Shown here: positions 1 to 64,000 of the stretch, one piece after another
Position numbering within the stretch: the first letter of the stretch is position 1
Layout of the letters: each line of letters begins with the position of its first letter
Assembly (NCBI GenBank): GCA_003151535.1
Contig: PLXT01000115.1
Coordinates: 33,941 to 97,940, forward strand
Direction: 5' to 3'
DNA length: 64,000 nucleotides
From: Methanobacterium sp.
Lineage (GTDB): Archaea; Methanobacteriota; Methanobacteria; Methanobacteriales; Methanobacteriaceae
Made by a program: the position numbers and the translations under genes
The notes under the pieces: generated by a model
The model's input: the letters and a program-made list of their open reading frames with translations, nothing else
What the model was told of the DNA's origin: nothing
The model's database searches: none

Positions 1-34
1 ATAGGCTTAATGAAATAATGTATATAAGTCTCAT
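1..34 (-). CDS. 5' end (start codon plus about 10 signal-peptide codons, MRLIYIISLSL) of a paralogue of gene 291..563; the body lies off-window
   Basis: nt 1-45 are a near-exact direct repeat of nt 531-575, which contain the start codon and N-terminal codons of 291..563. Confidence 0.35.
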   Translation of the reverse strand, partial: MRLIYIISLSL

Positions 35-45
35 GATATTATGTT

Positions 46-285
46 TTATTTATACAAATCTAGCCAAAAATCATGTGAAGTTTCCCAATGATCTGGGAAG
101 TCGCCAGTAAATTGACCTACTGTTCTTTCATCTACTTCAATCCAATCGGATGTCTCCCATCTTTCATCATATCCAGAATCGTTATACTCCTGTAAAATAT
201 AATGTCTATTACGAGATTTTACGTAAAAACCATAAACCCATTGGTTATTATCTTTACTTTTGCCTCTAAATTTAATAGCTATCAC
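46..285 (-). CDS. hypothetical protein (79 aa)
   Basis: ORF in co-directional dense array; Trp/Asp-rich; no recognisable motif. Confidence 0.4.
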   Translation of the reverse strand: MIAIKFRGKSKDNNQWVYGFYVKSRNRHYILQEYNDSGYDERWETSDWIEVDERTVGQFTGDFPDHWETSHDFWLDLYK

Positions 286-290
286 AATAT

Positions 291-563
291 TTAATTTGAT
301 TTTTCATATGCGTCATATGCGTCATATGCTTCACAAGGTTCAATCGCAAATTGAATAGGGGTATTAACCTTTACCCCATACAGACTTAACCCAGTTCTTT
401 TTCTAATACTACCGTCATCGCATTTTATGGTGGTCTCATGGTATACACCATCATTTTTAGTGTATATAATATCGTGACCCACAACGATACCTGTTATAAC
501 CTTGTACTTACCACAATTACAGCCCCATAATAGGCTTAATAAAATAATGTATATAAGTCTCAT
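291..563 (-). CDS. small secreted/lipoprotein-like protein with C-terminal (AYD)3 repeat
   Basis: N-terminal hydrophobic signal (MRLIYIILLSLLWGCNCG); 9-bp tandem repeat catatgcgt x3 at 303-330 encodes AYDAYDAYE; TAA stop. Confidence 0.5.
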   Translation of the reverse strand: MRLIYIILLSLLWGCNCGKYKVITGIVVGHDIIYTKNDGVYHETTIKCDDGSIRKRTGLSLYGVKVNTPIQFAIEPCEAYDAYDAYEKSN

Positions 564-582
564 GATATTATGTTAAAGGGCT

Positions 583-612
583 AAAATAGCCCCAGAATAA
601 CTCTGGGGCATG
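583..612 (-). terminator. rho-independent terminator downstream of 616..951
   Basis: perfect 7-bp stem GCCCCAG/CTGGGGC (nt 590-610), followed on the minus strand by a U-rich tract. Confidence 0.5.
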
Positions 613-615
613 GTT

Positions 616-951
616 TTATTTATTCATACATTCTTGCAAAAAAGCGGCCATATCAATATCTTCGATTTTATTCTTATCGAAGTTGGCAAATGATTGTCTA
701 ACATTGGCTTCAATAGCAGCCTTATCATCCTTACTGGCTGTTACCCACTCATGATGACGATTAACCAATTCCTGCCTTTTGCCTTCCACGTATGATTGTG
801 TTTGTTCGAACACATGACGCTCAGCATTTTGCTGGGCTTTGCCTACCGTGTTGGTGTAACCAACGTTTATCCAACCCATGCCGAATCCAAGTCCTATAAA
901 AGCGGCGATTCCAAGAATAAAAATTCCAATAATTGCAAATGTTTGTTTCAT
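616..951 (-). CDS. membrane-anchored protein (N-terminal TM helix, charged C-terminal domain)
   Basis: hydrophobic N-terminus FAIIGIFILGIAAFIGLGFGMGW, then a helical charged region. Confidence 0.45.
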   Translation of the reverse strand: MKQTFAIIGIFILGIAAFIGLGFGMGWINVGYTNTVGKAQQNAERHVFEQTQSYVEGKRQELVNRHHEWVTASKDDKAAIEANVRQSFANFDKNKIEDIDMAAFLQECMNK

Positions 952-1169
952 ATTTATTTTTTTTTTAATCTAAAAGCAAATAGATCTTTCTCTTATTCCT
1001 CTGTTACTACAACACAATATTTCTTTGGTACTTTTACGATATAAGACCCCATTCTGCTACAGAACAATCCTTTATAATGTTTTTTAAGTTCTTTAACGTC
1101 TTGTAGTACTGTACCTTCAAATAGATAACTGTCAACATCGTAATCTTCCTTGAGTCTTACTTTCATATA

Positions 1170-1685
1170 CTAATTTATTACCAAAGGGAAAGGGCTTACA
1201 ATAACTCGTGGTTCAATATAGACAGGGTGAGGTTCGTTATTTTTATCCAATAGCATTACCCATGTACCTTCTGCAGTTGCTGGCATAAATAAACCATTGG
1301 GTTCAGCTTGGGGTAATGAACCGAAACCGCGCTGATAGCCTCCTCCGTATACTTCTTTTTCTGGGTTTGAGTATTGGGTCGCATATGGTATACCATAACC
1401 CATACATTTTCCTAAAAATACCAGCTTGCCTTGCATTTCATTATAGAGGTATGCGTAGTTAATGATTTTCTCATCGTCTCGCAATTCGTAAATCATTTTC
1501 AATAATTTCTTTTCTTGAAAATTTAAAATTGCTGGCATACCTGCTTGACGCTGCGCTTGCTGAAGCGCTTGTTCCTGTTTTTGTTGATCTATTTCATCTG
1601 CCGATTGGGTGGTGACATTATTACAAGCAGTAAAAATAAAGGTCATTACAAATATACCGATAAAAAGAAATCTTGACTTTTTCAT
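1170..1685 (-). CDS. lipoprotein (171 aa)
   Basis: signal peptide plus lipobox-like MKKSRFLFIGIFVMTFIFTAC; TAG stop. Confidence 0.55.
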   Translation of the reverse strand: MKKSRFLFIGIFVMTFIFTACNNVTTQSADEIDQQKQEQALQQAQRQAGMPAILNFQEKKLLKMIYELRDDEKIINYAYLYNEMQGKLVFLGKCMGYGIPYATQYSNPEKEVYGGGYQRGFGSLPQAEPNGLFMPATAEGTWVMLLDKNNEPHPVYIEPRVIVSPFPLVIN

Positions 1686-1912
1686 TTATTTTTTGGTTTA
1701 AATTTGAATCACAAAGATATGTGAAATTAGTATAACCTCCAAGTTTATGTTATGAATATTTTAATCCTATATAAACTGCGTATAGCGAACATAAAAAGAC
1801 AGTTACACTGCCATGTGATCCCCAAATTAAATCCACTATTGAAACTATCCCTAACACATGTATTGCTCTAATATTCATAAAATTAATTTATCGCGGTTCT
1901 AGAGAAAGAGTT

Positions 1913-2095
1913 TCATTTTCTTACCATAGTAAGAACGTTTTTATTAGTACCCATAACCACTCTAATAATATATTTATGCATGTACCGAGTGGCCCCATTA
2001 TTATATCTATTGGCACCGCGCAACCATTTTAAAGAAACCATAATAGGCTTTCCTTCGTTAAATGTAACTGGTATATTAGGAGTGTGAATGTTCAT
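1913..2095 (-). CDS. hypothetical protein (60 aa)
   Basis: ORF only; abuts neighbouring ORF. Confidence 0.3.
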   Translation of the reverse strand: MNIHTPNIPVTFNEGKPIMVSLKWLRGANRYNNGATRYMHKYIIRVVMGTNKNVLTMVRK

Positions 2096-2388
2096 TTTCT
2101 TCTTACTACGTTAATTGTGGGATTAGTAACCGCTCCTGATCTTTCCATTATTAACCCATTTTTATTTAAACAAGCGTACAGATCAGTTGATGACAATTTA
2201 CCAAATGGATTAGTGTGAATTTCTTTAACCAAATCTTCTATAGCGCTTTTAAACGATTCATCTTTATCAGCAGATATCGATTCAAGGGCTTCGATGTATT
2301 TTGTGATCTTTTTATAGTCAGTCAATTTAAGGGTCACTGTAGCTTCAATGCTATCTAGGAAGTTATCTTTACTCATCTCTCCACTCAA
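2092..2388 (-). CDS. hypothetical protein (98 aa)
   Basis: ORF with 4-nt overlap to neighbours (operon-like). Confidence 0.4.
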   Translation of the reverse strand: MSGEMSKDNFLDSIEATVTLKLTDYKKITKYIEALESISADKDESFKSAIEDLVKEIHTNPFGKLSSTDLYACLNKNGLIMERSGAVTNPTINVVRRK

Positions 2389-2881
2389 TTTTTGGACAAT
2401 ACTTATTATATTTAGCTTTAATGAATTCTATTGTAAGGTTTGGTGTCTGAACATAGCTTTTTCTTTTGCGATTTTTAAAATGTTCTATAACTCTAGCAAC
2501 TGACCAAAATAAAAGAATTATTACGCCCATTAGAGCTTCAGCAATCCCAACAGTCATTAACGCTACTAGAGGGGAGTTTTTTGGGAAGTGAATGAATATT
2601 CCCGTAGCACTTACCAATAAGCAAATCGCACCCCAAAGCACAGCCCAAACTGCGATTCCTCTAAAAAATCTAGTACCTGTATCTTCATAGTTGAAATCAT
2701 CTTCACCCGTAAATTTATCCACAATAAGTAAACTTACAGTGACCAAGAAATATGGTACTATAAAAATATACATAATTATAGACTTCCAAAAATATGGGCA
2801 TAAGTTGGTTGGCAGATAGGTGCTATAAAACCATTTGTACAATCTTGCCGATACTGATTTTGCGCTGGGTGTAAGTGTCAT
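2369..2881 (-). CDS. integral membrane protein (about 4 TM helices)
   Basis: multiple hydrophobic segments. Confidence 0.45.
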   Translation of the reverse strand: MTLTPSAKSVSARLYKWFYSTYLPTNLCPYFWKSIIMYIFIVPYFLVTVSLLIVDKFTGEDDFNYEDTGTRFFRGIAVWAVLWGAICLLVSATGIFIHFPKNSPLVALMTVGIAEALMGVIILLFWSVARVIEHFKNRKRKSYVQTPNLTIEFIKAKYNKYCPKIEWRDE

Positions 2882-3117
2882 CTTTTTATTTCTTTATTTG
2901 ATAGTTTAATAAGTTCTTCGAAGTTTACATGAGGGTTAAAAAGGATAATACCATCCACTTTAAATCCTTCCATAATTTCATGCTTTACCGCCGCTTCAAA
3001 CGCTGCATAACAAGTTTTCATAATCTCGTCATCCAGCATATATTCACTCAGGTACCACTTTCTTCCACGCCATTCATCATCATGATCATCTTTGGTGCAA
3101 GGGCATGCGAATTGCAT
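2878..3117 (-). CDS. hypothetical protein (79 aa); overlaps the 3' end of tnpB by about 70 nt
   Basis: ORF; the overlap makes its first codons or the tnpB tail uncertain. Confidence 0.3.
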   Translation of the reverse strand: MQFACPCTKDDHDDEWRGRKWYLSEYMLDDEIMKTCYAAFEAAVKHEIMEGFKVDGIILFNPHVNFEELIKLSNKEIKR

Positions 3118-4358
3118 TTGTATGTATACCCTAGATCCATTAATCTTGTCTGTCCCAATGAACTACCCACCCACACCAAAGGCGATGGATGAGCTTCGGG
3201 TTTCATAGAGTATGCTTTGTCACCAAAGTCTGATTTCCTCTCCACCTTTGTAATCGCCAGTTCCTGACGATATATTTTTAATCCTTCTTTAAGAATGTTC
3301 TTTGCAGCGTTTAAATCACGGTCTAATATGTGTCCGTTTTTACAAGTCCATTCTCTTATTGAAAGATTTAAGTCTTGATTTACCCAACCACACTCACAAC
3401 AGGTTTTAGAACTTGGATACCAGCGATTGATTTTAACAATTTGTTTGTCGTTCCAATCTGCCTTGTATTCCAATAGCCTTACAAAAGTTCCCCAACTTGC
3501 ATCTGATATGTGTTTGGCAAGTTTATGGTTCTTGACCATTCCTTTTACATTCAAATCTTCTAATGCAATTATATCGTAATCAGTTACTAATTTGTGAGAC
3601 ACTTTATGCAAGTTATCCATTCGTGAGTTGGTTATCTTTTCGTGAATTAAGGCTGTTTTTCGTCTTTGTTTTTCAAACGAATTACTACCTTTTCTTTTAC
3701 GAGAAAGATGTTTTTGTGCTTTTGCTAACTTTCTTTCATATTGTTTTGTGTATTTGTTGTTTTTAAATTTTATTCCATCAGATGTTATTGCGAAATCTTT
3801 TAATCCTAAGTCAATTCCACATACAGCACCAGTCTTTTCTTTTGGTTGATACTGTTCTTCGCAAAGAATAGACACAAAATATTTACCTGTTGGTGTTTTG
3901 CTCAAAGTACACTTTCCTATTTCGCCTTTTACTTCACGATGAACATTCACCTTTATTCCTTCTTTAAACTTTGGTGCGTAAAATTTATCTGCTTCCAGTT
4001 TTGCAAATTGTGGGACAGTAAATGTATTCTTCTTTTTCCTCGATTTAAATCTTGGGAACTTTGCATTTCCACGAAAAAAGTTCACGTAGGCAGTATCCAA
4101 ACATCTTAAAGCAAATTGTAATGATTGGCTATTAACTTCTTTAAGCCAAATAGTTTTATCTTTTCTTTTTAATTCTGTTAAAGTCGCTGCTTGTGCATAG
4201 TAATTATCAGACTTTTCATCTGCTTGATACTGTTCTTTACGCTCATTCAGAAAATGATTATAGACAAATCGGATACATCCAAAATACTTATCCAACAGCG
4301 TTTTCTGCTCTTGGTTTGGCATTAATTCAAATTGATATGTCCGAAATATTGTCTTCAT
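3048..4358 (-). CDS. tnpB: IS200/IS605-family transposase accessory protein TnpB (OrfB, RuvC-like RNA-guided nuclease family)
   Basis: RuvC motifs CGIDLG, ALEDL and RDLNAAKNIL; zinc finger CCECGW...CKNGH; HTH-like N-terminus; long C-terminal tail may be read-through into the RNA region. Confidence 0.85.
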   Translation of the reverse strand: MKTIFRTYQFELMPNQEQKTLLDKYFGCIRFVYNHFLNERKEQYQADEKSDNYYAQAATLTELKRKDKTIWLKEVNSQSLQFALRCLDTAYVNFFRGNAKFPRFKSRKKKNTFTVPQFAKLEADKFYAPKFKEGIKVNVHREVKGEIGKCTLSKTPTGKYFVSILCEEQYQPKEKTGAVCGIDLGLKDFAITSDGIKFKNNKYTKQYERKLAKAQKHLSRKRKGSNSFEKQRRKTALIHEKITNSRMDNLHKVSHKLVTDYDIIALEDLNVKGMVKNHKLAKHISDASWGTFVRLLEYKADWNDKQIVKINRWYPSSKTCCECGWVNQDLNLSIREWTCKNGHILDRDLNAAKNILKEGLKIYRQELAITKVERKSDFGDKAYSMKPEAHPSPLVWVGSSLGQTRLMDLGYTYKCNSHALAPKMIMMMNGVEESGT

Positions 4359-4552
4359 TCTTACTATTAAATAGTTTTGAGTTATGCAAAGATACTACTT
4401 TTTGTAAATCCGCTATATCCCTCGTTTGTCTATTGCTCAAATTATCCGTGGGTTAAAACAAGAATCCACACGTCAAATTTAGTTATTACACCCATCTACG
4501 CTTCGTAAGCAATATTGGTATCAGAAGCTACTTTGGTCAGATGGCTACTTCG
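3048..4552 (-). mobile_element. IS200/IS605-family element carrying only tnpB (IS1341-like), approximate ends
   Basis: tnpB without a Y1 tnpA; structured GC-richer 3' segment (about 3140-3250) where an omega/re RNA would map; sub-terminal hairpin-like sequence at 4425-4452; ends not determined. Confidence 0.45.
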
Positions 4553-4780
<228 letters not shown>

Positions 4781-4798
4781 GATTTTAAATATATTAGT

Positions 4799-5008
4799 CT
4801 ACTTATGTTGAAGAATATATACGATACTACCATATCTACTAGTACTAGAACCACTTGTAGTATGAGGAACGGTAACATTATATACAACATAACCATCATT
4901 TAAATAACGTTCCAACTCTATTAATTTTTTCTCGGGTTCGTATTCATCAAAGTTTACCCTAATCACTTTATACATTTTTTTTACGTTTAATATAGTTAAA
5001 GACTTCAA
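4799..5008 (-). CDS. hypothetical protein (69 aa)
   Basis: ORF only. Confidence 0.35.
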   Translation of the reverse strand: MKSLTILNVKKMYKVIRVNFDEYEPEKKLIELERYLNDGYVVYNVTVPHTTSGSSTSRYGSIVYILQHK

Positions 5009-5213
5009 GATAAACTGCTCTTATAGCCCCGATTAAGACAAAAATTGCTATTGAGTAAATTATTGCGAGAAATACAATTCTTGAATAATTAACTATTGCC
5101 CATAGTACTCCACATAAAAATGCAATAAATAATATTACTATGAGAATTGTCCAAATTATCGCCTTAAATCTTATTTTGAGGAGTTTATTTTCCATTTTTA
5201 TTATGTTTATCAT
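4968..5213 (-). CDS. small membrane protein (81 aa)
   Basis: two hydrophobic helices. Confidence 0.35.
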   Translation of the reverse strand: MINIIKMENKLLKIRFKAIIWTILIVILFIAFLCGVLWAIVNYSRIVFLAIIYSIAIFVLIGAIRAVYLEVFNYIKRKKNV

Positions 5214-5469
5214 CTTTAAAAATACAATACAAGTCTTGCGTTGTTACGAATTCACGTATCCTAATAACATGTTGCCAATTATTCTCACCACTTGGTGTAT
5301 ACAAGCAATATGGACCTTGTCTCCAATTTTCGAAAGCTATGATCTCTTGGATGGTGTTCATATTCATGGCCTCCAGTATCCTATCCAAGCTGGGATTTAA
5401 AGTAATTGCTAACTGAAGTTCATCTAAATCAGTATCAAATACCTGCATTAATATATCTTCAGGTGTCAT
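5185..5469 (-). CDS. hypothetical protein (94 aa)
   Basis: ORF with 4-nt overlap to the next gene. Confidence 0.4.
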   Translation of the reverse strand: MTPEDILMQVFDTDLDELQLAITLNPSLDRILEAMNMNTIQEIIAFENWRQGPYCLYTPSGENNWQHVIRIREFVTTQDLYCIFKDDKHNKNGK

Positions 5470-5711
5470 AACTTACTAGCGATTAAATTAATTATTTCTT
5501 CGTCTTGTTTGGATAAAGAATAACTACCTTGTAATAATTTAACAAGACTCTTTTGAAACTTTTGACTATCATAACCTCTTTCACTGTTAAGTATCAAAGT
5601 CGAAGGGTCGTATCCGTCCTGACTTAATACCTCCAATAATTTTAGCTTTTCACGTGTATTACATGCAGATACAAATTCGTCTATGTTAATATCAATATCA
5701 ATGTTTGGCAT
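5466..5711 (-). CDS. hypothetical protein (81 aa)
   Basis: ORF only. Confidence 0.4.
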   Translation of the reverse strand: MPNIDIDINIDEFVSACNTREKLKLLEVLSQDGYDPSTLILNSERGYDSQKFQKSLVKLLQGSYSLSKQDEEIINLIASKL

Positions 5712-5721
5712 ATTCTTAATG

Positions 5722-6024
5722 TTATGGCTTAGCGAATGTTACATACACTAGGCTATCGTACTTATTTGTGTAGTAGCCAACGCTGTCTAACAATCGTTTT
5801 TCTGTTTTTGGGTCGGAAGCTTTTTTATATAAAATAGCAAAATGATTAAATCTTGATATATAATAAGCCAATTCTTTTTGCCTCTTTAATTTTAAAGTGT
5901 CTTGTGAAGGTATCGTTTGTGATTTCGATACAACTGAAATCAATAAAAAAACAACTCCAATTATTAACGTTCTTGCCACCATCGTATAAATTATTTGATA
6001 ATATCGTAACCGTGTTGTGCCCAA
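5722..6024 (-). CDS. membrane-anchored protein (100 aa)
   Basis: N-terminal TM segment. Confidence 0.4.
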   Translation of the reverse strand: MGTTRLRYYQIIYTMVARTLIIGVVFLLISVVSKSQTIPSQDTLKLKRQKELAYYISRFNHFAILYKKASDPKTEKRLLDSVGYYTNKYDSLVYVTFAKP

Positions 6025-6311
6025 AATTTATATGCATTATATCTAGCAGTGATCATTTCATCCTGAGCAACAGGATTTGCACTGTGTATAAGAATTTGTG
6101 GTATTGGTCTGATTGTATTATTATAGGCTTGTTCTTCAATCCATTTTAATACCTCACGACCTTCTAGGAAACCCTCCCCCAAATCATTATCCAATGAAAC
6201 ACATTGAACTTGCCCATCATTCTGAAGTATAAGTTCAATGGTTTCTTCAACCGTATATGTTCTTATGTAATCATCTGGCGTTGGCCGTGTATCGTCAAGA
6301 TATATTCTCAC
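5991..6311 (-). CDS. hypothetical protein (106 aa)
   Basis: ORF only. Confidence 0.4.
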   Translation of the reverse strand: MRIYLDDTRPTPDDYIRTYTVEETIELILQNDGQVQCVSLDNDLGEGFLEGREVLKWIEEQAYNNTIRPIPQILIHSANPVAQDEMITARYNAYKFWAQHGYDIIK

Positions 6312-6847
6312 TGAGAATCATATGATGACGACGAATCTGAAGATGAATCTGAAGACGAATCATCGTTGCTCTGTGTATCGTTGCTCTGTGTATCGTTGCT
6401 CTGTGTATCGCTTTGCACATTGTCTTGTACATCGCTATCTTGTGTAATAACGTCAGAGCTATCTAAATTATTTTGATTTATCTCATCGGCTAATATGCTA
6501 CCAATCTCAGCGCCCAATAAATTACCACCAATTAAGGCACCTGAGTCAACACCAAGAGTTGCGCCCAATATCGCGCTAGTTACAAAATCGCCGCTATTAT
6601 CCTCTTCCAAAATAGGTCTGGGTCTACCATAAACAAAATTATTGATATTATCTTGACCATAAATAATTGCATGGTGATATGGCATATCAGCATGTGGTAT
6701 ATCGGCACGTAGATGTGATTCAGGTATTACAGATACGGGTGTGTTATGAATATCTGGGTAGTGAGTAGGTGTAGTACTTTCTATAGAAAGCTTTTGATCC
6801 TGAACGGGAATATTTTTTTTCTTGCGACGAAACCAATTAAATAACAT
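6308..6847 (-). CDS. protein with Ser/Asp/Thr/Gln-rich low-complexity C-terminus (SDTQSND and SSSD repeats)
   Basis: 15-bp tandem repeat atcgttgctctgtgt x3 (6362-6406) plus 12-bp imperfect repeats lie inside the ORF. Confidence 0.45.
   Translation of the reverse strand: MLFNWFRRKKKNIPVQDQKLSIESTTPTHYPDIHNTPVSVIPESHLRADIPHADMPYHHAIIYGQDNINNFVYGRPRPILEEDNSGDFVTSAILGATLGVDSGALIGGNLLGAEIGSILADEINQNNLDSSDVITQDSDVQDNVQSDTQSNDTQSNDTQSNDDSSSDSSSDSSSSYDSQ
6362..6410. repeat. 15-bp tandem repeat x3 (coding, in 6308..6847)
   Basis: direct reading of sequence. Confidence 0.85.
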
Positions 6848-6900
6848 ACAATATATTTTTTGTAATCAAACTTACAAAAAAATTGTTATAAAACAAATTT

Positions 6901-7203
6901 CTAGTGAAGAAATGTCATTTTAAATAGCCATCCCAATAGCAGTGTAATCCATGGCCCTATGATGAGCATAAAGGTTTCAAGATTAACGTCTCGGTATTCC
7001 CTTTTAACAGTTAAACTGGAACTTCTGAATATACAAGATAAAAATAAAAAAATACCAATGAATTGGATAACACTAAAAAAAGGAAACATGGGGAAAAGAG
7101 GCATTATAAACCAAGTATAGAATTTAAACGTTACATAGCCCCATGAAAATGAACCATATACTAAAATAGCTAAAAAGATAATGATTCCGATAATTACTGT
7201 CAT
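6901..7203 (-). CDS. integral membrane protein (100 aa)
   Basis: 3 hydrophobic helices. Confidence 0.4.
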   Translation of the reverse strand: MTVIIGIIIFLAILVYGSFSWGYVTFKFYTWFIMPLFPMFPFFSVIQFIGIFLFLSCIFRSSSLTVKREYRDVNLETFMLIIGPWITLLLGWLFKMTFLH

Positions 7204-8054
7204 TATTTCATTTTTATAACAAAGATTATTCTATCGAAGCTATCTTTAATATTATCACTACATAATTGATGAAACCTTACTATTGAATGAAACTCCAAAT
7301 AACGAGTTTTTAAAATCCTACTTTCACGTAGTTCATCATCCAAATACACTGTTAAATCCATCCTCTGGTCACGATTTTTTAAAAATCTTTCGGCAGAAGA
7401 TGTATCCTCGCTTGTTAATATTTTTATTCTTATTATTACAATTTTGAGATCGCTTTACGTTTAGACAACACAACCCATCCCCAAAGGTTGTTGTTTCTTA
7501 CAATGGCTACATTCATGTAAGTTGCTATAACAAATCATCTCACCTTCTTTTGGATTTGGCTGTGGACTTTTATCAATATTAATCCATTTATGAAGACCAA
7601 AATAACATTTGAGTTTAATTATAAAATTATTCATAATAAAAATTTTTTCCTACAGCACTTTTATTATTTAAAGTTGTTTCAATGTTTAAGCAAATTAAAA
7701 TACCTGTCGCACCACTACCAATAGTGCAAATACTGTTAGCCTTAGGTTATCCTAGAGTAAGGCATAATGTAATATCTCTAGCCTAGATTTACCATTTATA
7801 TGGTATCTGTCCACAAACAACTTCATTGGTGTGAATAGCAATAAAGGATAGATTATTATCCTGACCCACGACATTTATAGTGGTACGATGTTACTTCACC
7901 GTATTTATTGCTTGTTTGCTTATCAGCAGGTATTTTAAAGAACTTTAAAATTTGATTGTGAATTAGCTGTGCATTCTTTTGTACACACCCCCATGTATAT
8001 CTGGGCTACTTCCAGCGGATTATGCTCATCCTTTTAACTCACAATCGTTAAATG
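7204..8054. other. about 850 bp without any ORF of 60 aa or more; contains a short gene remnant with a GxGxxG dinucleotide-binding-like N-terminus on the minus strand (about 7628-7760)
   Basis: minus-strand translation gives IGSGATGILICLNIETTLNNKSAVGKNFYYE without a Met and bounded by stops. Confidence 0.3.
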
Positions 8055-8854
8055 TTATTTATTTTTAAAAATTTCAAACCACCTTGTTTTTAATAAGGAA
8101 ACATATATATCTGGTGAAAGCCCATATGGACCTATACTCCACATATCCTGAGCTTCTATCAATTCAGTAGTACGCTTAACGCCAAATGTTCCACCTATTG
8201 TGTATGTCTGACGTGTTACAGCAAAATCCAATGAATAAGCATAAGGTGCTGATCTGAAATCCGAAATCGCGCTTTCTATAATTTCTATTTTTGGAAAAAT
8301 AGTATGATCACCTTGATAGTGTTTAATTCCTACCAATTCTCCTTTCTTCACAAAGCATCGATATTCACTCAGCATGTCTACTACTTCAGAAGTCATTACG
8401 ATCATATCTTGATCCAAAGGCTTGTTATCATATGTAGTATTAAACAACTCCTTTCGTGAAGAAGCGTTTCTTATTACACCAGAAGGAAACCCCTTGAACT
8501 TAGAATGTGGTTTCACAAAAACTGGAAGTGTAGTTTCTTTCTTAAACTCACTCAACGGCTTATACTCAAAACTTCTATGGACATAGCTTTCTAATTCTCT
8601 CGGAATATCTATTGGTGTTGGAACTTCAATCCCACAATTAGAAAGAAATCGAGATGTTTCTTCAACATATGCAATAACAATTGGTGGGTGACCTTCCGCA
8701 TCTTTGTTTGTGGTATTTCATCTATATTTTCTCCTTCAAAAAAGAATATGTCACTCCCTAATTGAGAAAACCCATAAAACGCAGTGGACATAATATCGCT
8801 AGGAAATTGCTTTCCATATGATGCTGTCTTTTCTTGTTGAATATAAACTCGCAT
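8055..8854 (-). CDS. ATP-grasp family enzyme (RimK/glutathione-synthetase-like), apparently interrupted by a frameshift (ORFs 8609..8854 and 8055..8555)
   Basis: motifs LPVFVKPHSKFKGFPSGV and EYRCFVKKGELVGI; the upstream ORF continues in another frame with about 100 nt where both frames are open (8612-8715); the 8055..8555 ORF starts at TTG only because of the break. Confidence 0.45.
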
Positions 8855-8892
8855 AACTACTCGCTTAAATGTTTTGGTAACTATATACTTAT

Positions 8893-9525
8893 TTACCCTT
8901 GAATAAATGTTTCACCAATATACTTCGTGTACGCAGGTGGTATGCATTCTTTCAGTCCATTAAAATCCATCCAATCTATACCGTATGCTTGTATTGAATT
9001 TTTGACAGTCTTAGGCTGCATACCTAACTTAAACCTCTTCTCCCTACTTGCTTTACTTGCTGTCGTTACGAGTAATGGTAATTCTGAATGGTTGCAAATA
9101 CTTGGTGCTGATATTTTAAAATTGCACTCAAAGAATCTATGCCTTTGCGTTCTAAGCCCGAACATTGAGCCACAAAGCATTATTGGATTTATTAACTCTT
9201 TTTTTGCGCCTGCGACATTTTCAATGCAAAAAGGTTTTTTCAACTTTATAAGCTCATCCCGTATTATGCTTATCAATTTTTCGTGATTTCCCTTATGCGC
9301 TGTCGGTGTTAAATTGCTATATCCTTGACAAGGTGGTGATGCGTGTATGAAATCGAATAAATGACCATTCTCATGGAGATATTGTACAGCATCTGCCTGT
9401 ATAAACGGGAAAGGATATTTAGGCTGTGGATGTAAGTCAATTCCCAAAATATCAAATCCTGCTAAATTATAGCCCATACCCGCACCACCTTGACAGCAAA
9501 ACAAATCTAAAAGTTTCATTTTCAT
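8893..9525 (-). CDS. short DNA (cytosine-5) methyltransferase-like protein (210 aa)
   Basis: motif I DLFCCQGGAGMG, motif IV PPCQ, ENV motif CIENVAG; truncated relative to typical Dcm enzymes. Confidence 0.6.
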   Translation of the reverse strand: MKMKLLDLFCCQGGAGMGYNLAGFDILGIDLHPQPKYPFPFIQADAVQYLHENGHLFDFIHASPPCQGYSNLTPTAHKGNHEKLISIIRDELIKLKKPFCIENVAGAKKELINPIMLCGSMFGLRTQRHRFFECNFKISAPSICNHSELPLLVTTASKASREKRFKLGMQPKTVKNSIQAYGIDWMDFNGLKECIPPAYTKYIGETFIQG

Positions 9526-9575
9526 ATTTTATAATTTTACTTTTTAGGGTGAATAGGTATATAGTTACCAATGTT

Positions 9576-10337
9576 TTAACTCACAGCCGTTTGCAAATAT
9601 ACGCCTTTATTTTCACGTATGAAAATTTTGTCCAGAGTTTTTAAAAGAATAATATTAATATTTGGCCCGTTATAACGATTCCCACCACTTACACTGCTTC
9701 TATAATTAATGAAGTGTTCACGACCAAATTCTAACCCAGTATTATGATAATATGTATGAGCTTCTCTATCGGTCTCAAAATTTTTTTCAACTAGGCTCTT
9801 TTCTTCTAGGTATCTTTTGTATATTAATAAAATTTTGGGTTGTTGGCTTCCAAAGCATGTCCTTATAATGTTTTCCATAGTATCCATAGAATCAGCTGGA
9901 AAACATGTAGAATAACACGTCATAGTGTTAAGAGCCTTATCTTTAGCGCGATAATTTAAAACAACTACTTTAATACCGTGAATATAAACATATCCTATTT
10001 TCTTACAACTGTTACGGCAATATAATGGGTTGTAATTATCACCCTTATTTTTACATAAATCATTGTACTCGTCAAAGGTTATATCCAAATCATATCGCTC
10101 CTTTAATCTTAAAATAAAATGTTCTGCGTGTTGTTCGAATGTTTTTATGGGGTTACCATCTTTTGTTAAATGTACCCTATCATATTTTATACGTGGATTT
10201 TTAATGTTTATGATCATACTATTTAAGACCTTAATTTTTCTCAAAAGACTACGATTTTTGGAATTATCCCCAAACTTAGTATTTAGATATGCTATCCTTT
10301 TTTCCAGTTCTGGTATCGTTATAGGTGTATGAGACAT
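9576..10337 (-). CDS. hypothetical protein (253 aa)
   Basis: ORF; Cys-containing; no confident family. Confidence 0.4.
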   Translation of the reverse strand: MSHTPITIPELEKRIAYLNTKFGDNSKNRSLLRKIKVLNSMIINIKNPRIKYDRVHLTKDGNPIKTFEQHAEHFILRLKERYDLDITFDEYNDLCKNKGDNYNPLYCRNSCKKIGYVYIHGIKVVVLNYRAKDKALNTMTCYSTCFPADSMDTMENIIRTCFGSQQPKILLIYKRYLEEKSLVEKNFETDREAHTYYHNTGLEFGREHFINYRSSVSGGNRYNGPNINIILLKTLDKIFIRENKGVYLQTAVS

Positions 10338-10351
10338 AAATTATTTATGTT

Positions 10352-10378
10352 TACAAATATACACAATTTATTATAAAC
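10352..10378 (-). promoter_or_regulatory. putative promoter (-7 TATATTTG box) for 9576..10337
   Basis: reverse complement of acaaatata 9 nt upstream of the start codon; -33 element weak. Confidence 0.3.
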
Positions 10379-10598
10379 CTCCAAAATTATTTTCTGGTAA
10401 CATATCTGTATTAATACCATTACTAACGTTCCTATACACCTCAAATCTAATCTGAACATTAATAGTATGCTTAATAAGATTATCACTTAAAAAAGAAAGC
10501 GCATGCTGATGTTTTTGGTGTAACACAACTCGCTGATATATTGGTTTCTCAAAATTAAATAATATAAATGTTTCGATTTGAGCATGAATATTTTTCAT
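10371..10598 (-). CDS. member of small paralogous ORF array (75 aa)
   Basis: shares Ile/Asn-rich IxxxxW(D/E)TI-type pattern with neighbours. Confidence 0.35.
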   Translation of the reverse strand: MKNIHAQIETFILFNFEKPIYQRVVLHQKHQHALSFLSDNLIKHTINVQIRFEVYRNVSNGINTDMLPENNFGGL

Positions 10599-10607
10599 AC
10601 ATTAAAT

Positions 10608-10782
10608 ATTATCTACTATATTATTTTCGATTTCACTACCAGTATTAGCCCATATTTCAATTTGTATTTCACTAAAAATGGTATCCCACAGAGTAATATG
10701 AAAATCACTTCCTACTAGATTGGTTGGATATAATTTTTCAGTATAAGATATAATTTGATTTCTAATATTTTTCATACATTAA
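10608..10782 (-). CDS. member of small paralogous ORF array (about 57 aa, below the ORF-track cutoff)
   Basis: the 5' sequence atgtatgaaaaatatt is repeated at 10584-10607 and 10757-10782. Confidence 0.3.
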
Positions 10783-11021
10783 ATGATTAGATGTTCCTAA
10801 TATAAGGATATTAATATTATTAGAAATACTCTCCTTATACTTAACATTTACTGAAAATCGTTTCATAAATATTTACTTCAATAGTTTCATGAATGTTACT
10901 AGTACTAATAAAAATAGAATACCAAACGTCAACTTCAACTTGTTTCCAAGGGCTATTTATAAGATATTTATATGCAAGACTGAATTGACTCGCCGCATTA
11001 GCATGAATAATTATCATAGAC

Positions 11022-11204
11022 TTAATGTAATATATTATTATATAAGTTGTCTTCTATCTCATTAGTGATATTACTATTTATAATGTCTGGTATTTCGCCA
11101 ATAATGGTCTCCCACATAGTTCCAAAAATATTCGTTATTATTATGTTCTTTTTGTATATATTATCCTCAATATAGAGCCCAATATCATATCTACTATTTT
11201 CCAT
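11022..11204 (-). CDS. member of small paralogous ORF array (60 aa)
   Basis: similar composition and motif (FGTMWETIIGEIPDI). Confidence 0.35.
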   Translation of the reverse strand: MENSRYDIGLYIEDNIYKKNIIITNIFGTMWETIIGEIPDIINSNITNEIEDNLYNNILH

Positions 11205-11209
11205 AATCT

Positions 11210-11458
11210 TTAGTGTTTGTATTTTATTTTAAAAAAAAGATTAAGCCGTAGTCTGTCAAATATATTATCACGGATTATAGTGTTTATGTCTACTCTAATT
11301 TCATTATCCAAATTATATATAATATAATTTTTAACGTTAGCATTCATGATATCTGTTGATGTAGCCCATACCCAAATAATACCGTTAAGATTTTTCATAA
11401 ACCATTTTATGCGAAATATTTGCATTAATAGTTCGACGAATAGAAGAAGGGTTTTCAA
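11210..11458 (-). CDS. member of small paralogous ORF array (82 aa; true start may be internal)
   Basis: IIWVWATSTDIMNANV motif; overlaps next ORF. Confidence 0.3.
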   Translation of the reverse strand: MKTLLLFVELLMQIFRIKWFMKNLNGIIWVWATSTDIMNANVKNYIIYNLDNEIRVDINTIIRDNIFDRLRLNLFFKIKYKH

Positions 11459-11597
11459 TTAAAGAGGTGTCATAAATAATGCTTGTGAGTGCATCAATTC
11501 TACAATACCATTCACTGAATGCACCGTATACAATATCATAATAAATTGGTCCTTTAATTTCAGTATATATCCTTATTTTATTAGCGATGTTAACCAT
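11385..11597 (-). CDS. member of small paralogous ORF array (70 aa)
   Basis: similar composition; a TATATTTG -7 box lies just upstream (about 11625-11640). Confidence 0.3.
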   Translation of the reverse strand: MVNIANKIRIYTEIKGPIYYDIVYGAFSEWYCRIDALTSIIYDTSLIENPSSIRRTINANISHKMVYEKS

Positions 11598-11646
11598 TAT
11601 AGTTATATTAAAAATTATTTGAATACAAATATACGGTGTTTTTAGC

Positions 11647-13251
11647 TTAGGATGCTAATTTTTTCAAGGCTTTATTTAGCTCTCCATGTGACAAACCTTG
11701 TGAAGTTTTGATTTGTATAAATTCTTCTGGGAAATACTCGTAATCATCATAAGCGTTATCATCCAGAATAACGAAGTTTCGTGGCCTGCCATTCCTTTCA
11801 AACCATGTGTTGATTTGCTCAGCTCTCAATTTTTTATCAATATTTATAGTTTTACCCATAATATTACCTGTAACACCAGCATCGCGTAATAAGGTTTTTA
11901 GTTCCTTGAACTTCATTTGATTTTTGCAATCAGATATAATTACAATACTAGCCTTGGTGCGATCTGTGAGTTGATTCAAATTGTTTATACAATCTTTATC
12001 CCAGCCATAGTTGCAATCATGATGTCCATTACTAGCATTTCGAATGTCCGTTATAAGAACACCATGAATATCCAAAAATATAATGCTTTTTTGTGAATCT
12101 AATAGCTCATGATCTTTATGCTCGTAATCAAACTCTTTCAGTATTGTTTTTATTGAATTCAATATGCCACCCAGTTTATCATCTGAATTCACAATGTTCC
12201 AAGGAATATCCTCATGATGGGTTTCCTTTAAAAGCCTATCAATATATGGTGTAAGCTTATCCCAGTTTTCCAAAATATCTCCATCATTTTTGGAGAACTT
12301 CCAGTATCTTAACGGATCTCTCTTCCTTAATTCAAATCTAACCTTTTGTTTGGCTTTATCGATATCCAGCCACATCTTAACGAGAAGAATGCCATTCTTT
12401 AATAGATTCCTTTCCCAATCACATACACTACCCATAAACGCCTCATATTGCTCTGTATCACAATAGCCCATAGCTGGTTCAATAACACCACGATTATACC
12501 ATGATCTATCAAAGAAGACTAATTCACCTTCTTTGGGTAATGCTTTCTCGTATCTCATGAACCAATTCTTCTTTTCCTCTGGAGTGGGTACACCAAACGT
12601 TTCAACACGATAATGCTTGGGATTTAAGAATTCAGTAACGCTTTGAATATTACTACCCTTACCTGCAGCATCACGACCTTCAAATATTACCAACACCTTT
12701 TTATTAGTCTTTACTACCCACTCTTGAAGCTTTAATAGCTCAATTTGGAGGTAATACTTTTCTTTTAAAAACTTATTGTAGGTTATCTTATCTGTGTCAT
12801 CATTAACACTATTGATAATTTCGTACTTTTTATCGGTCTTTATCCTTTCCTTGTACTTTTCAACAATACTCTTAATATTGCTTCGGACCTCTAATAGATA
12901 ATGAGTAACGGCCTTTTCTTGGTCATGGCCGTTAAAAAGCTTTTTAAGGAGCTTTATAAGCCCCAATTCTTTTAGAAGGCTTTCATCGTATTCTGCTTTA
13001 AGATCTAATATAGCCTTCCTTAACGCCTCTGGCGAGGGTTTATCGTACTTGAAGTGGACGAGGGAATCAATTAGCTTATTAGCGAAGAAATTTAGCTTAT
13101 ATTTATACTTGACAGTGTAGCGCAGATTAATCAGCAGATCTTTAACGTTTTCAACTACATCATCCAGTATTGTATCCTTCTGAGTAAAGTAGTTTTCGTT
13201 TAATAATCTTCTTCTTAGTTTCTGAGCCAATAAGCCTTTGATAGAATTCAT
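11647..13251 (-). CDS. polyphosphate kinase 2 (PPK2) family enzyme fused to a C-terminal HAD-like (DxDG) domain, with about 190-aa helical N-terminal extension
   Basis: PPK2 Walker A FEGRDAAGKGS plus downstream PPK2 lid region (FFDRSWYNRG); C-terminal IIFLDIHGVLITD...ILDDNAY HAD-type motifs. Confidence 0.7.
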   Translation of the reverse strand: MNSIKGLLAQKLRRRLLNENYFTQKDTILDDVVENVKDLLINLRYTVKYKYKLNFFANKLIDSLVHFKYDKPSPEALRKAILDLKAEYDESLLKELGLIKLLKKLFNGHDQEKAVTHYLLEVRSNIKSIVEKYKERIKTDKKYEIINSVNDDTDKITYNKFLKEKYYLQIELLKLQEWVVKTNKKVLVIFEGRDAAGKGSNIQSVTEFLNPKHYRVETFGVPTPEEKKNWFMRYEKALPKEGELVFFDRSWYNRGVIEPAMGYCDTEQYEAFMGSVCDWERNLLKNGILLVKMWLDIDKAKQKVRFELRKRDPLRYWKFSKNDGDILENWDKLTPYIDRLLKETHHEDIPWNIVNSDDKLGGILNSIKTILKEFDYEHKDHELLDSQKSIIFLDIHGVLITDIRNASNGHHDCNYGWDKDCINNLNQLTDRTKASIVIISDCKNQMKFKELKTLLRDAGVTGNIMGKTINIDKKLRAEQINTWFERNGRPRNFVILDDNAYDDYEYFPEEFIQIKTSQGLSHGELNKALKKLAS

Positions 13252-13290
13252 GTATATAAATATTAAGAATTCTATTCAAAATAACCTATT

Positions 13291-13542
13291 TCAATCATTT
13301 TTAAACTTTTTGAATTTATAATCAACCCATAGCTCAACTTCGGCAAACAAATCAGGATGATTTATTTTAAACTCTGTATAGATTTTTTCGTTCTCAATAT
13401 CTTCAGGGCTATCGGCTTTGGTGTGAACATAAATGTAGTAGTTATAGGTGATATAATCACCGATATCGGTGATTATATCTTTATCTCCATCTACAGCCAT
13501 TTGAATGGCTTCTTTTAATTGTGCTGGTGATTTTATATTCAT
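13291..13542 (-). CDS. hypothetical protein (83 aa)
   Basis: ORF only. Confidence 0.4.
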   Translation of the reverse strand: MNIKSPAQLKEAIQMAVDGDKDIITDIGDYITYNYYIYVHTKADSPEDIENEKIYTEFKINHPDLFAEVELWVDYKFKKFKND

Positions 13543-13544
13543 AA

Positions 13545-14054
13545 TTACTCGTACAATCCGTAACCAAATGAACTATTTAAATTTGGGTTCCACCATCCAT
13601 TGATGGCTGGAATGTCTTTTACTTCTGATTTCTTGAAGGATGCTTCTTCCAATTCTAAATCTGGTAAAGACAGCTTAACGAATTTAAGCCACAAGTCTAT
13701 GAAATGGGTTACTCCATCTACTGGTGCGTTTTCACCTTCTTCGAATGCGGTTAAATCAAATCCTTCCCACACATCAATACCATGCGCTTTTAGTATTTCT
13801 TCCGCCAATTTGGAAATTTCACTATCTTGATATTTAACTGCGATTTTCCTAGCTTCGAACTCTGGATGATTCCAATGTAACTCAAGCCCAGTGTAATCTT
13901 CACCACCGTTAAACGAAAGACCTGTTAACTTACAAGAATCTTTATAAGCTTGTTGAATCTCTTCAACAGTCTTATTACTTTCATATACGAATACCTCGTA
14001 GTGATTATGACCATCTTCAGACCAATCCCCAATGGTTAACTTTAACTTATTCAT
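13545..14054 (-). CDS. hypothetical protein (169 aa)
   Basis: ORF only. Confidence 0.45.
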   Translation of the reverse strand: MNKLKLTIGDWSEDGHNHYEVFVYESNKTVEEIQQAYKDSCKLTGLSFNGGEDYTGLELHWNHPEFEARKIAVKYQDSEISKLAEEILKAHGIDVWEGFDLTAFEEGENAPVDGVTHFIDLWLKFVKLSLPDLELEEASFKKSEVKDIPAINGWWNPNLNSSFGYGLYE

Positions 14055-14469
14055 GCGTAGATTTTTGTTTATACTCTCTTTGTAAAATATTTTCTCTTGT
14101 GAACTTGCAATACATATAGGACATATAACGGATAATTCGATTAAGAATGTCTTGATCTTCTTGCAAGCTACGTTTTGCTCTTTCTAGCATATCACGGTAT
14201 ATCAATCCGCTCAAATATCTTTTATTTTTTTCATCCAAACATTTAATTACTAATAATTTATTATGTAGTGTTTTAATTAAATTGTCAGATTTACCAAAAT
14301 ATTTATATCTATCTACTTTGAGCAAATATTCAACAATAGCATTGGCCCCTTTGTATTTTCGGTCAAGAAAAGAGTCTCTCCATTTCCTGAATGAATTACT
14401 TGTTGGATCACTTGCATTTATTAAATGTTCTTCAAAGAATTCATGCAGTGTTCTGATGTTCCAATTCAT
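14047..14469 (-). CDS. hypothetical protein (start trimmed to the MNWNIR... Met to avoid a 140-nt overlap)
   Basis: the ORF-track start (14625) lies inside the upstream gene; the internal Met gives a 4-nt-type junction. Confidence 0.4.
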   Translation of the reverse strand: MNWNIRTLHEFFEEHLINASDPTSNSFRKWRDSFLDRKYKGANAIVEYLLKVDRYKYFGKSDNLIKTLHNKLLVIKCLDEKNKRYLSGLIYRDMLERAKRSLQEDQDILNRIIRYMSYMYCKFTRENILQREYKQKSTHE

Positions 14470-14485
14470 AGTTATACTTTTAAAC

Positions 14486-15229
14486 CTACCAAATAAACAA
14501 TGGGAACAACCAAAAATCTGGCACATAATATGGATCATAATATGATTCATACGTGATATATTCCTCAACCTCAACTTCGTCGGTGTCATTGCCGATTGTT
14601 GTTTGCAACAGTTTCTCTCTCTCAACTTCTTTTTTAAGAAGTTCTACCATTAGCTTGCTACCTTGCTCTATGATATCCAAAAGTGTGGATTCGCCCAATT
14701 GTTCTGGGGTAATAGCTGTATTGACAATATTATCAATTTCACTCCAAATATTGTCTGACAATAACTCGACCTGCCAACCAGTTGAGGCAGTGTCAAACCT
14801 ATTTTCGTTGACAAAGGACATGAAAACAATTTCATGGGGATTTAATTTCTTGAATAGACCAACCGCTATTCTAACATCATCAAATCTTGGGTTAACCTTG
14901 AATTGATCCCAGTCAGAATCCGTGTTGAAATCATAATACTTGGCAAATGCAAATTCACCAGCTTCCAGATCAACAAAGGAGAAAACATCAAATACTTTCA
15001 GATACTCAGTATATCTGTCCATAAAGTTATTGAAAGTGTTCACACCTTTTGTGGTTTCAACATAACGGCCAGCAGTTATCTGAATATAGCCTTTAGAAAG
15101 AAGGTCAATAAATAGGGGCTCTAACATCGCATCCGCACCATTAAAAATTGTTGCAAAGACACGATGATTGATAATTAATTCGTTTAGAATTATGATAGAC
15201 TTAAACGATTTGATATCATTTGGGCTCAT
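14486..15229 (-). CDS. hypothetical protein (247 aa)
   Basis: ORF only. Confidence 0.45.
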   Translation of the reverse strand: MSPNDIKSFKSIIILNELIINHRVFATIFNGADAMLEPLFIDLLSKGYIQITAGRYVETTKGVNTFNNFMDRYTEYLKVFDVFSFVDLEAGEFAFAKYYDFNTDSDWDQFKVNPRFDDVRIAVGLFKKLNPHEIVFMSFVNENRFDTASTGWQVELLSDNIWSEIDNIVNTAITPEQLGESTLLDIIEQGSKLMVELLKKEVEREKLLQTTIGNDTDEVEVEEYITYESYYDPYYVPDFWLFPLFIW

Positions 15230-15291
15230 GAGTGTAGTTTATAAAAACAATTACGAAGCATTTCTACTTCGTAATTGCTAAGGTTAAAAAA

Positions 15292-15990
15292 TTACTTTGT
15301 GCGTTGTCTTTTCAATTCTTCCAAGGCAGACGTGGGAGAATCAGTGGTCAGGACTTTATCGATTTGCTCTTGGGTAGATAACGTTGAATTATCCACTTCA
15401 GCATAAGCTTGCGCTCTAAACTCAGTTGCTGATACTTTTTCTTTCATACGTGCCATTGTTTGGACAAGGCCATCGGTATCCACGGAAGACATGGCTTTAT
15501 TGATCTTTTCAGATGCGTCAGCCGTTTTTTGCTGTGATCTAATGAGTTCAACATCATTTTTGGTCTTGTTAATGTTGTCTCGCAGTGATGTCAATTTTTG
15601 ATCCATCACTTTCAGGGCGGCATCTTCACGATCAGCGTTACCACCAGCTTGATCAGCTTGGGCTTGAAAGTCTTTGTTGTACTGTGCTGATTGTGCAGCC
15701 AGATTGTTCAAATTCGCTTTGGTGATTGGATCGGTTTCGGCTTCAGCCTTATCCAAAAGTGTGTAGGTTTTACCCTTCCATTTTTCCGCTTGGTCCAAGT
15801 TGCTTTTTTGATCAGCCCTGTGACCCAAGGCAATTGCCTTAATTTCTGCTTCTGATTCAATACCCTTCTGAAGTTGTTCATTCAACTCCCTTAAAATCTG
15901 TTGGGACATTTCAACTGGATCTTCCAGCTTATCAACTACTGTGTTTGCTTTAGCAGCGCCCACTCTGAATAATCTATCTAATATACTCAT
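15292..15990 (-). CDS. pspA: PspA/IM30 (phage-shock protein A / Vipp1) family protein
   Basis: N-terminal MSILDRLFRVGAAKANTVVDKLEDP and long coiled-coil typical of PspA/IM30. Confidence 0.65.
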   Translation of the reverse strand: MSILDRLFRVGAAKANTVVDKLEDPVEMSQQILRELNEQLQKGIESEAEIKAIALGHRADQKSNLDQAEKWKGKTYTLLDKAEAETDPITKANLNNLAAQSAQYNKDFQAQADQAGGNADREDAALKVMDQKLTSLRDNINKTKNDVELIRSQQKTADASEKINKAMSSVDTDGLVQTMARMKEKVSATEFRAQAYAEVDNSTLSTQEQIDKVLTTDSPTSALEELKRQRTK

Positions 15991-16013
15991 AATACTTTTT
16001 TAATGTTATTTAA

Positions 16014-16784
16014 TTAACGTCTACGTCCACCGCCGCCACCGAAACTGCTTCTACTACCTCCGAAACTACTCCTGCTGCTGCCTCCGAAACTGCTTCCACT
16101 AGAGCTAGACGTATGGCTTGAACCAAATCCGCCACTTCTAACTGGCGCAGATGAATTTCTTGATTCAAAGGATCTTTGACTTGTAGTTGGGCTTGATAAT
16201 GAGCTTCTGGATGGCGCTGAATTTACACTACGAGATTGGCTAGATCTTCCTGATGGGCTGTAGCTTCGTCTTACGATTGTAGTCTGGTGGTAAGATGATG
16301 GGTAATAACCGTAGTGATATAAAGGGGTATAGTAATGATGTGGGGCTAAGAGGTAAGACATCATTAAATAGTCTCCCACACTAAAATGAGATTGGTAACT
16401 ATAATCATTACCACAATAGGTCTGATTACCGTTAATGCTTAGAGTATTGCTTTGTTGATTAATATTCATAGTAGCTACAACTGCTGACTGTGTGCTGGAA
16501 TAATCATCGACCACTTGTAGTGTACCATTTTGCTGTTCAACGACTTTTACGTAATCTACCTTACCATCGTTATTTAGGTCCAAGTTGTTAATGCTGTTGT
16601 TTGGTGCATTAAGAGCTTGCTCAAGACTTTGTGGGTCTTTGGTAGTCTTTAATAGTTGCGCAAAATTGCTAACATTAAACCCTTGTACATTGCTGGGGGT
16701 TACGTCAATATTGACATCGTTTTGCTGTGGTTGAGAACAGCCTACTGTCAATAAAAATAGTAATGGAATAATAAATTTTTTCAT
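16014..16784 (-). CDS. lipoprotein with disordered Ser/Gly/Arg-rich C-terminus
   Basis: MKKFIIPLLFLLTVGCSQ lipobox; C-terminus SSGSSFGGSSRSSFGGSRSSFGGGGGRRR. Confidence 0.6.
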   Translation of the reverse strand: MKKFIIPLLFLLTVGCSQPQQNDVNIDVTPSNVQGFNVSNFAQLLKTTKDPQSLEQALNAPNNSINNLDLNNDGKVDYVKVVEQQNGTLQVVDDYSSTQSAVVATMNINQQSNTLSINGNQTYCGNDYSYQSHFSVGDYLMMSYLLAPHHYYTPLYHYGYYPSSYHQTTIVRRSYSPSGRSSQSRSVNSAPSRSSLSSPTTSQRSFESRNSSAPVRSGGFGSSHTSSSSGSSFGGSSRSSFGGSRSSFGGGGGRRR

Positions 16785-16844
16785 GTTGTATGTGTTTGTT
16801 TTGTTAGACTACAAATCTACAATAAGTTTTAACATTTCCAAACT

Positions 16845-17144
16845 TTATTTTTTTAAAGTGAACAAAATATAACCTTCTTGAATATCTATTGATTCAATTA
16901 ATCTATTAGTAGAATCATTAAAAAACTCCACTAAATTATCGCCTAATAAGATATAAGGACCACCGCTAGGGTCTATCATGGTGATTTTTCGCCCACCTTC
17001 TAGCTCTTCAAAGCCATACCTCATACCTAATTCAAAATAACCACTCATTCTAACTGTGTTATCTAAATCCTCAAAAGTAATTTTGTCTCTGTCTCTATTG
17101 CTGTAAACTATCTTCATATTAATGTCTCTCTTTTTTAACTTCAA
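16845..17144 (-). CDS. hypothetical protein (99 aa)
   Basis: ORF only. Confidence 0.4.
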   Translation of the reverse strand: MKLKKRDINMKIVYSNRDRDKITFEDLDNTVRMSGYFELGMRYGFEELEGGRKITMIDPSGGPYILLGDNLVEFFNDSTNRLIESIDIQEGYILFTLKK

Positions 17145-17344
17145 TTCTCATAGCTGGGCTGAGGTATTTTTTTCTAAAATTAGTTAAATTTTTTGCCCAG
17201 CCCCATAGTTTAAAACGTATACAAGTATTCAGTACTTTGCTAGTTAATTTTAATACTCCATCGTAATAATATCTCTTCATTTATTTATTTAAAAAATAAA
17301 TATCAAAAAATAATTTTACAATTATACACAATGCTATGGCTAAA

Positions 17345-17375
17345 AACAATAAAGCCCAAAAATTTTTGGGCTTTA
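17345..17375 (-). terminator. rho-independent terminator
   Basis: perfect hairpin AAAGCCCAAAAATTTTTGGGCTTT followed by T-rich tract on the minus strand. Confidence 0.55.
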
Positions 17376-17392
17376 AATTTTAATCTGGATAA

Positions 17393-17614
17393 TTAAACTG
17401 TTGTTCCTGAAAGTGGCGTAGGAGGTGTAGGAGGTGTAGGGGATGGCTTACTAACGATTGACCATATTGCACCAACTACTGTTATAATACCACCAATGAT
17501 TTGAGTTTCAAGGGCGCTGCTAATAGTACCTTCTGCAACCAAAATACCACCACCAAAGGTTAAGACGTGTCTAAGAATACCCAGAACTTGAATTTCTGTT
17601 AACTTAAGTTTCAT
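17393..17614 (-). CDS. small membrane protein, holin-like (2 TM, Gly-rich), Pro/Thr-rich tail
   Basis: start trimmed to MKLKLTEIQV...; hydrophobic helices LGILRHVLTFGGGILVAEG and IIGGIITVVGAIWSIV. Confidence 0.35.
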   Translation of the reverse strand: MKLKLTEIQVLGILRHVLTFGGGILVAEGTISSALETQIIGGIITVVGAIWSIVSKPSPTPPTPPTPLSGTTV

Positions 17615-17633
17615 AATGATTTTCTTATAAATA

Positions 17634-18116
17634 TCATCTGAAAACCTTAAAATCACTCCTCATATCAAAAAAACTCTTAAAAATTTGCATACTATCATAC
17701 AACGGAATGTTATACCTATTACAGAAAATATCCACATTAGCTTTTCTAGCATATCCTTCAGGACACACAACCGATATTTTGTTATAATGTGAAAATCTAC
17801 CCAATTCTAACATTGTTATAATACTATCCGTTTCTGGTAAGAAATTAAACAAAATAAAATCAGCTTTCTCCAAGGCATCCAATTCCCAATTAACCTGTTG
17901 AAACATTGCTGGGTTTTCAAACTTTTGTTCCAGTTTAGCATTCCAATCTTTTCGACGTGGGTTAAAAACACCCCAACCTTTACATAAGAAGAAATCTTTT
18001 GCTTGAAGCTGCCAATCAATAGAATTTCCCTGTTCTATCGTACCTGCTAAGAAAACGAATTGTTTATCAATACTTCTATTAGAAATATTCATGGGCGGCT
18101 CAAAGTAATTATTCAT
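17634..18116 (-). CDS. nucleoside 2-deoxyribosyltransferase-like (Rcl/DNPH1-fold) protein
   Basis: N-terminal FVFLAGTIEQGNSIDWQ motif typical of the family; paralogue at 60701..61123. Confidence 0.4.
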   Translation of the reverse strand: MNNYFEPPMNISNRSIDKQFVFLAGTIEQGNSIDWQLQAKDFFLCKGWGVFNPRRKDWNAKLEQKFENPAMFQQVNWELDALEKADFILFNFLPETDSIITMLELGRFSHYNKISVVCPEGYARKANVDIFCNRYNIPLYDSMQIFKSFFDMRSDFKVFR

Positions 18117-18128
18117 TAATCTATTAGT

Positions 18129-18644
18129 TTATTTATTGTATATGACGATTGTTACATCGCAATCTTTTAATTCAGCTTCGATTATTTTTTTTATAGTAGC
18201 CCAAGAACCACCCGCAAGCCCTGCGCCTATTTTGGGTAACCCAATGCGCTTACCTTTAAAAATATTATTTATCTTTCTCATACACAATGTCAGGGCTTCA
18301 TAATCCAGTGGTTTCTTAATACCATCAGAATGATTCTGACCATATTTGTATTGAGTGTAGCAATTAACCACCGTCAATTCAGGTTCATCCTCTGTATTAT
18401 CTGCATCATACAGATCCCACATGGCGTTTGATCCAAGAACAAATGTGTGATAATCTATACAACCCAATTTTTCAATAGTTTCGCCCCAAGTTTCCATCTC
18501 AAATACATCGCAACCAAAAGCCTTGGCCATTTGTGGTGCTATACCCGCACCCATCTTGGAGAAGCAGTTGCAGCCGTGGCCTATTACATCGAAAGCCCCG
18601 TTTCGCCCCAAGACAATTAGATCCCCATCTATTTCTTTATACAT
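18129..18644 (-). CDS. macro-domain protein of the TARG1/OARD1 type (ADP-ribose processing)
   Basis: GHGCNCFSKMGAGIA and LPKIGAGLAGGSW and VTIVIYNK align with the TARG1 pattern AHCISEDCRMGAGIA / MPRIGCGLDRLQW / ITVYTL. Confidence 0.55.
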   Translation of the reverse strand: MYKEIDGDLIVLGRNGAFDVIGHGCNCFSKMGAGIAPQMAKAFGCDVFEMETWGETIEKLGCIDYHTFVLGSNAMWDLYDADNTEDEPELTVVNCYTQYKYGQNHSDGIKKPLDYEALTLCMRKINNIFKGKRIGLPKIGAGLAGGSWATIKKIIEAELKDCDVTIVIYNK

Positions 18645-18734
18645 AAAGTTATTTTTGTTTCCTTAAACATTCCTGTACCCATTCAAGATTTCGTTGCTCC
18701 TATTTTTCTATGGCATCGCCTTTAGCCATAGTTC

Positions 18735-19067
18735 TTATTTAATTTCGTCAAACCAAACGACGCCATTTAATAATGTTCTTTCCATCCTAATATGACCACC
18801 AATACCATATTCCCAATATGAAAAACGATACCCACCATCTGATCCATATGTCGAAACATCTGTGTAGATGGGAAGCTTATATGTAACAGTCTTAACACTT
18901 CCGTTCACCAATTCAACCCTAAAGGTTCTTTTAACCATTGTATGGTCATAATTATTCCATTGTTCGGCTATTACGGTAATTAGTGCTGCTAGGGTAAGTA
19001 ACATTATAATTGATAATGTCGAAGATATCGAAAATATAAATTTCATAACGCTTACGATTTTAAACAT
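18735..19067 (-). CDS. membrane-anchored protein (110 aa)
   Basis: N-terminal TM segment. Confidence 0.4.
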   Translation of the reverse strand: MFKIVSVMKFIFSISSTLSIIMLLTLAALITVIAEQWNNYDHTMVKRTFRVELVNGSVKTVTYKLPIYTDVSTYGSDGGYRFSYWEYGIGGHIRMERTLLNGVVWFDEIK

Positions 19068-19260
19068 TTATCTTTTAAATCCATACCTATTTGCATCCAG
19101 GTGCTTCTTCTACCAATAGTATATCCATTTTCACTATTTATAAGTAAGAACATCCCTATAACACTAGCAACTAAAAATAAAGTGGCGAACATCCAAATAA
19201 TAAAAACTACGTATTTCATAAAGTATTTTTTTTATGCCATTCAATATTGTTTTTCGTCCA

Positions 19261-19608
19261 TCAGACAGGTATTATTAATTCACGTTTATTCTCCAAGTCA
19301 AACTCCAAATTCCAATCGCAACTATTTGGAGTATTATCTTGCCAACTTCTTAGTACTATATCACACACGTACACCTTCTCTTGTTCTTCCATATTACTAC
19401 TCACTACACCTAAATTATTGTTATTATCAAGATCCAATATTTCATTTAATGTGATAGTCTTTTCAATTATCTCATTACTCGTCTCATCACGTAGAAGCTT
19501 ATCAATTCCAGTTAAACGTAATACTACATTACTACTTTCTTTGATTAGGATGCCCTCGCCATTACCCAGTATTGCAACAATACAATCCTTATAAGTAGCA
19601 GTTGTCAT
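19261..19608 (-). CDS. hypothetical protein (115 aa)
   Basis: ORF only. Confidence 0.4.
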   Translation of the reverse strand: MTTATYKDCIVAILGNGEGILIKESSNVVLRLTGIDKLLRDETSNEIIEKTITLNEILDLDNNNNLGVVSSNMEEQEKVYVCDIVLRSWQDNTPNSCDWNLEFDLENKRELIIPV

Positions 19609-19613
19609 GATAA

Positions 19614-21164
19614 TTAGATTATGAGTTTCTTGCGAATTTCTTCAAAAGTAGTGATATTCTCAAACTCACCGTCCCTATACAATACTTTTAATGCACCCTC
19701 TTTTTCTTCGGCCATACTAACTTTTTCAATCAGTTCGTAAGTACCGCTTTCCCCAATCACTTTTCCCAATCCTGTTGCTGATTTTTTAGTACCGTCATCA
19801 GTTATGGGATCTTTGAATATTTCACGCTCTTCACCGTTTACGATGACGAAAGTAGCCTTCATCGCAAACCCAAAGGTGTCACGTGTATTAAACTGATATG
19901 TAAAGCTACCCACACCCAATACAATATTGGTGCTAGCGAAGCCTTTATCTGCTAAGCGCTGACAAATTTCTTCGGCACGTGCAATCGTGATAGAATCTCC
20001 GTACAAAGCCCCAATGTGCGTATCTAAGACTTTATAACCTTGGTCATTAATAGTGCCGCCGAAGACTTCCCATAGCAATTCAATAACTCCTTTGCATGCT
20101 GGGATATCTTTTTCTTCGATAAGCCTATCTGGCATGAATCTATTATCTAGGGTATAATATTTACCGTCAACTATAGTAAACTCTTTGTGACCACAAATTA
20201 TATCAACAGGATTACCACTGTCAGGACGTAAAACCAATTTACCATCACGAGCTAAAATTTCATTCTTCAGTGTACGAACATGCTGGGTACAGACTTTCCA
20301 TAAATCCCATGTGTCAGCTACAACACCCAATATACCTGTAGGATATATAGTGAACAGTCTGCGGATTGTTTCTACTTCATCATCTTTTTTACCTGCGCAC
20401 ATTACGCTGTGTTCAGTTGCAGGTACGGTACCAATAACTTGACCTTGTGCATTATAGTATTTTCTAGCACCATTAATAACTGGCAGTGTATCAGATCCCA
20501 TGAATGATGTGGCATGACCCAATCCAGAAGTTATTGATGGTCCAATGCCATCCATTCCACGCATGCTGAAATCATGCGCCTGCCAATCCACAAACCACGC
20601 TCTTCCTATGTCAGTTTTTTGCTGCCAATAAGACAAAAGTTTACGATAAGAATGTGCAATAGTTGCAGAAGTCATTGGCTTCCACAGCAAGTTAGAGATG
20701 ATTGTTTCAAGGAAGTTTGTAACCCAAAAAAAATCTGGGTGTGTATTTTTTATCGTTAATACTGGAACGCGAATTGGAACCAATGTACCTTCTTCCAATA
20801 TTTTCACTTCAATGGGTAGATACCCTAAGTCATGTAACCGTTCAATACGACTTACATCATAATTAACACCCAAAAGCAAAGAATATTCTCTTTTGATCTC
20901 TTGGCAAACTACATTCTTTGGTTTACTAAAAAACCCATACTGGAAGAGAGAATGTATTTCAATCATTGTCATTTGTTGACCAAATGACACTACTTGTTCA
21001 CAACCTTGTGGAGCATACTTATTACTTCTGGGCGTAAAGTTTGAACACACAAATGTTGTACCATCAGGATATTGAGGGGGGTGAGAAGTTTTGTACCCAT
21101 CACATAATAAAAATGGGTTAATAATGTCTGACACTAATTGCCAATTAATAGATTGATTGCTCAT
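19614..21164 (-). CDS. nicotinamide phosphoribosyltransferase (NAMPT/NadV) family enzyme; alternatively a NARP1-type nicotinamide ADP-ribose transferase
   Basis: LLCDGYKTSH, HDFSMRGMDG, GSDT, ATEHSV, RPDSGNP, GDSI and FKDPI motifs align along the whole NAMPT sequence. Confidence 0.85.
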   Translation of the reverse strand: MSNQSINWQLVSDIINPFLLCDGYKTSHPPQYPDGTTFVCSNFTPRSNKYAPQGCEQVVSFGQQMTMIEIHSLFQYGFFSKPKNVVCQEIKREYSLLLGVNYDVSRIERLHDLGYLPIEVKILEEGTLVPIRVPVLTIKNTHPDFFWVTNFLETIISNLLWKPMTSATIAHSYRKLLSYWQQKTDIGRAWFVDWQAHDFSMRGMDGIGPSITSGLGHATSFMGSDTLPVINGARKYYNAQGQVIGTVPATEHSVMCAGKKDDEVETIRRLFTIYPTGILGVVADTWDLWKVCTQHVRTLKNEILARDGKLVLRPDSGNPVDIICGHKEFTIVDGKYYTLDNRFMPDRLIEEKDIPACKGVIELLWEVFGGTINDQGYKVLDTHIGALYGDSITIARAEEICQRLADKGFASTNIVLGVGSFTYQFNTRDTFGFAMKATFVIVNGEEREIFKDPITDDGTKKSATGLGKVIGESGTYELIEKVSMAEEKEGALKVLYRDGEFENITTFEEIRKKLII

Positions 21165-21173
21165 GTTTTGGGG

Positions 21174-21941
21174 TTAAAAAAGTTTTATTATTGTAAGATT
21201 GTTTAAATCGTATTCGTCATATTTGCTATTGGTACAAAATACCGTTTCGTATAATGTCTCCAACTCTTTATTGGGATTCTTAACTGTCATATGACTTACA
21301 GCTAGATATAATTTACCCACGTTGCGATCCTTAAGCATCTTTGCAAGGCCCAAAAACGTCCCTCCAACCACGCATATGTCATCCGCAATTAAAATGTCTT
21401 TACCTTGGAAATCTTGCCGATCAATAACTTGTGTGAGCTTATGCGTGTGAGGATCACGGGCTTTATTGGCTCCATATACCTCACCATCGAATGATATAAT
21501 ATCGGCTAGCTTATTGATCCATTTGTAAGATCCTGCGTCCGTGGAAAGCAAAATAGGTTTTGGTGGTATTTCTGAAAGAACAGTTTTGATAAATTTGCTA
21601 TTATCAATAATTCGCACATTGTTTAGAAGTGCTGGTGTGATATCGCTATGAGGATGGAAAACATGTACCTTACCAAAGTTACAAGAGTTTATGAAATCAC
21701 ATACCAATTTCAATTCAAAGGATTGGTTGTCTGAAAACCTACGATCATGCTGTTGCTGAAACATACACGGAATTCTCAATTCAACATCTTTAATTCCGTT
21801 ATAATCACAACTGTCTTTCAGTGATTTTACAAAAAATAGATCTTCGTAGGAATTTATTTTTTCTGTAATTATGGGGTTGGTAAAATCATCAATACTGGCA
21901 TACACGCCGTTATCAGGGTATCGGTTTCTTTTATACTGCAT
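21174..21941 (-). CDS. truncated ribose-phosphate pyrophosphokinase (Prs)-like enzyme, 255 aa (candidate ADP-ribose pyrophosphokinase of NARP1)
   Basis: PRPP/phosphoribosyl-binding loop ILIADDICVVGGT and Prs C-terminal half similarity; the N-terminal Prs half is missing. Confidence 0.6.
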   Translation of the reverse strand: MQYKRNRYPDNGVYASIDDFTNPIITEKINSYEDLFFVKSLKDSCDYNGIKDVELRIPCMFQQQHDRRFSDNQSFELKLVCDFINSCNFGKVHVFHPHSDITPALLNNVRIIDNSKFIKTVLSEIPPKPILLSTDAGSYKWINKLADIISFDGEVYGANKARDPHTHKLTQVIDRQDFQGKDILIADDICVVGGTFLGLAKMLKDRNVGKLYLAVSHMTVKNPNKELETLYETVFCTNSKYDEYDLNNLTIIKLF

Positions 21942-22009
21942 TTTAATAAATTTAATTTAACTTTTTAGTATAGCCTCAAAAACCTCCTCTATGTTTCATA
22001 ATTTAATTA

Positions 22010-22942
22010 TTATGCTGGGCAATGAATAATTTCTTTTCCGCGACCAATACTTGGCTTAGCTTTATCTGGGTTATTTCTCATCCATTCTTGGACAAACCAT
22101 AATTGCCCACAGCCTCCGCCTATATCGTCCTGACCTGCTGGATTAAAGACACGAGTAGAAAAACCTCTATTAGCCAATTCAGTTGTAAAATCAAGCGCCA
22201 ATTCTTCTTGCCTTTTATTGGCTGCAGCAATATGTTCATCACGTTCACATATTACAGATATAGTGGCTTCCCAGTGAGTTGGGTTAAATAATTCCAATAA
22301 TCTATCGGCATCCTCTTGGGTGTTATTTTTCTCATGCACACAATAGTTAAAAAATGCTTTTCGGCCTGTAGTAGAATGAAACTTTGTACCCACTTCAGCT
22401 ATCTTACTTAAAGTTAATTTTTTAGCAAAAGGAATGAGTTTATTCCGAGCTTCATCGGAAGATTCATGTACGGAAAATTGTAGACCAATTTTAGGTATTT
22501 CTACCGATAACGAAATTAGCTCATCGTATGAATCTACATCAGGCCCAGATGTGCTTATTAATAGTGCTGCGTTGGGATACAGTTCATGAAGTTTGTTAAG
22601 AGCAATTTTAAGATTCTTGAAGTTAAGGAAAGGTTCCCCCATACTCATAAACATAATTTGAAGTCTACCTATATCCTTAACGTCAACGTTAGTAGTTTCC
22701 AGAAGGTGAACTGGTTGTGAAATTATTTCTTCACTTGTTAAAGACCTTACAAAGTTATCTCCAGCGCCACAGAATCTGCATCCCACTGGACAACCACTTT
22801 GAGTACTACAACAAATAACTGTTCTGTCCTCATATGTTGGATATTTGTATAACACTGACTCGGCAACTGCTGAATCTTTAGTGAAGACAAATTTCTTAAC
22901 ATTAGTATCAGTACTTTGAATTTCTTTAATATCGCTCCACAT
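22010..22942 (-). CDS. radical SAM methyltransferase of the RlmN/Cfr family (310 aa)
   Basis: CPVGCRFCGAG cluster (CxxxCxxC), MGEPFLN, ISTSG and C-terminal GQDDIGGGCGQL motifs parallel RlmN (MGMGEPLLN, LSTSG, GDDIDAACGQL). Confidence 0.65.
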   Translation of the reverse strand: MWSDIKEIQSTDTNVKKFVFTKDSAVAESVLYKYPTYEDRTVICCSTQSGCPVGCRFCGAGDNFVRSLTSEEIISQPVHLLETTNVDVKDIGRLQIMFMSMGEPFLNFKNLKIALNKLHELYPNAALLISTSGPDVDSYDELISLSVEIPKIGLQFSVHESSDEARNKLIPFAKKLTLSKIAEVGTKFHSTTGRKAFFNYCVHEKNNTQEDADRLLELFNPTHWEATISVICERDEHIAAANKRQEELALDFTTELANRGFSTRVFNPAGQDDIGGGCGQLWFVQEWMRNNPDKAKPSIGRGKEIIHCPA

Positions 22943-22973
22943 AAGAAGGGTTTTTAATTAATAAATAAATTAT

Positions 22974-23516
22974 TTAAATATTCAAACATTGGTTGGAATG
23001 GTGTTTTGCCTCGCCGAATCCCAACTTTGAGATAAAGTGTGCGTTTTCTTTTTGATACGTAGTAAACATTTTACTTTTTGTCATCTTGGAATATTGCACA
23101 TTTGCAATTCTATCACATAACTTAACGAACACAGCGGCATTGATCTTAACTATCCCAGCATAATATTTATCATTGGCTCTTTCTTCACGAGTTTTACCTT
23201 TCTCATTAGAGACTGCGTATATTATATCAGCGGCTTCTTCACCCAAATGGCCAAACACATCATTGTAAGACACCCTGCAATCCTCAATTAAATCATGGCC
23301 CCAGCATGCACGTATAATTATTTCCCTGTTATATTCTCGTTTCTCCCGATTATAATTTATACCAGACAGAGTACTATCCAAATACAAATCGATAAAATCT
23401 TTTGCGACATTTACAACCATACGCAAATGAAATTCGTATGGCAAGTATTCAGAATACATGTAACATGTTCTTACATGTTGTTGGATACACCAGTTAGAAA
23501 TTAGCTCTTGTGTCAT
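22974..23516 (-). CDS. HD-domain phosphohydrolase
   Basis: H...HD motif (WGHDLIEDC) with downstream His/Asp residues. Confidence 0.55.
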   Translation of the reverse strand: MTQELISNWCIQQHVRTCYMYSEYLPYEFHLRMVVNVAKDFIDLYLDSTLSGINYNREKREYNREIIIRACWGHDLIEDCRVSYNDVFGHLGEEAADIIYAVSNEKGKTREERANDKYYAGIVKINAAVFVKLCDRIANVQYSKMTKSKMFTTYQKENAHFISKLGFGEAKHHSNQCLNI

Positions 23517-23577
23517 AACGCTTATTTGATTAAATATACTAAATATTTTTGGTTAAATATCAAAACAAATCCTTTAT

Positions 23578-23745
23578 TTTACCATAAAATATCTTAACGG
23601 CTATACTTAGTATGATAGCAATAAACGATACTAACCCCAGTATTTGCATTGTTTGCCAAAAATGAAACAGTAACACGTACACGGCAAATAAAACACACAA
23701 TGTTTTACTGATATTTTTAATTTCAGACGTAGACATTATAAAATT
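23578..23745 (-). CDS. small membrane protein (about 55 aa, below the ORF-track cutoff)
   Basis: minus-strand ORF MSTSEIKNISKTLCVLFAVYVLLFHFWQ... filling the gap between neighbours. Confidence 0.3.
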
Positions 23746-24249
23746 CTATTTTAATCCCTTTGTTAAAACTAAATCTTCTTTATCTTCAAAGTACTCAATC
23801 GGTAAACCATTTTCCTTTGTATATTCTCCTACTGTAGAAGCATCAATAAATCCATTCTTGTGATAGAAGTTTAACGGCTTTTTATTTTTATCGATATAAA
23901 CACATAGTTCAGTGCAATTTTCCTTTATTGCTTTTTCTTCCAATTGATTGAGAACAAGAGTACCTAAATTTTTGTTTCTATATTCATCTAAAACACCAAA
24001 CCACCCTAGCCACAATTGATCTGTAGATCCTGGGTGCAATGAATAAAGGCCACATATCCCTATTGTCTTTCTTTTATATTTGATAATGAAAACTTCCCAA
24101 AAATGTTCTGATTTATCTCCCTTATCTAGCACTCCGCACCACGATAAAATAGCATGATAATAAGTATAACCAAAATCTAAAATAAAGCCCTCTAATATAG
24201 GGCGATAGGCTTTCAGTCGTCGTGTCTGAACTAATGAAATTAAACACAT
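23746..24249 (-). CDS. GNAT-family N-acetyltransferase
   Basis: acetyl-CoA-binding-like segment GVLDEYRNKNLGTLVLNQLEEKA. Confidence 0.5.
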   Translation of the reverse strand: MCLISLVQTRRLKAYRPILEGFILDFGYTYYHAILSWCGVLDKGDKSEHFWEVFIIKYKRKTIGICGLYSLHPGSTDQLWLGWFGVLDEYRNKNLGTLVLNQLEEKAIKENCTELCVYIDKNKKPLNFYHKNGFIDASTVGEYTKENGLPIEYFEDKEDLVLTKGLK

Positions 24250-24314
24250 TAAATAGTCTTTATGGAATGAACTTATAAGTCTGGTTGCTCTTTTTTGTTA
24301 TTTTTTATATTAGT

Positions 24315-24602
24315 TTAAATTGGCAACCATTTTATTTTCCAAAATTCATACCATTTCCTTTTAGCCTGTAACTTACACTCACTAAAAGGATTTGTTCCGA
24401 AAGATACTTTGTTGTAATATTTGGCTGTTAATACATTTATGAATACTTCATGATAGTTTGGTGGTATGCTGGCAAAATCTGATATTATATCCACTGTCAA
24501 ATCTATTGGGCCTTCTTGGGTTATCACAGTTAATACTTCCGACATTCTAACAATCGTGGATGCCTTAACATTAAGGACATCTGATTGAAGGTTATATTCC
24601 AT
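24315..24602 (-). CDS. hypothetical protein (95 aa)
   Basis: ORF only. Confidence 0.4.
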   Translation of the reverse strand: MEYNLQSDVLNVKASTIVRMSEVLTVITQEGPIDLTVDIISDFASIPPNYHEVFINVLTAKYYNKVSFGTNPFSECKLQAKRKWYEFWKIKWLPI

Positions 24603-24638
24603 AATTAAAATTTAATTGATTTCACGAGTTAAAGGTGA

Positions 24639-25580
24639 TTAGAAGCGAATCCCCTTGATATATTCTATATGTTCCTCGGACATTGGTGCCCCAGTGAAAT
24701 TGAGGGTTAAAAAAGTGGTCAACACATCCTCCTCGCTTGCAGACTCAGATAATTCACCCACGGTCAAAGCATCGTAGTTTAAAAACCTTCTTTGAGCATT
24801 TGCTGATAAATCCTCAAAAAAGTTTCCATATTCGTCAGGGAATTTATTCTGTACAAATTCTAATATAGCGTGAAACCGTTGTTTGCCATCTACACAATCG
24901 AAATTAAAGCCATGCCCTGTCTCGATGACTTCTTTTTCGATGTGCGCCCAAGCATGATATTTAAATAAGAATTTACCTATTTCAATACCATTGTATATAC
25001 TGGAGATTAGAAGCTGTTTTTCATGTTTCGTCCATACCAATGGTCTTTGATAATACTTTACACCTTCTGATGTCGTAACATATGGGTTGAAATTAATTCC
25101 TCCATACGTCTTACCAAAATGATCTCCGTCCTCTTTCTTGTCGAAATGATTATAATCTGGGGTGTTAAATAAATCACTTTTTCTACCATATCCACCACGG
25201 CTCAATATACTTTCAATTGAGTTGTTATAAAATCTAACATCAACGGTTCGTTTAAATGGATTTGCACCGCATGCGAATGTGTTTTGTTTAACAAACTCAG
25301 CCTTAACAACTTTATCATCATATTCATAACCTTTTAAAGCAATTTCAGAAGGTATACTGTGACTGTAACTCTCAATGTCATAACATAATCCATGAACTGG
25401 GCTATCGATAATTTTTAGTATATCGCCACTAAGATAAAACACAGTATCCGTAGATGTCTGAACAAATTTACCCTTAACCTTAACCGAACCAATTTTCTTA
25501 TATGGCACCCTAACATCTACATAATCACCAACTTTAATGGGTTTCTGTAATTGGGCTTGTATTTCTTGACTCTTGCTCAT
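24639..25580 (-). CDS. protein with C-terminal ParB/DUF262-like (DGQQR-type) domain
   Basis: FDCVDGKQRFHAILEF resembles the DGQQR motif of DUF262/ParB-like nucleases. Confidence 0.35.
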   Translation of the reverse strand: MSKSQEIQAQLQKPIKVGDYVDVRVPYKKIGSVKVKGKFVQTSTDTVFYLSGDILKIIDSPVHGLCYDIESYSHSIPSEIALKGYEYDDKVVKAEFVKQNTFACGANPFKRTVDVRFYNNSIESILSRGGYGRKSDLFNTPDYNHFDKKEDGDHFGKTYGGINFNPYVTTSEGVKYYQRPLVWTKHEKQLLISSIYNGIEIGKFLFKYHAWAHIEKEVIETGHGFNFDCVDGKQRFHAILEFVQNKFPDEYGNFFEDLSANAQRRFLNYDALTVGELSESASEEDVLTTFLTLNFTGAPMSEEHIEYIKGIRF

Positions 25581-25752
25581 GTTTTAAGGTGTTTATTTTT
25601 GTTATCAGTTCGTTTAAGACTCTATCAAGTTCTCTCCTTTTTGGTGTTTCTGGACTATAAATCAATGCTAAGTCCTTAGAGTATTTGAAATGTTCCCAAT
25701 AATTAAATTGAAGTATTTCTAACTGGATTGTCATCGAGTGCAAATATAACAA
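25534..25752 (-). CDS. hypothetical protein (72 aa)
   Basis: ORF only. Confidence 0.3.
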   Translation of the reverse strand: MLYLHSMTIQLEILQFNYWEHFKYSKDLALIYSPETPKRRELDRVLNELITKINTLKHEQESRNTSPITETH

Positions 25753-25781
25753 AACTTCTTTACTATAGCAAAACTTATTTA

Positions 25782-26300
25782 CTATAACTCGTTAGAGTTA
25801 AGTATTTTACCGTTATTTAAAATTTTTTTTGCTTGAAAAACATTTCCCATTGTTAGTCCTACAAATCTATCAATCAAAAGGAAATTATTCCTTTGCCAAT
25901 ATAACATATCAGAATCATCATCCAATATGACATATTCAGTGAATTGATAATAGGGACCGACCAACGCTTCATTATCTTTAACCCAAGTTAATATCTCATT
26001 GCCTCTAAGACAATTATCACTACGTAAATTTGGTGTGATATCCAATATTTCTCCTTTGAATTTGTGAAATTCAAGTGCGTTTCTGCACTGCTCAATACCA
26101 TCACTTCTCCATGTTGAAGAAATTACAATCTTTGCTTGGGTGTCCTTGCACAAGGAGTTTAGATTTTGAACGCATTCTGGATCAATTTGCGAAAATCTAT
26201 GTGGTAAATTATCGAATGTTTTGTTCTTTTTTATATGGCGTTCTTTATAAAATCTTTCATGATTTAAGACACCATCGATATCCAGAAATATTATCTTCAT
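25782..26300 (-). CDS. HAD-superfamily phosphatase (172 aa)
   Basis: motif I IIFLDIDGVLN, motif II ISSTWR, motif IV ILDDDSD. Confidence 0.55.
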   Translation of the reverse strand: MKIIFLDIDGVLNHERFYKERHIKKNKTFDNLPHRFSQIDPECVQNLNSLCKDTQAKIVISSTWRSDGIEQCRNALEFHKFKGEILDITPNLRSDNCLRGNEILTWVKDNEALVGPYYQFTEYVILDDDSDMLYWQRNNFLLIDRFVGLTMGNVFQAKKILNNGKILNSNEL

Positions 26301-26304
26301 GGTG

Positions 26305-26973
26305 TTATAGTTCTTTTATAGGTAGTTCTCTACCCAGCAAAGCAAAATATAAATTCTGCAGCTGATGTAAATAATGAACTATATTAATATTAACCTTAAA
26401 TTGTTCATTTCCATTATCTCTACTAAGCCACATTCCTAGTGCATCCTTATCTGTGTATTGGCCTTCTGTAGGTGCCCATAAAAATGAAATTTCATCCCCA
26501 GCTGGGTTGCTTATCAATTCCATAGCGCCATCATCTCCAGCTTCACTACCTTCTTGGGTAAATCCGCACTTTTCTAATATGCTTACGGTTAGCACAATTG
26601 GCTCATAATGTTTGACATCTACAGCATCAATTTCCAGACGTTCTGTATTGAAATTGTATCCAATTACATCTTTAATCCTTCTTATTGGATTTTCCGCAAA
26701 TGTAGATAGCTTCAATATATTACCAATTCTTAACTCTTGTATTGTTAACGTTGGGGTTGGGGTTGGTACGACTAATGCTACCTCGTTTTTGGTTAGTAAT
26801 ATTCCATCAATGGGATGCCATTCTTTTTGATTCACAAGATGTGTGCCGCCTGAGTAATCTCCTTCAAGCTCAACTTGGGTTTCTCTTAATCCCACAATCT
26901 TCATCTCTTCACGGCCCCAATAAATATCCGAGTGATAAACAATTTGACCTAGTTTCAATTTACTAACTTTCAT
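26305..26973 (-). CDS. hypothetical protein (222 aa)
   Basis: ORF only. Confidence 0.45.
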   Translation of the reverse strand: MKVSKLKLGQIVYHSDIYWGREEMKIVGLRETQVELEGDYSGGTHLVNQKEWHPIDGILLTKNEVALVVPTPTPTLTIQELRIGNILKLSTFAENPIRRIKDVIGYNFNTERLEIDAVDVKHYEPIVLTVSILEKCGFTQEGSEAGDDGAMELISNPAGDEISFLWAPTEGQYTDKDALGMWLSRDNGNEQFKVNINIVHYLHQLQNLYFALLGRELPIKEL

Positions 26974-26994
26974 ATTTTATTTTAATTTATTTAT

Positions 26995-27219
26995 TTAGCT
27001 GATAGATTTTTGAAAGGTTTTCAGTTCTTCCAATGTTTCAAAGTCATGACTTCCAAACATATTTGAATGAATTGACTTGGTGGTAAACATATCTGTTTTA
27101 CCATTTGTGTATTTTATCTCCAAAGCATATTGGCCCATGTATTCTGTAAAGTCATAAGGAATTATTTCTTTAATAAACATCTTATCTTGGCTTAATTTAG
27201 GCTCTACTTTATGTGTCAT
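26995..27219 (-). CDS. hypothetical protein (74 aa)
   Basis: ORF only. Confidence 0.35.
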   Translation of the reverse strand: MTHKVEPKLSQDKMFIKEIIPYDFTEYMGQYALEIKYTNGKTDMFTTKSIHSNMFGSHDFETLEELKTFQKSIS

Positions 27220-27221
27220 TG

Positions 27222-27782
27222 TTAATATTTTTTATCAAACCAAGCATAAAAAGCTATGTCAGCCTTATGCACACTACCTCTGACGAATGCCTCATAAGCT
27301 ATGGCTTTTACTTGTTCTCTATTCCAACTATCCTTTACAGGAAGGATTATAACTTGACCTGTATAAGCGTTTCCTAGAACTAAACTAATGTTACCATCAT
27401 TATGTAGTTCAATATATACATCCTTAATCTCCCCTTGCTTTCCTATCCATTCGTCCTCTAGCCATGTGGTAGGTATGAGAGGTAGACCAAGTGAAGGATC
27501 TGTAGTGGCTTCTAGTCTCTTCATTTTATTACTAACAAACCCCCACAAATTTTCATCGTGTGATGGTTTAGCTAACGATTTACTATCAAACATTGCCCAA
27601 TCATTATAACCAATTTTTCTATCAGAAACTAAATATAGGTGTTGGTTCCCTTCTGTTTCTATTTCATTATCGGTATTCAAATTTAACTTCTTATCGAAAT
27701 AAGGGTTATTCTCTTCCTTAAAGAAGGGGGGGCGATCATTAGTAGGAAGCATTACAGGATAGCAAAGTAATTTGTTTTCCAT
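27222..27782 (-). CDS. hypothetical protein (186 aa)
   Basis: ORF only. Confidence 0.45.
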   Translation of the reverse strand: MENKLLCYPVMLPTNDRPPFFKEENNPYFDKKLNLNTDNEIETEGNQHLYLVSDRKIGYNDWAMFDSKSLAKPSHDENLWGFVSNKMKRLEATTDPSLGLPLIPTTWLEDEWIGKQGEIKDVYIELHNDGNISLVLGNAYTGQVIILPVKDSWNREQVKAIAYEAFVRGSVHKADIAFYAWFDKKY

Positions 27783-27783
27783 A

Positions 27784-27972
27784 TTATGTCACTTTATGTA
27801 TTGTACAAACGTATGGCTGTAAGCATTTGTTGATATACTCTTCTGCCGACGACATTGAGTTAAAAGTAATTAGAGTACTCCACCAACTAAAAATAATAAG
27901 ATTGAGATCTACTTGTACATGATAAAAATGGTAAAACCCATTTTTCTCTTCTAAAACTCTATACTGTGCCAT
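27784..27972 (-). CDS. hypothetical protein (62 aa)
   Basis: ORF only. Confidence 0.3.
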   Translation of the reverse strand: MAQYRVLEEKNGFYHFYHVQVDLNLIIFSWWSTLITFNSMSSAEEYINKCLQPYVCTIHKVT

Positions 27973-27981
27973 AATTACAAA

Positions 27982-28305
27982 TTATAATTGAGCTAAAATT
28001 GTTTCTTCCACTATTTTATAGTTTCCTTCTACCATACCATTGGCAGTATCATAATAATTTATAAAATTAAGAAGTATTCTTACCAACAATACGTCATCAT
28101 ACTCCAGTTTTTTTATTTTTTTATCAAATGAAATATTATCACCAGTATCAGTGATGGTAAAAAATAATGTTCCTTTCGTTTCTTCACGCCAACAATCATT
28201 ATTGGATGCGAATATATCAAATCTTATTACCGTATCTTTAGTTACAATAATATTATATTCATGATCCCCTTCCGATGTTAATACTCTAAATGTTTCAGTT
28301 TCCAT
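27982..28305 (-). CDS. hypothetical protein (107 aa)
   Basis: ORF only. Confidence 0.4.
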   Translation of the reverse strand: METETFRVLTSEGDHEYNIIVTKDTVIRFDIFASNNDCWREETKGTLFFTITDTGDNISFDKKIKKLEYDDVLLVRILLNFINYYDTANGMVEGNYKIVEETILAQL

Positions 28306-28514
28306 TATATTTTTTTTAAAAATACAAACCTATATACTTCATAGCCCAATAATAAGAAGAAAAATATGTTCTCAACACCCAACAAAATTCGCATTGATCG
28401 TGGCCATTGAAATACATTTTCTATAGGGATTAAGAGAGGTATTGATAACAACAATAAGTAAAAAAATTGTCGCGTTCTTGTCATTCTATTCCAAGGAGCC
28501 ATTAATTTTTTCAT
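28305..28514 (-). CDS. small membrane protein (69 aa)
   Basis: hydrophobic ORF. Confidence 0.35.
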   Translation of the reverse strand: MKKLMAPWNRMTRTRQFFYLLLLSIPLLIPIENVFQWPRSMRILLGVENIFFFLLLGYEVYRFVFLKKI

Positions 28515-28515
28515 A

Positions 28516-29316
28516 TTATTTATTTTCTGGTATTCTATTATCTAAAAATGTTTTTTCTTGTGTGAAAATAGGGCACTCAACACTGACCCACTTATTTCTA
28601 ACTGTATCAGTTAATGCTATTTCTTGATTTGGTATATCTCTTACATCCTGTCCATTCACAAAGGTGATCCTTTCGATAAACCCACCTCTTTTCTTCCTAG
28701 CTGGATAATCATTCCAATTAATGCCTTTCTGAAAAATTAATTCTTGTTTTGCCTCAGAATTAACTCCATGTAATTCTTTGTGAGGATATAAGGATTGGGC
28801 AACGCTGGAAATACTATTCCTAGTACAATCTTGCTGCCGCCAAATAAAATAGTTACTAACCTCAACCCTTTGAGGGATAATAAAAATACGAGCATCGAAC
28901 ATGGCTAGTTTTGGCTTTTGGACATATCTATTATCGAAAGCGTCTCGTGTTAAAAACCTTTGGCTTCTTAGTTCATTAAAAATGGCTGTTGCCGTGGATG
29001 CAGCTACGCTAACCATTTTTTGTACGTTGTTATCAAACCATGCTTGGGTTCCAATAGCATCGAAATCAGTTAACAATATACTGATTTCATCTGATTGAAC
29101 ATATGCAAATTTAGCACCGCTTAAATTCTTACATAAATACTTAGCAGTTTCATCCATGTCTTGAATAAGATCATTATCAAAAGGTCTATCCAAGCCTTTA
29201 GTCCACGTATGAAAGGATTTTCCGTCAATTCTCAGGATTGCATATGTCCTTCTAGGTAATTTAATCCTATAAGCTGTTTCATATTCCTTAATTCTATCAC
29301 CTAATGAATCTTTCAT
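28516..29316 (-). CDS. tRNA-His guanylyltransferase (Thg1)-like protein
   Basis: YAILRIDGKSFHTWTKGLDRPFD and AKFAYVQSDEISILLT match the Thg1 catalytic core. Confidence 0.75.
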   Translation of the reverse strand: MKDSLGDRIKEYETAYRIKLPRRTYAILRIDGKSFHTWTKGLDRPFDNDLIQDMDETAKYLCKNLSGAKFAYVQSDEISILLTDFDAIGTQAWFDNNVQKMVSVAASTATAIFNELRSQRFLTRDAFDNRYVQKPKLAMFDARIFIIPQRVEVSNYFIWRQQDCTRNSISSVAQSLYPHKELHGVNSEAKQELIFQKGINWNDYPARKKRGGFIERITFVNGQDVRDIPNQEIALTDTVRNKWVSVECPIFTQEKTFLDNRIPENK

Positions 29317-29675
29317 AAATCAATTTTAACTTCAATATCTTGGTAGTATGATTTCTTAGTAACTATAAACCCTAACCGATCCCCATAATGAAACCCTGAC
29401 ATAATACGCATACATATGGCTTCAACTTCCTCTTCCTCTTCAGGGTCCAACTCTTCATCATCTTCCTCTTCGTCAGGTTCCCAATCTTCATTTTTACATT
29501 CGAGTATAGTCCAAACTCTATTCTCTTTTTGGGCTAATTCAAAGCAATACAATAATTCATCATCAAAAATTTCGTACAATATGCCATCCCAACTAGCAGT
29601 ATCGTCTAGATGATTTTTCTGAGGTTTATATTTTTCATAAAACTCATCCTTTGTTATTAGTAAAGTAGTTTCCAT
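29313..29675 (-). CDS. acidic protein (Glu/Asp-rich tail)
   Basis: ORF; poly-acidic EEEDDEELDPEEEEE. Confidence 0.4.
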   Translation of the reverse strand: METTLLITKDEFYEKYKPQKNHLDDTASWDGILYEIFDDELLYCFELAQKENRVWTILECKNEDWEPDEEEDDEELDPEEEEEVEAICMRIMSGFHYGDRLGFIVTKKSYYQDIEVKIDL

Positions 29676-30193
29676 TATTTTAATGTTGTATCCTTCTTCA
29701 AGTAGTCAATCAATTCCTCTTTACTCAAATCTTTAGCCTTGTCCAAAAAATTTTCCTTATTAGTTTTGGGGGCAATACCTATGACTTCTCTATCAGAATT
29801 ACTTAAATCACTAACATATTTTTCAAGACGTAAGTGCAAAAATTTTGTAATATCAGAAGGAATTTGTTTGCTAGATGAATCACTCGTTATGAAATTACCT
29901 ACACTGCCACCAGCAATTATAAGCATTGTATCTGTTTTTGAGGGTGTAAGAATATACATTGCCCAAAATAAAATCATAAATGGATAGGCCCACCACATCC
30001 ATTTTTTAGATCTTTCGCCAAGACCATCTTTTGGGCATTCCATACATTCGTCACGACCTACTATAAAACAAATAGTCGCAAGTACAGAAATTACAGTGAA
30101 AATAGTAATAAAAGTAATAAAGAAATCTCTTGCGTTATCAGCTATGCTTAACCAATAAAAAATACTGTACCAGTTTACATTAATAAGTTTCAT
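29675..30193 (-). CDS. membrane protein, paralogue of 31015..31389
   Basis: shared motif PSK..M.I.AGG...NF..SDSS.SKIP...TK with 31015..31389. Confidence 0.45.
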   Translation of the reverse strand: MKLINVNWYSIFYWLSIADNARDFFITFITIFTVISVLATICFIVGRDECMECPKDGLGERSKKWMWWAYPFMILFWAMYILTPSKTDTMLIIAGGSVGNFITSDSSSKQIPSDITKFLHLRLEKYVSDLSNSDREVIGIAPKTNKENFLDKAKDLSKEELIDYLKKDTTLK

Positions 30194-30213
30194 TTTTTTA
30201 TTTTATATTAATA

Positions 30214-30606
30214 CTAAGCTTTTCTAAATCGTTGAATCGATGGATATGGGCGGTAGCCTTTAATTTCCTTTGTAAATTTTTTATGCGCAGTCACTATAAC
30301 ATTGCTAGAAAAACTTTTTATTACTTTTGTAGTGGTTTGATTATTGATCTTTTCACGACAAATAGATAGATATCTTCTTGCAATGTCAGCCATAATTTTT
30401 TTATCATTCATTTTACTTACTTGTCCTAATATTTTGGAATAATGATCAATCACCCTTAAACAACAAAAATAATTGAGACCTCTTTCTAATTCTTTTTCTA
30501 ACTCTCTCATTAATTCTTGCGCAGCTTTTTCAGACCCCACAGTGTTCAAGTATGTTTGATACGCTAATGGGAACTCCTTACTTGGTATACAGCGAGTTTT
30601 TATTGA
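30214..30606 (-). CDS. hypothetical protein (start trimmed to MSIKTRC...)
   Basis: the ORF-track start overlaps 30620..30964 by 110 nt; the internal Met gives a 4-nt-type junction. Confidence 0.4.
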   Translation of the reverse strand, partial: SIKTRCIPSKEFPLAYQTYLNTVGSEKAAQELMRELEKELERGLNYFCCLRVIDHYSKILGQVSKMNDKKIMADIARRYLSICREKINNQTTTKVIKSFSSNVIVTAHKKFTKEIKGYRPYPSIQRFRKA

Positions 30607-30619
30607 CATATGAAGACGA

Positions 30620-30964
30620 TTAAATAAACTGTAAGAATTTGGAGGGTAAGAAATGCTCACCAGTGGATGATTCGATATTTCTTTCTGAAACGCCTTGGCT
30701 TTTGAGTTCTTTATGATATTCAGTTTCAAAGCCGTTGATTAATCTCTTAGCGACAGCTTTACTGCTTTCGTTACGTAGATCAGTCTTATAATTATCACTG
30801 GCCATGAATTCGATTAACTCCATAATAAGCCTAAATGATGACTGTTGGAGAGTTCGATGCTGACGAGAAAATCCTTCAATAAATTCTTTACTCTTGTCCC
30901 TATTTGAGGTGTTTACAAAATTCCCCAATATTTCAGCTAACTCAATGCCAGTAGTGTTTTCCAT
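30620..30964 (-). CDS. hypothetical protein (114 aa)
   Basis: ORF with promoter 10 nt upstream. Confidence 0.45.
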   Translation of the reverse strand: MENTTGIELAEILGNFVNTSNRDKSKEFIEGFSRQHRTLQQSSFRLIMELIEFMASDNYKTDLRNESSKAVAKRLINGFETEYHKELKSQGVSERNIESSTGEHFLPSKFLQFI

Positions 30965-30977
30965 GTATTTTGTTTAG

Positions 30978-31015
30978 GTTGCAAATATACAAACTTGTTC
31001 GGAAAAATCAAACTT
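30978..31015 (-). promoter_or_regulatory. Bacteroidetes-type promoter (-33 TTTG, 20-nt spacer, -7 TATATTTGC) for 30620..30964
   Basis: reverse complement of gcaaatata (30981-30989) and caaa (31009-31012); start codon about 10 nt downstream of the predicted TSS. Confidence 0.5.
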
Positions 31016-31389
31016 TATTTATCCTCCTTCTTCTTCATATCTTCCAAGACCTTATCCATGTAATCAGATACAAGCTTTGTTGCTTGATAAGGTATTTTGG
31101 ATATTGAAGAATCCGATTGTAGAAAATTCAATGTCTTTCCACCAGCCATTATTACCATTGCTTCCTGTTTGGATGGAATCAAACAAGTAACTATAACCGA
31201 TATACAGAAAAGGCTTATTACGGCAATTCTAGGTATAGTTGAGCTTAATATAGTGATTTTACCCCTAGGATAATCATCTTCAAGGATTTTGATAATGAAC
31301 CAATTTATAATATGGCATACGATTAATATTCCAGAATAACGTCTACAGCAAAGAACATTGCTTGGATATAATCCAATCTTGTGAACCAA
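31015..31389 (-). CDS. membrane protein, paralogue of 29675..30193
   Basis: shared motif as above. Confidence 0.45.
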   Translation of the reverse strand: MVHKIGLYPSNVLCCRRYSGILIVCHIINWFIIKILEDDYPRGKITILSSTIPRIAVISLFCISVIVTCLIPSKQEAMVIMAGGKTLNFLQSDSSISKIPYQATKLVSDYMDKVLEDMKKKEDK

Positions 31390-31518
31390 TACAATTTTAA
31401 ATAATTACTCATAAAAAGATTTAAAACAAACATACAAAATATTATTTAAAATTCCAACTATTCTATGTCGGTTCTAGAACTTAGTAAATAGTTGACATAT
31501 TTATATATAAAGGAATAA

Positions 31519-32433
31519 ATGGAAAAAACGTATTATACTCTTTATCAAATAACGAATAAATTAAATGGTATGATTTATATTGGGTCTCACAAAACAACTA
31601 ATATTAATGACGGATACTATGGATCTGGAAAGAATATAAAAAAGATGATAAAAGAATTAGGAAAAGATAGTTTTGAGAAGAAAATTTTGACATATTACGA
31701 TACTAATGAGGAAATGTTAATTGCCGAAAAAATAATGGTTAATAGGGAATTTATAGAAAGGAACGACACGTATAATCTTATTATAGGAGGTGGTTGTAAT
31801 AGTGCTGATACTGTTTTAGTTAAAAATGATCAAGGTAAACATTTTAGAGTTCATAAAAATGACCCAGATTATTTATCTGGTAAATTAATAACCCCAAATA
31901 AAGGAAAAATGATGTTTAAAGATTCAAACGGTAAATATTATAGGCTAGATAAGAATGATCCGATTATCATATCTGAAAACCTAATTCCAGCTGGTAAAGG
32001 TAAAACATTAGTTTTTAATGAAACTAATAATAAAATTTGGGTCTCTGTAGACAATCCAAAATTCATTGATGGAACATATAAACACATCACAAAGGGAATT
32101 GCTAGAAAAAAAGAATCTAATATAAGATTAAGTGAAACAAGAAAGAAGAATAATCTTGCCAAAGGAGTGAACAATCCTAACTATGAAAAAACATTCATTT
32201 ATAATAAAAATTCTAACGAAATAAAAACTATAAAAAAAGAAACATTAAATTATTGGTTAAATATAGGGTGGGTGATTGGAAGACCTATTGAAAAACGTAA
32301 CAACCAGAACGGAACTAGATGGTTGACAAATGAAAAACTAAAATTAAATAAACAAATAAAATTTGACGAAATAAGCACTTTTTTAAATATAGGGTGGGAA
32401 ATAGGAAGGGTTTTCTATAAAAAAGCCTCTTAG
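31519..32433 (+). CDS. free-standing GIY-YIG homing endonuclease with C-terminal repeated NIGW DNA-binding modules
   Basis: YYTLYQITNKLNGMIYIGSHKT...YYGSGK (GIY-YIG); repeats YWLNIGWVIGRP and FLNIGWEIGRV; one of only three plus-strand genes. Confidence 0.75.
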   Translation: MEKTYYTLYQITNKLNGMIYIGSHKTTNINDGYYGSGKNIKKMIKELGKDSFEKKILTYYDTNEEMLIAEKIMVNREFIERNDTYNLIIGGGCNSADTVLVKNDQGKHFRVHKNDPDYLSGKLITPNKGKMMFKDSNGKYYRLDKNDPIIISENLIPAGKGKTLVFNETNNKIWVSVDNPKFIDGTYKHITKGIARKKESNIRLSETRKKNNLAKGVNNPNYEKTFIYNKNSNEIKTIKKETLNYWLNIGWVIGRPIEKRNNQNGTRWLTNEKLKLNKQIKFDEISTFLNIGWEIGRVFYKKAS

Positions 32434-32460
32434 AATTAATTCTAAGAGGCTTTTTTTATA
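32425..32460. terminator. bidirectional rho-independent terminator between convergent genes
   Basis: hairpin AAGCCTCTTAGAATTAATTCTAAGAGGCTT flanked by A-run and T-run. Confidence 0.65.
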
Positions 32461-32471
32461 ATGAGAATAAA

Positions 32472-34274
32472 TTATAAGACTTCTTTATTTCCATCCTTTA
32501 TTTTTTTAAGTAGTTCAAACCCCAATAAGCCTGTTATAGGATTGGAATTATTCCCATCTCCATTAAAAATAATCTCTGGGATTATTTTAATTTTGCCCTC
32601 TGCTATTTTTTCAATTATTTTCAAATTACCAAATTGTGTGCTTCCCATTGCTTCAACTTGTAATGTAAACGATTGAGCCGTTGCTTTACCTATTGCCTCA
32701 ATTTTTGAAGCCTCCGCATCACCTAATAACATTATTTGTTTAGCATCCGCTTCTGCCAATAAAATTTTTGCTTTTGCGTCTCCCTCAGACTTTTTAACAA
32801 TTGACTCGGCTTCTCTCTGAGCAATTTCAACAGATTGTTGAGCTGTAACCATTTTAATCTGAATATCAGATAGCGATTTAGCAGCTTCTAAATTTTTACG
32901 TTCATTCTGAGCTTCGCATTCAATTGTATATGTTAATTTCTGTTCTTGAGCAATTTTACGGTCAGTTAATGTTTTCATCAAATCTGATGGAGGTGTAATA
33001 TCCCCAATTAATGTATCAACAGCATGAACATTATATTGTTCAACAACTCTTCCAATCATTTCTTTAGCATCAGCTTGTCTTTCTTGGCGAGTTCCTAGGA
33101 ATGCGATTACATCGCTGTTTTGAGCACTATTACGAAAATAATTACCGATGAGGGGTTCAAGCACTTGAGAAACCAAGTTTTGAATGCTACCAAAACGAGC
33201 AATTACTTTTGGCGCTTCAGTGGAAGGAATATGTATGATCTGACTTACATCCAAGTTGAATGTAAAACCATCCTTAGAGCGCACTGTTATAGTGCTTAAA
33301 TTCTTATCCAAATTATGCGCTTCGCTACGACCTGTAGCCCAGTTCAACACAAGATTTGTGGTTGGCACAATTTGCATCTTGGTTGTTTGAGGATTGATAG
33401 GATATTTTCCTGGGTCTAACGGCGTATCCCATACACCCTTCTGACCTCTCTTAACAATGTTACCGTGCTTAAAATCACTACCTGTTACATCTTCACCTTC
33501 ATCTCCTACATAGGAGATAATAATGCCCACATTACCGATTGGAATTTCAGTCATGGGTACAGTTTCAAGTTTAACAGCCCATGGATTAATTGTGTAAGAA
33601 CCTGCAAGAATGAATTGTGTCTGTAATCCCTTTTGTCCACCATTTTCCAAAAACTTTTCAAAATTTTGAAAATTGTTATGGCCGTCAACAGGTTTACCTG
33701 CAATTTGTCCATCTTGTAGTGGTACACCATCCAATGTAGTTATAACGCCTACTTGACCATCTTCGATGGCCGTTACATCAGCTAACGTAACTTCGAACAA
33801 AAGAGTATTAATACGATATACACCAGTATTCAAATACTTGGTTTGTTTACCTTTTTGTCCACCATTTTTCATGAACGCTCTTGAATCCTGATAGTTATCA
33901 CATTCAACACTAGGCGCTAGGATGTGCCCGTTTGGTAATTGTGCCCCATCTTTAGCGGAAATTAAACCTATTTTACCTTTACCTACGGCAATGAACCCTT
34001 GTAGTTCTATTTTATACTGCCAAATCCATTTAGCCCAATGTAACCCTGGGGGTAGTGGATCGATCTGATAACCTGCTTCACCATTGGATGCTATGATGCG
34101 TCCGTCAGGTAAAGATTTATTACCGACCAATACAAATTTCTTGGTCACAAGACCAATCTTGTCTTCGGGTATGATAATCATACCAAATAAAACTCTTAAA
34201 ATACGTTTATGTAATAAAATTACTAGGATGGGAATAAGAACCCACCAATAAGCCAATAAACTTTGTGCAGTCAT
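32472..34274 (-). CDS. flotillin-like SPFH/band-7 protein (YqiK-like, 600 aa)
   Basis: N-terminal TM anchor, SPFH core and long Ala/Glu/Lys-rich coiled coil (EAESIVKKSEGDAKAKILLAEADAKQ). Confidence 0.65.
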   Translation of the reverse strand: MTAQSLLAYWWVLIPILVILLHKRILRVLFGMIIIPEDKIGLVTKKFVLVGNKSLPDGRIIASNGEAGYQIDPLPPGLHWAKWIWQYKIELQGFIAVGKGKIGLISAKDGAQLPNGHILAPSVECDNYQDSRAFMKNGGQKGKQTKYLNTGVYRINTLLFEVTLADVTAIEDGQVGVITTLDGVPLQDGQIAGKPVDGHNNFQNFEKFLENGGQKGLQTQFILAGSYTINPWAVKLETVPMTEIPIGNVGIIISYVGDEGEDVTGSDFKHGNIVKRGQKGVWDTPLDPGKYPINPQTTKMQIVPTTNLVLNWATGRSEAHNLDKNLSTITVRSKDGFTFNLDVSQIIHIPSTEAPKVIARFGSIQNLVSQVLEPLIGNYFRNSAQNSDVIAFLGTRQERQADAKEMIGRVVEQYNVHAVDTLIGDITPPSDLMKTLTDRKIAQEQKLTYTIECEAQNERKNLEAAKSLSDIQIKMVTAQQSVEIAQREAESIVKKSEGDAKAKILLAEADAKQIMLLGDAEASKIEAIGKATAQSFTLQVEAMGSTQFGNLKIIEKIAEGKIKIIPEIIFNGDGNNSNPITGLLGFELLKKIKDGNKEVL

Positions 34275-34325
34275 TTTTATATAATTTTTGAAAACAAATC
34301 TACTAAGAGATTATGAAGAAAGAAA

Positions 34326-34604
34326 CTAATTCAACGAAAATCTCGCATATTTAGTAGATTCAAATAATGCACATTCTTTTTCATCTATTACACCTTTAAC
34401 AACATCGATATTGTGGGTAATACAATTTAATCTTTTTTGAATATCCTCTAGAACTTCTGACTCTCCCTTCATGAGTTTGTCAGCATACAACATGTCTAAA
34501 ATAAAAACACCTCTTGTAAGATTTTCTTTAAGCTTAATTAATTGTGGCAGAGTATGCCCTTTAAAGAACTGGGGGTTACTTAAATCTTGGTCTGATTTGA
34601 ACAT
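34326..34604 (-). CDS. hypothetical protein (92 aa)
   Basis: ORF only. Confidence 0.4.
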   Translation of the reverse strand: MFKSDQDLSNPQFFKGHTLPQLIKLKENLTRGVFILDMLYADKLMKGESEVLEDIQKRLNCITHNIDVVKGVIDEKECALFESTKYARFSLN

Positions 34605-34607
34605 GGC

Positions 34608-35135
34608 TTATTTTTTTGTTATGTATTTTAACTTCTTTTGCAATGTAGAAACACTAGCTGCAATATTCCTGTAATCTTCTTTTGTAAGTATTGGGAGGTG
34701 GGATGTTTTATCAATTATACACTTTCTTCTTAGCCTTGCAGTAATATTTCTAAGATCATTTATTGCAAAGAGGGCGTGATCCAAATCTGTTTTTTTACCA
34801 GCCTTTATAATGTCTTTGAGGATTTTTTCTTTACCATAGTACTTAGAGGGTTTTGGAGCTATTTTTTTGAGATTCAATTCCACATATTTTTCCAGCATTT
34901 TACTATTCTCTTTAATAATGCTGTCAAAAATGTTTTGGCTAATTTCTAGAACTTTAGGTTCTAGGGAAGCATCTTTAGCCATTATTCTTAAACTGTTATA
35001 TGATAAGTCGGGGTAGTAGCCCTTAAAGATCTTATTCAAATCTTTATTATGTTCTATTATATACAGTGTTTTTAGGATGTTAAATTTAACTTCTTCCAAA
35101 AGTTCCATTCTAGCAGGTTTAACACAAATATACAA
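34608..35135 (-). CDS. hypothetical protein (175 aa)
   Basis: ORF only. Confidence 0.45.
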   Translation of the reverse strand: MYICVKPARMELLEEVKFNILKTLYIIEHNKDLNKIFKGYYPDLSYNSLRIMAKDASLEPKVLEISQNIFDSIIKENSKMLEKYVELNLKKIAPKPSKYYGKEKILKDIIKAGKKTDLDHALFAINDLRNITARLRRKCIIDKTSHLPILTKEDYRNIAASVSTLQKKLKYITKK

Positions 35136-35154
35136 ATAATTTTGGAATAAAAAT

Positions 35155-35182
35155 ATAAAAGACCCTATGGGTCTTTTATATG
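35155..35182 (-). terminator. rho-independent terminator after 35193..35591
   Basis: hairpin AAAGACCC-TATG-GGTCTTT followed by T-rich tract on the minus strand. Confidence 0.5.
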
Positions 35183-35192
35183 TTTGAATTAA

Positions 35193-35591
35193 TTATTTAA
35201 TATCCATTGCCGATCTAACCTTTGCTAATTCTTCATCATCGAATTGATAATATGATCCAGTCTCAACGTTTTTAATTTGCTTGACTTTCTTTCTGAATAA
35301 AGAACGATTTACACCCTTTTCGTCATCTTCTATACCAATCAATTTCATGATATCAACCATGGAGGGTCCACCCAACTTTTCGAAACCTCTTTTTACATCA
35401 GCATACTCTTTTTTCCCAGAAGTATTCTCAGTGTGTTTTTTGATATTTTTATTTTTTTCATGGCCATCCTTACCCCCATTATGGTTAAGCCTATTATTAT
35501 GCCTATGTTTTTGCTTTTCATTAATATTGAATAATTCATCTATGGCTTCGCGTAGTTTAATTTTTATATTTTCTTTGCTCATATAATACAT
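35193..35591 (-). CDS. basic Lys-rich protein (132 aa)
   Basis: ORF only. Confidence 0.4.
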   Translation of the reverse strand: MYYMSKENIKIKLREAIDELFNINEKQKHRHNNRLNHNGGKDGHEKNKNIKKHTENTSGKKEYADVKRGFEKLGGPSMVDIMKLIGIEDDEKGVNRSLFRKKVKQIKNVETGSYYQFDDEELAKVRSAMDIK

Positions 35592-35658
35592 ATTATACTA
35601 TATAAATATCTTACAATAAGAAAAAATATACTTTAGAGGTATGGTTTTGGGGGGTATT

Positions 35659-36519
35659 CTAATAAAGGATCTTCCTAACGCCTATTTTTAGTTTTTCTAA
35701 GGAGGAAATTTTTATTTGTCTAATCATTTCCCTAGTCAGACCAACTTCTTGTGACACTTGGTCAAGCGTCATGGGTACACTGCCATTGAGCCCATAAATA
35801 TTGATCATTATCTTTTTATCCCTAGGTTTCAACACATTCAATAAGGTATCTAACTCTTTTTGAACGTCTTTTTGAGTTAAAGAAAAATCAGGTGACCTCA
35901 TACTTTCATCCATAATTACATCATACAACGATGTTTCGTTATCACCATGAGAAAACACTCCGTCTAACGAATCGACTTTGAGATTCAGGAATTTTTCAAA
36001 ATTCTTAATTTCTTGGGGTGGTACCATACCTTCCAGTTCTTCCAGTACTTCGATAGCATCCACATGTCTACCACGTTGTTGTTCCAATTTATCCATTTTG
36101 AGGTTGAACTTAGATATGCTAGATACCTTATTACAGGGTATCCTGATCATCTTGGATGTATTGGAGATATATTCATATATAACCTTTCTAACCCAATACA
36201 CAGCATAGCTAATGAATTTAAAGCCAGTCTTTGCATCATATCTATCTGCGGCCAATATCAATCCGATATTACCCTCATTTACCAAATCTTCCAACGGCAA
36301 GTTTGTTGTTTCAAATTTTTTAGCAATCGTTACTACAAACCGTAGGTTCTTTTTGATAAGCTCTTCTTTAGCCCTTTTATCGCCATTGGCGACCTTCAAG
36401 CAACATTCATTTTCTTCATCCAGCGTAAACAATGGGATACTTGCAATATCATTAAGATATTGTTTGAATGACTGGGTGGATTTGTTTGTGATTTTCTGGG
36501 AAACTCTTAATGATCTCAT
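35659..36519 (-). CDS. RNA polymerase sigma-70 family factor
   Basis: region 2 (EGNIGLILAADRYDAKTGFKFISYAVYWVRK) and region 4 HTH (LTLDQVSQEVGLTREMIRQI). Confidence 0.8.
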   Translation of the reverse strand: MRSLRVSQKITNKSTQSFKQYLNDIASIPLFTLDEENECCLKVANGDKRAKEELIKKNLRFVVTIAKKFETTNLPLEDLVNEGNIGLILAADRYDAKTGFKFISYAVYWVRKVIYEYISNTSKMIRIPCNKVSSISKFNLKMDKLEQQRGRHVDAIEVLEELEGMVPPQEIKNFEKFLNLKVDSLDGVFSHGDNETSLYDVIMDESMRSPDFSLTQKDVQKELDTLLNVLKPRDKKIMINIYGLNGSVPMTLDQVSQEVGLTREMIRQIKISSLEKLKIGVRKILY

Positions 36520-36535
36520 AAGTCATTGAATTGAT

Positions 36536-36970
36536 TTAATTGTTATCTAACTGTCTTTTAATATCCCTCTCCTTAATACTCTCTTTCCGATCTGGCGCAT
36601 TTTTCCCTTTGGCAACGCCTATTTCTATTTTAATGAAAGAAGTGTCAGAAATTAAAACGTTCAAGGGTATGATGGTTAGGCCCTTTTCCTTGATCGCCTT
36701 TGAAAGCTTATTGAGTTCACCTTTGCGTAAGAGTAAACACCTATCCCTGCTGGGCACATGATTTGTATACTTGATATTAGCATACTCACTAACATGCATA
36801 TTTCGTATGAATAAGTCACCACCCGTAAAAGAACAAAAAGCTTCGTTTATTGATGCTTTTAATTGCTTTATTGATTTAACCTCAGTTCCAGTGAGTTGAA
36901 TACCAGCAGTATATCTATCTGTAATGAAGTATTCATGGCTGGCCTTTTTGTTTCGGATGATAATCTTCAT
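36536..36970 (-). CDS. smpB: SsrA-binding protein SmpB
   Basis: KKASHEYFITDRYTAGIQLTGTEVKS..., RDRCLLLRKGELNKL and basic C-terminal tail match SmpB throughout. Confidence 0.8.
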   Translation of the reverse strand: MKIIIRNKKASHEYFITDRYTAGIQLTGTEVKSIKQLKASINEAFCSFTGGDLFIRNMHVSEYANIKYTNHVPSRDRCLLLRKGELNKLSKAIKEKGLTIIPLNVLISDTSFIKIEIGVAKGKNAPDRKESIKERDIKRQLDNN

Positions 36971-37141
36971 TAAACGAATTGAGGATAGTTATGCGCAAAA
37001 GTGTGGAAAAAAAGCAACTAATTCTTAGAGATCACTATGAAATACGCTGGCGTACTTATTGCATGAGATAATCTACTGAGAACTAAAGCGTAGACAAATA
37101 TACACAGTGTGTGGAAGAAAAACAACTAATTCTAAAAAGAA

Positions 37142-37792
37142 TTATAAATAAAATGATATAGGCTTATTTCTATATCTGTAGCTCTCTCCCAAGGAGCTAG
37201 CATTAACAAAGGTAGTACCATCCATAATTTTAGTCCCATAACTATGATGAACATGGCCACAGACGTGATATCTTGGCTTAACTTCTACAATTTTCTTATA
37301 TAATTCCTCACAGCCAACCCTTAGTCCAGCGTAAGTGTTATCCAGTATGCCATATAGTGGTCCGTGGGTCATAACTATATCCATACCTTGTGGTATAGTC
37401 TCCCATTTCTTTGCAATGGCGGCTCCCCTGTCCACATTAAACGCCCAATCATTAAATCTAGGCTGCCAAGGGCTACCGTATATCTTTATACCATTCAATT
37501 CAACCATTTTATCCATAAGATACACAATACCCATATCCTGGAACATTGGTGCGATCTCATGGTTATCCTCAAACGCCCAATCGTGATTACCAGCAATGAA
37601 GCATTTATAGCGACATTTTAAATTGCCAAACCAAGTTAAAAAGCTTACAATTTCCTTTGTTTTACCCTGCATAGTAATATCTCCAGCATGTAAAACTATT
37701 GTATTTTCATAATCCGTTATGAGAGAGGCTAAGTCTTTTGATAACTCATAATGTCGATTATGGGTGTCACTAATAGTAATTATTTTTATCAC
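37142..37792 (-). CDS. calcineurin-like metallophosphoesterase
   Basis: DTH, GD, GNHD and GH motifs (ISDTHNRH, AGDITMQG, AGNHDWAFE, CGHVHH). Confidence 0.6.
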   Translation of the reverse strand: MIKIITISDTHNRHYELSKDLASLITDYENTIVLHAGDITMQGKTKEIVSFLTWFGNLKCRYKCFIAGNHDWAFEDNHEIAPMFQDMGIVYLMDKMVELNGIKIYGSPWQPRFNDWAFNVDRGAAIAKKWETIPQGMDIVMTHGPLYGILDNTYAGLRVGCEELYKKIVEVKPRYHVCGHVHHSYGTKIMDGTTFVNASSLGESYRYRNKPISFYL

Positions 37793-39693
37793 ATCGCAAT
37801 CATTAAATTGATATTTTTACGTTCAATATCAACGCTGGTTACTTGGACAAGAACTTCATCGCCCAATCGTATAACACGCCCAGTATTATGTCCTTTCACA
37901 CAGTAGTGCTTCAGGTCAGTTATATAAGTATCCCCTTGTATTTCGCTAACTCTTACCATACCATCAACCTTGTTTTCAATCAATTCGACGAATACACCAT
38001 ATTCTGTAATGCTTGTTATTATACCCTTATATAAGAACCCAATTCTTTGACTCATATACACACTCTGCATATATTTAATACTCTCCCGTTCAGCCTTTTG
38101 CGCTTTGAGTTCACAATTGCTTAAGTATAAAGCCCAATGTTCCAATTGTTCAATACTGGGTGTGGGCTTTTGGGTTAAAAATCTATTTAAGAGTCTGTGT
38201 ACTATAATATCAGGATATCTTCTAATGGGGCTTGTAAAATGAGCATAATCTTCAAACCCCAATCCATAATGCCCCATATTTTTTGTAGTATAAAAAGCTT
38301 TTTGCATTGTTCTAACAACCAAATTAGAAACTAGATTTTCTTCAGTCTTACCCTTAACATCCACCAATAATTTATTCAAAGATTTTGCAATTTCTTGAGG
38401 AGAGGTTATCCTAATGTCATAATCAAACTCTTTTATAAATTTTTTCAAATCTAAAAGCTTTTCAGTGCTTGGTTCTTCGTGAACCCTACTGATAACAGGA
38501 TAGCTGTTATTTTTTAAAATACGTGCAACGGCTTTATTAGCCAAAAGCATAAATTCTTCAATCAACTTATTAGCATCTTTACTAGTCTTGAATATTATAT
38601 CAGTAGGCTTACCATCTACTAATTTAAATCTTATTTCATCTTTATCGAACGTTAGAGAACCATCTTTTAACCTATCCTTCCTTAACTTATTCGCTAGAAC
38701 ATTCAAGTCGATAATACACTTATCAGTACCATATACACTTGAATTATCTTCAATAACCATTTGTGCTCCTTCATACGTATACCTATGATTGGAATGGATA
38801 ATTGTCTTGCCAAACCACTCATGTAGAATATTAGCATCTTTATCCATTGTAAATATAACCGAGAAACACAACTTATCTTCATACGGCCTTAAGCTACATA
38901 GTTCATTGGATAGCCTCTCTGGTAACATAGGGACAACACGATCCACTAAATACACGCTAGTACCTCTGCGATAAGCCTCTTTATCTAAATCAGTGTCTGA
39001 TTTTAGATAATGCGATACATCAGCGATATGTACGCCAACTTGTATATTTCCATCAGCCCATTCCACAGATAATGCATCGTCAAAATCTTTAGCGTCTTCA
39101 GGATCAATTGTAAATGTTGTAACATTACGCATGTCTTTACGGCTTAAAATTTCATCTTCCGTTATTTCGGCAGATATAGATTTTGCTTCAGCCAAAACAT
39201 CATATTCGAAATTATACGGTAAACCATATTCATGTAGTATTGAATGAATTTCAGCATCATTATTGCCAGCATCCCCCAAAACCTGTATAACTTGTCCGTG
39301 TGGATTTTTACTATTTTTAGCCCAGTATTTTATCCTAACAATAGCTTTTTGACCATCTTTAGCTTTATTTAATTCGTTTAAAGGAATAAAAATATCCACG
39401 AGCAATTTATTACTATCAGGAATTAAATATGCACCAGTGGAAACCATGTTAATTGTACCAACATAGTCTTTTTTTGTCCTCCCAACTATTTTTGTAACAA
39501 CACCCTCTATATTTCTCCCGCCACCTTTAACTATAAGCACTTTAACAAGATCCAGATGTAATGCGTGATTAGTATTAGCTTTACTGATATATATCTCTTT
39601 AGGTAGCTTATCACTCTGAAGATAAGCGCTACCACTGGAATTAAAATTAATCGTACCTTTCAAAACATCTCCAATATTAATCATGTCGCCCAC
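37789..39693 (-). CDS. RNase R / RNase II-family 3'-5' exoribonuclease (RNB domain plus C-terminal S1 domain)
   Basis: RNB catalytic motif DPEDAKDFDDALS, cold-shock-like N-terminus, S1-like C-terminus (GIITSITEYGVFVEL). Confidence 0.8.
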   Translation of the reverse strand: MGDMINIGDVLKGTINFNSSGSAYLQSDKLPKEIYISKANTNHALHLDLVKVLIVKGGGRNIEGVVTKIVGRTKKDYVGTINMVSTGAYLIPDSNKLLVDIFIPLNELNKAKDGQKAIVRIKYWAKNSKNPHGQVIQVLGDAGNNDAEIHSILHEYGLPYNFEYDVLAEAKSISAEITEDEILSRKDMRNVTTFTIDPEDAKDFDDALSVEWADGNIQVGVHIADVSHYLKSDTDLDKEAYRRGTSVYLVDRVVPMLPERLSNELCSLRPYEDKLCFSVIFTMDKDANILHEWFGKTIIHSNHRYTYEGAQMVIEDNSSVYGTDKCIIDLNVLANKLRKDRLKDGSLTFDKDEIRFKLVDGKPTDIIFKTSKDANKLIEEFMLLANKAVARILKNNSYPVISRVHEEPSTEKLLDLKKFIKEFDYDIRITSPQEIAKSLNKLLVDVKGKTEENLVSNLVVRTMQKAFYTTKNMGHYGLGFEDYAHFTSPIRRYPDIIVHRLLNRFLTQKPTPSIEQLEHWALYLSNCELKAQKAERESIKYMQSVYMSQRIGFLYKGIITSITEYGVFVELIENKVDGMVRVSEIQGDTYITDLKHYCVKGHNTGRVIRLGDEVLVQVTSVDIERKNINLMIAM

Positions 39694-40198
39694 TTTTTAT
39701 TTCTGTTATATCAAAGGCGATATCCTTCGATGCACCCCAAACTTTAAATTCGGCAATGTGTAGTTCACGGTCTTCAAACATGTGAATAGTTTCAATCTTT
39801 GGGCACTTACTAATTAACCCTTCTAAATAATTTAATTTAACTTTCAATGTCTCTCCACCAGTGTTATACAAATATGTATCAAAAGTTAGATCGTAATGCT
39901 CTAATAATTTTTCAACCTCTGGAGACAATTTTTTTAGTCTCCCAGTCATCATTACCATAAGAGTATTTGGAGCATCCTTTTCTTTTATATAAGCAGCTAT
40001 TGTCTCTGGGATGACTGGCATTTCAAACATGTTAAAATCCAAACTCTGGGCGATTGACCACCACCCCTTGTGAGGCCATTTTTTTCCTGTTTTTTCCTCA
40101 TACTCTTTGCGGCCAATAGCAGGCATTGGCGTGTCGATGAGTGTCCCATCTAGATCAAATATCGCCAACCTATCTATTTTATTTAATTCCTTACCCAT
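39677..40198 (-). CDS. HAD-superfamily hydrolase (173 aa)
   Basis: motif I LAIFDLDGTLIDT. Confidence 0.5.
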   Translation of the reverse strand: MGKELNKIDRLAIFDLDGTLIDTPMPAIGRKEYEEKTGKKWPHKGWWSIAQSLDFNMFEMPVIPETIAAYIKEKDAPNTLMVMMTGRLKKLSPEVEKLLEHYDLTFDTYLYNTGGETLKVKLNYLEGLISKCPKIETIHMFEDRELHIAEFKVWGASKDIAFDITEIKSGRHD

Positions 40199-40518
40199 TT
40201 TAATATTCTTTTTATAAAACTATTATCCTCTTCCAAAGTATCTTTTTCCATTACAGAACCGTATATACGCTTTGTTGCTGAACTTACAAATTGCATCGTT
40301 ATTGCACCATGTGCGTCTATTGTTTGCTTTAAGGCACCATTTATTTTACGTAAAGTTACAACTTTTTTTCGGTTTAGTTTGTTTATCGTGATTAAATTAT
40401 TTTTTTCATACTCATCCACATACAATAAAATATTATTAATGTCAGGCTGAGCTTGATATAGCTCACGTATGATTTTATTTTTTAGCTTCTGTTTTCTAGT
40501 TCTAAAAGGTCTAGACAT
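40183..40518 (-). CDS. hypothetical basic protein (111 aa)
   Basis: ORF only. Confidence 0.4.
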   Translation of the reverse strand: MSRPFRTRKQKLKNKIIRELYQAQPDINNILLYVDEYEKNNLITINKLNRKKVVTLRKINGALKQTIDAHGAITMQFVSSATKRIYGSVMEKDTLEEDNSFIKRILKWVRN

Positions 40519-40545
40519 ATTATACGTTATTTTAATCCGTTAGGC

Positions 40546-40917
40546 TTAAACGATTTGAGGAGTTTGAAGCATTAGTATATACGGAGCATACACTGTAGGT
40601 GCTAACATGGGTTGTACTGGGACAAGGTGATTAGGGATAGGCTGATAAAAACGAGAGTTAATATTTTTATTACCCAATGGTCTTGGCCTCCAAAAATAAT
40701 CAAAGTTAAAACCTTTGTTTTGCTTATAGCACCAACTTTTAACGTACCATTTTATTTCTTTTCTTTTTAAATTGAAAATTTTTTCAAGTTCAAAACACAA
40801 GCTAAACTGGCTTTTACTATAGTTTAAGGAGAAGGAGTTAGATGCATTCTTATTAACAATTTCACCATCTTTAACAATGAAATTTTGTGTTAAATAATTA
40901 TGAATGAGTCGTTTCAT
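40546..40917 (-). CDS. hypothetical protein (123 aa)
   Basis: ORF only. Confidence 0.4.
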   Translation of the reverse strand: MKRLIHNYLTQNFIVKDGEIVNKNASNSFSLNYSKSQFSLCFELEKIFNLKRKEIKWYVKSWCYKQNKGFNFDYFWRPRPLGNKNINSRFYQPIPNHLVPVQPMLAPTVYAPYILMLQTPQIV

Positions 40918-41105
40918 TAATTTAAATTAAATGGTTGATCATCTTCTTTATCATCTTCGTCTTCAACCTCATCATCGCTATTTCGCACATTAATCGATTC
41001 TATTATATCACCACCTTCATCATATACCTCAACATCCAAATCACTATTATTTTCGTTGTAGTTAATAATTATAACATATTCTTTAAGATCGATTGTTTTT
41101 CGCAT
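40917..41105 (-). CDS. small acidic protein (62 aa)
   Basis: ORF only. Confidence 0.3.
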   Translation of the reverse strand: MRKTIDLKEYVIIINYNENNSDLDVEVYDEGGDIIESINVRNSDDEVEDEDDKEDDQPFNLN

Positions 41106-41377
41106 AGCTTTAATTTTTCTGGTCTACTTAACTGCTTTATTCGATATTCTTCTTTAGCTGCTAAACTTCTATTTTCAGCGAAGAAAAACGCAGCAAGTTT
41201 AACTGGTCTTCTTATTCTAGTATACTTAGCCCCTTTACCAGCATTGTGTTGCTTAATCCTTCTATTAATATCGTTTGTAATACCAGTATATAATGAATGA
41301 TCTGAACATTGTAGGATATAGACATACCATTCACGTATACAATTATTTTGCTTTTCGTTCATTAATCTTCTTTTCAA
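41069..41377 (-). CDS. GIY-YIG nuclease-superfamily protein (YhbQ/UPF0213-like, 102 aa)
   Basis: WYVYILQCSDHSLYTGITNDINRRIKQH...GKGAKYT. Confidence 0.6.
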   Translation of the reverse strand: MKRRLMNEKQNNCIREWYVYILQCSDHSLYTGITNDINRRIKQHNAGKGAKYTRIRRPVKLAAFFFAENRSLAAKEEYRIKQLSRPEKLKLCEKQSILKNML

Positions 41378-41817
41378 TCTTTTTCATTAATCTATCCAAT
41401 TGTTCTAAAGCTAACATTTGTGCAGTGTGCAGCATGGGTTTAGCCTCCTTCAAAGTAGCCCATCTATAGCCATCCATTTCTGGGAAGCCTCCCTTCTCAG
41501 GGGCCACATTTGAATTACATTTCAATTCAAACGATTCGAAATCAAAATTATTCTGGGTTTCAAATACTGCATAACAATACAGTATTTTTTTATCCGTTTC
41601 ATATTCTATAGGGTCCAAATTATGCATCACCTTCCATTCAGCCAAATCTACATTGGTCTCTTCGAATGTTTCCCTTAGAGCACTATCTAATAACTCCTCA
41701 CCCTTATCCACACGGCCTTTCGGTATGCTCCAAAAATTTGGACTATGTTTCGTTGGATGACATAATAGAATTTTATTATCTTTTCTAACTAAGAAAATCC
41801 CTGCTATTTTAACCATT
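41343..41817 (-). CDS. Nudix hydrolase (start trimmed to MVKIAGIFLV...)
   Basis: Nudix box GRVDKGEELLDSALRETFEETNV. Confidence 0.65.
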
Positions 41818-41818
41818 T

Positions 41819-43420
41819 TTACGGTTTTAAAGTTGTGTATTGTCCATTTATAAAGAAAATATGCTGTGCTTTTCCATCTTGATGTATGATAACATGTGCA
41901 TGTAACCAAGAACTAGCACCATTATTATAACCCAATCTAAGTTTGGTTGTTGTACCAACACATAGGGCACCGTCTTTGCGTTGAGGCGTATGCGAATGTG
42001 CGACTACAATCTTAGTATTTAAGCCCCTAAATTGAATGAATGTGCCTCTGCTGCCATTTTTACCAATATGTCCATGCTGGCCCAGTTCCCAATTTTTGAC
42101 TTTATAAGAATCATTTAAACCTAAGCTTTTAAATGAAGGATGATGCTTTTTTATTATTTCAGGTAACACACCCTTAACACCATCATTAACATCAACATGT
42201 TGTTTTAATAATAATGTACTATATTCCATATACACCATTGAATTCTTTGGCGTGGGTTGCTTTCGCCAATCTTCATTCGCCAACCAACGGTCTATAAAAT
42301 CATCATGATTACCCCTGGAAATAACGACATTTTCAAAATCATTAAAAGGTTTTAATCCTTCGATCAAAGCATCTATTTCCCCTTGTACGGAATTAGTACC
42401 ATTAATTTCTTTAGCGTATTGAACAAACGGATTTTTCATCTCATGATGATTAATTGATGCCCCATCAAATGCATCATGTATCACGACATGCTTTGGTTTT
42501 AAAAGACTAGTCAATTCAAACGTTTTATTTAAAACATCTTCATCATGTTGGCCATAATGTAAATCACCCATTATTAAAGCTTCGCATTCATTTATCGTTT
42601 GGACTTTACCTTCTTCCACTTTGAAGTAAAGGTCGGTGAAGGCACCAGTGACATCATCTGCAGTTACTTGTCTAACAAAAAACATTTTATCATCCTTTAT
42701 CTCAACAACTACAAATCCAAACGTATGGTGAAACTCGCCCTTTTTACCTGCTTTACTGTCAGTATAATTTATTAATGTTACAGCACCTGTGGTTAACATC
42801 ATTTTAGGATAATTACCTTGAAGAACTGGAATCATTTCCATTTGTACCTTGGGGCTACCAAAAATACAAGAATTCATTCCGCTCATTGCTTGTAGACCAC
42901 TCATTGGGTTAGTTGCAGTGGGTTGAATTTTAATATCACTCATGACCGATAAATATTTATGTATGTCATGACGATTAGCATCTAAATATGGTAGAACTTC
43001 ATCGACCCAAAAATCAGAATCAACATCAGTAAAAACACTTGTTGGATTCTTGTACCTTCCAGCTATTATATGTAAGCCAGCATCCAAAAAATTTGTGTAT
43101 GCCAATATATTTTCAAAAAATGCTTTATGTACGGGCGTATTATTCTGGGCGAAAGTAATAATGAATCTTTTTTTAGTAGTGTCAACAACCTTTATCTTAG
43201 CCAACTTATAATGTTCAGATTCAACATCTTTTTTTTCTTTTAGACCCATATTTTCGTTGGTCCATTTTCTCATTGTGCGCTGAGTAACACCAAATTCATT
43301 AGCCAATTTAGACGCGCGATCTTCCCAAGAACCATTCTCCTTATCAAAATATACTTTTTTAATATAGTCAATATCTTTTTGTTTTAAATCTTTAAATTTT
43401 TTAACCTTTCTTTTGCTCAT
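41819..43420 (-). CDS. metallophosphoesterase-domain protein with basic N-terminal HTH-like segment (533 aa)
   Basis: DLHYGQ, GNHD-like (RGNHDDFIDRW) and GH-type motifs; function unknown. Confidence 0.35.
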   Translation of the reverse strand: MSKRKVKKFKDLKQKDIDYIKKVYFDKENGSWEDRASKLANEFGVTQRTMRKWTNENMGLKEKKDVESEHYKLAKIKVVDTTKKRFIITFAQNNTPVHKAFFENILAYTNFLDAGLHIIAGRYKNPTSVFTDVDSDFWVDEVLPYLDANRHDIHKYLSVMSDIKIQPTATNPMSGLQAMSGMNSCIFGSPKVQMEMIPVLQGNYPKMMLTTGAVTLINYTDSKAGKKGEFHHTFGFVVVEIKDDKMFFVRQVTADDVTGAFTDLYFKVEEGKVQTINECEALIMGDLHYGQHDEDVLNKTFELTSLLKPKHVVIHDAFDGASINHHEMKNPFVQYAKEINGTNSVQGEIDALIEGLKPFNDFENVVISRGNHDDFIDRWLANEDWRKQPTPKNSMVYMEYSTLLLKQHVDVNDGVKGVLPEIIKKHHPSFKSLGLNDSYKVKNWELGQHGHIGKNGSRGTFIQFRGLNTKIVVAHSHTPQRKDGALCVGTTTKLRLGYNNGASSWLHAHVIIHQDGKAQHIFFINGQYTTLKP

Positions 43421-43430
43421 AATTTTAATT

Positions 43431-43649
43431 TTACCAAGAATCGTAGTCTGTTATGTTTTCATCCAATTCAGGAACGTCTGATCTACCTACTATTATAATA
43501 CATCCAATTCCTGTTGGAATGAATTTAAACCAATGACCTCCACCAGCAGCCCCAAAATGACCTGCGGATATTTGTGGGAGTTTATTTAACCACTTATTAT
43601 ATTTTTCCTCTTCCGAAGGAGACAAATCAAAATTATACGACATCTTCAT
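43431..43649 (-). CDS. hypothetical protein (72 aa)
   Basis: ORF only. Confidence 0.3.
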   Translation of the reverse strand: MKMSYNFDLSPSEEEKYNKWLNKLPQISAGHFGAAGGGHWFKFIPTGIGCIIIVGRSDVPELDENITDYDSW

Positions 43650-43986
43650 TTTTTTTCCATAACCGAATATTGTATTTAGTTTTATAATGGCCTAAATCAA
43701 AACTGCCAGTATATAGTAGAATATCCAAAGCTGTTGGTAATTCAGATAATAAGAGATCCCAACCAGCTTTTTGTTCTGGCGTGTAATCTCTGAAATCAGA
43801 TGGGTCAAAAATTTCAGGCTTACCATTTAATATTAAATCAACTTCTTCATAAATATTAATCAAATCCTGTGTTTCATTTTCCCCAAATTGCGATACATAC
43901 AAAGTATTAGCATATTGAAGATTCCACCTCAGCTTGGTTAATAGTAAAATGTGTTCTTTTTTTAACTCAAATGTAATTACACTCAT
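43633..43986 (-). CDS. hypothetical protein (117 aa)
   Basis: ORF only. Confidence 0.4.
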   Translation of the reverse strand: MSVITFELKKEHILLLTKLRWNLQYANTLYVSQFGENETQDLINIYEEVDLILNGKPEIFDPSDFRDYTPEQKAGWDLLLSELPTALDILLYTGSFDLGHYKTKYNIRLWKKNEDVV

Positions 43987-44000
43987 ATTATTAACGGATT

Positions 44001-44417
44001 TTATGAAAATCCTTTTCCTAGTTTTTTCTGCCTTATTTTTTCAAGTTTTTCATCAACACGTTTCTGAACCTCTTCATTAAACTTTCTAGTTAACAATTTT
44101 TCGCATAATTGTTCCGCTATCGTGTCAAACTTATAATTAACGTAAGCTTCTAGTTCTTTTTCAAGTCTATGTATTTTATCAACTAAAATATTCTCAATTC
44201 TTTTGCGTTCAAGAATAAGTGTATCATCTTCTCTTAAATTGCCAATCTCGGCTCTAATAAATTCGCGGATCACAAGTATTGTTTCTTGTTTTGTAACAAG
44301 AAGAATATCACCATTATTATTCTCAATTGGCAAATAATCACCACTATCCGCTTTTTTTAATCTGCGAGGTAGTGGTTTTTGGTTTAAAGACGTTACATTT
44401 ATCCCTACTGCTGGCAT
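44001..44417 (-). CDS. hypothetical coiled-coil protein (138 aa)
   Basis: ORF only. Confidence 0.4.
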   Translation of the reverse strand: MPAVGINVTSLNQKPLPRRLKKADSGDYLPIENNNGDILLVTKQETILVIREFIRAEIGNLREDDTLILERKRIENILVDKIHRLEKELEAYVNYKFDTIAEQLCEKLLTRKFNEEVQKRVDEKLEKIRQKKLGKGFS

Positions 44418-44451
44418 AAAATCAATATATTAAAAAATAAGAAAAAGAAAA

Positions 44452-44925
44452 CTATTTTCCTTCTTTAATTAGATCCTCACGTACCTTTGTGACTATTTCA
44501 CCCAACCAATTTGTTCCTTGCCATTGGCTTTTATCTTGGATTCTACTATCGGTTTCACCTAAACCAATACCCCAAATTTTATCAACAGGAGAAGCTTCAA
44601 CCAGTTCGGTACCAATAGTTTCCATAAGACTATTATAGAAACTTTTATTTTGCGTGAACTTTGCATAATTACCCTTATACACAATGTCCTTACAAACTGC
44701 TTCCCATTTCTCTTTATTAAACCCACGGATTTGGCGACCAAGTGCTTTCTGTTCTGCTGGATTTTTCGTTGCCAGTATTTTTTTGAATATCTCACGGTCT
44801 TCAAAAAGCAAAGCCTTTTGTGCCATCATGAATTGTTCCGCTGTTCCATAACCAATGCCGTCAACAACGAAACTTGAACGAGCCCATTGACTGAACGGAC
44901 CACCGTAGAAAAATGTGTATTTCAT
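44452..44925 (-). CDS. NADAR/YbiA-family (DUF1768) protein, putative ADP-ribose/N-glycoside hydrolase
   Basis: FFYGGPFSQWARSSF...DGIGYGTAEQFMMAQKA...W.G.N.LG pattern of the YbiA/NADAR family. Confidence 0.6.
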   Translation of the reverse strand: MKYTFFYGGPFSQWARSSFVVDGIGYGTAEQFMMAQKALLFEDREIFKKILATKNPAEQKALGRQIRGFNKEKWEAVCKDIVYKGNYAKFTQNKSFYNSLMETIGTELVEASPVDKIWGIGLGETDSRIQDKSQWQGTNWLGEIVTKVREDLIKEGK

Positions 44926-44926
44926 A

Positions 44927-46225
44927 TTACCCTATTTTAAAACCCATTGAATTACCTACTAAATTTTGACTAGAATAAAACCCTTTATAAGACTCAGTAA
45001 TCAAACTTATAGTATCTTCCAACGACCAATTTGGATCATCCTCGGACATTTCCTTAATATTATCGGCCAAGTTTGCAATAAAAGCCCCTGTGATATCAGC
45101 TTTTTTACCATTAATCCTATCATTTAACGCAGCATATACTTCCTTGATGTGATACTTTACAGGTAGATGAATTTGACACACTTTTTCAATCTGCTCAGGA
45201 GTTAAGAATGTATAATCTAATGTCATGTTGAAACGCCCTGGTCTTTCAGCGGCCTTATCTACTAAACCCTTATCATTCGTGGATGCCAATAAACTGATTT
45301 TTCTCTTTTTAACACCATCAAAGAATGATAAAAATTCACCCAGTAATTTGGTATAACTACCATTATCCCTTGACCCCAAATACAGATCAATATCATCCAT
45401 TATAATTACACCTCTTTCAAAGATCTCACACGCTTCAAGTATTACACTTAAATCATCACACGTGGTAAAATCTGGTATTATAAAAGTAACTTGTGGAGTT
45501 AATACTTTAATAATATCTCGTATACTTTGGGTTTTGCCCGTTCCAGGCGCACCATTTAATAGATACCTAGCACTACTACCCCTTTTCACACGATTAACGA
45601 AATGATCAATATATTTTCTCTGTACGTCACTTAATATGAGTTTGGAATCATCCTTTTTGAATTCAATAATTTCAATACCCCTGAATCTACCCTCTTTTAA
45701 CTTAACCTTAATACACTTTCCACAATACTCGGAATTGTTGAAAGCTAATTTTTTTAACTCCTTTAATTTATTACCCAATGCATCGGCTGTAACCCCTTCT
45801 TTCACACTTATATGTATTTCAGTAATAAGCTCCTTAGTGTTATCTAGAAAAATTTTAGTGGAGATAATATAATCATTATCATCATTATCAAACTTTCCGC
45901 CAAACCACCAACCATCATTAGCATTAAAACTACCACCATGATTAATTCTACCTACATCGTCCGTATAACCATAGGATGTTACGCTTATTGGTGGTACCGA
46001 TTTACGATACATAGAATATAGATACTTATTTATAATAGCAAATTCTATAAAACTTATAGGAAACGTGCAACTCCTACTGTCATATATATCATTATCTATG
46101 TCTAGATCTTCACCATCATAAGTCTCTTCCAAACCAAGCATTTCTTTTATCTTATCAAAAGCCTCAATATCATATTCACTAGGTTGTTCTGGAGATCCAG
46201 TTTTAAGATTGTTTTTTCTTAACAT
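44927..46225 (-). CDS. AAA+ ATPase-domain protein (432 aa)
   Basis: Walker A LLNGAPGTGKTQS, Walker B VIIMDDIDLY. Confidence 0.6.
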   Translation of the reverse strand: MLRKNNLKTGSPEQPSEYDIEAFDKIKEMLGLEETYDGEDLDIDNDIYDSRSCTFPISFIEFAIINKYLYSMYRKSVPPISVTSYGYTDDVGRINHGGSFNANDGWWFGGKFDNDDNDYIISTKIFLDNTKELITEIHISVKEGVTADALGNKLKELKKLAFNNSEYCGKCIKVKLKEGRFRGIEIIEFKKDDSKLILSDVQRKYIDHFVNRVKRGSSARYLLNGAPGTGKTQSIRDIIKVLTPQVTFIIPDFTTCDDLSVILEACEIFERGVIIMDDIDLYLGSRDNGSYTKLLGEFLSFFDGVKKRKISLLASTNDKGLVDKAAERPGRFNMTLDYTFLTPEQIEKVCQIHLPVKYHIKEVYAALNDRINGKKADITGAFIANLADNIKEMSEDDPNWSLEDTISLITESYKGFYSSQNLVGNSMGFKIG

Positions 46226-46823
46226 TCGTTTTTATATTTTTAAATCTACTAATTATTTCTTTATACGAAATGGGTGTATAGTTTATTACATTGCAACCCA
46301 CATCAATTACTCGCCTGTTTTTATAATAATCTGCAGATTCACCATGATGTAAGTTACCGTGAGAGTGGCCATGAATATGAGAACTACCATGATGCATTCT
46401 ATTCCATGAATAGATAGGATAATGCATAAGAACAAAATGCTCATTCGGATGTTCTGGATCTCCATCAATATTCAAATCCACATAATCATTCACGCTTTCA
46501 AATCTTTTATAATCCACAACATCGTTGTACTTATCGTGATTACCAATAATATAATGAATCTTACCCCTCAAAGCAAAAATAACACTGTTAGCCCACTCCT
46601 TTCTTCCGAAAACTAAATCACCCAAATAAAAAACAATATCATTATCACCCACTGTATCATTCCAATTTTTTATTATTGTTTGATGCATTGCCAATACATC
46701 TGGATTACCAGCTTCATCTAAAAAAGGTCTATTATCAAATCCTATTACATTCTTATGCCAAAGATGAAAATCGCTTATAAAGAATATATTCTTCCCATCA
46801 CTCACATCAACTTTTATTTTCAT
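46203..46823 (-). CDS. calcineurin-like metallophosphoesterase (206 aa)
   Basis: FFISDFHLWH, LGDLVFG, GNHDKY and GHSH motifs. Confidence 0.6.
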   Translation of the reverse strand: MKIKVDVSDGKNIFFISDFHLWHKNVIGFDNRPFLDEAGNPDVLAMHQTIIKNWNDTVGDNDIVFYLGDLVFGRKEWANSVIFALRGKIHYIIGNHDKYNDVVDYKRFESVNDYVDLNIDGDPEHPNEHFVLMHYPIYSWNRMHHGSSHIHGHSHGNLHHGESADYYKNRRVIDVGCNVINYTPISYKEIISRFKNIKTNVKKKQS

Positions 46824-47197
46824 CCAGCATTCTTTAAAAGATAAAATGTTATAAACAATTGAGCGAAGTGTAGATACTGATCAGCGCCGATGCTTACAAA
46901 AAAATTATGGATATCCCCTTTAGCGTATAATTTTGAATTCAATCTACTAGTAAAATAATCAGTTACCCAATGACACCCAAACGTTATTAACGCAAAAAAC
47001 TCCATGTTATAATTTTGAGTAACTATTGTATATGCATTTGCAAAGAAAAACCACACTAAAGAATATGTTGCAACATGTTGCGTTAATGCCGCATTGCTTT
47101 TACTTTTATTTTTTGCTTGTTCATCTGATTGAAGAACAAAGTCTGAAAACCAATGTATTAAAAGAATAACTAAGATCTCTGGTAACGTAATACTCAT
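46820..47197 (-). CDS. integral membrane protein (125 aa)
   Basis: 4 hydrophobic helices. Confidence 0.4.
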   Translation of the reverse strand: MSITLPEILVILLIHWFSDFVLQSDEQAKNKSKSNAALTQHVATYSLVWFFFANAYTIVTQNYNMEFFALITFGCHWVTDYFTSRLNSKLYAKGDIHNFFVSIGADQYLHFAQLFITFYLLKNAG

Positions 47198-47493
47198 TTT
47201 TTCGTATTTAAAATCAAATAATAATGCATACCCACGTTATTATCAACCGCATAATAAACCCATTTCAATTCTTTCTTTGCAACCCTTTCACCTAATTCTC
47301 TGAATTTTTCTTGAGGTTCATTTTCAGCAATACGTACATATTTTTTACTATCAAACCTAGGAGCCTTTGTATCAACAGGTGGTAACGTTTCTATACCGTT
47401 TTTAGTTATTTTTAACCTTGGCGGTAATTTATTCACCACTTTCTTTTTGTTTATTGTTTTTTTAAAACTTTTTTTCTTTTTCATATAAAACAA
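47194..47493 (-). CDS. basic protein (99 aa)
   Basis: ORF; a TAGATTTG -7-like box about 12 nt upstream. Confidence 0.4.
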   Translation of the reverse strand: MFYMKKKKSFKKTINKKKVVNKLPPRLKITKNGIETLPPVDTKAPRFDSKKYVRIAENEPQEKFRELGERVAKKELKWVYYAVDNNVGMHYYLILNTKK

Positions 47494-47534
47494 TAAACTT
47501 TTACAAATCTACTAAGTAATTATTGTAGATGCAA

Positions 47535-48086
47535 TTACTGTAGATTATAATTTTTCTTAGTACCATCCGATTTAGAATATATAAAATTTTTAATTTCAGG
47601 ATTGGTTAGCTTCACACCTGAAAATTCCTTGATGTATTTCTTCGCTGTACCCTTCTTCAGATAGGCTATCGTACAATGTGGATGATAATTAGGAAACTGA
47701 CAAGTATGTGGTAATTTCTTGAAGAGTTTATTTAATTTGACTAAATCAGAACTCTCAATATCAAATTTTAAGACATCGAAATCATCATTAGTAAAAGAAG
47801 TAATGCTACCAAACTCAATAAGAGGCTCCTTAATCGTTTCAATTAAGTCTTCAACATCCTTGTCAGGTACATCGGTGTGAATACCGTATAATACTGTTAT
47901 GTGTGGGTTCATCTCACGACCAGCACCAGTTTCATAAGCGCTTATATCCTCATCAGATATTTTACTTTGAAACTCTTTCCATTCGTCCGAATCAACTTTA
48001 AGGATAACAGCTACATTATTGTAATCATACACCCTTTTGGCTTCTAATAAAGCTTGTCTTAATTTATCCTTTAGATTCATCTTCAT
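47535..48086 (-). CDS. hypothetical protein (183 aa)
   Basis: ORF only. Confidence 0.45.
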   Translation of the reverse strand: MKMNLKDKLRQALLEAKRVYDYNNVAVILKVDSDEWKEFQSKISDEDISAYETGAGREMNPHITVLYGIHTDVPDKDVEDLIETIKEPLIEFGSITSFTNDDFDVLKFDIESSDLVKLNKLFKKLPHTCQFPNYHPHCTIAYLKKGTAKKYIKEFSGVKLTNPEIKNFIYSKSDGTKKNYNLQ

Positions 48087-48357
48087 TGATTTTATCTGGA
48101 GCGCTAAGGATACTTGAAATGCTGTGAATGCAAGTTGCTACTAAGCTTTCTTTATCACCATATTCATTATGGTTAGCCATCAAGATTAAAACACTCAATG
48201 CTTCTGAGATACAAGCAATGTCATCTAAAATCATGGTCTTTGCTTCTTCTTTGTTACTGGGTGGAGCTATCGATGCTGGTTTGCTAAATGAAATGGGGTT
48301 TTCCCTTTCTGTATCGATATCAATGTAAATTGCGTTTTTCATATAATTTTTGAACAA
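48064..48357 (-). CDS. hypothetical protein (97 aa)
   Basis: ORF only. Confidence 0.4.
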   Translation of the reverse strand: MFKNYMKNAIYIDIDTERENPISFSKPASIAPPSNKEEAKTMILDDIACISEALSVLILMANHNEYGDKESLVATCIHSISSILSAPDKINEDESKG

Positions 48358-48433
48358 TTATACTAAAACAAAATAATAAAATCAAGTGTAGTTATACTAC
48401 TAAATGAAAAAAGACGCTGAGAACGTCTTCTAG

Positions 48434-48504
48434 AGCAGCTAGATGGGCTCGAACCATCGTCCTCGATTCGGCAAACCGATGCACTACCACTGTGCTATAA
48501 CTGC
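48434..48504 (-). tRNA. tRNA-Gly (anticodon GCC)
   Basis: manual cloverleaf: acceptor GCAGTTA/TAGCTGC, T-loop GGTTCGAGCC, anticodon loop TTGCCGA. Confidence 0.6.
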
Positions 48505-48588
48505 GAATGAATTGAAACTGTTAACTATTTAGCCAGCCTAAGCTGTTTCTAGTTATTACCACGTAGAGGTAAGTTAACATTAATAACC

Positions 48589-48660
48589 AGCGGCATTTCG
48601 GTCTCAAACCGAACCCCTCAGCTTGGAAGGCTGACATGCCATCAACAACACCTATGCCGC
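48589..48660 (-). tRNA. tRNA-Gly (anticodon TCC), non-canonical T-loop
   Basis: perfect acceptor GCGGCAT/ATGCCGC; anticodon stem TCAGC/GCTGA, loop CTTCCAA; T-loop TTTGAGA. Confidence 0.5.
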
Positions 48661-48915
48661 ATTTTAATAAATATTAAGAAAGTAAGATAGCCACGATTTT
48701 GTGTTTAAACTCATCATTTATCTAAAGATATTTCTATCAATCGGAGCCTAACGGCTACCGCGCACCAACCCGAAATCTTAGGGAACCAGACACCCTCATT
48801 CTGTTTGGCTTGCTACTTCTTTGGTATAACAACTTCACAATTGGTATTGTGTCATTTTCCAAATTATGGTTTGTAGTCGTGAACTTCCTCTGTTACCAGC
48901 GATGAGTTCTTTTTC
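48661..48915 (-). ncRNA. 255-bp non-coding interval between the tRNA-Gly pair and the next gene; candidate structured RNA or leader (unassigned)
   Basis: no ORF; GC-richer internal segment (cggagcctaacggctaccgcgcaccaacccgaaatcttagggaaccagacaccc); no tRNA cloverleaf found by hand. Confidence 0.2.
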
Positions 48916-49155
48916 TTAATAATTATTATGTTTTATTTTTTGAATATACTTATCTGTAACCAATTTTCCATTACGTCCAACATGGTATTTACCACAAATA
49001 GCACATCTATACGCTACAGCTTTGGTTAACTGATTATCCTTTAAGTTAAGACTCTTAGCCGCTGTTATAGCCTCATCCTGTGTGTTAAATTCAAATTTGG
49101 GTTTGTATACTCGTTGCCCATCTAAACCAATATGCGAAAATGTTTGACATTTCAT
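48916..49155 (-). CDS. small zinc-ribbon protein (start trimmed to MKCQTF...)
   Basis: CxxC-type pair CAICGKYHVG plus upstream Cys; predicted promoter immediately upstream. Confidence 0.4.
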   Translation of the reverse strand: MKCQTFSHIGLDGQRVYKPKFEFNTQDEAITAAKSLNLKDNQLTKAVAYRCAICGKYHVGRNGKLVTDKYIQKIKHNNY

Positions 49156-49176
49156 ATATAAAAATTTAACAGTTTT

Positions 49177-49205
49177 ACAAATATACAAAAATATATTCAA
49201 AAAAT
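49177..49205 (-). promoter_or_regulatory. putative promoter (-7 TATATTTG box) for 48916..49155
   Basis: reverse complement of acaaatata; -33 spacing suboptimal. Confidence 0.3.
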
Positions 49206-49231
49206 ATTTTCTTCAAAGAACTAATTATCGG

Positions 49232-49319
49232 TCCCCCCGACAGGATTCGAACCTGTGATGGTGATTTCTCACATCTGATTAAAAGTCAGGACCGTTCGGC
49301 CAACTACGGATACGAGGGG
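49232..49319 (-). tRNA. type-II (long variable arm) tRNA with atypical anticodon loop CUUUUAA (formal anticodon UUU)
   Basis: acceptor CCCCTCG/CGGGGGG, T-loop GGTTCGAATCC, variable-arm hairpin GTGA-GAAA-TCAC, discriminator A; Leu/Ser/Tyr-like architecture does not fit the anticodon. Confidence 0.45.
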
Positions 49320-49328
49320 TTGTGTTAG

Positions 49329-49402
49329 TTCCTCCTGCGGGACTCGAACCCAGCAACCCAACGTTTAAGAAACGCTTACTCTACCAATTGAGCTAAGGAG
49401 GA
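49329..49402 (-). tRNA. tRNA-Lys (anticodon CTT)
   Basis: acceptor TCCTCCT/AGGAGGA, D-arm GCTC/GAGT, anticodon loop TTCTTAA, T-loop GGTTCGAGTCC. Confidence 0.6.
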
Positions 49403-49493
49403 ATGTGCATATATCTCCCCTTATCTCAAAGAGGAGGTTATCGTTTATATTTTCGCTTAATAGTCATACAATACTTTTTATTAATTTAAAAAT

Positions 49494-49570
49494 TGGAGCC
49501 TCTTGAGTTACTCGAAAACTCTCTATTCCTCATTACAAGTGAGGTGCTCTACCATACGAGCATAAGAGGC
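49494..49570 (-). tRNA. tRNA-Thr (anticodon TGT), CCA encoded
   Basis: acceptor GCCTCTT/AAGAGGC, anticodon stem CCTCA/TGAGG, loop CTTGTAA, genomic 3' TCCA. Confidence 0.6.
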
Positions 49571-49637
49571 AAATTTTGAATTTTCTATATACCTTACCGT
49601 AACAGGCAGTTTATGCAAATTCTAAACAGTTCCAAAG

Positions 49638-49722
49638 TGGGGCTGATAGGACTCGAACCTACTAAGCCTTTTGAGCAGAAGTTTTACAGACTTCCCATAC
49701 ACTCCAACGTATGCGCATCCCC
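49638..49722 (-). tRNA. tRNA-Tyr (anticodon GTA), type II
   Basis: 85 nt; acceptor GGGGATG/CAGCCCC (A5.G68 mismatch), anticodon stem GAAGT/ACTTC, loop CTGTAAA, long variable arm. Confidence 0.55.
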
Positions 49723-49745
49723 ATTAATATCAAACAATTCCAAAG

Positions 49746-49833
49746 TGGGACTGATAGGACTCGAACCTACTAAGCCTTTTGAGCCTCTGATAAAAGCCAG
49801 AGATTACACTTTCCAACAGTGTACACCATTCCC
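49746..49833 (-). tRNA. tRNA-Tyr-like paralogue with disrupted anticodon arm (8-nt loop GCUUUUAU); possible pseudo-tRNA or non-canonical decoder
   Basis: 3' half (T-arm, variable arm, acceptor) nearly identical to tRNA-Tyr at 49638..49722; anticodon stem CTCTG/CAGAG encloses an 8-nt loop; 3 nt between D- and anticodon stems. Confidence 0.35.
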
Positions 49834-49857
49834 ATTATATCAATCTTCTAATACTAG

Positions 49858-49930
49858 TTGTTCTGTCTGGACTTGAACCAAAACTAATCCACCTTCAGAG
49901 GATGGTGTGCTTGCATTACACTACAGAACA
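49858..49930 (-). tRNA. tRNA-Gln (anticodon CTG)
   Basis: U1-A72 acceptor TGTTCTG/CAGAACA, anticodon stem CCATC/GGTGG, loop CTCTGAA. Confidence 0.5.
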
Positions 49931-49991
49931 ATACATGAATTTCTACGCTTCCTTCCAATACGTTCTATGAAATTCTAACAGTCTCCTGCAG

Positions 49992-50062
49992 TTCCCCCCG
50001 AAGGACTTGAACCCTCACCCAATGCGCTCAAAACGCAAGATACTACATTATACTAAGGGGGA
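49992..50062 (-). tRNA. tRNA-Gln-like (anticodon TTG) with weak D-arm and one anticodon-stem mismatch
   Basis: acceptor TCCCCCT/GGGGGGA, anticodon loop TTTTGAG, T-loop GGTTCAAGTCC; D-stem GTAT/GTAT is wobble-only. Confidence 0.4.
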
Positions 50063-50068
50063 ATATTG

Positions 50069-50139
50069 TTGCCCCACTAGGATTCGAACCCAGACAAACA
50101 GAGTCAAAGTCTGTCGAACTACCATTATTCTATAAGGCA
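50069..50139 (-). tRNA. tRNA-Gln (anticodon TTG)
   Basis: acceptor TGCCTTA/TGGGGCA, D-arm GAAT/GTTC, anticodon stem ACAGA/TCTGT, loop CTTTGAC, T-loop GGTTCGAATCC. Confidence 0.5.
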
Positions 50140-50144
50140 ATATG

Positions 50145-50233
50145 TCAGGATGACAGGGCTCGAACCTGCATAAGATTTTTAAGGTCCATTCTCCGTTCCA
50201 AGCGGAGTCGTCTTCCATTGACTACACATCCTG
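50145..50233 (-). tRNA. atypical 89-nt tRNA (anticodon loop CUUGGAA, formal UGG) with 21-nt variable region lacking a clear hairpin
   Basis: perfect acceptor CAGGATG/CATCCTG, T-loop GGTTCGAGCC, anticodon stem CTCCG/CGGAG; 3-bp D-stem. Confidence 0.4.
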
Positions 50234-50258
50234 ATTATTTTATTCAAAGAACTTAAAG

Positions 50259-50330
50259 TCTAACTGACAGGGTTCGAACCTGCGTGGTCTACATCCCAAA
50301 TGTAGTGCCTAACCATTCGGCCACAGCTAG
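50259..50330 (-). tRNA. tRNA-Pro (anticodon TGG)
   Basis: acceptor CTAGCTG/CAGTTAG, anticodon stem CTACA/TGTAG, loop TTTGGGA, T-loop GGTTCGAACC. Confidence 0.55.
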
Positions 50331-50336
50331 AAAATA

Positions 50337-50365
50337 AAAAACCCCAATTTTTACAAACTGGGGTT
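50337..50365 (-). terminator. hairpin plus U-tract between the promoter/small-ORF unit and the tRNA cluster (terminator or processing element)
   Basis: AACCCCAG-loop-TGGGGTT followed by TTTTATTTT on the minus strand. Confidence 0.4.
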
Positions 50366-50387
50366 AAATTGTTATTGTTAGTATTTT

Positions 50388-50480
50388 TTATAAATCGTTA
50401 AAATACAACATACCCAGTCCATTAAGAGGTGTGCCCCCTTGTGGTTTTTGTTTCGGTTGATATGTGGTATACGTTGTCAT
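50388..50480 (-). CDS. small ORF (about 29 aa, MTTYTTYQPKQKPQGGTPLNGLGMLYFNDL) in the leader unit upstream of the tRNA cluster
   Basis: ATG about 11 nt downstream of the predicted TSS of promoter 50498..50536; followed by hairpin 50337..50365. Confidence 0.25.
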   Translation of the reverse strand: MTTYTTYQPKQKPQGGTPLNGLGMLYFNDL

Positions 50481-50497
50481 TGTTAATATAAATATAA

Positions 50498-50536
50498 GCA
50501 AATATACAAAAGATTTTTTAAAAAGCAAATATTTTT
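50498..50536 (-). promoter_or_regulatory. Bacteroidetes-type promoter (-33 TTTG / -7 TATATTTGC) built on a doubled GCAAATAT motif
   Basis: reverse complement of gcaaatata (50498-50506) and caaa (50526-50529), 20-nt spacing. Confidence 0.55.
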
Positions 50537-50555
50537 AAAGATTTTTTTAAAAATA

Positions 50556-50713
50556 AAAAAGTGGGGATTTATTTGCCTCCCCCATAGCTAGTTAACCATT
50601 TATATTAACGCCAGTGGCATCTGCTTTTTTCATTCTTTGTTACTAGTTAGTTAGCGATGCTAACCAAGAATTCTGTATGACGATATCCATACACCCATTA
50701 CTGGGAGGACCAT
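50556..50713 (-). ncRNA. candidate small transcript (about 150 nt; contains a 17-codon ORF) from promoter 50726..50757 to a terminator hairpin
   Basis: promoter upstream; hairpin GGGGAGGCAAATAAATCCCCAC plus U-run at 50556-50590; no long ORF. Confidence 0.35.
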
Positions 50714-50725
50714 GTGCAGTCCGAT

Positions 50726-50757
50726 GCAAATATACGAAAGGTTTTATTAAAATCAAA
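50726..50757 (-). promoter_or_regulatory. Bacteroidetes-type promoter (-33 TTTG / -7 TATATTTGC)
   Basis: reverse complement of gcaaatata (50726-50734) and caaa (50754-50757), 20-nt spacing. Confidence 0.5.
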
Positions 50758-50953
50758 TAGCTTTCGTAATTTTTTTATGTTTTAGTTGTTTTTCAGCAAC
50801 TGTTGAAGCTTCTTTGGTTTCTTGTTTACTTTTGCCGCGTACTTGTTCTTTCCACAAGCTTTTAGGTACATACTTCCAAGCAGAGCCGACTTTAGTATCA
50901 GCAACTTCATTACTAACTCTTTGAATCTCGTTATCCTTTTGGATTGTTTTCAT
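50753..50953 (-). CDS. small basic protein (66 aa)
   Basis: ORF only. Confidence 0.3.
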   Translation of the reverse strand: MKTIQKDNEIQRVSNEVADTKVGSAWKYVPKSLWKEQVRGKSKQETKEASTVAEKQLKHKKITKAI

Positions 50954-51341
50954 CTTTTGGTGTGTTTAGTTTATTAATTTTGTCTCTCAATATAATAGCC
51001 GTTTCAAAATCTTCTATCTCCAAAGCATCTTTAAGTTGCTCATCCAATGTTGTCTCTGAAGGTGTTTCAGCTAATTCGGTAGCGATTTTTACAAACTGTC
51101 CTTGTGGTGTGTTCCAAACGGATTTTTTATATACGTAGCCTTCTTCTGTGCTTTCTTCAATTCTATCTGGTGGGCCCAATTCTTTTTCAATTGAATTACC
51201 CAAATTTTCTTCAATTCCCATGTGTCGGAAATTTTGAAGGGCTTCAATAATTTTATTTAAACCCAAATTTTCTTGTCCTTGTTGGCTAGGTTTTTTGTTA
51301 TTAAAGAACTCATTAAAGAGATCATCAAATGTTTTTCCCAT
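50931..51341 (-). CDS. acidic protein (136 aa)
   Basis: ORF only. Confidence 0.4.
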   Translation of the reverse strand: MGKTFDDLFNEFFNNKKPSQQGQENLGLNKIIEALQNFRHMGIEENLGNSIEKELGPPDRIEESTEEGYVYKKSVWNTPQGQFVKIATELAETPSETTLDEQLKDALEIEDFETAIILRDKINKLNTPKDENNPKG

Positions 51342-51594
51342 TTTTAATTAATTTTAAACGGCCAGTTATTTTTTTTGCATTGTTATGCAAATGTCTAAAA
51401 GGATTTATTCTTAAAAATATAAAAGCAAATATAAAGAATAGGGCCGCAAATACATATAACAAAAGCATTGTAATCCAATAGCTTTTCGTTAATTGCGTCA
51501 GCTCGTAAACTAATATATCGTAGCCAAAGGGATTTAAAAAAATGGCTATCATAAAACAAATTGTGCCTAACCTTTTTCTCAGTTTCTCGGTCAT
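51325..51594 (-). CDS. small membrane protein (89 aa)
   Basis: hydrophobic ORF; alternative frame 51395..51604 also open. Confidence 0.3.
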   Translation of the reverse strand: MTEKLRKRLGTICFMIAIFLNPFGYDILVYELTQLTKSYWITMLLLYVFAALFFIFAFIFLRINPFRHLHNNAKKITGRLKLIKNGKNI

Positions 51595-51736
51595 CGCTAC
51601 TCATTGGTTGTTAATTAAAAACAACAATATTACACAGATGTCCACATGTAATATTGTTCTTATCCTTTCAAATTTTATACCAACGTATAAAAATAAGGTA
51701 AAATATGCCTTTATATCAAAAAGCTGAAATTATGTC

Positions 51737-52201
51737 TTAGTTATTAAAGTTGATGGTAGTACCAAGCAAAAAGAATGTTTGTCTTTGCATAAGATCATAA
51801 CCATAACCCACAGTGACTAAATTATTCAATATACCAACAGTAGCTGCATAAGATAGGCTAAACGCATTTCCGTTGACATTAACGCCAGTTAATACAGTTA
51901 GAGGTGATATGCTCACGATTGAATTCCAACGGCCTGTACTGTCATCAAATTTAAGATACTGCAATGCAATACCCCCACCAACTGTTACAGTTGAAAACTG
52001 TCCGTTTTGATATCTACCTAGAGGAACAACAGCAATTGGTCTCCAAGACCACATCGTGATTGGGGTTGTTAGTGGTGCAACAGCCGTAAGCTTAGTTGAT
52101 TTTGTCTTATAGCTCTCTGGCTTAGCGATTGGCTTAATAAGCTGTCCGAATGATAATTCTGCTGCAAATAAAAGGGTTAAACCTAAAAATAGTTTTTTCA
52201 T
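51737..52201 (-). CDS. secreted, beta-rich protein with signal peptide (start trimmed to MKKLFLGLTLLFA...)
   Basis: the ORF-track start overlaps the tRNA-like gene at 52253..52322; the internal Met gives a classical signal peptide. Confidence 0.45.
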   Translation of the reverse strand: MKKLFLGLTLLFAAELSFGQLIKPIAKPESYKTKSTKLTAVAPLTTPITMWSWRPIAVVPLGRYQNGQFSTVTVGGGIALQYLKFDDSTGRWNSIVSISPLTVLTGVNVNGNAFSLSYAATVGILNNLVTVGYGYDLMQRQTFFLLGTTINFNN

Positions 52202-52252
52202 AAATGTTTTTTTGTATATTATTATAAATATCTCAAAATTTTGAAATATCTG

Positions 52253-52322
52253 TGTAGGGGGTTGGACTCGAACCAACGACACAAGGTTTTCACGCTTTGT
52301 TCTACCACTGAACTACCCCTAC
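52253..52322 (-). tRNA. tRNA-like gene with canonical acceptor, D- and T-arms but a non-canonical anticodon arm (possible pseudo-tRNA; Phe/GAA-like loop)
   Basis: acceptor GTAGGGG/CCCTAC, D-arm GTTC-AGTGGTA-GAAC, T-loop GGTTCGAGTCC; anticodon region AAAGCGTGAAAACCTTGTGT cannot form a 5-bp Watson-Crick stem. Confidence 0.35.
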
Positions 52323-53071
52323 AAATTAAATCTAATTTTATCCGCTTTTTCTCTCAAGTGAGAAAAAGTCCAACGATCTGCAGCTTGTCCAATGTCCAAG
52401 GTAACTTTGGGGATATTACCGTACTTAGCAATTTCAGGGCCGATTATTTTACTAGCAGGACCAGCACTGTATACTACAAGAGGTGCATCAATCTTATGCG
52501 CCTTTTTAATTACATCATCTGCTTGGCTCCAATGTGATAACGCCAAATAAGTTACTTTAACATTTAATGCATATTTCGCCCTTATTTGCATTGCATCTGC
52601 TGTGTGAAGATTTCTGTGTATAAAAAGAACATGTCCAGCTTTTTTAAATAAATTTTCTTTCATCGGTTCATCCCATTGGTTAGGGAAAAAATTATCAACA
52701 TAGAAACCGCGTGGAGAGAATTCATCCACATTGTACTGCGGAAATTGTATTCCTGCTAGTGATGCAGCAAAATAATCTGAATTCTTGGCCGCTGATAATA
52801 ACCGTTCTTTTAATGTACTTATTGGAATATCTGAAACACCAAAATTTTTCAACCATTCAGCACTGAACTGTTCAGTGGGCTGAATAAACTCATTGTCATG
52901 GTTTTTGTTACAAAGATCTAATAACAGTTTTTCTCCATCAGCCATTCTGACAATACTCAGACTTTCTTTCCTAGAAAGCGCATTTCCAACTAACATGTAA
53001 AATGTGTGACTACTAATAGTATTTAAACATCTTAATATCTCGTTACTATTTAATGATTTTAACTCCCACAT
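52319..53071 (-). CDS. hypothetical protein (250 aa)
   Basis: ORF only. Confidence 0.45.
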   Translation of the reverse strand: MWELKSLNSNEILRCLNTISSHTFYMLVGNALSRKESLSIVRMADGEKLLLDLCNKNHDNEFIQPTEQFSAEWLKNFGVSDIPISTLKERLLSAAKNSDYFAASLAGIQFPQYNVDEFSPRGFYVDNFFPNQWDEPMKENLFKKAGHVLFIHRNLHTADAMQIRAKYALNVKVTYLALSHWSQADDVIKKAHKIDAPLVVYSAGPASKIIGPEIAKYGNIPKVTLDIGQAADRWTFSHLREKADKIRFNL

Positions 53072-53350
53072 TTATAAATGTTTTTTACGCCACTCAACAT
53101 ACTTTTTAACATCTGGATGATTCAAAAGTAATTCTAACGTATTATACTCTTTACCCATATCTTTTTCCGATATGAACTTATGTATTTGACTATGACAAAA
53201 GTGCCTACAAATCAAAACACCATGACTAACTAAATAATCGTGATCAAAATTCTTCTTAAAATATTTGTTGGAATGTAGCGTTCTAGGTATAAGATGATGA
53301 AAATTTAAAACGTCATTCTCAGACCCACATAACTCACATTTGTCAGCCAC
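53072..53350 (-). CDS. HNH endonuclease (92 aa)
   Basis: CELCGS...HHLIP...HSQIH HNH/zinc motif. Confidence 0.6.
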   Translation of the reverse strand: MADKCELCGSENDVLNFHHLIPRTLHSNKYFKKNFDHDYLVSHGVLICRHFCHSQIHKFISEKDMGKEYNTLELLLNHPDVKKYVEWRKKHL

Positions 53351-53352
53351 AG

Positions 53353-53562
53353 TTAATATTTTAAAATCAATTTAATACCCTTTATAATGCAATACAGGGG
53401 TACAAATAACCCACCGCCTAATACGGCAAATAACATTGCAAAGTTTGGTGTATTACCAATGACCCCATCTATAGAGATTTTTTCGTTCTGCTTGGTAAAA
53501 ATATATACTGTAATTGGTATACAAATCAACCAATATATAACTAAAATTGTTGCAATGTTCAT
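53353..53562 (-). CDS. small membrane protein (69 aa)
   Basis: 2 TM helices. Confidence 0.35.
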   Translation of the reverse strand: MNIATILVIYWLICIPITVYIFTKQNEKISIDGVIGNTPNFAMLFAVLGGGLFVPLYCIIKGIKLILKY

Positions 53563-53597
53563 CTGATTCGATTTAAATCAAATATACACAACGAATT

Positions 53598-53795
53598 TTA
53601 AAAATCAAACTTTTCTGAATTATTTTCTGGTTCCTCTCGTAGTTGAGTAGTTCCCCTTATTGAAGCGATGAAAGGGCAATGACGACATTGGTTTCCGCAA
53701 CAAAATGCTCTTCTCATGAGATAACGTCCTGTATAGACTACAAGACCATTCTCTATATAATAATCAACCCCTTCAATAAATTCTCTTTTCGCCAT
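53598..53795 (-). CDS. small Cys-rich protein (CCGNQCRHC)
   Basis: ORF with Cys cluster. Confidence 0.35.
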   Translation of the reverse strand: MAKREFIEGVDYYIENGLVVYTGRYLMRRAFCCGNQCRHCPFIASIRGTTQLREEPENNSEKFDF

Positions 53796-53816
53796 TCAAG
53801 TTTTTAAATAAATATC

Positions 53817-54452
53817 TTATATTTTAACTTGTTTCATTTCTTGATTATATGACTCGGGGTCTTTATTCCTCAATCTTTCAAACCAATCATTTGTTTTTAT
53901 CTTACAGTAGTATAACTGACTGGTTTTTTTTGTTTGAACGGTTCCCTTGCAGATCACACCTTCGCTCAATCCAAACTCATTTTCTTTTACACGGCTAACA
54001 AACTCTTTATTTAAATTACCATTGTAGACTACTCTAGGAATACCAGCTTCACCAAAATTATTCATAAACTCTTTTGGCGCTATTAAACCTTTTTTATATC
54101 TAGAAATATCAAATAAGGTAATATCAAACGTATCGTTTATAAAATCATGCTGCCCAAAAGAAGATCTAATACCCAGCAATTCTGCGAAACACACAAACGA
54201 TAATGAATCACGATATTCTTTAGATTTGAATATTCGAGTTAACTTCTCTTCGTACTTGTCCTTGAATAGTTTAATTGCAAAGCCCCATGTCTCATGGTTC
54301 TCATCAATCATCATATTTCTCGTACCGAATTTATAAAACCCTCTTTTAGGGGAGTATTCCACCCTTATGTTTGATCCATCTAGCTTATCAAACGCAACAA
54401 TGGGGATACCCCAGTTATCCCCATAATAATCTATAGTATTATATGCTTTCAT
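53817..54452 (-). CDS. RNA ligase, Rnl2-like nucleotidyltransferase domain (211 aa)
   Basis: motif I KLDGSN (lysine adenylyltransferase KxDG) near the N-terminus and downstream Rnl2-like conservation. Confidence 0.55.
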   Translation of the reverse strand: MKAYNTIDYYGDNWGIPIVAFDKLDGSNIRVEYSPKRGFYKFGTRNMMIDENHETWGFAIKLFKDKYEEKLTRIFKSKEYRDSLSFVCFAELLGIRSSFGQHDFINDTFDITLFDISRYKKGLIAPKEFMNNFGEAGIPRVVYNGNLNKEFVSRVKENEFGLSEGVICKGTVQTKKTSQLYYCKIKTNDWFERLRNKDPESYNQEMKQVKI

Positions 54453-54453
54453 A

Positions 54454-54861
54454 TTAACAATATGGTAAAACCAAAGGATCTTCTGGTTTGCCGCTTAAAT
54501 ATTTATCTTTAACTCTAATTGTTTCTGCCTCAAGAAGTTTATTGGTAACTTCTTCATCTAATGTAGCAAAATGAGAATAACCCCATAAATCTCCTTCACC
54601 ACTACCATATCCACTATCGAGACTATGCGTTTTACCTTCTTCTATATCAACTTCATAAGGAGAGTCGTTAATAATGTACTTATTAAATTGCACTATTTCT
54701 TTTGTGCCGTCAGTACTATAATACGTCCTTTCACCTTTCTTTATCTCATTTATTATGATTTTTCTAAGCGTAGCACCAGTCCTATCTGAATGGATAATAA
54801 ACATTGTACCCAAGTTTGGTTTAATTAAACCCTTCTTTAACATATAGTCTTGCTTATTCAT
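54454..54861 (-). CDS. hypothetical protein (135 aa)
   Basis: ORF only. Confidence 0.4.
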   Translation of the reverse strand: MNKQDYMLKKGLIKPNLGTMFIIHSDRTGATLRKIIINEIKKGERTYYSTDGTKEIVQFNKYIINDSPYEVDIEEGKTHSLDSGYGSGEGDLWGYSHFATLDEEVTNKLLEAETIRVKDKYLSGKPEDPLVLPYC

Positions 54862-54878
54862 TATACAAATATATAAAT

Positions 54879-55358
54879 TTATTTTGTATTACCAAGTTTT
54901 TGCTTTTCGTATATCCTATTATTAAAATCATCCAATAAGCTTTGAGGAATTTTAATCCTCCTGGAATCAAACTCATTCAATATTTCTTTCTTTGTAAAGC
55001 TACCTTCGACAATTCCATCGGTCCATTGATTTAACCATAAGCCCCAGCTCTTTTTACCTGTAATAACACCTCTGATAATATTGGGATGTCTGGTAATGAT
55101 CGAATTAATTTTATACTTCCCATTTTCAAATTCTTTGAATGTAAGTTTACCTTCTGGGCCATTAATATCAAAATCAATATCTATTTGGCTTCCACAAAAT
55201 GTAAGTATTCCAGATCTATATGATGTAAGAAAAAATGAGAATATCTCATTAAAATTGTCGGAGTATTTTTTCCTTTGTCTGGTACCCAGTGAGTTTTTTC
55301 TTATTTCACTGGGTAGAATGCGTCCTGCTGTTTCATGTTGCTCAATTTTGTAAAGCAT
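54879..55358 (-). CDS. hypothetical protein (start trimmed to MLYKIEQ...; overlaps the tRNA 3' end by a few nt)
   Basis: the ORF-track start lies within the tRNA at 55351..55420. Confidence 0.4.
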   Translation of the reverse strand: MLYKIEQHETAGRILPSEIRKNSLGTRQRKKYSDNFNEIFSFFLTSYRSGILTFCGSQIDIDFDINGPEGKLTFKEFENGKYKINSIITRHPNIIRGVITGKKSWGLWLNQWTDGIVEGSFTKKEILNEFDSRRIKIPQSLLDDFNNRIYEKQKLGNTK

Positions 55359-55420
55359 GCTGGATTCGAACCAACATTGCCCGCTAAACGCGGGAGTTCT
55401 AGCCATTAAACTAATGCTTC
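55351..55420 (-). tRNA. tRNA with anticodon TTA (UUA; would read UAA) - candidate ochre-suppressor tRNA
   Basis: canonical cloverleaf: acceptor GAAGCAT/ATGCTTT, D-arm GTTT-AATGGCTA-GAAC, anticodon stem CCCGC/GCGGG with loop GTTTAGC, T-arm GTTGG-TTCGAAT-CCAGC. Confidence 0.45.
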
Positions 55421-55652
55421 TAACTGTTAGTATCACATCGGCAAACATAATACTAACAGAAAGGACTTCAGCCTTTAATGAGATTGCCGCCTCATGTATA
55501 GCTATACCTTTTTTGTGGAGGATAAGAAATATGATTTCTTCTGTTCTTCCTGATTGCAAATCAGGTGACCACACCTAGCAGTCCCATCCCCCATATTAAA
55601 ATGGTCCAATAAGTGATTAATTTATTGTTCGGTCATCAACCAACCATATTAG

Positions 55653-55726
55653 TAGCCCCACACGGAGTCGAACCGAAATTTACTCATGGAAAGTGAGTCG
55701 TCCTAAATCCATTAGACGATAGGGCC
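55653..55726 (-). tRNA. tRNA-Glu (anticodon TTC)
   Basis: D-arm GTCT...AGGAC as in bacterial tRNA-Glu; anticodon stem ACTCA/TGAGT, loop CTTTCCA. Confidence 0.5.
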
Positions 55727-55786
55727 ATATGATGTGTTAGGGCCAGCAACTAGCCCCATTCTCGGTGGACACATCAACCACACCTG

Positions 55787-55858
55787 TGGTACGGGTGAGA
55801 CTTGAACTCACAACGCCAGCCTCTTCAGGGCTGCGCTCTACATTGGAGCTACCGCACC
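55787..55858 (-). tRNA. tRNA-Phe (anticodon GAA)
   Basis: acceptor GGTGCGG/CCGTACC, D-arm GCTC/GAGC, anticodon stem CAGCC/GGCTG, loop CTGAAGA, T-loop GAGTTCAAGTCTC. Confidence 0.6.
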
Positions 55859-55996
55859 ATATAACGAAGGCATATCGGTCGTTCCCATTTTACTTTAACC
55901 CCTGCCATACTTTCTAAGTCGCTAAACTTATATCCTTTGAGATGTTAAAAATGATAAACAAATAATCTGCACACAATCATTTATTTATTTCGTTAG

Positions 55997-56067
55997 CGGA
56001 ATATCACGGATTCGAACCGAGAACATCTGATAGACAATCAGAGATTATACCATTTCACTAATATTCC
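55997..56067 (-). tRNA. tRNA-Asp (anticodon GTC)
   Basis: perfect acceptor GGAATAT/ATATTCC, discriminator G, anticodon stem TCTGA/TCAGA, loop TTGTCTA, T-loop GGTTCGAATCC. Confidence 0.5.
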
Positions 56068-56074
56068 ATTAAAA

Positions 56075-56110
56075 CAAAAAACCCTTCAACTTTTAGGCTG
56101 AAGGGTTAAT
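56075..56110 (-). terminator. hairpin plus U-tract between the promoter/small-ORF unit and the tRNA cluster
   Basis: 7-bp stem CCCTTCA/TGAAGGG followed by TTTTTTGTTTT on the minus strand. Confidence 0.45.
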
Positions 56111-56126
56111 CATTAGTTATATTCCG

Positions 56127-56210
56127 TTAACTTTTGACAAAACTCAGCCTTCTGGGACGATCCGCCTCAGTTGCAAAATTAAATTCAAATATGTTGTTAA
56201 CGTTTGTCAT
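56127..56210 (-). CDS. small ORF (27 aa, MTNVNNIFEFNFATEADRPRRLSFVKS) in the leader unit; N-terminus MxNxNNI shared with 60541..60618
   Basis: promoter 36 nt upstream; terminator-like hairpin downstream; conserved start with a second unit. Confidence 0.3.
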   Translation of the reverse strand: MTNVNNIFEFNFATEADRPRRLSFVKS

Positions 56211-56252
56211 TGTTTAATTGTTGTGAGACTATGTCTCGGTTTATAAATATAT

Positions 56253-56285
56253 GCAAATATACGAAAAGTTTCTATAAAAGCAAAT
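56253..56285 (-). promoter_or_regulatory. Bacteroidetes-type promoter (-33 TTTG / -7 TATATTTGC)
   Basis: reverse complement of gcaaatata (56253-56261) and caaa (56281-56284), 20-nt spacing. Confidence 0.55.
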
Positions 56286-56300
56286 ATTTTTTAAGTTTTT

Positions 56301-58091
56301 TTAATTTAAAAGATTCATTAAGGAATCCTTTGATAAGTTGGTTAAATCGATATCAGCATTTTCTTGGACTATATCAAACCCAGCATCTAATAATAGAATA
56401 TCCAATGGCAAGTAACAATCCAATGTTGATAATGCGTATTCTGTATACAGATCAGTTACATTATTGGTTGACACACGACCTTTACCAGTTCTGAACTGCG
56501 CCAATATAAACTTATTATTCGTAATAACACCCAAGCTTTTTTCCTTGGAATCCATTTCACAATCAACCATTACTAATACGTTGTTTGGGTCAACCATGTA
56601 ATTCCTTGATATGTTAATAATCTTTTCCTTGGCCAAGAAGAATTTGAATTTGCTGTTAGGCTGTCCATAATACAAATTAACTTTAACGATGCAAGGACCA
56701 AAATTATTGGATGTATAAAACAATTCTGTAGCTTCTGGTTCAGCAGATGTCATATCACCAGAATAAACGATGCTGCTATTAGCATTTTTATATGCCGAGT
56801 CCCATCCGTATTTCTGGCCATCTATTGACATCAAGCTCAAATCCAAGTCTCTCGCACCGTCCTTACCTTTCCAATTAATCCCAACGATGGCATCTTGATC
56901 AGCTAAGTCAAAGGAAGTACCTAATGGGTAGTTTCCAATGAAAGATTTTTCACTTGTTGGAAGCGTTAAGTTAACACCTTTTGGTAATGTTACTGAGCAA
57001 GCCTTCTTACTTAAGCTCTTAACCAAATCATTATAAATGAGCCAATACACACTTTTCAAATAAGACTCGTTATGCGTATTCTTCTGGACCTTGATATATA
57101 ATTTCTGGTTTCTAACCAAATATGCATTAATTTCCAATTCCTTTAACCTGATATTGATTGTTTGTAACAACAAAATCTTTTTAAAGTTTGTAATCTTGAG
57201 CAATTCCTTGTTTACATCACTTAGAGGTCTCTGATTTGTTAATAGACTTTCAAAAAAACCAACTTCCATTGGTTCATGAAATTTAACTGCTAACTTGCGT
57301 AATTTATTAATTATTTTAATATTGGATTTGTTAGCGCTCTTAAATGCAAGGAATAAAGGCTTGAACCTGTAAAACACGCTGGCTAAGTCTTCTACACCGA
57401 AGACAATAATAAATGTAGATACATCTAAACCAGAAAGTTTAATTTTACCTATTGTCGCTTTATCCTTAATCAATAAGGTTTTATCGGTGCATAGATACAC
57501 TAAAAAGCGAACAAGTTCAACGGCTTCTTTTGGAAGCGTAGCAGTTGTCTTATGTAAGAACATTTTTGCTTCCTTATTCTTAACTTTATTAATATCTGTT
57601 CTATGATTAAGCCAGTTTAAAATTGTTAAGATGTCCTCGATAGTTTCTTGTTTTAACGCAATACCACTACAAAGCATTTTTTCACAACGAACAATTAAAT
57701 CGCTCTTAGTGATAGGTGAAATCACTTTAAAAGTTGTAAACGCTGGAACATCAGCAATTTCAGTTGGAATATATGGCTCACCAGTGAAATTAGTGCCATA
57801 TGTCGAAGCATAATGCATCAACTGATCTTCAAATAATTCAAACCTACTTTTGCTGATAACTGAACTCCATTTCTTGTAAAAGGTAGAGCTATAATCAACA
57901 GCTTGTGATTTTAAATAATCTAAAATCACTGCGTTACACAACGCAGAGTGTACTAAATAACCAAGTTTAACAGCCTCTTTATTTACACCTGCAAAATCTG
58001 TTTTAGCATTATCTGGTACAGCTGAGTTAAACAGCTTAATTGTCAATGCGGAAATAGAAGTGTTGGTCGTAGTTAAAGCAGTCTTAGCCAT
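56301..58091 (-). CDS. large hypothetical protein (596 aa)
   Basis: long ORF with its own promoter and a 130-nt leader carrying direct repeats. Confidence 0.5.
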   Translation of the reverse strand: MAKTALTTTNTSISALTIKLFNSAVPDNAKTDFAGVNKEAVKLGYLVHSALCNAVILDYLKSQAVDYSSTFYKKWSSVISKSRFELFEDQLMHYASTYGTNFTGEPYIPTEIADVPAFTTFKVISPITKSDLIVRCEKMLCSGIALKQETIEDILTILNWLNHRTDINKVKNKEAKMFLHKTTATLPKEAVELVRFLVYLCTDKTLLIKDKATIGKIKLSGLDVSTFIIVFGVEDLASVFYRFKPLFLAFKSANKSNIKIINKLRKLAVKFHEPMEVGFFESLLTNQRPLSDVNKELLKITNFKKILLLQTINIRLKELEINAYLVRNQKLYIKVQKNTHNESYLKSVYWLIYNDLVKSLSKKACSVTLPKGVNLTLPTSEKSFIGNYPLGTSFDLADQDAIVGINWKGKDGARDLDLSLMSIDGQKYGWDSAYKNANSSIVYSGDMTSAEPEATELFYTSNNFGPCIVKVNLYYGQPNSKFKFFLAKEKIINISRNYMVDPNNVLVMVDCEMDSKEKSLGVITNNKFILAQFRTGKGRVSTNNVTDLYTEYALSTLDCYLPLDILLLDAGFDIVQENADIDLTNLSKDSLMNLLN

Positions 58092-58140
58092 AAGAAGATT
58101 TTTAAAAAAGGCGAATAGTAAGTTTACATTTAAATTGTTT

Positions 58141-58215
58141 GATAGGAACTATTTATGCCTTTATGTTGATTAACGAATAGTAAATTTCCAATTTTGATAG
58201 GAACCATTTATGTCA
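58141..58215. repeat. two about 22-bp direct repeats (tttgataggaacNatttatg) in the leader of 56301..58091
   Basis: direct reading; possible operator/regulatory sites. Confidence 0.5.
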
Positions 58216-58222
58216 ATCGTTT

Positions 58223-58256
58223 GCAAATATACAAAGTCTTTTTATTAAAAGCAAAT
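58223..58256 (-). promoter_or_regulatory. Bacteroidetes-type promoter (-33 TTTG / -7 TATATTTGC) for 56301..58091
   Basis: reverse complement of gcaaatata (58223-58231) and caaa (58252-58255). Confidence 0.5.
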
Positions 58257-58277
58257 ATTTTATTTTAAAAGTGAGAA

Positions 58278-59099
58278 TTAATTAAAATAATCTTCCAAGG
58301 AGCCGATTAATTTAACCATGTTGCAATTATAAAACCCAGCACTATTAATATTATTAATTTCAATAATTTTTAATTCATCATTGGCTAAACAAATATCCAT
58401 TACAAATGCTTCGGCTGGTTTATACTTATCAACCATTTTTTGAGCAAAGTCAATAAAAAATAGCTCATCGTCATAGTTCTTATAAACAATACGTGAACCA
58501 ATTTTATAAGAACTAGCTGTAACAACTTTACCACCAACAACCCAGCATCTTATCTCTTGTTGAATGTCTTTAACTGGGCTCACCAATACTTTTGTTTCTT
58601 CAGAAATTACCTTAACAAGATCGTTATCATTGCATAGTTTAATATAATCACCCCATTGTTTTTTAGAAAAAACAGTTCCAGAAAATACTTTACTATCTAA
58701 TGTTGGTCTAGAAAAAAAATGTTCATCGTCAAAGGGAATGGGATCAGTAAGATTAATTATATACCCATCACCATTTAACATATTTTCAAGACCATATTTT
58801 GACGCATAGATATTAAAATCATGATTTTCATTCAGCATCGAGCCTGGCTTCCAATTTCTCTTTGTAGCAGCAACTGACATTCCAACAGCACCAAAACAAA
58901 AAACATTATTATGAGTTGTTTCGTAAACTTTCAATACATGCTCTTTAGATGTGTCAGCTGAATCATACCATTCATAGATGTCCTCTGCAAAGGGGAGATA
59001 TTTCACTATATCATATTCAAACTTGAAACGATTCATTATATCTAACAGAAGTTCATAATGATGCTCCTTAAAAAGATTTTCTTGTATGACGTAAAACAT
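58278..59099 (-). CDS. ATP-grasp family enzyme (start trimmed to MFYVIQENLF...), paralogue of 8055..8854
   Basis: EIRCWVVGGKVVTASS matches the RimK-type ATP-grasp motif; the ORF-track N-terminus overlaps tRNA-Leu. Confidence 0.55.
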   Translation of the reverse strand: MFYVIQENLFKEHHYELLLDIMNRFKFEYDIVKYLPFAEDIYEWYDSADTSKEHVLKVYETTHNNVFCFGAVGMSVAATKRNWKPGSMLNENHDFNIYASKYGLENMLNGDGYIINLTDPIPFDDEHFFSRPTLDSKVFSGTVFSKKQWGDYIKLCNDNDLVKVISEETKVLVSPVKDIQQEIRCWVVGGKVVTASSYKIGSRIVYKNYDDELFFIDFAQKMVDKYKPAEAFVMDICLANDELKIIEINNINSAGFYNCNMVKLIGSLEDYFN

Positions 59100-59111
59100 A
59101 ATATTATTTTG

Positions 59112-59195
59112 TAGCCGCGAAAGGACTCGAACCTTCACGCTTTTAAGGGCGGCAGATTTTGAGTCTGCAGTGGCTACCAATTACACCACGCGGCC
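59112..59195 (-). tRNA. tRNA-Leu (anticodon CAA), type II
   Basis: 84 nt; acceptor GGCCGCG/CGCGGCT, D-loop AATTGGTAG, anticodon stem GCAGA/TCTGC, loop CTCAAAA, long variable arm. Confidence 0.55.
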
Positions 59196-59396
59196 ATTTA
59201 TTATTACAATGATTTCACGTGGTCTTACCAACGTTGCCTTTCCTGTAATTTCTTCTATTCTTTTCTTCGGAATATCATAATGATCTTTATGAAACCAGCA
59301 TTTCTTGATATTCAAATCATTTGCCATTACATGCAAATTTTCAATTGAATAAGGTTTACACACCAAATGTCTCATAGTATCATAATAATACTCCAT
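59181..59396 (-). CDS. small hypothetical protein (about 72 aa, start trimmed to MEYYYDTMRHLV...) between two tRNA genes
   Basis: the ORF-track N-terminus overlaps tRNA-Leu(TAG). Confidence 0.3.
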   Translation of the reverse strand: MEYYYDTMRHLVCKPYSIENLHVMANDLNIKKCWFHKDHYDIPKKRIEEITGKATLVRPREIIVIINGRVV

Positions 59397-59398
59397 AG

Positions 59399-59480
59399 TG
59401 ACCCTGACAAGCATCGAACTTGCATGCCTTGCGGCCTCCGTTTCTAGGACGGAGCTGTATCCCAATTCCAGCACAGGGCC
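59399..59480 (-). tRNA. tRNA-Leu (anticodon TAG), type II
   Basis: acceptor GGCCCTG/CAGGGTC, anticodon stem TCCGT/ACGGA with loop CCTAGAA (C33), variable-arm hairpin GCC-GCAA-GGC. Confidence 0.45.
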
Positions 59481-59484
59481 ATTG

Positions 59485-59608
59485 AGAAGGAAGCAGGTGT
59501 CGAACCTGCACAAGAACTAAGCGGCTAGCCCATTGCTGGGTTCAGGATGATAGTTACTCCCTCTTTTAACCGTCCACTGCGTGTACCAATTCCGCCATTC
59601 CTTCCTTC
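59485..59608 (-). ncRNA. 124-nt tRNA-like RNA: perfect 7-bp acceptor (GAAGGAA/TTCCTTC) and canonical T-arm enclosing a large non-canonical insert (intron-containing or aberrant tRNA, unassigned)
   Basis: T-arm GCAGG-TTCGACA-CCTGC; D-loop-like AATTGGTA near the 5' end; no canonical anticodon arm; packed 4 nt and 2 nt from neighbouring tRNA ends. Confidence 0.35.
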
Positions 59609-59610
59609 AG

Positions 59611-59722
59611 TAGGGCGAGAGGGAGTCGAACCCTCACGGGCATTTCTGCCCAATAGATTAACGGAGCGACGAATAGAAGACCCCGTTAAGTCTATCTCGG
59701 CTACCAATTACGACACCGCCCC
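59611..59722 (-). ncRNA. 112-nt tRNA-like RNA (Leu-like type II features; anticodon stem ATAGA/TCTAT enclosing a 13-nt loop CTTAACGGGGTCT and an extra 21-nt segment)
   Basis: acceptor GGGGCGG/TCGCCCT, D-loop AATTGGTAG, variable-arm hairpin GGGCA-GAAA-TGCCC, T-arm GAGGG-TTCGACT-CCCTC; too long for a standard tRNA. Confidence 0.35.
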
Positions 59723-59724
59723 AT

Positions 59725-60006
59725 TTACCAAATAATTTCTTGGTATGTATAGTTTCTAGAAGTATACTTCGTTATTTTAAACTTCAATGGTTTTTTCATC
59801 CATTGTTTTTTATTTTTAGAAACTAACTTCCAACTTGGATATTTAATATCCGCTTTACCGTTATATTCAGCTATACGGTAATAATTTTGTTTTTCTCTCT
59901 TAGAACATTTTATACAACATCCTGTAACACATTTAATGTGTAGAATGTTATGTGTTCTTCTGTGTGTGGTTTCATTTATAAAACCACGTTGTGTGTCTTT
60001 TCCCAT
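59725..60006 (-). CDS. Cys-containing basic protein (93 aa)
   Basis: ORF only. Confidence 0.35.
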   Translation of the reverse strand: MGKDTQRGFINETTHRRTHNILHIKCVTGCCIKCSKREKQNYYRIAEYNGKADIKYPSWKLVSKNKKQWMKKPLKFKITKYTSRNYTYQEIIW

Positions 60007-60052
60007 ATTGTATTAAGCATTTGAGCTTATTACAATTGGTCGGTAATCTTTT

Positions 60053-60268
60053 TCATTTGTGTTGTGTTTTACGATTATGTTTCCAAGAACGATACATTCG
60101 AACTTGGTAATTTAAAATTTGTTTCTTTTTCCATTTAGCTAATCCTCTAGACTTATGGTATACCATACCTTCATCCCAATAGGGGTCTAAAAAATTATCA
60201 TTTGTAACAATCCTGTATTCCTTATTACAAGTTGTTCTTTGGCTAATCTCACCTTTGAATGGTCGCAT
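60053..60268 (-). CDS. basic protein (71 aa)
   Basis: ORF only. Confidence 0.35.
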   Translation of the reverse strand: MRPFKGEISQRTTCNKEYRIVTNDNFLDPYWDEGMVYHKSRGLAKWKKKQILNYQVRMYRSWKHNRKTQHK

Positions 60269-60316
60269 ATATTAGGGTTTTTAACCTAATGCATGTCAAA
60301 CAATTTTTTCATGATG

Positions 60317-60388
60317 AATTTTTAGTAGTCCCTGAGAATTCTGAGATCTCGACCCTCGCCATGTAAAGACGATGCTCTTCCTCTGAGC
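60317..60388 (-). tRNA. tRNA-Val (anticodon TAC) with non-canonical T-loop
   Basis: acceptor GGTCCCT/AGGGACT, D-arm GCTC-AGAGGAA-GAGC, anticodon stem TCGTC/GGCGA, loop TTTACAT; T-loop CTCAGAA lacks TTCGA. Confidence 0.4.
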
Positions 60389-60405
60389 TAAGGGACCATA
60401 TTATT

Positions 60406-60476
60406 TTATACGTGAACTGGGTGTAATAATCGAAATTACGTAGCAAGATTTGCAGTCTTGAGCCTAACCACTCGGC
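60406..60476 (-). tRNA. tRNA-Cys (anticodon GCA)
   Basis: acceptor GCTGGGT/ACCCAGT, discriminator U, 3-bp D-stem GCC/GGC, anticodon stem CAAGA/TCTTG, loop CTGCAAA, T-arm GTAAT-TTCGATT-ATTAC. Confidence 0.5.
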
Positions 60477-60494
60477 CAACCCAGCATATAAACG

Positions 60495-60525
60495 AAAAAC
60501 CCAGCCTTTTAGAGCTGGGTTTTTA
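60495..60525 (-). terminator. hairpin plus U-tract between the promoter/small-ORF unit and the tRNA-Cys/Val pair
   Basis: AACCCAGC-loop-GCTGGGTT followed by TTTTCG on the minus strand. Confidence 0.45.
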
Positions 60526-60540
60526 ATTAGTTTGTATTAA

Positions 60541-60618
60541 TCAAACAAATAGCCCAGCAGTGCCTAGTAACACTAGTACACATAAACTAAGGACCAATAT
60601 GTTGTTAAAATTTTTCAT
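60541..60618 (-). CDS. small hydrophobic ORF (25 aa, MKNFNNILVLSLCVLVLLGTAGLFV) in the leader unit; N-terminus MxNxNNI shared with 56127..56210
   Basis: ATG about 9 nt downstream of the predicted TSS; terminator-like hairpin downstream. Confidence 0.3.
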   Translation of the reverse strand: MKNFNNILVLSLCVLVLLGTAGLFV

Positions 60619-60633
60619 TTCTAATAAATATAA

Positions 60634-60666
60634 GCAAATATACAAAAGGTTTTTTAAAAAGCAAAT
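60634..60666 (-). promoter_or_regulatory. Bacteroidetes-type promoter (-33 TTTG / -7 TATATTTGC)
   Basis: reverse complement of gcaaatata (60634-60642) and caaa (60662-60665), 20-nt spacing. Confidence 0.55.
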
Positions 60667-60700
60667 ATTATTTCAATAAATATTTACATGTTTTATTGAA

Positions 60701-61123
60701 ATGAGTATTTTAAATAAAAACATGAAAAAAGTATTTTTAGGTGGAACAACCAACAACTCTAACTGGAGGGACGAATTAATTAAAGATATAAAGATAGATT
60801 ATTTCAATCCTGTTGTTTCAAATTGGAATGAAGCCGCCCAAGAAAAGGAGATCGAAGAACGTAAGACGTGTGACTACGTATTGTACGTTATAACGCCCAA
60901 AATGGAAGGCGTCTATAGCATTGCAGAAGTTGTTGATGATTCAAATAAGCGCCCAGAAAAGACTCTATTTGCCTATATAAAGGAAGATGATAAGGAGTTC
61001 AGCAAACACCAAATTAAATCATTGGATATGGTTGGCAAAATGATTAAAGAGAATGGTGGAAAATGGTTTAAGAGTTTGGGTGAGGTGGCCGATTATTTAA
61101 ACTTTAAAAAAAATGAGCGTTAA
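60701..61123 (+). CDS. nucleoside 2-deoxyribosyltransferase-like protein (paralogue of 17634..18116)
   Basis: N-terminal VFLGGTTNNSNWRDELI resembles VFLAGTIEQGNSIDWQ of 17634..18116. Confidence 0.4.
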   Translation: MSILNKNMKKVFLGGTTNNSNWRDELIKDIKIDYFNPVVSNWNEAAQEKEIEERKTCDYVLYVITPKMEGVYSIAEVVDDSNKRPEKTLFAYIKEDDKEFSKHQIKSLDMVGKMIKENGGKWFKSLGEVADYLNFKKNER

Positions 61124-61440
61124 GGGATACGTATACCTATTGGTTGAAATAGATCATGAAGGCCAAGAAAACATAAAATAGGAATCAGCAAGAATCATCC
61201 AGACGAGCGCGTAAAGCAGTTAGCTACAGGAAACCCTAACGAAATTAGAGTTTTAAATTTTTATGAGAGTTTTGAATATAAGAAAATAGAAAAGATCTTA
61301 CACGCCAAATACAAAAGGCAACAAACCCTAGCCGAAAATGAGTGGTTTAAATTGTCAGACCCCCAAGTTTTATCTTTTATTGAAGAATGCAAAAAAACAG
61401 AAGGTGTTGTTAATGTTTTAAAAGATAATCCATTCTTTTA
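61113..61440 (+). CDS. T5orf172 / GIY-YIG-like domain protein interrupted by a -1 frameshift near 61178-61195 (pseudogene, recoding site or sequencing error)
   Basis: frame a gives MSVKGYVYLLVEIDHEGQENIK then a stop; the -1 frame continues KIGISKNHPDERVKQLATGNP...EWFKL...; the joined product matches the T5orf172 domain; A-rich run at the junction. Confidence 0.45.
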
Positions 61441-61539
61441 AATAAAACGACTAACTTTCTCAGCAATGTCTGCAGCTTTAACTAGTTCAACTAGGTCAGT
61501 TATTCCCACCTTATTATCAGCACCTGTGATTGTTAATTT

Positions 61540-61895
61540 ATTTATTTTCATAATATATCAATTAGTTTGTCCTGATGTTTCTATAGATGCTATCACTGAT
61601 AATTTTCATAATATCTCAATTAGTTTGTCATGATATCACCCTGATGTTATTATAGATGTTATTCTCGATGATATTACTGATGTTAATACTGATGTTAATA
61701 CAGGTATTAGCCCTGATGTTATTATAGATGTTATTCTCGATGTTAATACTGATGTTATTACTGATGTTAATACAGGTATTAGCCCTGATGTTATTCCAGA
61801 TGTTATTAGTGATGTTATCCCTGATGTTATCACTGATGTTATTCCAGATGTTATCACTGATAATTTTCATAATATCTCAATTACTTTACCGTAAA
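61540..61895. repeat. 12-bp tandem repeat array (about 19 units of NNtgatgttaNN with about 72-bp higher-order periodicity) flanked by three copies of an about 30-bp repeat (tgataattttcataatatctcaattagtttg)
   Basis: direct reading; the period is a multiple of 3 and is translated as tetrapeptide repeats. Confidence 0.85.
61628..61870 (-). CDS. tetrapeptide-repeat protein (NNIx)n encoded by the 12-bp repeat array (alternative frame gives (ITSG)n)
   Basis: ORF begins 4 nt inside the end of 61867..62181; which frame is expressed is unresolved. Confidence 0.3.
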   Translation of the reverse strand: MKIISDNIWNNISDNIRDNITNNIWNNIRANTCINISNNISINIENNIYNNIRANTCINISINISNIIENNIYNNIRVIS

Positions 61896-62181
61896 CTTGT
61901 TTTGTCCAACCATTAATGTGGCCTTTATTATTACCAATCTGACAACCCTTCACATCATTCTTAGCTTTAACCAAATGTGTAAAAAAACGTCCTCGACATT
62001 TACAATACACGATGTCACCTACCTCAACTTGTTCCCAAGTAGCTGGTGCCAACTTATGATCTTGTCCAGATTTTATAAGCGGCACCATTGAATTACCCTT
62101 CTCACTAGTAACAATGGTTTCTCCATTATTGAGCTTCTCTAATTTCCAATTCATGTTCAAACTTATTTTGAATATTATCAT
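61867..62181 (-). CDS. S24/S26-type peptidase-fold protein (LexA/UmuD/signal-peptidase-like, 104 aa)
   Basis: GNSMVPLIKSGQ (Ser nucleophile region) and VGDIVYCKCRGRFFTHLVKAK (Lys region). Confidence 0.45.
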   Translation of the reverse strand: MIIFKISLNMNWKLEKLNNGETIVTSEKGNSMVPLIKSGQDHKLAPATWEQVEVGDIVYCKCRGRFFTHLVKAKNDVKGCQIGNNKGHINGWTKQVYGKVIEIL

Positions 62182-62359
62182 TCATATCATCAAGAAAAAC
62201 ATCAAAGGTGTTATAAAGGATAAAATTAATAGAAGCAAAGGTTATATCTTTAATATGATCACTAATGTCATCGTATATATTAGATTCGACACTGATATAA
62301 ATTCTACCCGCTTTAAGCCTAATCCTTTTCATACACACTATTTTTAAGATATGTTTCAA
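62126..62359 (-). CDS. hypothetical protein (77 aa)
   Basis: ORF overlapping neighbours. Confidence 0.25.
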   Translation of the reverse strand: MKHILKIVCMKRIRLKAGRIYISVESNIYDDISDHIKDITFASINFILYNTFDVFLDDMNDNIQNKFEHELEIREAQ

Positions 62360-63329
62360 AGTCTTGATAAATCTCTGTCATATCTGTTTGAATAATATAT
62401 TCATCAAATGTTCTATTTAAACTAATATATGCTTTAAACCCATTTATCTTATCACCCAATTTTTTACCTTCAAGGCCATATGTTCTCATTATATCCCCAC
62501 CATTGAACTTAGCTTGAATATACAGCTTCTTGCATTCAAGGTACTCCAATCCTCTGATTTGTCTAACCATGTTCGCTTCAGGGAATGTCTTATTGATTAG
62601 CTCAAAATAAATTGACTTATCATCCACGAATTCAAATTCATGATTTTCATCGGCGACATTTTTATCTATCCAAGCTAGTAGGCTTAGATATGATGCTCTC
62701 TTTTTATTTCTATCCCTGTTTATTTTATTCAATTCAACCAACTGAAATTTCTTCCAATTGAAATATGGGGATTGAGCAACAAATTCAAAAATATCCTCCA
62801 GTTCGTCAAACCCTTCTTCAAAGCGTTTATGCGATAGACCCAAGAAATTAAGGATCTTTGGGTAGTCCTCAGATATGATTATTTCACCGATACTGCTACC
62901 CTTAAAACGATAGTTCAAGCATAACCCATTTTGGCCATATTTTAATCCCAAGGCGTGAGCCAAGCGACCCACCATATTACCTAGATCCGAATTTCCCATA
63001 TATTGCAGTGTTGACCTAAAATGTTTATCATCTGTTATTATTAAATCAACCTGAGTTTCTTTATAGTCAAATGACCAACAATTTCCATTGTGGAATATTT
63101 CATTCGGGGCAAAATTATTGATTATATATTCTCTAATATCAGCGTTTATATTAGTTGTGGATACTATTATATCAATATCACCAAAAGATTCTTTGTTCTT
63201 GAAAAATACAGGGATATCGAAGTGTATGAATGTTTTACTAATTACATTTATTATTTCACTTGAAATAGTGTCGAATTCAAGACGATTAATTCTTTTTGTA
63301 TATGTATTTTTTAATGCTTTGCCACCCAT
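62319..63329 (-). CDS. nucleotidyltransferase-fold (Pol-beta superfamily) protein (336 aa)
   Basis: G[SG]x(n)DhD-type segment KESFGDIDIIV; substrate unknown. Confidence 0.35.
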   Translation of the reverse strand: MGGKALKNTYTKRINRLEFDTISSEIINVISKTFIHFDIPVFFKNKESFGDIDIIVSTTNINADIREYIINNFAPNEIFHNGNCWSFDYKETQVDLIITDDKHFRSTLQYMGNSDLGNMVGRLAHALGLKYGQNGLCLNYRFKGSSIGEIIISEDYPKILNFLGLSHKRFEEGFDELEDIFEFVAQSPYFNWKKFQLVELNKINRDRNKKRASYLSLLAWIDKNVADENHEFEFVDDKSIYFELINKTFPEANMVRQIRGLEYLECKKLYIQAKFNGGDIMRTYGLEGKKLGDKINGFKAYISLNRTFDEYIIQTDMTEIYQDFETYLKNSVYEKD

Positions 63330-63331
63330 AA

Positions 63332-63925
63332 TTATAAATTTATGTAATGGTAATACTTTTCTTGCGATATTTTCATTATTTTAACTATTTCACGTATTGA
63401 TTTATGATCTTCAAATCTTAATTTTTTCAACTTACTTATGTCCTCATCTGTAAGTTTTTTGAACAGTGGGCTATCCTCACCAGTTAAAATTACTCTATTT
63501 TTAATAACGCTATTTATATGCTCCCTTGTTTTTGGATAGTCATAACCTCTAAATACAACATTATTTTTCCTCAAAATAGCCCTAACAATATTAAAAGAGA
63601 TTGAATATTTTTCTTTAATCGTTCTTATAGATAAACCATTATTATAATCAATTGTCATTTTATTTACTATCTCCTCTGAAATTTCTAATTTATTTATTGG
63701 TGGTTTTCTAATCGGAATTATATTGTTTTCAATCAATACACTCTTAATCTTTAGTTCATTTAAATTTAACTTTAATGCGATATGTTTTAAATACTCACCA
63801 TTTTTGTATAATAATATTATTTTTTTAACAATTTCATCATCTAATTTTTTATAGTTATTTGGTGGTTTTCCGTCTATGACTATATTTGTTAAAGGCCCAG
63901 TATTATTACATCTTCTGCCTATCAA
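63332..63925 (-). CDS. DNA-binding protein with three to four tandem helix-turn-helix-like modules
   Basis: repeated segments IVKKIILLYKNGEYLKHIALKLNL, IVNKMTIDYNNGLSIRTIKEKYSIS and KKLRFEDHKSIREIVKIMKIS. Confidence 0.4.
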   Translation of the reverse strand: MIGRRCNNTGPLTNIVIDGKPPNNYKKLDDEIVKKIILLYKNGEYLKHIALKLNLNELKIKSVLIENNIIPIRKPPINKLEISEEIVNKMTIDYNNGLSIRTIKEKYSISFNIVRAILRKNNVVFRGYDYPKTREHINSVIKNRVILTGEDSPLFKKLTDEDISKLKKLRFEDHKSIREIVKIMKISQEKYYHYINL

Positions 63926-64000
63926 TTTTATTAATTTTGATTCTATATCATAAGCCTCTGATTCAAATAAATCAACTTTAATTTTAATTATTATAGGTTT

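What the first reader, a model, noticed from the sequence alone, without database searches (positions are those of the whole stretch)
19614..21941. Adjacent NAMPT-family and truncated Prs-like genes: candidate NARP1-type NAD+ reconstitution (anti NAD-depletion) module
A full-length NAMPT homologue (516 aa, motifs conserved end to end) sits 10 nt from a 255-aa protein that has only the C-terminal PRPP-binding half of ribose-phosphate pyrophosphokinase. Classical phage NAD salvage pairs NadV with an NMN adenylyltransferase, and no NMNAT is visible in this window. A NAMPT-like transferase next to a Prs-like kinase is the architecture reported for phage NAD+ reconstitution pathway 1, in which ADP-ribose is pyrophosphorylated and condensed with nicotinamide. 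That pathway counters Thoeris-, DSR-, SIR2- and SEFIR-type defences that deplete NAD+.
Basis: partly seen in the sequence, partly recalled or inferred. Interest (0 to 1): 0.8.

Follow-up and report, generated by a model that had tools for sequence, protein, structure and literature searches.

The report
Phage NAD+ rebuilding gene pair (NARP1)
Two neighbouring genes in a giant-phage genome fragment are a sound but ordinary new example of NARP1, the known two-enzyme pathway by which phages rebuild NAD+ after bacterial defences destroy it.

Summary
Both ORFs are real, on the minus strand: 21941..21174 (255 aa, Prs-like) and 21164..19614 (516 aa, NAMPT-like). They are 9 nt apart, in the adps-then-namat order of NARP1 operons.

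The 516-aa protein is a Namat, not a NadV/Nampt. It scores 508 bits against the SPbetaL1 Namat crystal structures and 187-199 bits against true Nampts. It carries the Namat-specific motif GSFTYQFNTRD and a complete catalytic core.

The 255-aa protein is not a C-terminal half of Prs. It is a full two-domain PRPS fold (pLDDT 93.8, TM 0.83 to E. coli Prs) trimmed at both ends, like validated Adps enzymes. It keeps K160, H98, D135 and D187/D188. It matches validated Adps (61-88 bits) better than E. coli Prs (28 bits) or archaeal Prs (44 bits). Of 46 related metagenomic loci, 42 have a Namat homologue within 6 kb.

No NMNAT is present in the 64-kb window.

This is a new, divergent member from an uncultured jumbo-phage lineage.

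One extra point: a macro-domain gene 970 nt downstream belongs to the Adpp (NARP1-AP phosphatase) family. A PF15891 N-glycosidase-like gene sits next to it.

The parts
21174..21941 (-). adps: ADP-ribose pyrophosphokinase (Adps), 255 aa, PRPS-like two-domain enzyme and first gene of the pair
   Evidence: ORF. phrog_619 at 4e-45. TIGR01251 at 64 bits, below the Prs cut-off of 113, as are SPbetaL1 Adps (106) and ICP1 Adps (98), versus 423 for E. coli Prs. phmmer bits: 88 to ICP1 Adps, 66 to AG74, 62 to FADO, 61 to SPbetaL1, 28 to E. coli Prs. Catalytic and binding residues kept (ICP1 numbering to window): F18=Y8, F92=F69, H121=H98, D161=D135, K185=K160, R187=R162, D212/D213=D187/D188; R87 is Q64. 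AF2 pLDDT 93.8 with full PRPS fold. The 255-270-aa form is conserved in more than 120 sequence clusters.
19614..21164 (-). namat: nicotinamide ADP-ribose transferase (Namat), 516 aa, second gene, 9 nt downstream of adps
   Evidence: 508 bits to 9W5X/9W5W (SPbetaL1 Namat, identified in PMC12774641) versus 187-199 bits to true Nampts. 49% identity to FADO Namat and 48% to SPbetaL1 Namat. The tblastn score distribution is bimodal and this protein is in the Namat mode. The SCH motif G419-SFTYQFNTRD-D429 fits GSX-phi-X-phi-X-phi-TRD; K49-Y50 sit at the SCL position; catalytic D22, Y24, F199, R202, D225, H252, R313 and D315 are kept.
18129..18644 (-). Macro-domain protein, 171 aa: candidate Adpp (ADPR-1''-phosphate phosphatase) that would extend the module to NARP1-AP; 970 nt and three small ORFs downstream of namat
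   Evidence: phrog_335 'phosphatase' at 2.2e-41. This is the same PHROG as the macro gene lying between adps and namat in Vibrio phage AG74 (gp177) and in L027. Full-length BLASTP match to AG74 gp177: 28% identity, E 4e-15. Homologues 48-57% identical lie between or beside Adps and Namat in L022, L027, L030 and L053. The role is inferred, not shown.
17634..18116 (-). PF15891 nucleoside 2-deoxyribosyltransferase-like protein, 160 aa, 12 nt downstream of the macro gene; possible accessory, function unknown
   Evidence: PF15891 at 2.1e-25. Best solved match is 4mcj (uncharacterised, Parabacteroides), then YtoQ, DNPH1, MilB and NDTs by fold. Homologues lie beside Adps/Namat in L029, L045, L047, L039, L017 and L055.
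19261..19608 (-). 115-aa ORF starting 5 nt after the namat stop; no known family; probably co-transcribed
   Evidence: ORF. No Pfam or PHROG match above threshold. No homologue in the 46 related loci.
18735..19219 (-). Two small overlapping ORFs with hydrophobic, membrane-like sequences (55 and 110 aa) between the 115-aa ORF and the macro gene
   Evidence: ORFs. No significant family.
17350..17375 (-). Strong intrinsic-terminator-like hairpin (11-bp stem plus T run), the first strong one on the - strand downstream of the pair
   Evidence: No comparably strong hairpin lies on the - strand between 24187 and 17375 (one weak 5-bp stem at 18225..18213). The genes from the radical-SAM gene to the NDT-like gene could therefore be one transcript (inference).

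Best explanation
The two genes are a NARP1 operon (adps then namat) of an uncultured jumbo phage. When a host defence NADase (SIR2, TIR or SEFIR type) splits NAD+ into ADP-ribose and nicotinamide, the 255-aa Adps uses ATP to pyrophosphorylate the terminal ribose of ADP-ribose, giving ADPR-PP and AMP. The 516-aa Namat then replaces that pyrophosphate with nicotinamide and regenerates NAD+ directly, without NMN or an NMN adenylyltransferase. Shown here: the family assignment of both proteins, conservation of their catalytic and specificity residues, their fold, their operon-like arrangement, and the conserved pairing in relatives. Inferred: the two reactions themselves and the anti-defence effect.
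For: Namat. It scores 508 bits to the Namat crystal structures 9W5X/9W5W versus 187-199 bits to human, rodent and bacterial Nampts. The motif GSFTYQFNTRD matches the published Namat signature, whereas NARP2-type phage Nampts have GGGLLQ.. at that position. The catalytic residues equivalent to D13, Y15, F189, R192, D215, R306 and D308, and the catalytic His, are all present. It is 48-49% identical to the experimentally validated SPbetaL1 and FADO Namats, and lies in the high-scoring mode of a bimodal distribution.

Adps. It has a full PRPS fold. K160 matches SPbetaL1 K162 and ICP1 K185, both essential. H98, D135, D187 and D188 match residues mutated in ICP1 Adps. It scores 61-88 bits to four Adps from validated or near-validated operons versus 28 bits to E. 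coli Prs and 44 bits to archaeal Prs. It falls below every curated Prs cut-off, as validated Adps do. In a neighbour-joining tree rooted on gammaproteobacterial Prs, it is nested among Adps-like proteins with ICP1 and SPbetaL1 Adps branching outside it.

Context. The order adps-namat with a 9-nt gap is the same as in SPbetaL1, FADO, ICP1 and Bas63. 42 of 46 loci with a relative of this Adps carry a Namat homologue within 6 kb, including a 623-kb contig with otherwise different neighbours. No NMNAT is in the window.
Against: Nothing was tested biochemically. One ADPR-adenine contact of ICP1 Adps, R87, is Gln (Q64) here and in about 38% of the sampled relatives, so substrate binding may differ in detail. 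The Adps is only 27-34% identical to any Adps in cultured phages. Namat enzymes also make NMN from PRPP in vitro, so some NMN synthesis cannot be excluded. Only 64 kb of a roughly 348-kb genome is visible, so an NMNAT elsewhere cannot be ruled out. The tree used neighbour-joining with a narrow outgroup.
Confidence: 0.85

Rival explanations
1. Extended reading, not exclusive of the best explanation. The pair works with the macro-domain gene 970 nt downstream as a NARP1-AP pathway. The macro protein (Adpp type) dephosphorylates ADPR-1''-phosphate, made by aRES (RES-domain) defences, to ADP-ribose, which then enters Adps/Namat.
For: The macro protein is in phrog_335 together with the macro genes embedded in NARP1 operons of Vibrio phage AG74 and L027. 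AG74 has the same Adps-macro-Namat layout as Vibrio phage Gary, whose Adpp was characterised. The window protein aligns end to end with AG74 gp177. Macros 48-57% identical sit between or beside Adps and Namat in L022, L027, L030 and L053. The published system has 15% of NARP1 operons carrying such a macro gene. No strong terminator separates namat from the macro gene.
Against: The gene is four genes away, outside the published 'within two genes' criterion. This macro family is found in 2537 phage records, more than carry Adps (1230), so it also occurs without NARP1. The window is rich in RNA-repair genes, so an ADP-ribose-related or ADP-ribosylation-reversal role independent of NARP1 is equally natural. 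Pfam Macro reaches only 18.5 bits, below the cut-off of 22.
Confidence: 0.4
2. Classical salvage, as the automatic annotations say. A PRPP synthetase supplies PRPP and a NadV/Nampt makes NMN from nicotinamide. NAD+ is completed by a host enzyme or by a phage NMNAT encoded outside the window (NARP2-like).
For: Both proteins hit the Prs and NAPRTase/Nampt families. Namat enzymes retain NMN-forming activity with PRPP in vitro. Only 64 kb of the genome can be seen.
Against: The Nampt-like protein has the adenine-clamp motif that true Nampts lack, and scores 2.5-fold higher against Namat than against Nampt. The Prs-like protein fails all curated Prs thresholds and lacks the Prs N- and C-terminal elements. 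Purified SPbetaL1 Adps gave no measurable product in the Prs-type assay (text; the legend names ribose-5-phosphate). No NMNAT is in the window. Osterman et al. found no phage with both NARP1 and NARP2.
Confidence: 0.08
3. The short Prs-like gene is a decayed, inactive remnant, and only the Nampt-like gene is functional.
For: It is shorter than most Adps (255 versus 272-305 aa), and only one Pfam domain reaches significance.
Against: The same 255-270-aa form, with an invariant N-terminus (YPDGG.YA) and invariant catalytic residues, is kept in more than 120 clusters at 64-78% identity on contigs up to 623 kb. The model is confidently folded with no disordered segment. The ORF has no in-frame stop or frameshift.
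Confidence: 0.03

Closest known systems
NARP1 of Bacillus phages SPbetaL1 and FADO (Adps + Namat; Osterman et al. 2024, bioRxiv 10.1101/2024.02.11.579819; Namat structures 9W5X/9W5W, PMC12774641)
   Same: Same two-gene order and close spacing. Namat is 48-49% identical, with the same selectivity-clamp helix motif (GSFTYQ(Y/F)NTRD) and catalytic core. Adps has the same trimmed PRPS architecture and the catalytic Lys (K162 = K160).
   Different: Adps is only about 29% identical. The window Namat has K-Y instead of R at the clamp-loop position (as in FADO and Bas63) and a 22-residue insertion after the RPDSG strand. The host is probably Bacteroidota rather than Bacillus, and the genome is a jumbo phage.
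Vibrio phage ICP1 NrsA/NrsB = Adps/Namat (Adps structures, PMC13586617)
   Same: This is the closest experimentally characterised Adps (88 bits, about 31% identity). H121, D161, K185, R187, D212, D213, C215, F221, F92 and F18 (Tyr here) are conserved. The Prs C-terminal alpha11-alpha12 is lost.
   Different: R87 (an ADPR adenine contact) is Gln. The PP-loop reads CVVGGT instead of CDGAAS. The N-terminal domain is about 25 residues shorter.
NARP1-AP of Vibrio phage Gary (Adps-Adpp-Namat; bioRxiv 10.64898/2026.01.28.702374), represented here by Vibrio phage AG74, which has the same Adps-macro-Namat layout
   Same: A macro-domain protein of the same PHROG (335) lies near the pair. Closer relatives of that macro gene sit inside NARP1 operons in metagenomic phages.
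   Different: Here the macro gene is not inside the operon. It lies 970 nt downstream, behind three small ORFs, and is paired with a PF15891 gene.
NARP2 of Vibrio phage KVP40 (Nampt + Nmnat)
   Same: It also rebuilds NAD+ and uses a homologous phosphoribosyltransferase fold.
   Different: KVP40-type Nampts are 27-29% identical to the window protein, have GGGLLQ instead of the Namat clamp, and are accompanied by an NMNAT. None is seen here.
Bacterial and archaeal ribose-phosphate diphosphokinase (Prs/PRPS)
   Same: Same two-domain fold and the same catalytic Lys/Arg loop, His and Asp-Asp motif.
   Different: 15-19% identity. It lacks the first beta-alpha unit and the C-terminal helices used for regulation and filament formation. 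It scores far below curated Prs thresholds.

Membership tests
NARP1 (Adps + Namat) | Prs-like gene and Nampt-like gene adjacent, co-oriented, Prs-like gene first | tested here: met
   21941..21174 then 21164..19614 on the - strand, with a 9-nt gap. Same order as SPbetaL1, FADO and ICP1.
NARP1 (Adps + Namat) | Nampt-like protein belongs to the Namat clade rather than the Nampt clade | tested here: met
   508 bits to Namat structures versus 187-199 bits to Nampts. The tblastn distribution over phages is bimodal: 289-491 bits for Namat-type, 142-202 bits for T4-like and KVP40-like Nampt. The window protein sets the top of the upper mode.
NARP1 (Adps + Namat) | [quoted passage not shown] | tested here: met
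   G419 S F421 T Y Q F425 N T R D429. Nampt controls have GGGLLQQSDRD and GGGLLQEVTRD.
NARP1 (Adps + Namat) | Namat selectivity-clamp loop with a stacking residue (Arg, or Lys/Tyr followed by the stacking residue) | tested here: inconclusive
   K49-Y50 fits the Lys-then-stacker rule, like FADO and ICP1. The two Nampt controls also have K-F here, so only the longer loop discriminates. No ligand-bound model was made.
NARP1 (Adps + Namat) | Intact Nampt-type catalytic core in Namat (NAM pocket, catalytic His, R306, D308) | tested here: met
   D22, Y24, F199, R202, D225, H252, R313 and D315.
NARP1 (Adps + Namat) | Adps: PRPS-like two-domain fold without the Prs C-terminal alpha11-alpha12 module | tested here: met
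   AF2 pLDDT 93.8 with TMq 0.76-0.83 to PRPS structures. The alignment ends before the Prs C-terminal helices.
NARP1 (Adps + Namat) | Adps catalytic and acceptor residues (ICP1 K185, H121, D161, D212, D213; SPbetaL1 K162) | tested here: met
   K160, H98, D135, D187 and D188. These columns are invariant or nearly so in 149 sequences (D161 column: 148 of 149).
NARP1 (Adps + Namat) | Adps contacts to the adenine part of ADPR (ICP1 F18, R87, F92) | tested here: inconclusive
   Y8 and F69 are conserved, but R87 is Q64 here and in 57 of 149 aligned homologues.
NARP1 (Adps + Namat) | Adps falls in the phage Adps clade, separate from cellular Prs, and its clade is linked to Namat | tested here: met
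   In the NJ tree it is nested among Adps-like proteins, with validated ICP1 and SPbetaL1 Adps branching outside it. The outgroup was Gammaproteobacteria only, with no bootstrap. 42 of 46 related loci have Namat within 6 kb. TIGR01251 gives 64 bits against a cut-off of 113.
NARP1 (Adps + Namat) | ADPR + ATP gives ADPR-PP; ADPR-PP + nicotinamide gives NAD+; rescue from NAD+-depleting defence | not testable with these tools
   Needs enzyme assays and infection assays.
NARP2 (Nampt + Nmnat) | KVP40-type Nampt | tested here: not met
   27-29% identity to KVP40-like and T4-like phage Nampts, and no GGGLLQ-type motif.
NARP2 (Nampt + Nmnat) | NMN adenylyltransferase in the same genome | tested here: not met
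   None in the 64-kb window. The remaining roughly 280 kb of the genome could not be read.
NARP1-AP (Adps + Adpp + Namat) | Macro-domain protein homologous to the NARP1-associated phosphatase Adpp | tested here: met
   Same PHROG (335) as operon-embedded macros. Full-length match to AG74 gp177. 48-57% identity to macros inside NARP1 loci L022, L027, L030 and L053.
NARP1-AP (Adps + Adpp + Namat) | Macro gene within two genes of Adps/Namat (criterion of the describing paper) | tested here: not met
   It is the fourth gene downstream of namat, 970 nt away.
NARP1-AP (Adps + Adpp + Namat) | ADPR-1''-phosphate phosphatase activity | not testable with these tools
   Needs an enzyme assay.
Ribose-phosphate diphosphokinase (Prs) | Reaches curated Prs model thresholds and has the complete N-terminal domain and C-terminal helices | tested here: not met
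   TIGR01251 gives 64 bits against a cut-off of 113. The equivalog models give 20-63 bits against cut-offs of 296-518. E. coli Prs scores 423-533. No PF13793 or PF14572 hit.

The most novel reading that the evidence does not exclude
The adps-namat pair may be the core of a larger, co-transcribed cassette that funnels ADP-ribose into NAD+ resynthesis. In this reading, the macro protein (Adpp-like) and the neighbouring PF15891 N-glycosidase-like protein each convert a different defence-made NAD+ derivative into plain ADP-ribose for Adps. Candidate substrates are ADPR-1''-phosphate for the macro protein and an N-linked ADPR adduct or signal such as His-ADPR for the PF15891 protein. In related phages, a small HAD-like phosphatase (phrog_1238) embedded in half of the operons would do the same for a further derivative, for example 2'-phospho-ADPR from NADP+. 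The PF15891 and HAD-like proteins would then be undescribed NARP1 'feeder' enzymes, alongside Adpp and RyDEP.
Probability: 0.12. Interest if true: 0.65.

Novelty: new member of a known kind. Interest (0 to 1): 0.3.

Why it matters
On its own this is a routine re-annotation. Genes labelled 'ribose-phosphate pyrophosphokinase' and 'nicotinamide phosphoribosyltransferase' in a metagenomic jumbo phage are really an anti-defence NAD+ reconstitution pathway.

It extends NARP1 to a large, uncultured lineage: more than 120 sequence clusters on contigs of 200-620 kb, probably infecting Bacteroidota. That lineage has a minimal, divergent Adps in which Gln replaces an Arg that contacts ADPR in ICP1 Adps. 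This is useful for defining what the enzyme really needs.

The more interesting leads are by-products. An Adpp-type macro gene is detached from the operon. A PF15891 N-glycosidase-like gene recurs beside NARP1 genes. A HAD-like gene is embedded in many related operons, and none of the NARP1 papers I could read mentions it. If these are real accessory enzymes, they would widen the range of NAD+ breakdown products that phages can recycle.

Tried and rejected
- Megablast of 19000-22500 against 50,697 phage records gave no match, so there is no close cultured relative.
- The first small MAFFT alignment (A1) placed a false 28-residue gap after the N-terminal motif and suggested an internal deletion. 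A 149-sequence L-INS-i alignment and the HMM coordinates showed instead a short N-terminal trim with Y8 equivalent to ICP1 F18.
- The sigma-70 promoter scan gave 33 sites against 33.9 expected, so it is uninformative. Only the terminator at 17375..17350 was used.
- NF006629 (NCBIfam) scores Namat and Nampt alike (512, 594 and 489 bits), so it cannot discriminate them.
- The Adps structures of PMC13586617 are not in the PDB copies searched, so no direct fold comparison with Adps was possible.
- The genome-contig scan with E. coli Prs returned only Gammaproteobacteria at 80-99% identity. The tree outgroup is therefore narrow, and I did not bootstrap.
- The radical-SAM gene directly upstream, the HD gene, the GNAT gene and the 115-aa ORF downstream have no homologues in the 45 related loci from other genomes. 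I rejected them as parts of the system.
- Literature searches for NARP1 with deoxyribosyltransferase, for PF15891, for NARP1 with HAD terms, and for 9KE8/9KEO found nothing relevant. The identity of PDB 9ke8 (432 bits) stays unknown.
- Cluster look-up gave no source names or accessions for the three proteins.
- A first regex for the clamp motif was mis-specified and was redone.
Full report
**Observation**

The ORF list shows two minus-strand ORFs at exactly the reported coordinates: 21941..21174 (255 aa) and 21164..19614 (516 aa). Nine bases separate them. Nearly all genes in the window are on the minus strand, and G+C is about 34%.

The 516-aa protein matches NAPRTase/Nampt families end to end: PF04095 at 1.5e-34, phrog_448 at 1.8e-182 over residues 9-514, and NF006629 at 512 bits. 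The 255-aa protein matches PF00156 (28.7 bits) and the phage 'ribose-phosphate pyrophosphokinase' family phrog_619 (4e-45, residues 21-252 on profile positions 41-274 of 282). These are real genes, not chance ORFs.

**The 'truncated Prs' claim is wrong**

The 255-aa protein is not the C-terminal half of Prs.
- The Prs model TIGR01251 aligns residues 4-240 to profile positions 28-272 of 309.
- Methanocaldococcus Prs (1u9y) aligns 29-245 to residues 3-220.
- An AlphaFold2 model built on 45 homologues is very confident (pLDDT 93.8, pTM 0.89). It shows two alpha/beta domains.
- Foldseek superposes the model on full-length E. coli, human, Mycobacterium and Bacillus PRPS over about 270 columns, with TM-score 0.76-0.83 normalised to the query and 15-19% identity.

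What is missing is the first beta-alpha unit of Prs and the C-terminal helices. The experimentally characterised Adps proteins lack the same parts. SPbetaL1 Adps aligns 9-264 to profile 27-287. The ICP1 Adps paper reports loss of the alpha11-alpha12 module.

The short form is not decay. More than 120 clusters at 64-78% identity have 255-270 residues, an invariant N-terminal YPDGG.YA motif and invariant catalytic positions.

**What is known about the family**

Osterman et al. showed that a phage operon annotated prs + nampt actually encodes two different enzymes:
- Adps converts ADP-ribose + ATP to ADPR-PP.
- Namat converts ADPR-PP + nicotinamide to NAD+.

They named the pathway NARP1. It overcomes Thoeris I, DSR1, DSR2, SIR2-HerA and SEFIR. 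It occurs in 4.3% of phages, and 97% of Adps-clade genes have Namat beside them. About 20% of phage Namat homologues form a separate Nampt clade that is paired with an NMNAT (NARP2, as in KVP40). No phage had both pathways.

Later structural work defined a Namat 'selectivity clamp'. It has a loop (SCL) and a helix (SCH). The SCH has the consensus GSX-phi-X-phi-X-phi-TRD, whose aromatic residues stack on the adenine. Structures of ICP1 Adps defined its substrate contacts and the essential Lys185.

**Is the 516-aa protein Namat or Nampt?**

It is a Namat.
- Against all PDB sequences, the best hits are 9W5X and 9W5W at 508 bits. That paper identifies them as SPbetaL1 Namat. Every true Nampt scores 187-199 bits.
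- Against 50,697 phage records, the hits are bimodal. Namat-type proteins score 289-491 bits at 34-52% identity. T4-like, KVP40-like and Caulobacter-phage Nampts score 142-202 bits at 27-29% identity.
- The validated FADO and SPbetaL1 Namats are 49% and 48% identical.
- In an alignment with four Namats and two NARP2-type Nampts, the window protein has G419-S-F-T-Y-Q-F-N-T-R-D429. The Namats have GS(F/Y)TYQY(N/V)TRD, and the Nampts have GGGLLQQSDRD and GGGLLQEVTRD.
- The position of SPbetaL1 R40 is K49 followed by Y50. This fits the published Lys-then-stacker variant, but the Nampt controls also have K-F there, so I treat this feature as weak.
- All catalytic-core residues are present: D22, Y24, F199, R202, D225, H252, R313 and D315.
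- A 22-residue insertion follows the RPDSG strand. Other Namats (AG74, L047) have longer insertions at the same site.

**Is the 255-aa protein Adps or Prs?**

The evidence points to Adps.
- phmmer scores are 88 bits to ICP1 Adps (active in vitro), 66 to Vibrio phage AG74, 62 to FADO, 61 to SPbetaL1 and 118 to Citrobacter phage Tr1. They are 28 bits to E. coli Prs and 44 bits to the best archaeal Prs.
- Validated Adps are equally far from each other: ICP1 to SPbetaL1 scores 81 bits. They are closer to E. coli Prs (41-50 bits) than the window protein is.
- All Adps tested, and the window protein, fall below the TIGR01251 cut-off of 113: they score 106, 98 and 64 bits, against 423 for E. coli Prs.
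- In a 149-sequence alignment, the ICP1 residues map as follows: F18 to Y8, F92 to F69, H121 to H98, D161 to D135, K185 to K160, R187 to R162, D212/D213 to D187/D188, C215 to C190, S220 to T195 and F221 to F196.
- The one notable difference is R87 to Q64. This is shared by 57 of 149 aligned homologues and invariant in the window's own clade (QQQHDRRF).
- A neighbour-joining tree rooted on eight gammaproteobacterial Prs places the window clade deep inside the Adps-like proteins. ICP1/AG74/Tr1 and SPbetaL1/FADO branch outside it. The outgroup is narrow and there is no bootstrap, so this is supportive rather than conclusive.

**Conserved pairing**

A scan of IMG/VR with the clade alignment gave 45 loci, and one NCBI contig of 623 kb was added. 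Local tblastn found a Namat homologue within 6 kb in 42 of the 46. Of the four exceptions, two are cut by contig ends, one is a partial match, and one (L039) lacks it nearby. The 623-kb contig has entirely different neighbours (NusA, ClpP) but the same two-gene cassette.

The similarity of the two partners is not concordant across loci. Loci with 66-72% identical Adps have 43-49% identical Namat. L026 and L035 have 51% and 44% identical Adps with 65% and 60% identical Namat. This suggests the partners are exchanged between operons.

**No NMNAT in view**

Pfam scans of all ORFs of 150 aa or more, together with precomputed Pfam calls on an almost identical 31-kb contig, show no cytidylyltransferase/NMNAT domain. 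A six-frame motif scan found no usable match; its single hit contains stop codons. The exact proteins occur on a 348,046-bp contig, so about 280 kb could not be inspected.

**Mechanism**

I conclude, with about 0.85 confidence, that this is a NARP1 operon. Adps pyrophosphorylates ADP-ribose released by host NADases. [quoted passage not shown] The family assignment, residues, fold and synteny are shown here. The chemistry and the anti-defence effect are inferred from the characterised homologues.

**Surroundings**

Downstream of namat lie a 115-aa ORF (5-nt gap) with no family match, and two small ORFs with hydrophobic, membrane-like sequences. Next come a 171-aa macro-domain protein (18644..18129) and, 12 nt later, a 160-aa PF15891 'nucleoside 2-deoxyribosyltransferase-like' protein (18116..17634). 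An 87-aa ORF with a holin-family Pfam hit follows, and then the first strong minus-strand terminator at 17375..17350.

The macro protein is relevant. A 2026 preprint shows that 15% of NARP1 operons carry a Poa1p-like macro phosphatase, Adpp. It converts ADPR-1''-phosphate, the product of aRES defence, to ADP-ribose. The extended pathway is called NARP1-AP. Evidence that the window macro belongs to this family:
- It falls in phrog_335, as do the macro genes lying between adps and namat in Vibrio phage AG74 and in locus L027. AG74 has the same Adps-macro-Namat order as the characterised phage Gary.
- It aligns full-length with AG74 gp177 at 28% identity and E 4e-15.
- Macros 48-57% identical to it sit between or beside Adps and Namat in L022, L027, L030 and L053.

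Against a NARP1-AP role:
- It is the fourth gene downstream, outside the paper's two-gene criterion.
- This macro family occurs in 2537 phage records, more than have Adps.
- The window is full of RNA-repair and ADP-ribose-related genes: Thg1, RNA ligase, HAD_SAK domains, PPK2, a 2H phosphoesterase and NADAR.

I give a NARP1-AP role 0.4.

**Leads outside the finding**

The PF15891 protein has homologues beside Adps/Namat in L029, L045, L047, L039, L017 and L055. In L045 and L047 it lies between adps and namat. It is rare in cultured phages: 46 records, mostly Lak, Caulobacter and Brevundimonas jumbo phages. Its model (pLDDT 89.3) resembles an uncharacterised Parabacteroides protein (4mcj, 38-40% identity). 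More distantly it resembles YtoQ, DNPH1, the CMP N-glycosidase MilB and nucleoside deoxyribosyltransferases.

Separately, a 125-150-aa HAD-like protein (phrog_1238) lies between or next to Adps and Namat in 23 of the 46 related loci. It also lies directly after namat in Bacillus phages such as Megatron and BPS13. It has no homologue in the window.

I found no paper linking PF15891 or HAD-type phosphatases to NARP1. These are leads only. The loci are not phylogenetically independent, and no background rate was computed.

**Verdict**

NARP1 is an established and common phage system, so this is a new member of a known kind from an uncultured jumbo-phage lineage. The host is probably Bacteroidota, which is an inference from three observations: there is no Shine-Dalgarno sequence before either gene; the best Namat and macro hits are in crAss-like, Bacteroides and Cellulophaga phages; and the best structural matches of the macro and PF15891 proteins are Bacteroides and Parabacteroides proteins. 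Interest is low to moderate.

Noticed in passing
L012, L013, L016, L017, L021, L022, L025, L026, L029, L031, L034, L038 (6762-7157), L040, L042-L049 (e.g. L047:3679-4131), L054, L055; also Bacillus phage Megatron KJ489401.1 23725-24129: A 125-150-aa HAD-like protein (phrog_1238, annotated 'phosphoheptose isomerase', 'phosphatase' or 'hydrolase') lies between or directly beside Adps and Namat in 23 of 46 related loci. It also lies directly after namat in Bastille-like Bacillus phages. It is absent from the window, and the NARP1 papers I read do not mention it. It could be another phosphatase that feeds NARP1.
   Followed up: partly
window 17634-18116 (-); L029:5538-6002, L045:7629-8105, L047:4082-4561, L039:9701-10177: A PF15891 nucleoside 2-deoxyribosyltransferase-like protein lies next to the macro gene. 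Homologues recur beside or inside Adps/Namat loci. Its fold resembles nucleotide N-glycosidases (DNPH1, MilB) and the uncharacterised Parabacteroides protein 4mcj. Its function is unknown.
   Followed up: partly
window 44452-44925 (-) and 47535-48086 (-): A NADAR-domain protein (174 bits; this family reverses ADP-ribosylation) and a 2H phosphoesterase with a hit to the anti-CBASS Acb1 family (29.4 bits). These are further candidate counter-defence genes in the same region.
   Followed up: no
window 11647-13251, 25782-26300, 28516-29316, 37789-39693, 39677-40198, 53817-54452 (all -): A concentration of RNA-repair or RNA-processing genes: a PPK2 fused to a HAD_SAK_2 domain, a stand-alone HAD_SAK_2, Thg1 (tRNA-His guanylyltransferase-like), RNase II/R, HAD_SAK_1 and an RNA ligase.
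   Followed up: no
window 3048-4358 (-): A TnpB/OrfB_IS605 protein (HTH, OrfB and Cas12f-like TNB domains) is encoded inside the phage region.
   Followed up: no
window 24639-25580 (-), 31519-32433 (+), 35659-36519 (-), 32472-34274 (-): Other accessory genes: a GmrSD_N/DUF262-domain protein, a GIY-YIG SegE-like homing endonuclease on the opposite strand, a sigma-70 family factor and a 600-aa SPFH/Band 7 protein.
   Followed up: no
L006 (Logan contig SRR35570658_239451) versus window 11174-31941: This contig is an almost identical copy of the region, with 0-2 differences per kb from L006 positions 4001 to 20768 apart from the HD gene. Within the HD gene (window 22974-23516), a stretch is out of register, so the contig carries a broken HD ORF. 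A second divergent stretch covers L006 positions 612 to about 3500-4000. Either assembly error or real strain variation could explain this.
   Followed up: partly
L010-L021 versus L026, L035: Adps and Namat similarities are discordant across relatives. The closest Adps (66-72% identity) sit with distant Namats (43-49%). More distant Adps (44-51%) sit with the closest Namats (60-65%). This suggests the two genes recombine between operons.
   Followed up: no
window 21165-21173, 21942-22009: There is no Shine-Dalgarno sequence directly upstream of the adps or namat start codons. The best hits of Namat, the macro protein and the PF15891 protein are in crAss-like, Bacteroides, Cellulophaga and Parabacteroides sequences. 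The host is probably a member of the Bacteroidota (inference).
   Followed up: partly
L039 (IMG/VR contig of 310,542 bp): A 61%-identical Adps has no Namat homologue within 6 kb. It does have the same macro plus PF15891 gene pair about 2.3 kb downstream, as in the window.
   Followed up: partly

What the first reader, a model, noticed from the sequence alone, without database searches (positions are those of the whole stretch)
22010..22942. Phage-encoded RlmN/Cfr-family radical SAM methyltransferase
The CxxxCxxC cluster plus the RlmN-specific MGEPxLN, STSG and C-terminal GxDDIxxxCGQL motifs are all present in a compact 310-aa protein. RlmN methylates C2 of 23S rRNA A2503 and tRNA A37, and Cfr methylates C8 of A2503, which confers multi-drug ribosome resistance. 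A viral copy may re-tune the host translation apparatus or modify the phage tRNAs.
Basis: partly seen in the sequence, partly recalled or inferred. Interest (0 to 1): 0.6.

Follow-up and report, generated by a model that had tools for sequence, protein, structure and literature searches.

The report
Truncated RlmN-like radical SAM enzyme beside NAD genes

Summary

The fold and catalytic residues are those of RlmN/Cfr: the [4Fe-4S] CxxxCxxC, the resolving Cys C44 (RlmN C118), the methyl-carrying Cys C278 (RlmN C355) and E28 (RlmN E105).

It is neither an RlmN nor a Cfr orthologue:
- It scores 118 bits against a cut-off of 290 (RlmN) and 78-87 against 468-550 (Cfr).
- It lacks the whole N-terminal HhH2 RNA-binding domain.
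- Two substrate contacts shared by RlmN and Cfr are replaced (N to S229, R to F266).
- It is acidic (net charge -8).
- Its clade of short proteins separates from all full-length RlmN and Cfr in 99-100 of 100 bootstraps.

The new result is context. Here the gene lies in a co-directional block with no intergenic terminator-like site, next to an Adps/Namat (NARP1) NAD+ reconstitution pair. In 37 of 139 related viral loci and 10 of 67 genome-contig loci it lies within 5 kb of NAD+ synthesis genes of three different routes. No paper I searched or read mentions this.

The substrate is unresolved. I weigh an NAD/ADP-ribose-linked adenine target at about 0.35-0.4, tRNA/rRNA at about 0.35, and everything else at about 0.25-0.3. 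Nothing supports A2503-type antibiotic resistance.

The parts
22010..22942 (-). 310-aa RlmN/Cfr-superfamily radical SAM protein without the HhH2 domain: beta-extension, partial TIM barrel and C-terminal Cys loop.
   Evidence: ORF; family and PDB matches; AF2 model and Foldseek; alignment with RlmN/Cfr references.
22769..22792 (-). CPVGCRFC, the [4Fe-4S]/SAM cluster motif (C51, C55, C58). The resolving Cys C44 lies just upstream, at 22811-22813.
   Evidence: These columns are invariant in the reference alignment and in 54 clade members.
22100..22135 (-). GQDDIGGGCGQL loop holding C278, the equivalent of the methyl-carrying Cys (RlmN C355 / Cfr C338).
   Evidence: invariant in the clade.
22974..23516 (-). 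180-aa metal-dependent (HD-type) phosphohydrolase. It is the gene immediately upstream, 31 nt from the radical SAM start.
   Evidence: ORF; PHROG 990, E 6e-22.
21174..21941 (-). 255-aa Prs-like protein, a candidate Adps (ADP-ribose pyrophosphokinase of NARP1). It starts 68 nt after the radical SAM stop.
   Evidence: Pfam Pribosyltran; PHROG 619, E 4e-45; 31-34% identity to Prs-like proteins in isolate phages, many lying next to a NAMPT-like gene.
19614..21164 (-). 516-aa NAMPT-like protein, a candidate Namat of NARP1. It starts 9 nt after the Adps-like gene.
   Evidence: Pfam NAPRTase; PHROG 448, E 2e-182; 49% identity to Bacillus phage FADO and 48% to SPbetaL1, the phages whose NARP1/Namat was tested experimentally (10.1101/2024.02.11.579819).
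18129..18644 (-). 171-aa weakly macro-like protein. This family recurs in the same clusters elsewhere.
   Evidence: PHROG 335, E 2e-41; Pfam Macro 18.5 bits, below cut-off. Family 3 lies within 5 kb of the radical SAM gene in 13 viral loci and near Namat in 18 of 80 loci.
17634..18116 (-). 160-aa nucleoside 2-deoxyribosyltransferase-like protein, also recurrent in these clusters.
   Evidence: Pfam PF15891, E 2e-25. Family 4 occurs in 14 viral loci and in 21 of 80 Namat loci.
17350..17375 (.). 11-bp-stem hairpin with T tracts on both strands. It is the first intergenic terminator-like site downstream of the block on the - strand.
   Evidence: The only other - strand sites between 24250 and 17350 lie inside ORFs (24203-24187 and 18225-18213).

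Best explanation
The ORF encodes a functional, stand-alone class A radical SAM methyl synthase.

Shown:
- It has the RlmN/Cfr beta-extension, partial TIM barrel and C-terminal loop.
- It keeps the CxxxCxxC cluster, the methyl-carrying Cys (C278), the resolving Cys (C44) and the conserved Glu (E28).
- It has no N-terminal HhH2 RNA-binding domain.
- It belongs to a large clade of short proteins, mostly on viral contigs, that branches outside RlmN plus Cfr.
- In this window it sits in a co-directional block with no intergenic terminator-like site: HD phosphohydrolase > radical SAM > Adps-like > Namat-like > two small ORFs > macro-like > NDT-like. That block is a NARP1-type NAD+ reconstitution island.
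- Across relatives the gene recurs inside NAD+ synthesis clusters of three different routes.

Inferred:
- It uses RlmN/Cfr chemistry. One SAM methylates C278. A second SAM is cleaved to a 5'-deoxyadenosyl radical, which abstracts H from the methyl-Cys. The methylene radical adds to an amidine carbon (C2 or C8) of an adenine ring, and C44 resolves the adduct.
- Its physiological target is tied to NAD+/ADP-ribose metabolism or NAD-centred phage-host conflict. I picture the adenine of a low-abundance NAD- or ADPR-derived nucleotide, not A2503 of 23S rRNA. It would then be an occasional accessory of phage NAD+ reconstitution modules.

My weights are about 0.35-0.4 for an NAD/ADPR-linked target, about 0.35 for a tRNA or rRNA adenine, and about 0.25-0.3 for everything else. 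The confidence of 0.4 given below refers to the NAD-linked reading. I put the fold-and-chemistry part much higher, at about 0.85.
For: Fold and catalytic residues:
- Family, PDB and structure matches; residue mapping.
- 54 clade members keep C44, C51, C55, C58, C278 and E28 invariant.

Separate clade:
- A neighbour-joining tree of 84 sequences separates the clade from all 20 full-length RlmN/Cfr sequences in 99-100 of 100 bootstraps.
- 85 representatives at 50% identity match at E<1e-30.

NAD linkage:
- An NAD-synthesis gene lies within 5 kb in 37 of 139 unique viral loci, and within 2 kb in 33 (tblastn).
- By ORF clustering the figures are 29 of 91 loci with full flanks and 17 of 54 subclusters at 70% identity.
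- Many same-strand gene orders occur: NadM>rSAM>NAMPT, NadM>NAMPT>rSAM, rSAM>Prs>NAMPT.
- 10 of 67 genome-contig loci carry PncA, PncB, NadE or NadM-type genes nearby.
- Ornithinimicrobium murale has an operon with overlapping stop and start codons: PncB > isochorismatase/PncA > rSAM > Nudix+NrtR winged-helix protein.
- One radical SAM-Nudix fusion is followed by NAMPT and NMNAT genes.
- A 26%-identical, more divergent RlmN-related radical SAM gene lies between macro and Adps genes in another NARP1 cluster.
- NadV occurs in only 22-33% of medium and jumbo phages (PMC9503650). I estimate chance proximity at a few percent.

Against a canonical RNA mode:
- N307/N288 becomes S229 and R344/R327 becomes F266, both invariant in the clade.
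- Mean core net charge is -4.9 for the clade (-8 for this protein) against +3.3 for full-length RlmN/Cfr.

Operon structure: gaps of 31, 68, 9 and 5 nt, and no intergenic terminator-like site.
Against: - No class A radical SAM methylase is known to act on anything but rRNA or tRNA. This rests on my own knowledge of the family.
- Enzymes of this type are slow and use two SAM per turnover, so bulk modification of a millimolar NAD+ pool during infection is implausible (inference).
- About 73% of viral loci have no NAD gene within 5 kb. These include all four isolate phages inspected and the abundant mouse-gut subclade P0274.
- The association is one-sided. Only 1 of 80 loci holding the closest Namat relatives carries any radical SAM gene, so NARP1 clearly works without it.
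- The Nudix fusion is a single cluster on one contig.
- Many loci may share ancestry, and accessory genes cluster in hypervariable phage regions.
- HhH2-less RlmN homologues exist in a housekeeping rimM-trmD-rplS / SpoU context (P0220). Loss of the domain therefore does not exclude an RNA substrate.
- A tRNA gene lies within 5 kb in 19 of 129 loci, and in Stenotrophomonas phage ANB28 the gene lies inside the tRNA cluster.
Confidence: 0.4

Rival explanations
1. It is an RNA adenine C-methyltransferase working like RlmN. It would make m2A37 (or m8A) on phage or host tRNAs, or on an rRNA site, using the radical SAM core alone or a partner for RNA recognition. One possible purpose is to complete modification of phage tRNAs, or to harden anticodon loops against host anticodon nucleases. 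On this view the NAD neighbourhood only reflects co-location of accessory genes.
For: - RNA methylation is the only activity known for the superfamily.
- All catalytic residues are conserved.
- The window phage has 18 tRNA genes, and its three tRNA-Gln have A37.
- In phage ANB28 the gene lies within the tRNA cluster.
- tRNA genes lie within 5 kb in 14 of 91 full-flank loci and 13 of 54 subclusters, and RtcB in 7 of 129 loci.
- A HAD 'Swiss Army Knife' RNA-repair phosphatase gene lies at 25782-26300.
- An HhH2-less homologue, P0220, sits in a rimM-trmD-rplS / SpoU operon of a small cellular genome.
Against: - It has no HhH2 domain, it is acidic, and RlmN/Cfr-shared contacts are replaced.
- P0220 belongs to the other group of short proteins, which clusters with full-length RlmN rather than with this clade.
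- The window tRNA array is 25 kb away.
- The phage tRNA-Glu has C37 and the tRNA-Asp has T37, so two classic RlmN substrates could not be modified.
- It does not explain the repeated insertion between NadM and NAMPT, or the PncB-PncA-rSAM-NrtR operon.
Confidence: 0.35
2. It is a Cfr-like resistance determinant or ribosome re-tuner. It would methylate A2503 of 23S rRNA at C8 or C2 and so change antibiotic susceptibility or nascent-peptide sensing.
For: Weak homology to Cfr models (78-87 bits) and to the Cfr structure 9p0p. The relay cysteines are present.
Against: - It scores far below the Cfr cut-offs of 468-550 bits.
- It lacks the HhH2 domain that anchors H91/H92 and lacks the basic alpha5/beta6 loop of Cfr.
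- The three Cfr references form their own group in 100 of 100 bootstraps, inside the full-length set and away from this clade.
- RlmN and Cfr act on naked 23S rRNA (PMC13001441). I infer from this that a lytic phage gains little from modifying newly made ribosomes.
Confidence: 0.05
3. It acts on DNA or deoxynucleotides. It would C-methylate adenine as a phage DNA hypermodification, with HD or Nudix partners clearing the canonical nucleotide, by analogy with PurZ/DatZ/MazZ systems.
For: - An HD phosphohydrolase gene lies immediately upstream.
- One distant homologue, P0208, is fused to a dGTPase-like HD+HD_assoc module.
- A GmrSD_N/DUF262-like gene and an NDT-like gene lie nearby.
Against: - The HD neighbour is not conserved across loci.
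- The P0208 fusion is in a non-viral-looking contig and is only 34% identical.
- No polymerase or nucleotide-synthesis partner recurs.
- I know of no C-methylated adenine reported in phage DNA.
Confidence: 0.05
4. It uses the RlmN scaffold for different radical chemistry or for another substrate, for example a protein, or a rearrangement of an ADPR derivative rather than a methylation. Alternatively it is a decaying accessory gene with no important function.
For: - The clade has extra invariant Cys residues (C201 in NYC, C232 in SVICE) and a conserved C-terminal tail (G300, H307, P309) that RlmN and Cfr lack.
- The NARP1-linked relative in L379 lacks the resolving Cys and has ITCGNAIL instead of GGCGQL.
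Against: - In the window clade both relay cysteines and E28 are invariant across the 54 aligned members. The clade as a whole is large, with 85 representatives at 50% identity matching at E<1e-30. That is the signature of the methyl-relay mechanism under purifying selection.
- The ORF is intact and the model is confident.
Confidence: 0.12

Closest known systems
RlmN (23S rRNA m2A2503 / tRNA m2A37 methyl synthase; TIGR00048, PDB 3rfa, 5hr7, 6fz6)
   Same: It shares the partial TIM-barrel radical SAM core with the beta-extension, the CxxxCxxC motif, MGEP and STSG motifs, the E105, C118 and C355 equivalents, and the CGQL loop. RlmN gives the best sequence and structure matches.
   Different: It has no HhH2 N-terminal domain (about 80 aa) and scores 118 bits against the 290 cut-off. 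N307 becomes S and R344 becomes F. It has an acidic rather than a basic C-terminal region, forms a separate clade, and has a viral, NAD-gene context instead of a housekeeping one.
Cfr / Cfr(B-E) (23S rRNA m8A2503, multidrug resistance; NF000424, TIGR04432, PDB 9p0p)
   Same: Same superfamily, same relay cysteines and same overall core fold.
   Different: It scores 78-87 bits against cut-offs of 468-550. It has no HhH2 domain and no alpha5/beta6 basic loop insertion. The pocket residues of Cfr (M95, S103, S153, N288, R327, S328, F330) are not conserved. It does not group with the Cfr references.
PHROG 24834 and unnamed phage homologues (Stenotrophomonas phages ANB28 and BUCTxx99, Xanthomonas JGB6, Aeromonas Ahp1, Vibrio 249E41-1 and relatives, Salmonella Arash, uncultured 462-kb phage LR756500)
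   Same: They share 49-64% identity over nearly the full length, the same short architecture and the same clade.
   Different: None is characterised. Their annotations range from 'hypothetical' and 'prohibitin family protein' to 'RlmN'. In the four isolates I inspected (ANB28, Arash, Vibrio 249E41-1, Ahp1) the gene is not next to NAD genes.
NARP1 (Adps + Namat) and NARP2 (NadV + NadM/NatV) phage NAD+ reconstitution pathways
   Same: The gene is adjacent to an Adps-like/Namat-like pair in this window and to NadV/NadM in many relatives. The window Namat-like protein is 48-49% identical to the Namat-type proteins of phages FADO and SPbetaL1, which were used experimentally.
   Different: NARP1 is described as a two-gene pathway, and the NARP1/2, NARP3 and RyR papers do not mention a radical SAM gene. 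A survey of viral NAD/ADPr systems does not mention one either. Only 1 of 80 Namat loci carries a radical SAM gene.

Membership tests
Radical SAM superfamily (PF04055) | A CxxxCxxC [4Fe-4S]/SAM motif in a partial TIM barrel, with a score above the Pfam gathering cut-off. | tested here: met
   36.1 bits against a cut-off of 29.5. CPVGCRFC at aa 51-58. The AF2 model shows alternating beta/alpha elements.
Class A radical SAM methyl synthases (RlmN/Cfr superfamily) | Two additional conserved cysteines: the methyl carrier near the C-terminus in a CGQL loop, and the resolving Cys seven residues before the cluster motif. | tested here: met
   C278 and C44 align with RlmN C355/C118 and Cfr C338/C105. 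Both are invariant in 54 clade members.
Class A radical SAM methyl synthases (RlmN/Cfr superfamily) | An RlmN/Cfr-type fold: beta-extension, radical SAM core and C-terminal loop. | tested here: met
   The top 11 Foldseek PDB hits are RlmN or Cfr, with E 1e-18 to 4e-13 and query-normalised TM-scores of 0.60-0.71. The next family appears at 1e-5.
RlmN (TIGR00048 / NF008396 equivalogs) | A whole-protein score at or above the curated cut-off. | tested here: not met
   117.8 bits against 290, and 74.4 against 633.
RlmN and Cfr | An N-terminal HhH2 RNA-binding domain. | tested here: not met
   The query aligns from RlmN residue about 84. The model begins with the three beta-extension strands. The multiple alignment shows about 57-79 residues missing.
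RlmN and Cfr | Branches within the RlmN or the Cfr clade. | tested here: not met
   In the neighbour-joining tree the window clade separates from all 20 full-length RlmN/Cfr sequences in 99-100 of 100 bootstraps. The tree is distance-based with limited reference sampling.
RlmN and Cfr | Substrate-nucleotide contacts shared by both enzymes (N307/N288 and R344/R327). | tested here: not met
   They are replaced by S229 and F266, both invariant in the clade. The contact list comes from PMC13001441.
Cfr (NF000424, TIGR04432, NF011024) | Reaches the curated score cut-off and has the elongated basic alpha5/beta6 loop. | tested here: not met
   86.6, 78.4 and 80.8 bits against 530, 550 and 468. The loop insertion is absent in the alignment.
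RlmN / Cfr | Catalytic activity: m2A or m8A at A2503 or A37. | not testable with these tools
   This needs mass spectrometry of RNA after expression or infection.
NARP1 module (neighbouring genes, not the radical SAM gene itself) | An adjacent Prs-like Adps gene and NAMPT-like Namat gene on one strand. | tested here: met
   Genes at 21174-21941 and 19614-21164 are 9 nt apart. The NAMPT-like protein is 48-49% identical to those of phages FADO and SPbetaL1. 74 of 80 loci with the closest Namat relatives also carry a Prs-like gene. The Adps-clade residues and enzyme activities were not tested.
NARP1/NARP2 module membership of the radical SAM gene | Regular co-occurrence with the pathway genes. 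| tested here: inconclusive
   NAD genes lie near 27% of viral radical SAM loci, but a radical SAM gene lies near only 1 of 80 Namat loci.

The most novel reading that the evidence does not exclude
This clade would be the first class A (RlmN/Cfr-type) radical SAM methyl synthase whose physiological substrate is not rRNA or tRNA. Instead it would act on the adenine of an NAD+- or ADP-ribose-derived nucleotide, such as an ADPR-type immune signal or a pathway intermediate. That would make it an unrecognised accessory enzyme of phage NAD+ reconstitution and counter-defence modules, and of some bacterial NrtR-linked salvage operons.
Probability: 0.3. Interest if true: 0.85.

Novelty: new variant of a known kind. 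Interest (0 to 1): 0.62.

Why it matters
RlmN and Cfr are the only characterised class A radical SAM methylases, and Cfr is a clinically important resistance enzyme. Three consequences follow.

- **Annotation.** A large clade without the HhH2 domain is currently auto-annotated as '23S rRNA (adenine2503-C2)-methyltransferase'. It matters that it is not an orthologue and is unlikely to be a mobile resistance reservoir. The clade has 85 representatives at 50% identity matching at E<1e-30, lies on contigs of up to hundreds of kb, and also occurs in bacterial genomes.
- **Enzymology.** It offers a minimal scaffold for asking how substrate and C2 versus C8 regiochemistry are chosen without the RNA-binding domain.
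- **Phage-host conflict.** Its repeated insertion into NARP1, NARP2 and PncA/PncB/NadE-type clusters suggests an unexplored layer in the contest over NAD+. This is testable with existing NAD+-depleting defence systems and metabolomics.

Tried and rejected
- **Close DNA relatives.** Megablast of 19000-26000 against 50,697 phage records found nothing. The phage has no close sequenced isolate.
- **Exact-sequence contig look-up.** The look-up for P0001 found no record.
- **A conserved partner gene.** No neighbour family occurs in more than about a quarter of loci. The upstream HD gene is not conserved.
- **Nudix fusion as a Rosetta stone.** It is real in its contig but is a single cluster on one contig, so I give it little weight.
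- **HD-dGTPase fusion (P0208).** It is only 34% identical and sits among aconitase and histidinol dehydrogenase genes. It is not informative for this clade.
- **Riboswitches or other RNA motifs.** Rfam at E up to 1 found nothing in 16500-27500, and only one tRNA in five related loci.
- **Promoter scan.** 43 sites were found against 43.2 expected from shuffles, so it is uninformative.
- **Literature.** No paper was found linking RlmN-like radical SAM genes to phages or to NAD genes. The NARP1/2, NARP3 and RyR papers, the viral NAD-ADPr survey and the NrtR paper do not mention one. The library is incomplete, so absence is not proof.
- **Exact-clade bootstrap values.** These were low (4-11 of 100) because of fragmentary, unstable sequences. 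I replaced them with a separation test.
- **Model coordinates.** These were not available to scripts. I could not measure distances between the extra cysteines or compute surface electrostatics.
- **Variovorax reference locus.** I could not identify the coding frame in this high-GC locus, so I dropped it.
Full report
**1. The observation**

The window has a single ATG-to-stop ORF at 22010..22942 on the - strand, 310 aa long. It contains the following motifs:
- CPVGCRFC, aa 51-58
- MGEPFLN, aa 101-107
- STSG, aa 130-133
- GQDDIGGGCGQL, aa 270-281

The match to known families is strong:
- Pfam Radical_SAM scores above its cut-off.
- The best NCBIfam models are RlmN (TIGR00048, E 4.9e-34) and then the Cfr models.
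- The best solved structures by sequence are RlmN (6fz6, 3rf9, 5hr6) and Cfr (9p0p).
- An AlphaFold2 model built on 54 homologues has mean pLDDT 90.7. Its 11 best Foldseek hits in the PDB are all RlmN or Cfr. The next family (SuiB, viperin) is eight orders of magnitude weaker in E-value than the weakest of those hits.

The surroundings are those of a large phage:
- 18 tRNA genes
- a T5 A1-like DNA transfer protein, a homing endonuclease and a phage sigma factor
- about 34% GC with nearly all genes on one strand
- an identical protein recorded on a contig of 348 kb

**2. What the protein is and is not**

I aligned it with E. coli, B. velezensis and S. aureus RlmN and with Cfr, Cfr(C) and Cfr(D). 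The catalytic apparatus is complete:
- E28 aligns with RlmN E105.
- C44 aligns with the resolving Cys (RlmN C118, Cfr C105).
- C51, C55 and C58 align with the cluster ligands.
- C278 aligns with the methyl-carrying Cys (RlmN C355, Cfr C338).

All of these are invariant in 54 clade members. This argues for purifying selection on the methyl-relay mechanism.

Four defining features of RlmN and Cfr are nevertheless missing.
- **Curated scores.** It reaches 118 bits against 290 for RlmN, and 78-87 against 468-550 for the Cfr models.
- **The HhH2 domain.** The protein starts at the beta-extension and the whole N-terminal domain is absent. In the Cfr-rRNA cryo-EM structure this domain anchors H91/H92, which correspond to the acceptor and D arms in the RlmN-tRNA complex. 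[quoted passage not shown]
- **Shared nucleotide contacts.** Residues that contact the target nucleotide in Cfr and are identical in RlmN are replaced. N288/N307 becomes S229 and R327/R344 becomes F266, both invariant in the clade. The Cfr alpha5/beta6 basic loop is also absent.
- **Charge.** The clade is acidic. Mean core net charge is -4.9, and -8 with pI 5.6 for this protein. The same region of full-length RlmN/Cfr averages +3.3.

**3. Phylogenetic placement**

A search of 1.84 billion representative proteins found 85 representatives at E<1e-30 and 2439 at E<1e-10. Scores fall off continuously, running from short proteins of about 280-320 aa into full-length RlmN-like proteins of about 340-366 aa.

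I built a neighbour-joining tree of 84 sequences. All close relatives of the window protein form one assemblage of short proteins. This includes the isolate phages:
- Stenotrophomonas ANB28
- Salmonella Arash
- Vibrio 249E41-1
- Aeromonas Ahp1

The full-length RlmN and Cfr sequences sit together elsewhere in the tree, nested among a second set of short proteins.

Exact-clade bootstraps were low because of fragmentary sequences. A bipartition separating the window clade from all 20 full-length RlmN/Cfr sequences was nevertheless present in 99-100 of 100 replicates. RlmN and Cfr are thus closer to each other than either is to this protein.

The other short group includes P0220. That gene lies among SpoU, rimM, trmD and rplS in a small cellular genome. 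Housekeeping RlmN-like enzymes without HhH2 therefore exist, and domain loss alone does not exclude an RNA substrate.

**4. Distribution**

The clade is abundant in metagenomes. The top 120 clusters are 66-75% identical, about 310 aa long, and many lie on contigs of 250-590 kb. 238 IMG/VR stretches encode relatives. JGI auto-annotates some as '23S rRNA (adenine2503-C2)-methyltransferase'.

In the phage isolate collection only 13 records carry a clade member, at 49-64% identity. Their annotations include 'hypothetical', 'prohibitin family protein', 'putative radical SAM protein, partial' and, once, 'RlmN'. PHROG 24834 has no assigned function.

68 loci were also found in bacterial and archaeal assemblies. 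Many are MAG contigs that may be mis-binned phages. Others are isolates such as Mycolicibacterium, Cupriavidus, Duganella, Bradyrhizobium, Ornithinimicrobium and Desulfosporosinus.

**5. Genomic context: the main new result**

The - strand order in the window is as follows:

| Coordinates | Gene |
|---|---|
| 22974-23516 | HD phosphohydrolase |
| 22010-22942 | radical SAM |
| 21174-21941 | Prs-like |
| 19614-21164 | NAMPT-like |
| (two ORFs) | small ORFs |
| 18129-18644 | macro-like |
| 17634-18116 | nucleoside 2-deoxyribosyltransferase-like |

The gaps between the first five genes are 31, 68, 9 and 5 nt. No intergenic terminator-like site occurs until a strong hairpin at 17350-17375.

The NAMPT-like protein is 49% identical to that of Bacillus phage FADO and 48% to that of SPbetaL1. 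These are the phages in which the two-gene NARP1 pathway (Adps plus Namat, rebuilding NAD+ from ADP-ribose and nicotinamide) was tested (10.1101/2024.02.11.579819). The Prs-like gene matches the neighbouring Adps-type genes of such phages.

I collected 139 unique viral loci for the radical SAM clade.
- An NAD+ synthesis gene (NAMPT/NadV, NadM/NatV, Prs/Adps, PncA, PncB, NadE or an NrtR-like Nudix) lies within 5 kb in 37 loci and within 2 kb in 33.
- With ORF clustering the figures are 29 of 91 loci with full flanks, and 17 of 54 subclusters at 70% identity.
- The arrangements are varied and on the same strand: NadM>rSAM>NAMPT, NadM>NAMPT>rSAM, and rSAM>Prs>NAMPT.
- One member, P0131 (45% identity), is fused to a Nudix domain and is followed by NAMPT and NMNAT genes.

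In the genome-contig set, 10 of 67 loci have the gene within 2 kb of a third kind of salvage set: PncA, PncB, NadE and NadM. In Ornithinimicrobium murale DSM 22056 the genes overlap stop-to-start in the order NaPRTase > isochorismatase/PncA > radical SAM > Nudix+NrtR winged-helix protein.

A far more divergent RlmN-related radical SAM gene sits between macro and Adps genes in another NARP1 cluster, L379. It is 26% identical, has no resolving Cys, and has ITCGNAIL in place of GGCGQL.

NadV occurs in 22% of medium-sized and 33% of jumbo phages (PMC9503650). From that, I estimate that chance proximity within 5 kb in genomes of 100-350 kb would be a few percent.

None of the papers I searched or read mentions a radical SAM or RlmN-like gene in these clusters. 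These are the NARP1/2, NARP3 and RyR papers, the viral NAD-ADPr survey and the NrtR paper.

**6. Limits of that result**

- The link is one-sided. Among the 80 IMG/VR loci with the closest Namat relatives, 74 have the Prs/Adps gene, 18 a macro-like gene and 21 an NDT-like gene. Only one has any radical SAM gene.
- About 73% of radical SAM loci have no NAD gene nearby. These include the four isolate phages inspected and the abundant mouse-gut subclade P0274.
- The Nudix fusion is a single cluster.
- tRNA genes lie within 5 kb in 19 of 129 loci and 13 of 54 subclusters. In phage ANB28 the gene lies within the tRNA cluster. RtcB occurs in 7 loci.
- In the window itself the tRNA array is 25 kb away. 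The three tRNA-Gln have A37, but tRNA-Glu has C37 and tRNA-Asp has T37.

**7. Mechanism**

Shown: the fold, the cluster motif, both relay cysteines, the absence of HhH2, the separate clade, and the gene order.

Inferred from established RlmN/Cfr enzymology: the steps below.
1. SAM methylates C278.
2. A second SAM is reductively cleaved to give a 5'-deoxyadenosyl radical, which abstracts H from the methyl-Cys.
3. The methylene radical adds to an sp2 amidine carbon of an adenine ring.
4. C44 resolves the adduct.

Which carbon is attacked (C2 or C8) and which molecule is the substrate cannot be read from sequence.

I weigh the targets as follows:

| Target | Weight |
|---|---|
| An adenine linked to NAD+/ADP-ribose metabolism or signalling | about 0.35-0.4 |
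| tRNA or another rRNA site | about 0.35 |
| 23S A2503 in the Cfr/RlmN manner | about 0.05 |
| DNA or dNTP | about 0.05 |
| Other chemistry | about 0.1 |

Bulk methylation of the NAD+ pool is kinetically implausible for this enzyme class. A low-abundance nucleotide or a macromolecule is more likely.

**8. Novelty and verdict**

The protein is a genuine member of the RlmN/Cfr superfamily but a new variant. It is a clade without HhH2, mostly on viral contigs, that fails the membership tests for both named families. It also has a gene context, NAD+ reconstitution and salvage, that none of the papers I searched or read describes.

It should not be annotated as 23S rRNA m2A2503 methyltransferase, nor treated as a Cfr-like resistance gene. 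It deserves an experimental substrate screen.

Noticed in passing
window 19614-21941 (- strand): An adjacent Prs-like (255 aa) and NAMPT-like (516 aa) gene pair looks like a NARP1 (Adps + Namat) NAD+ reconstitution operon. The NAMPT-like protein is 48-49% identical to those of Bacillus phages FADO and SPbetaL1.
   Followed up: partly
window 17634-18644 (- strand): A macro-like gene (PHROG 335) and a nucleoside 2-deoxyribosyltransferase-like gene (PF15891) end the same block. Both families recur near Namat genes, in 18 and 21 of 80 loci, so they may be regular accessories of NARP1.
   Followed up: partly
window 48433-60485 (- strand): The array holds 18 tRNA genes. ARAGORN places a pyrimidine at position 37 in tRNA-Glu (C37, 55652-55726) and tRNA-Asp (T37, 55996-56067). 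Two genes are 90 nt long (tRNA-Lys 49230-49319, tRNA-Pro 50144-50233). These may be mis-folds, pseudo-tRNAs or altered anticodon loops.
   Followed up: no
window 25782-26300 and 24639-25580 (- strand): There is a HAD phosphatase of the 'Swiss Army Knife RNA repair' type (PF18143, E 3e-27) and a 313-aa protein with a GmrSD_N/DUF262 domain. A GNAT acetyltransferase lies at 23746-24249, just upstream of the HD gene.
   Followed up: no
window 3048-4358 (- strand): A 436-aa ORF strongly matches a PHROG transposase family (PHROG 506, E 8.5e-133), suggesting an insertion element in the phage genome.
   Followed up: no
window 31519-32433 (+ strand): This homing-endonuclease-like ORF is one of the very few + strand genes in a window otherwise coded on the - strand. 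GC skew flattens in the same 2-kb bin (30001-32000).
   Followed up: no
L094 724-3003 (protein P0208): A 759-aa fusion joins a short RlmN-like radical SAM domain to a dGTPase-like HD+HD_assoc module. It lies in a contig with aconitase and histidinol dehydrogenase genes, so it is probably cellular.
   Followed up: partly
L224 6001-6846 (protein P0220): A 281-aa RlmN homologue without HhH2 lies in a SpoU-rimM-trmD-rplS neighbourhood on a 202-kb contig. This suggests that housekeeping RlmN has lost the N-terminal domain in some reduced genomes.
   Followed up: partly
L379 2012-7656: A NARP1-type cluster has the order macro > divergent radical SAM (346 aa, no C118 equivalent) > 148-aa ORF > Adps-like > P-loop kinase/HAD fusion (318 aa) > Namat-like. 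The kinase-HAD protein may be another NAD-cluster accessory.
   Followed up: partly
L259 6059-9664 (Ornithinimicrobium murale DSM 22056): An operon with overlapping stop and start codons reads NaPRTase > isochorismatase/PncA-like > radical SAM > Nudix+NrtR winged-helix regulator, in an isolate genome. It is unclear whether this region is a prophage or an island.
   Followed up: partly
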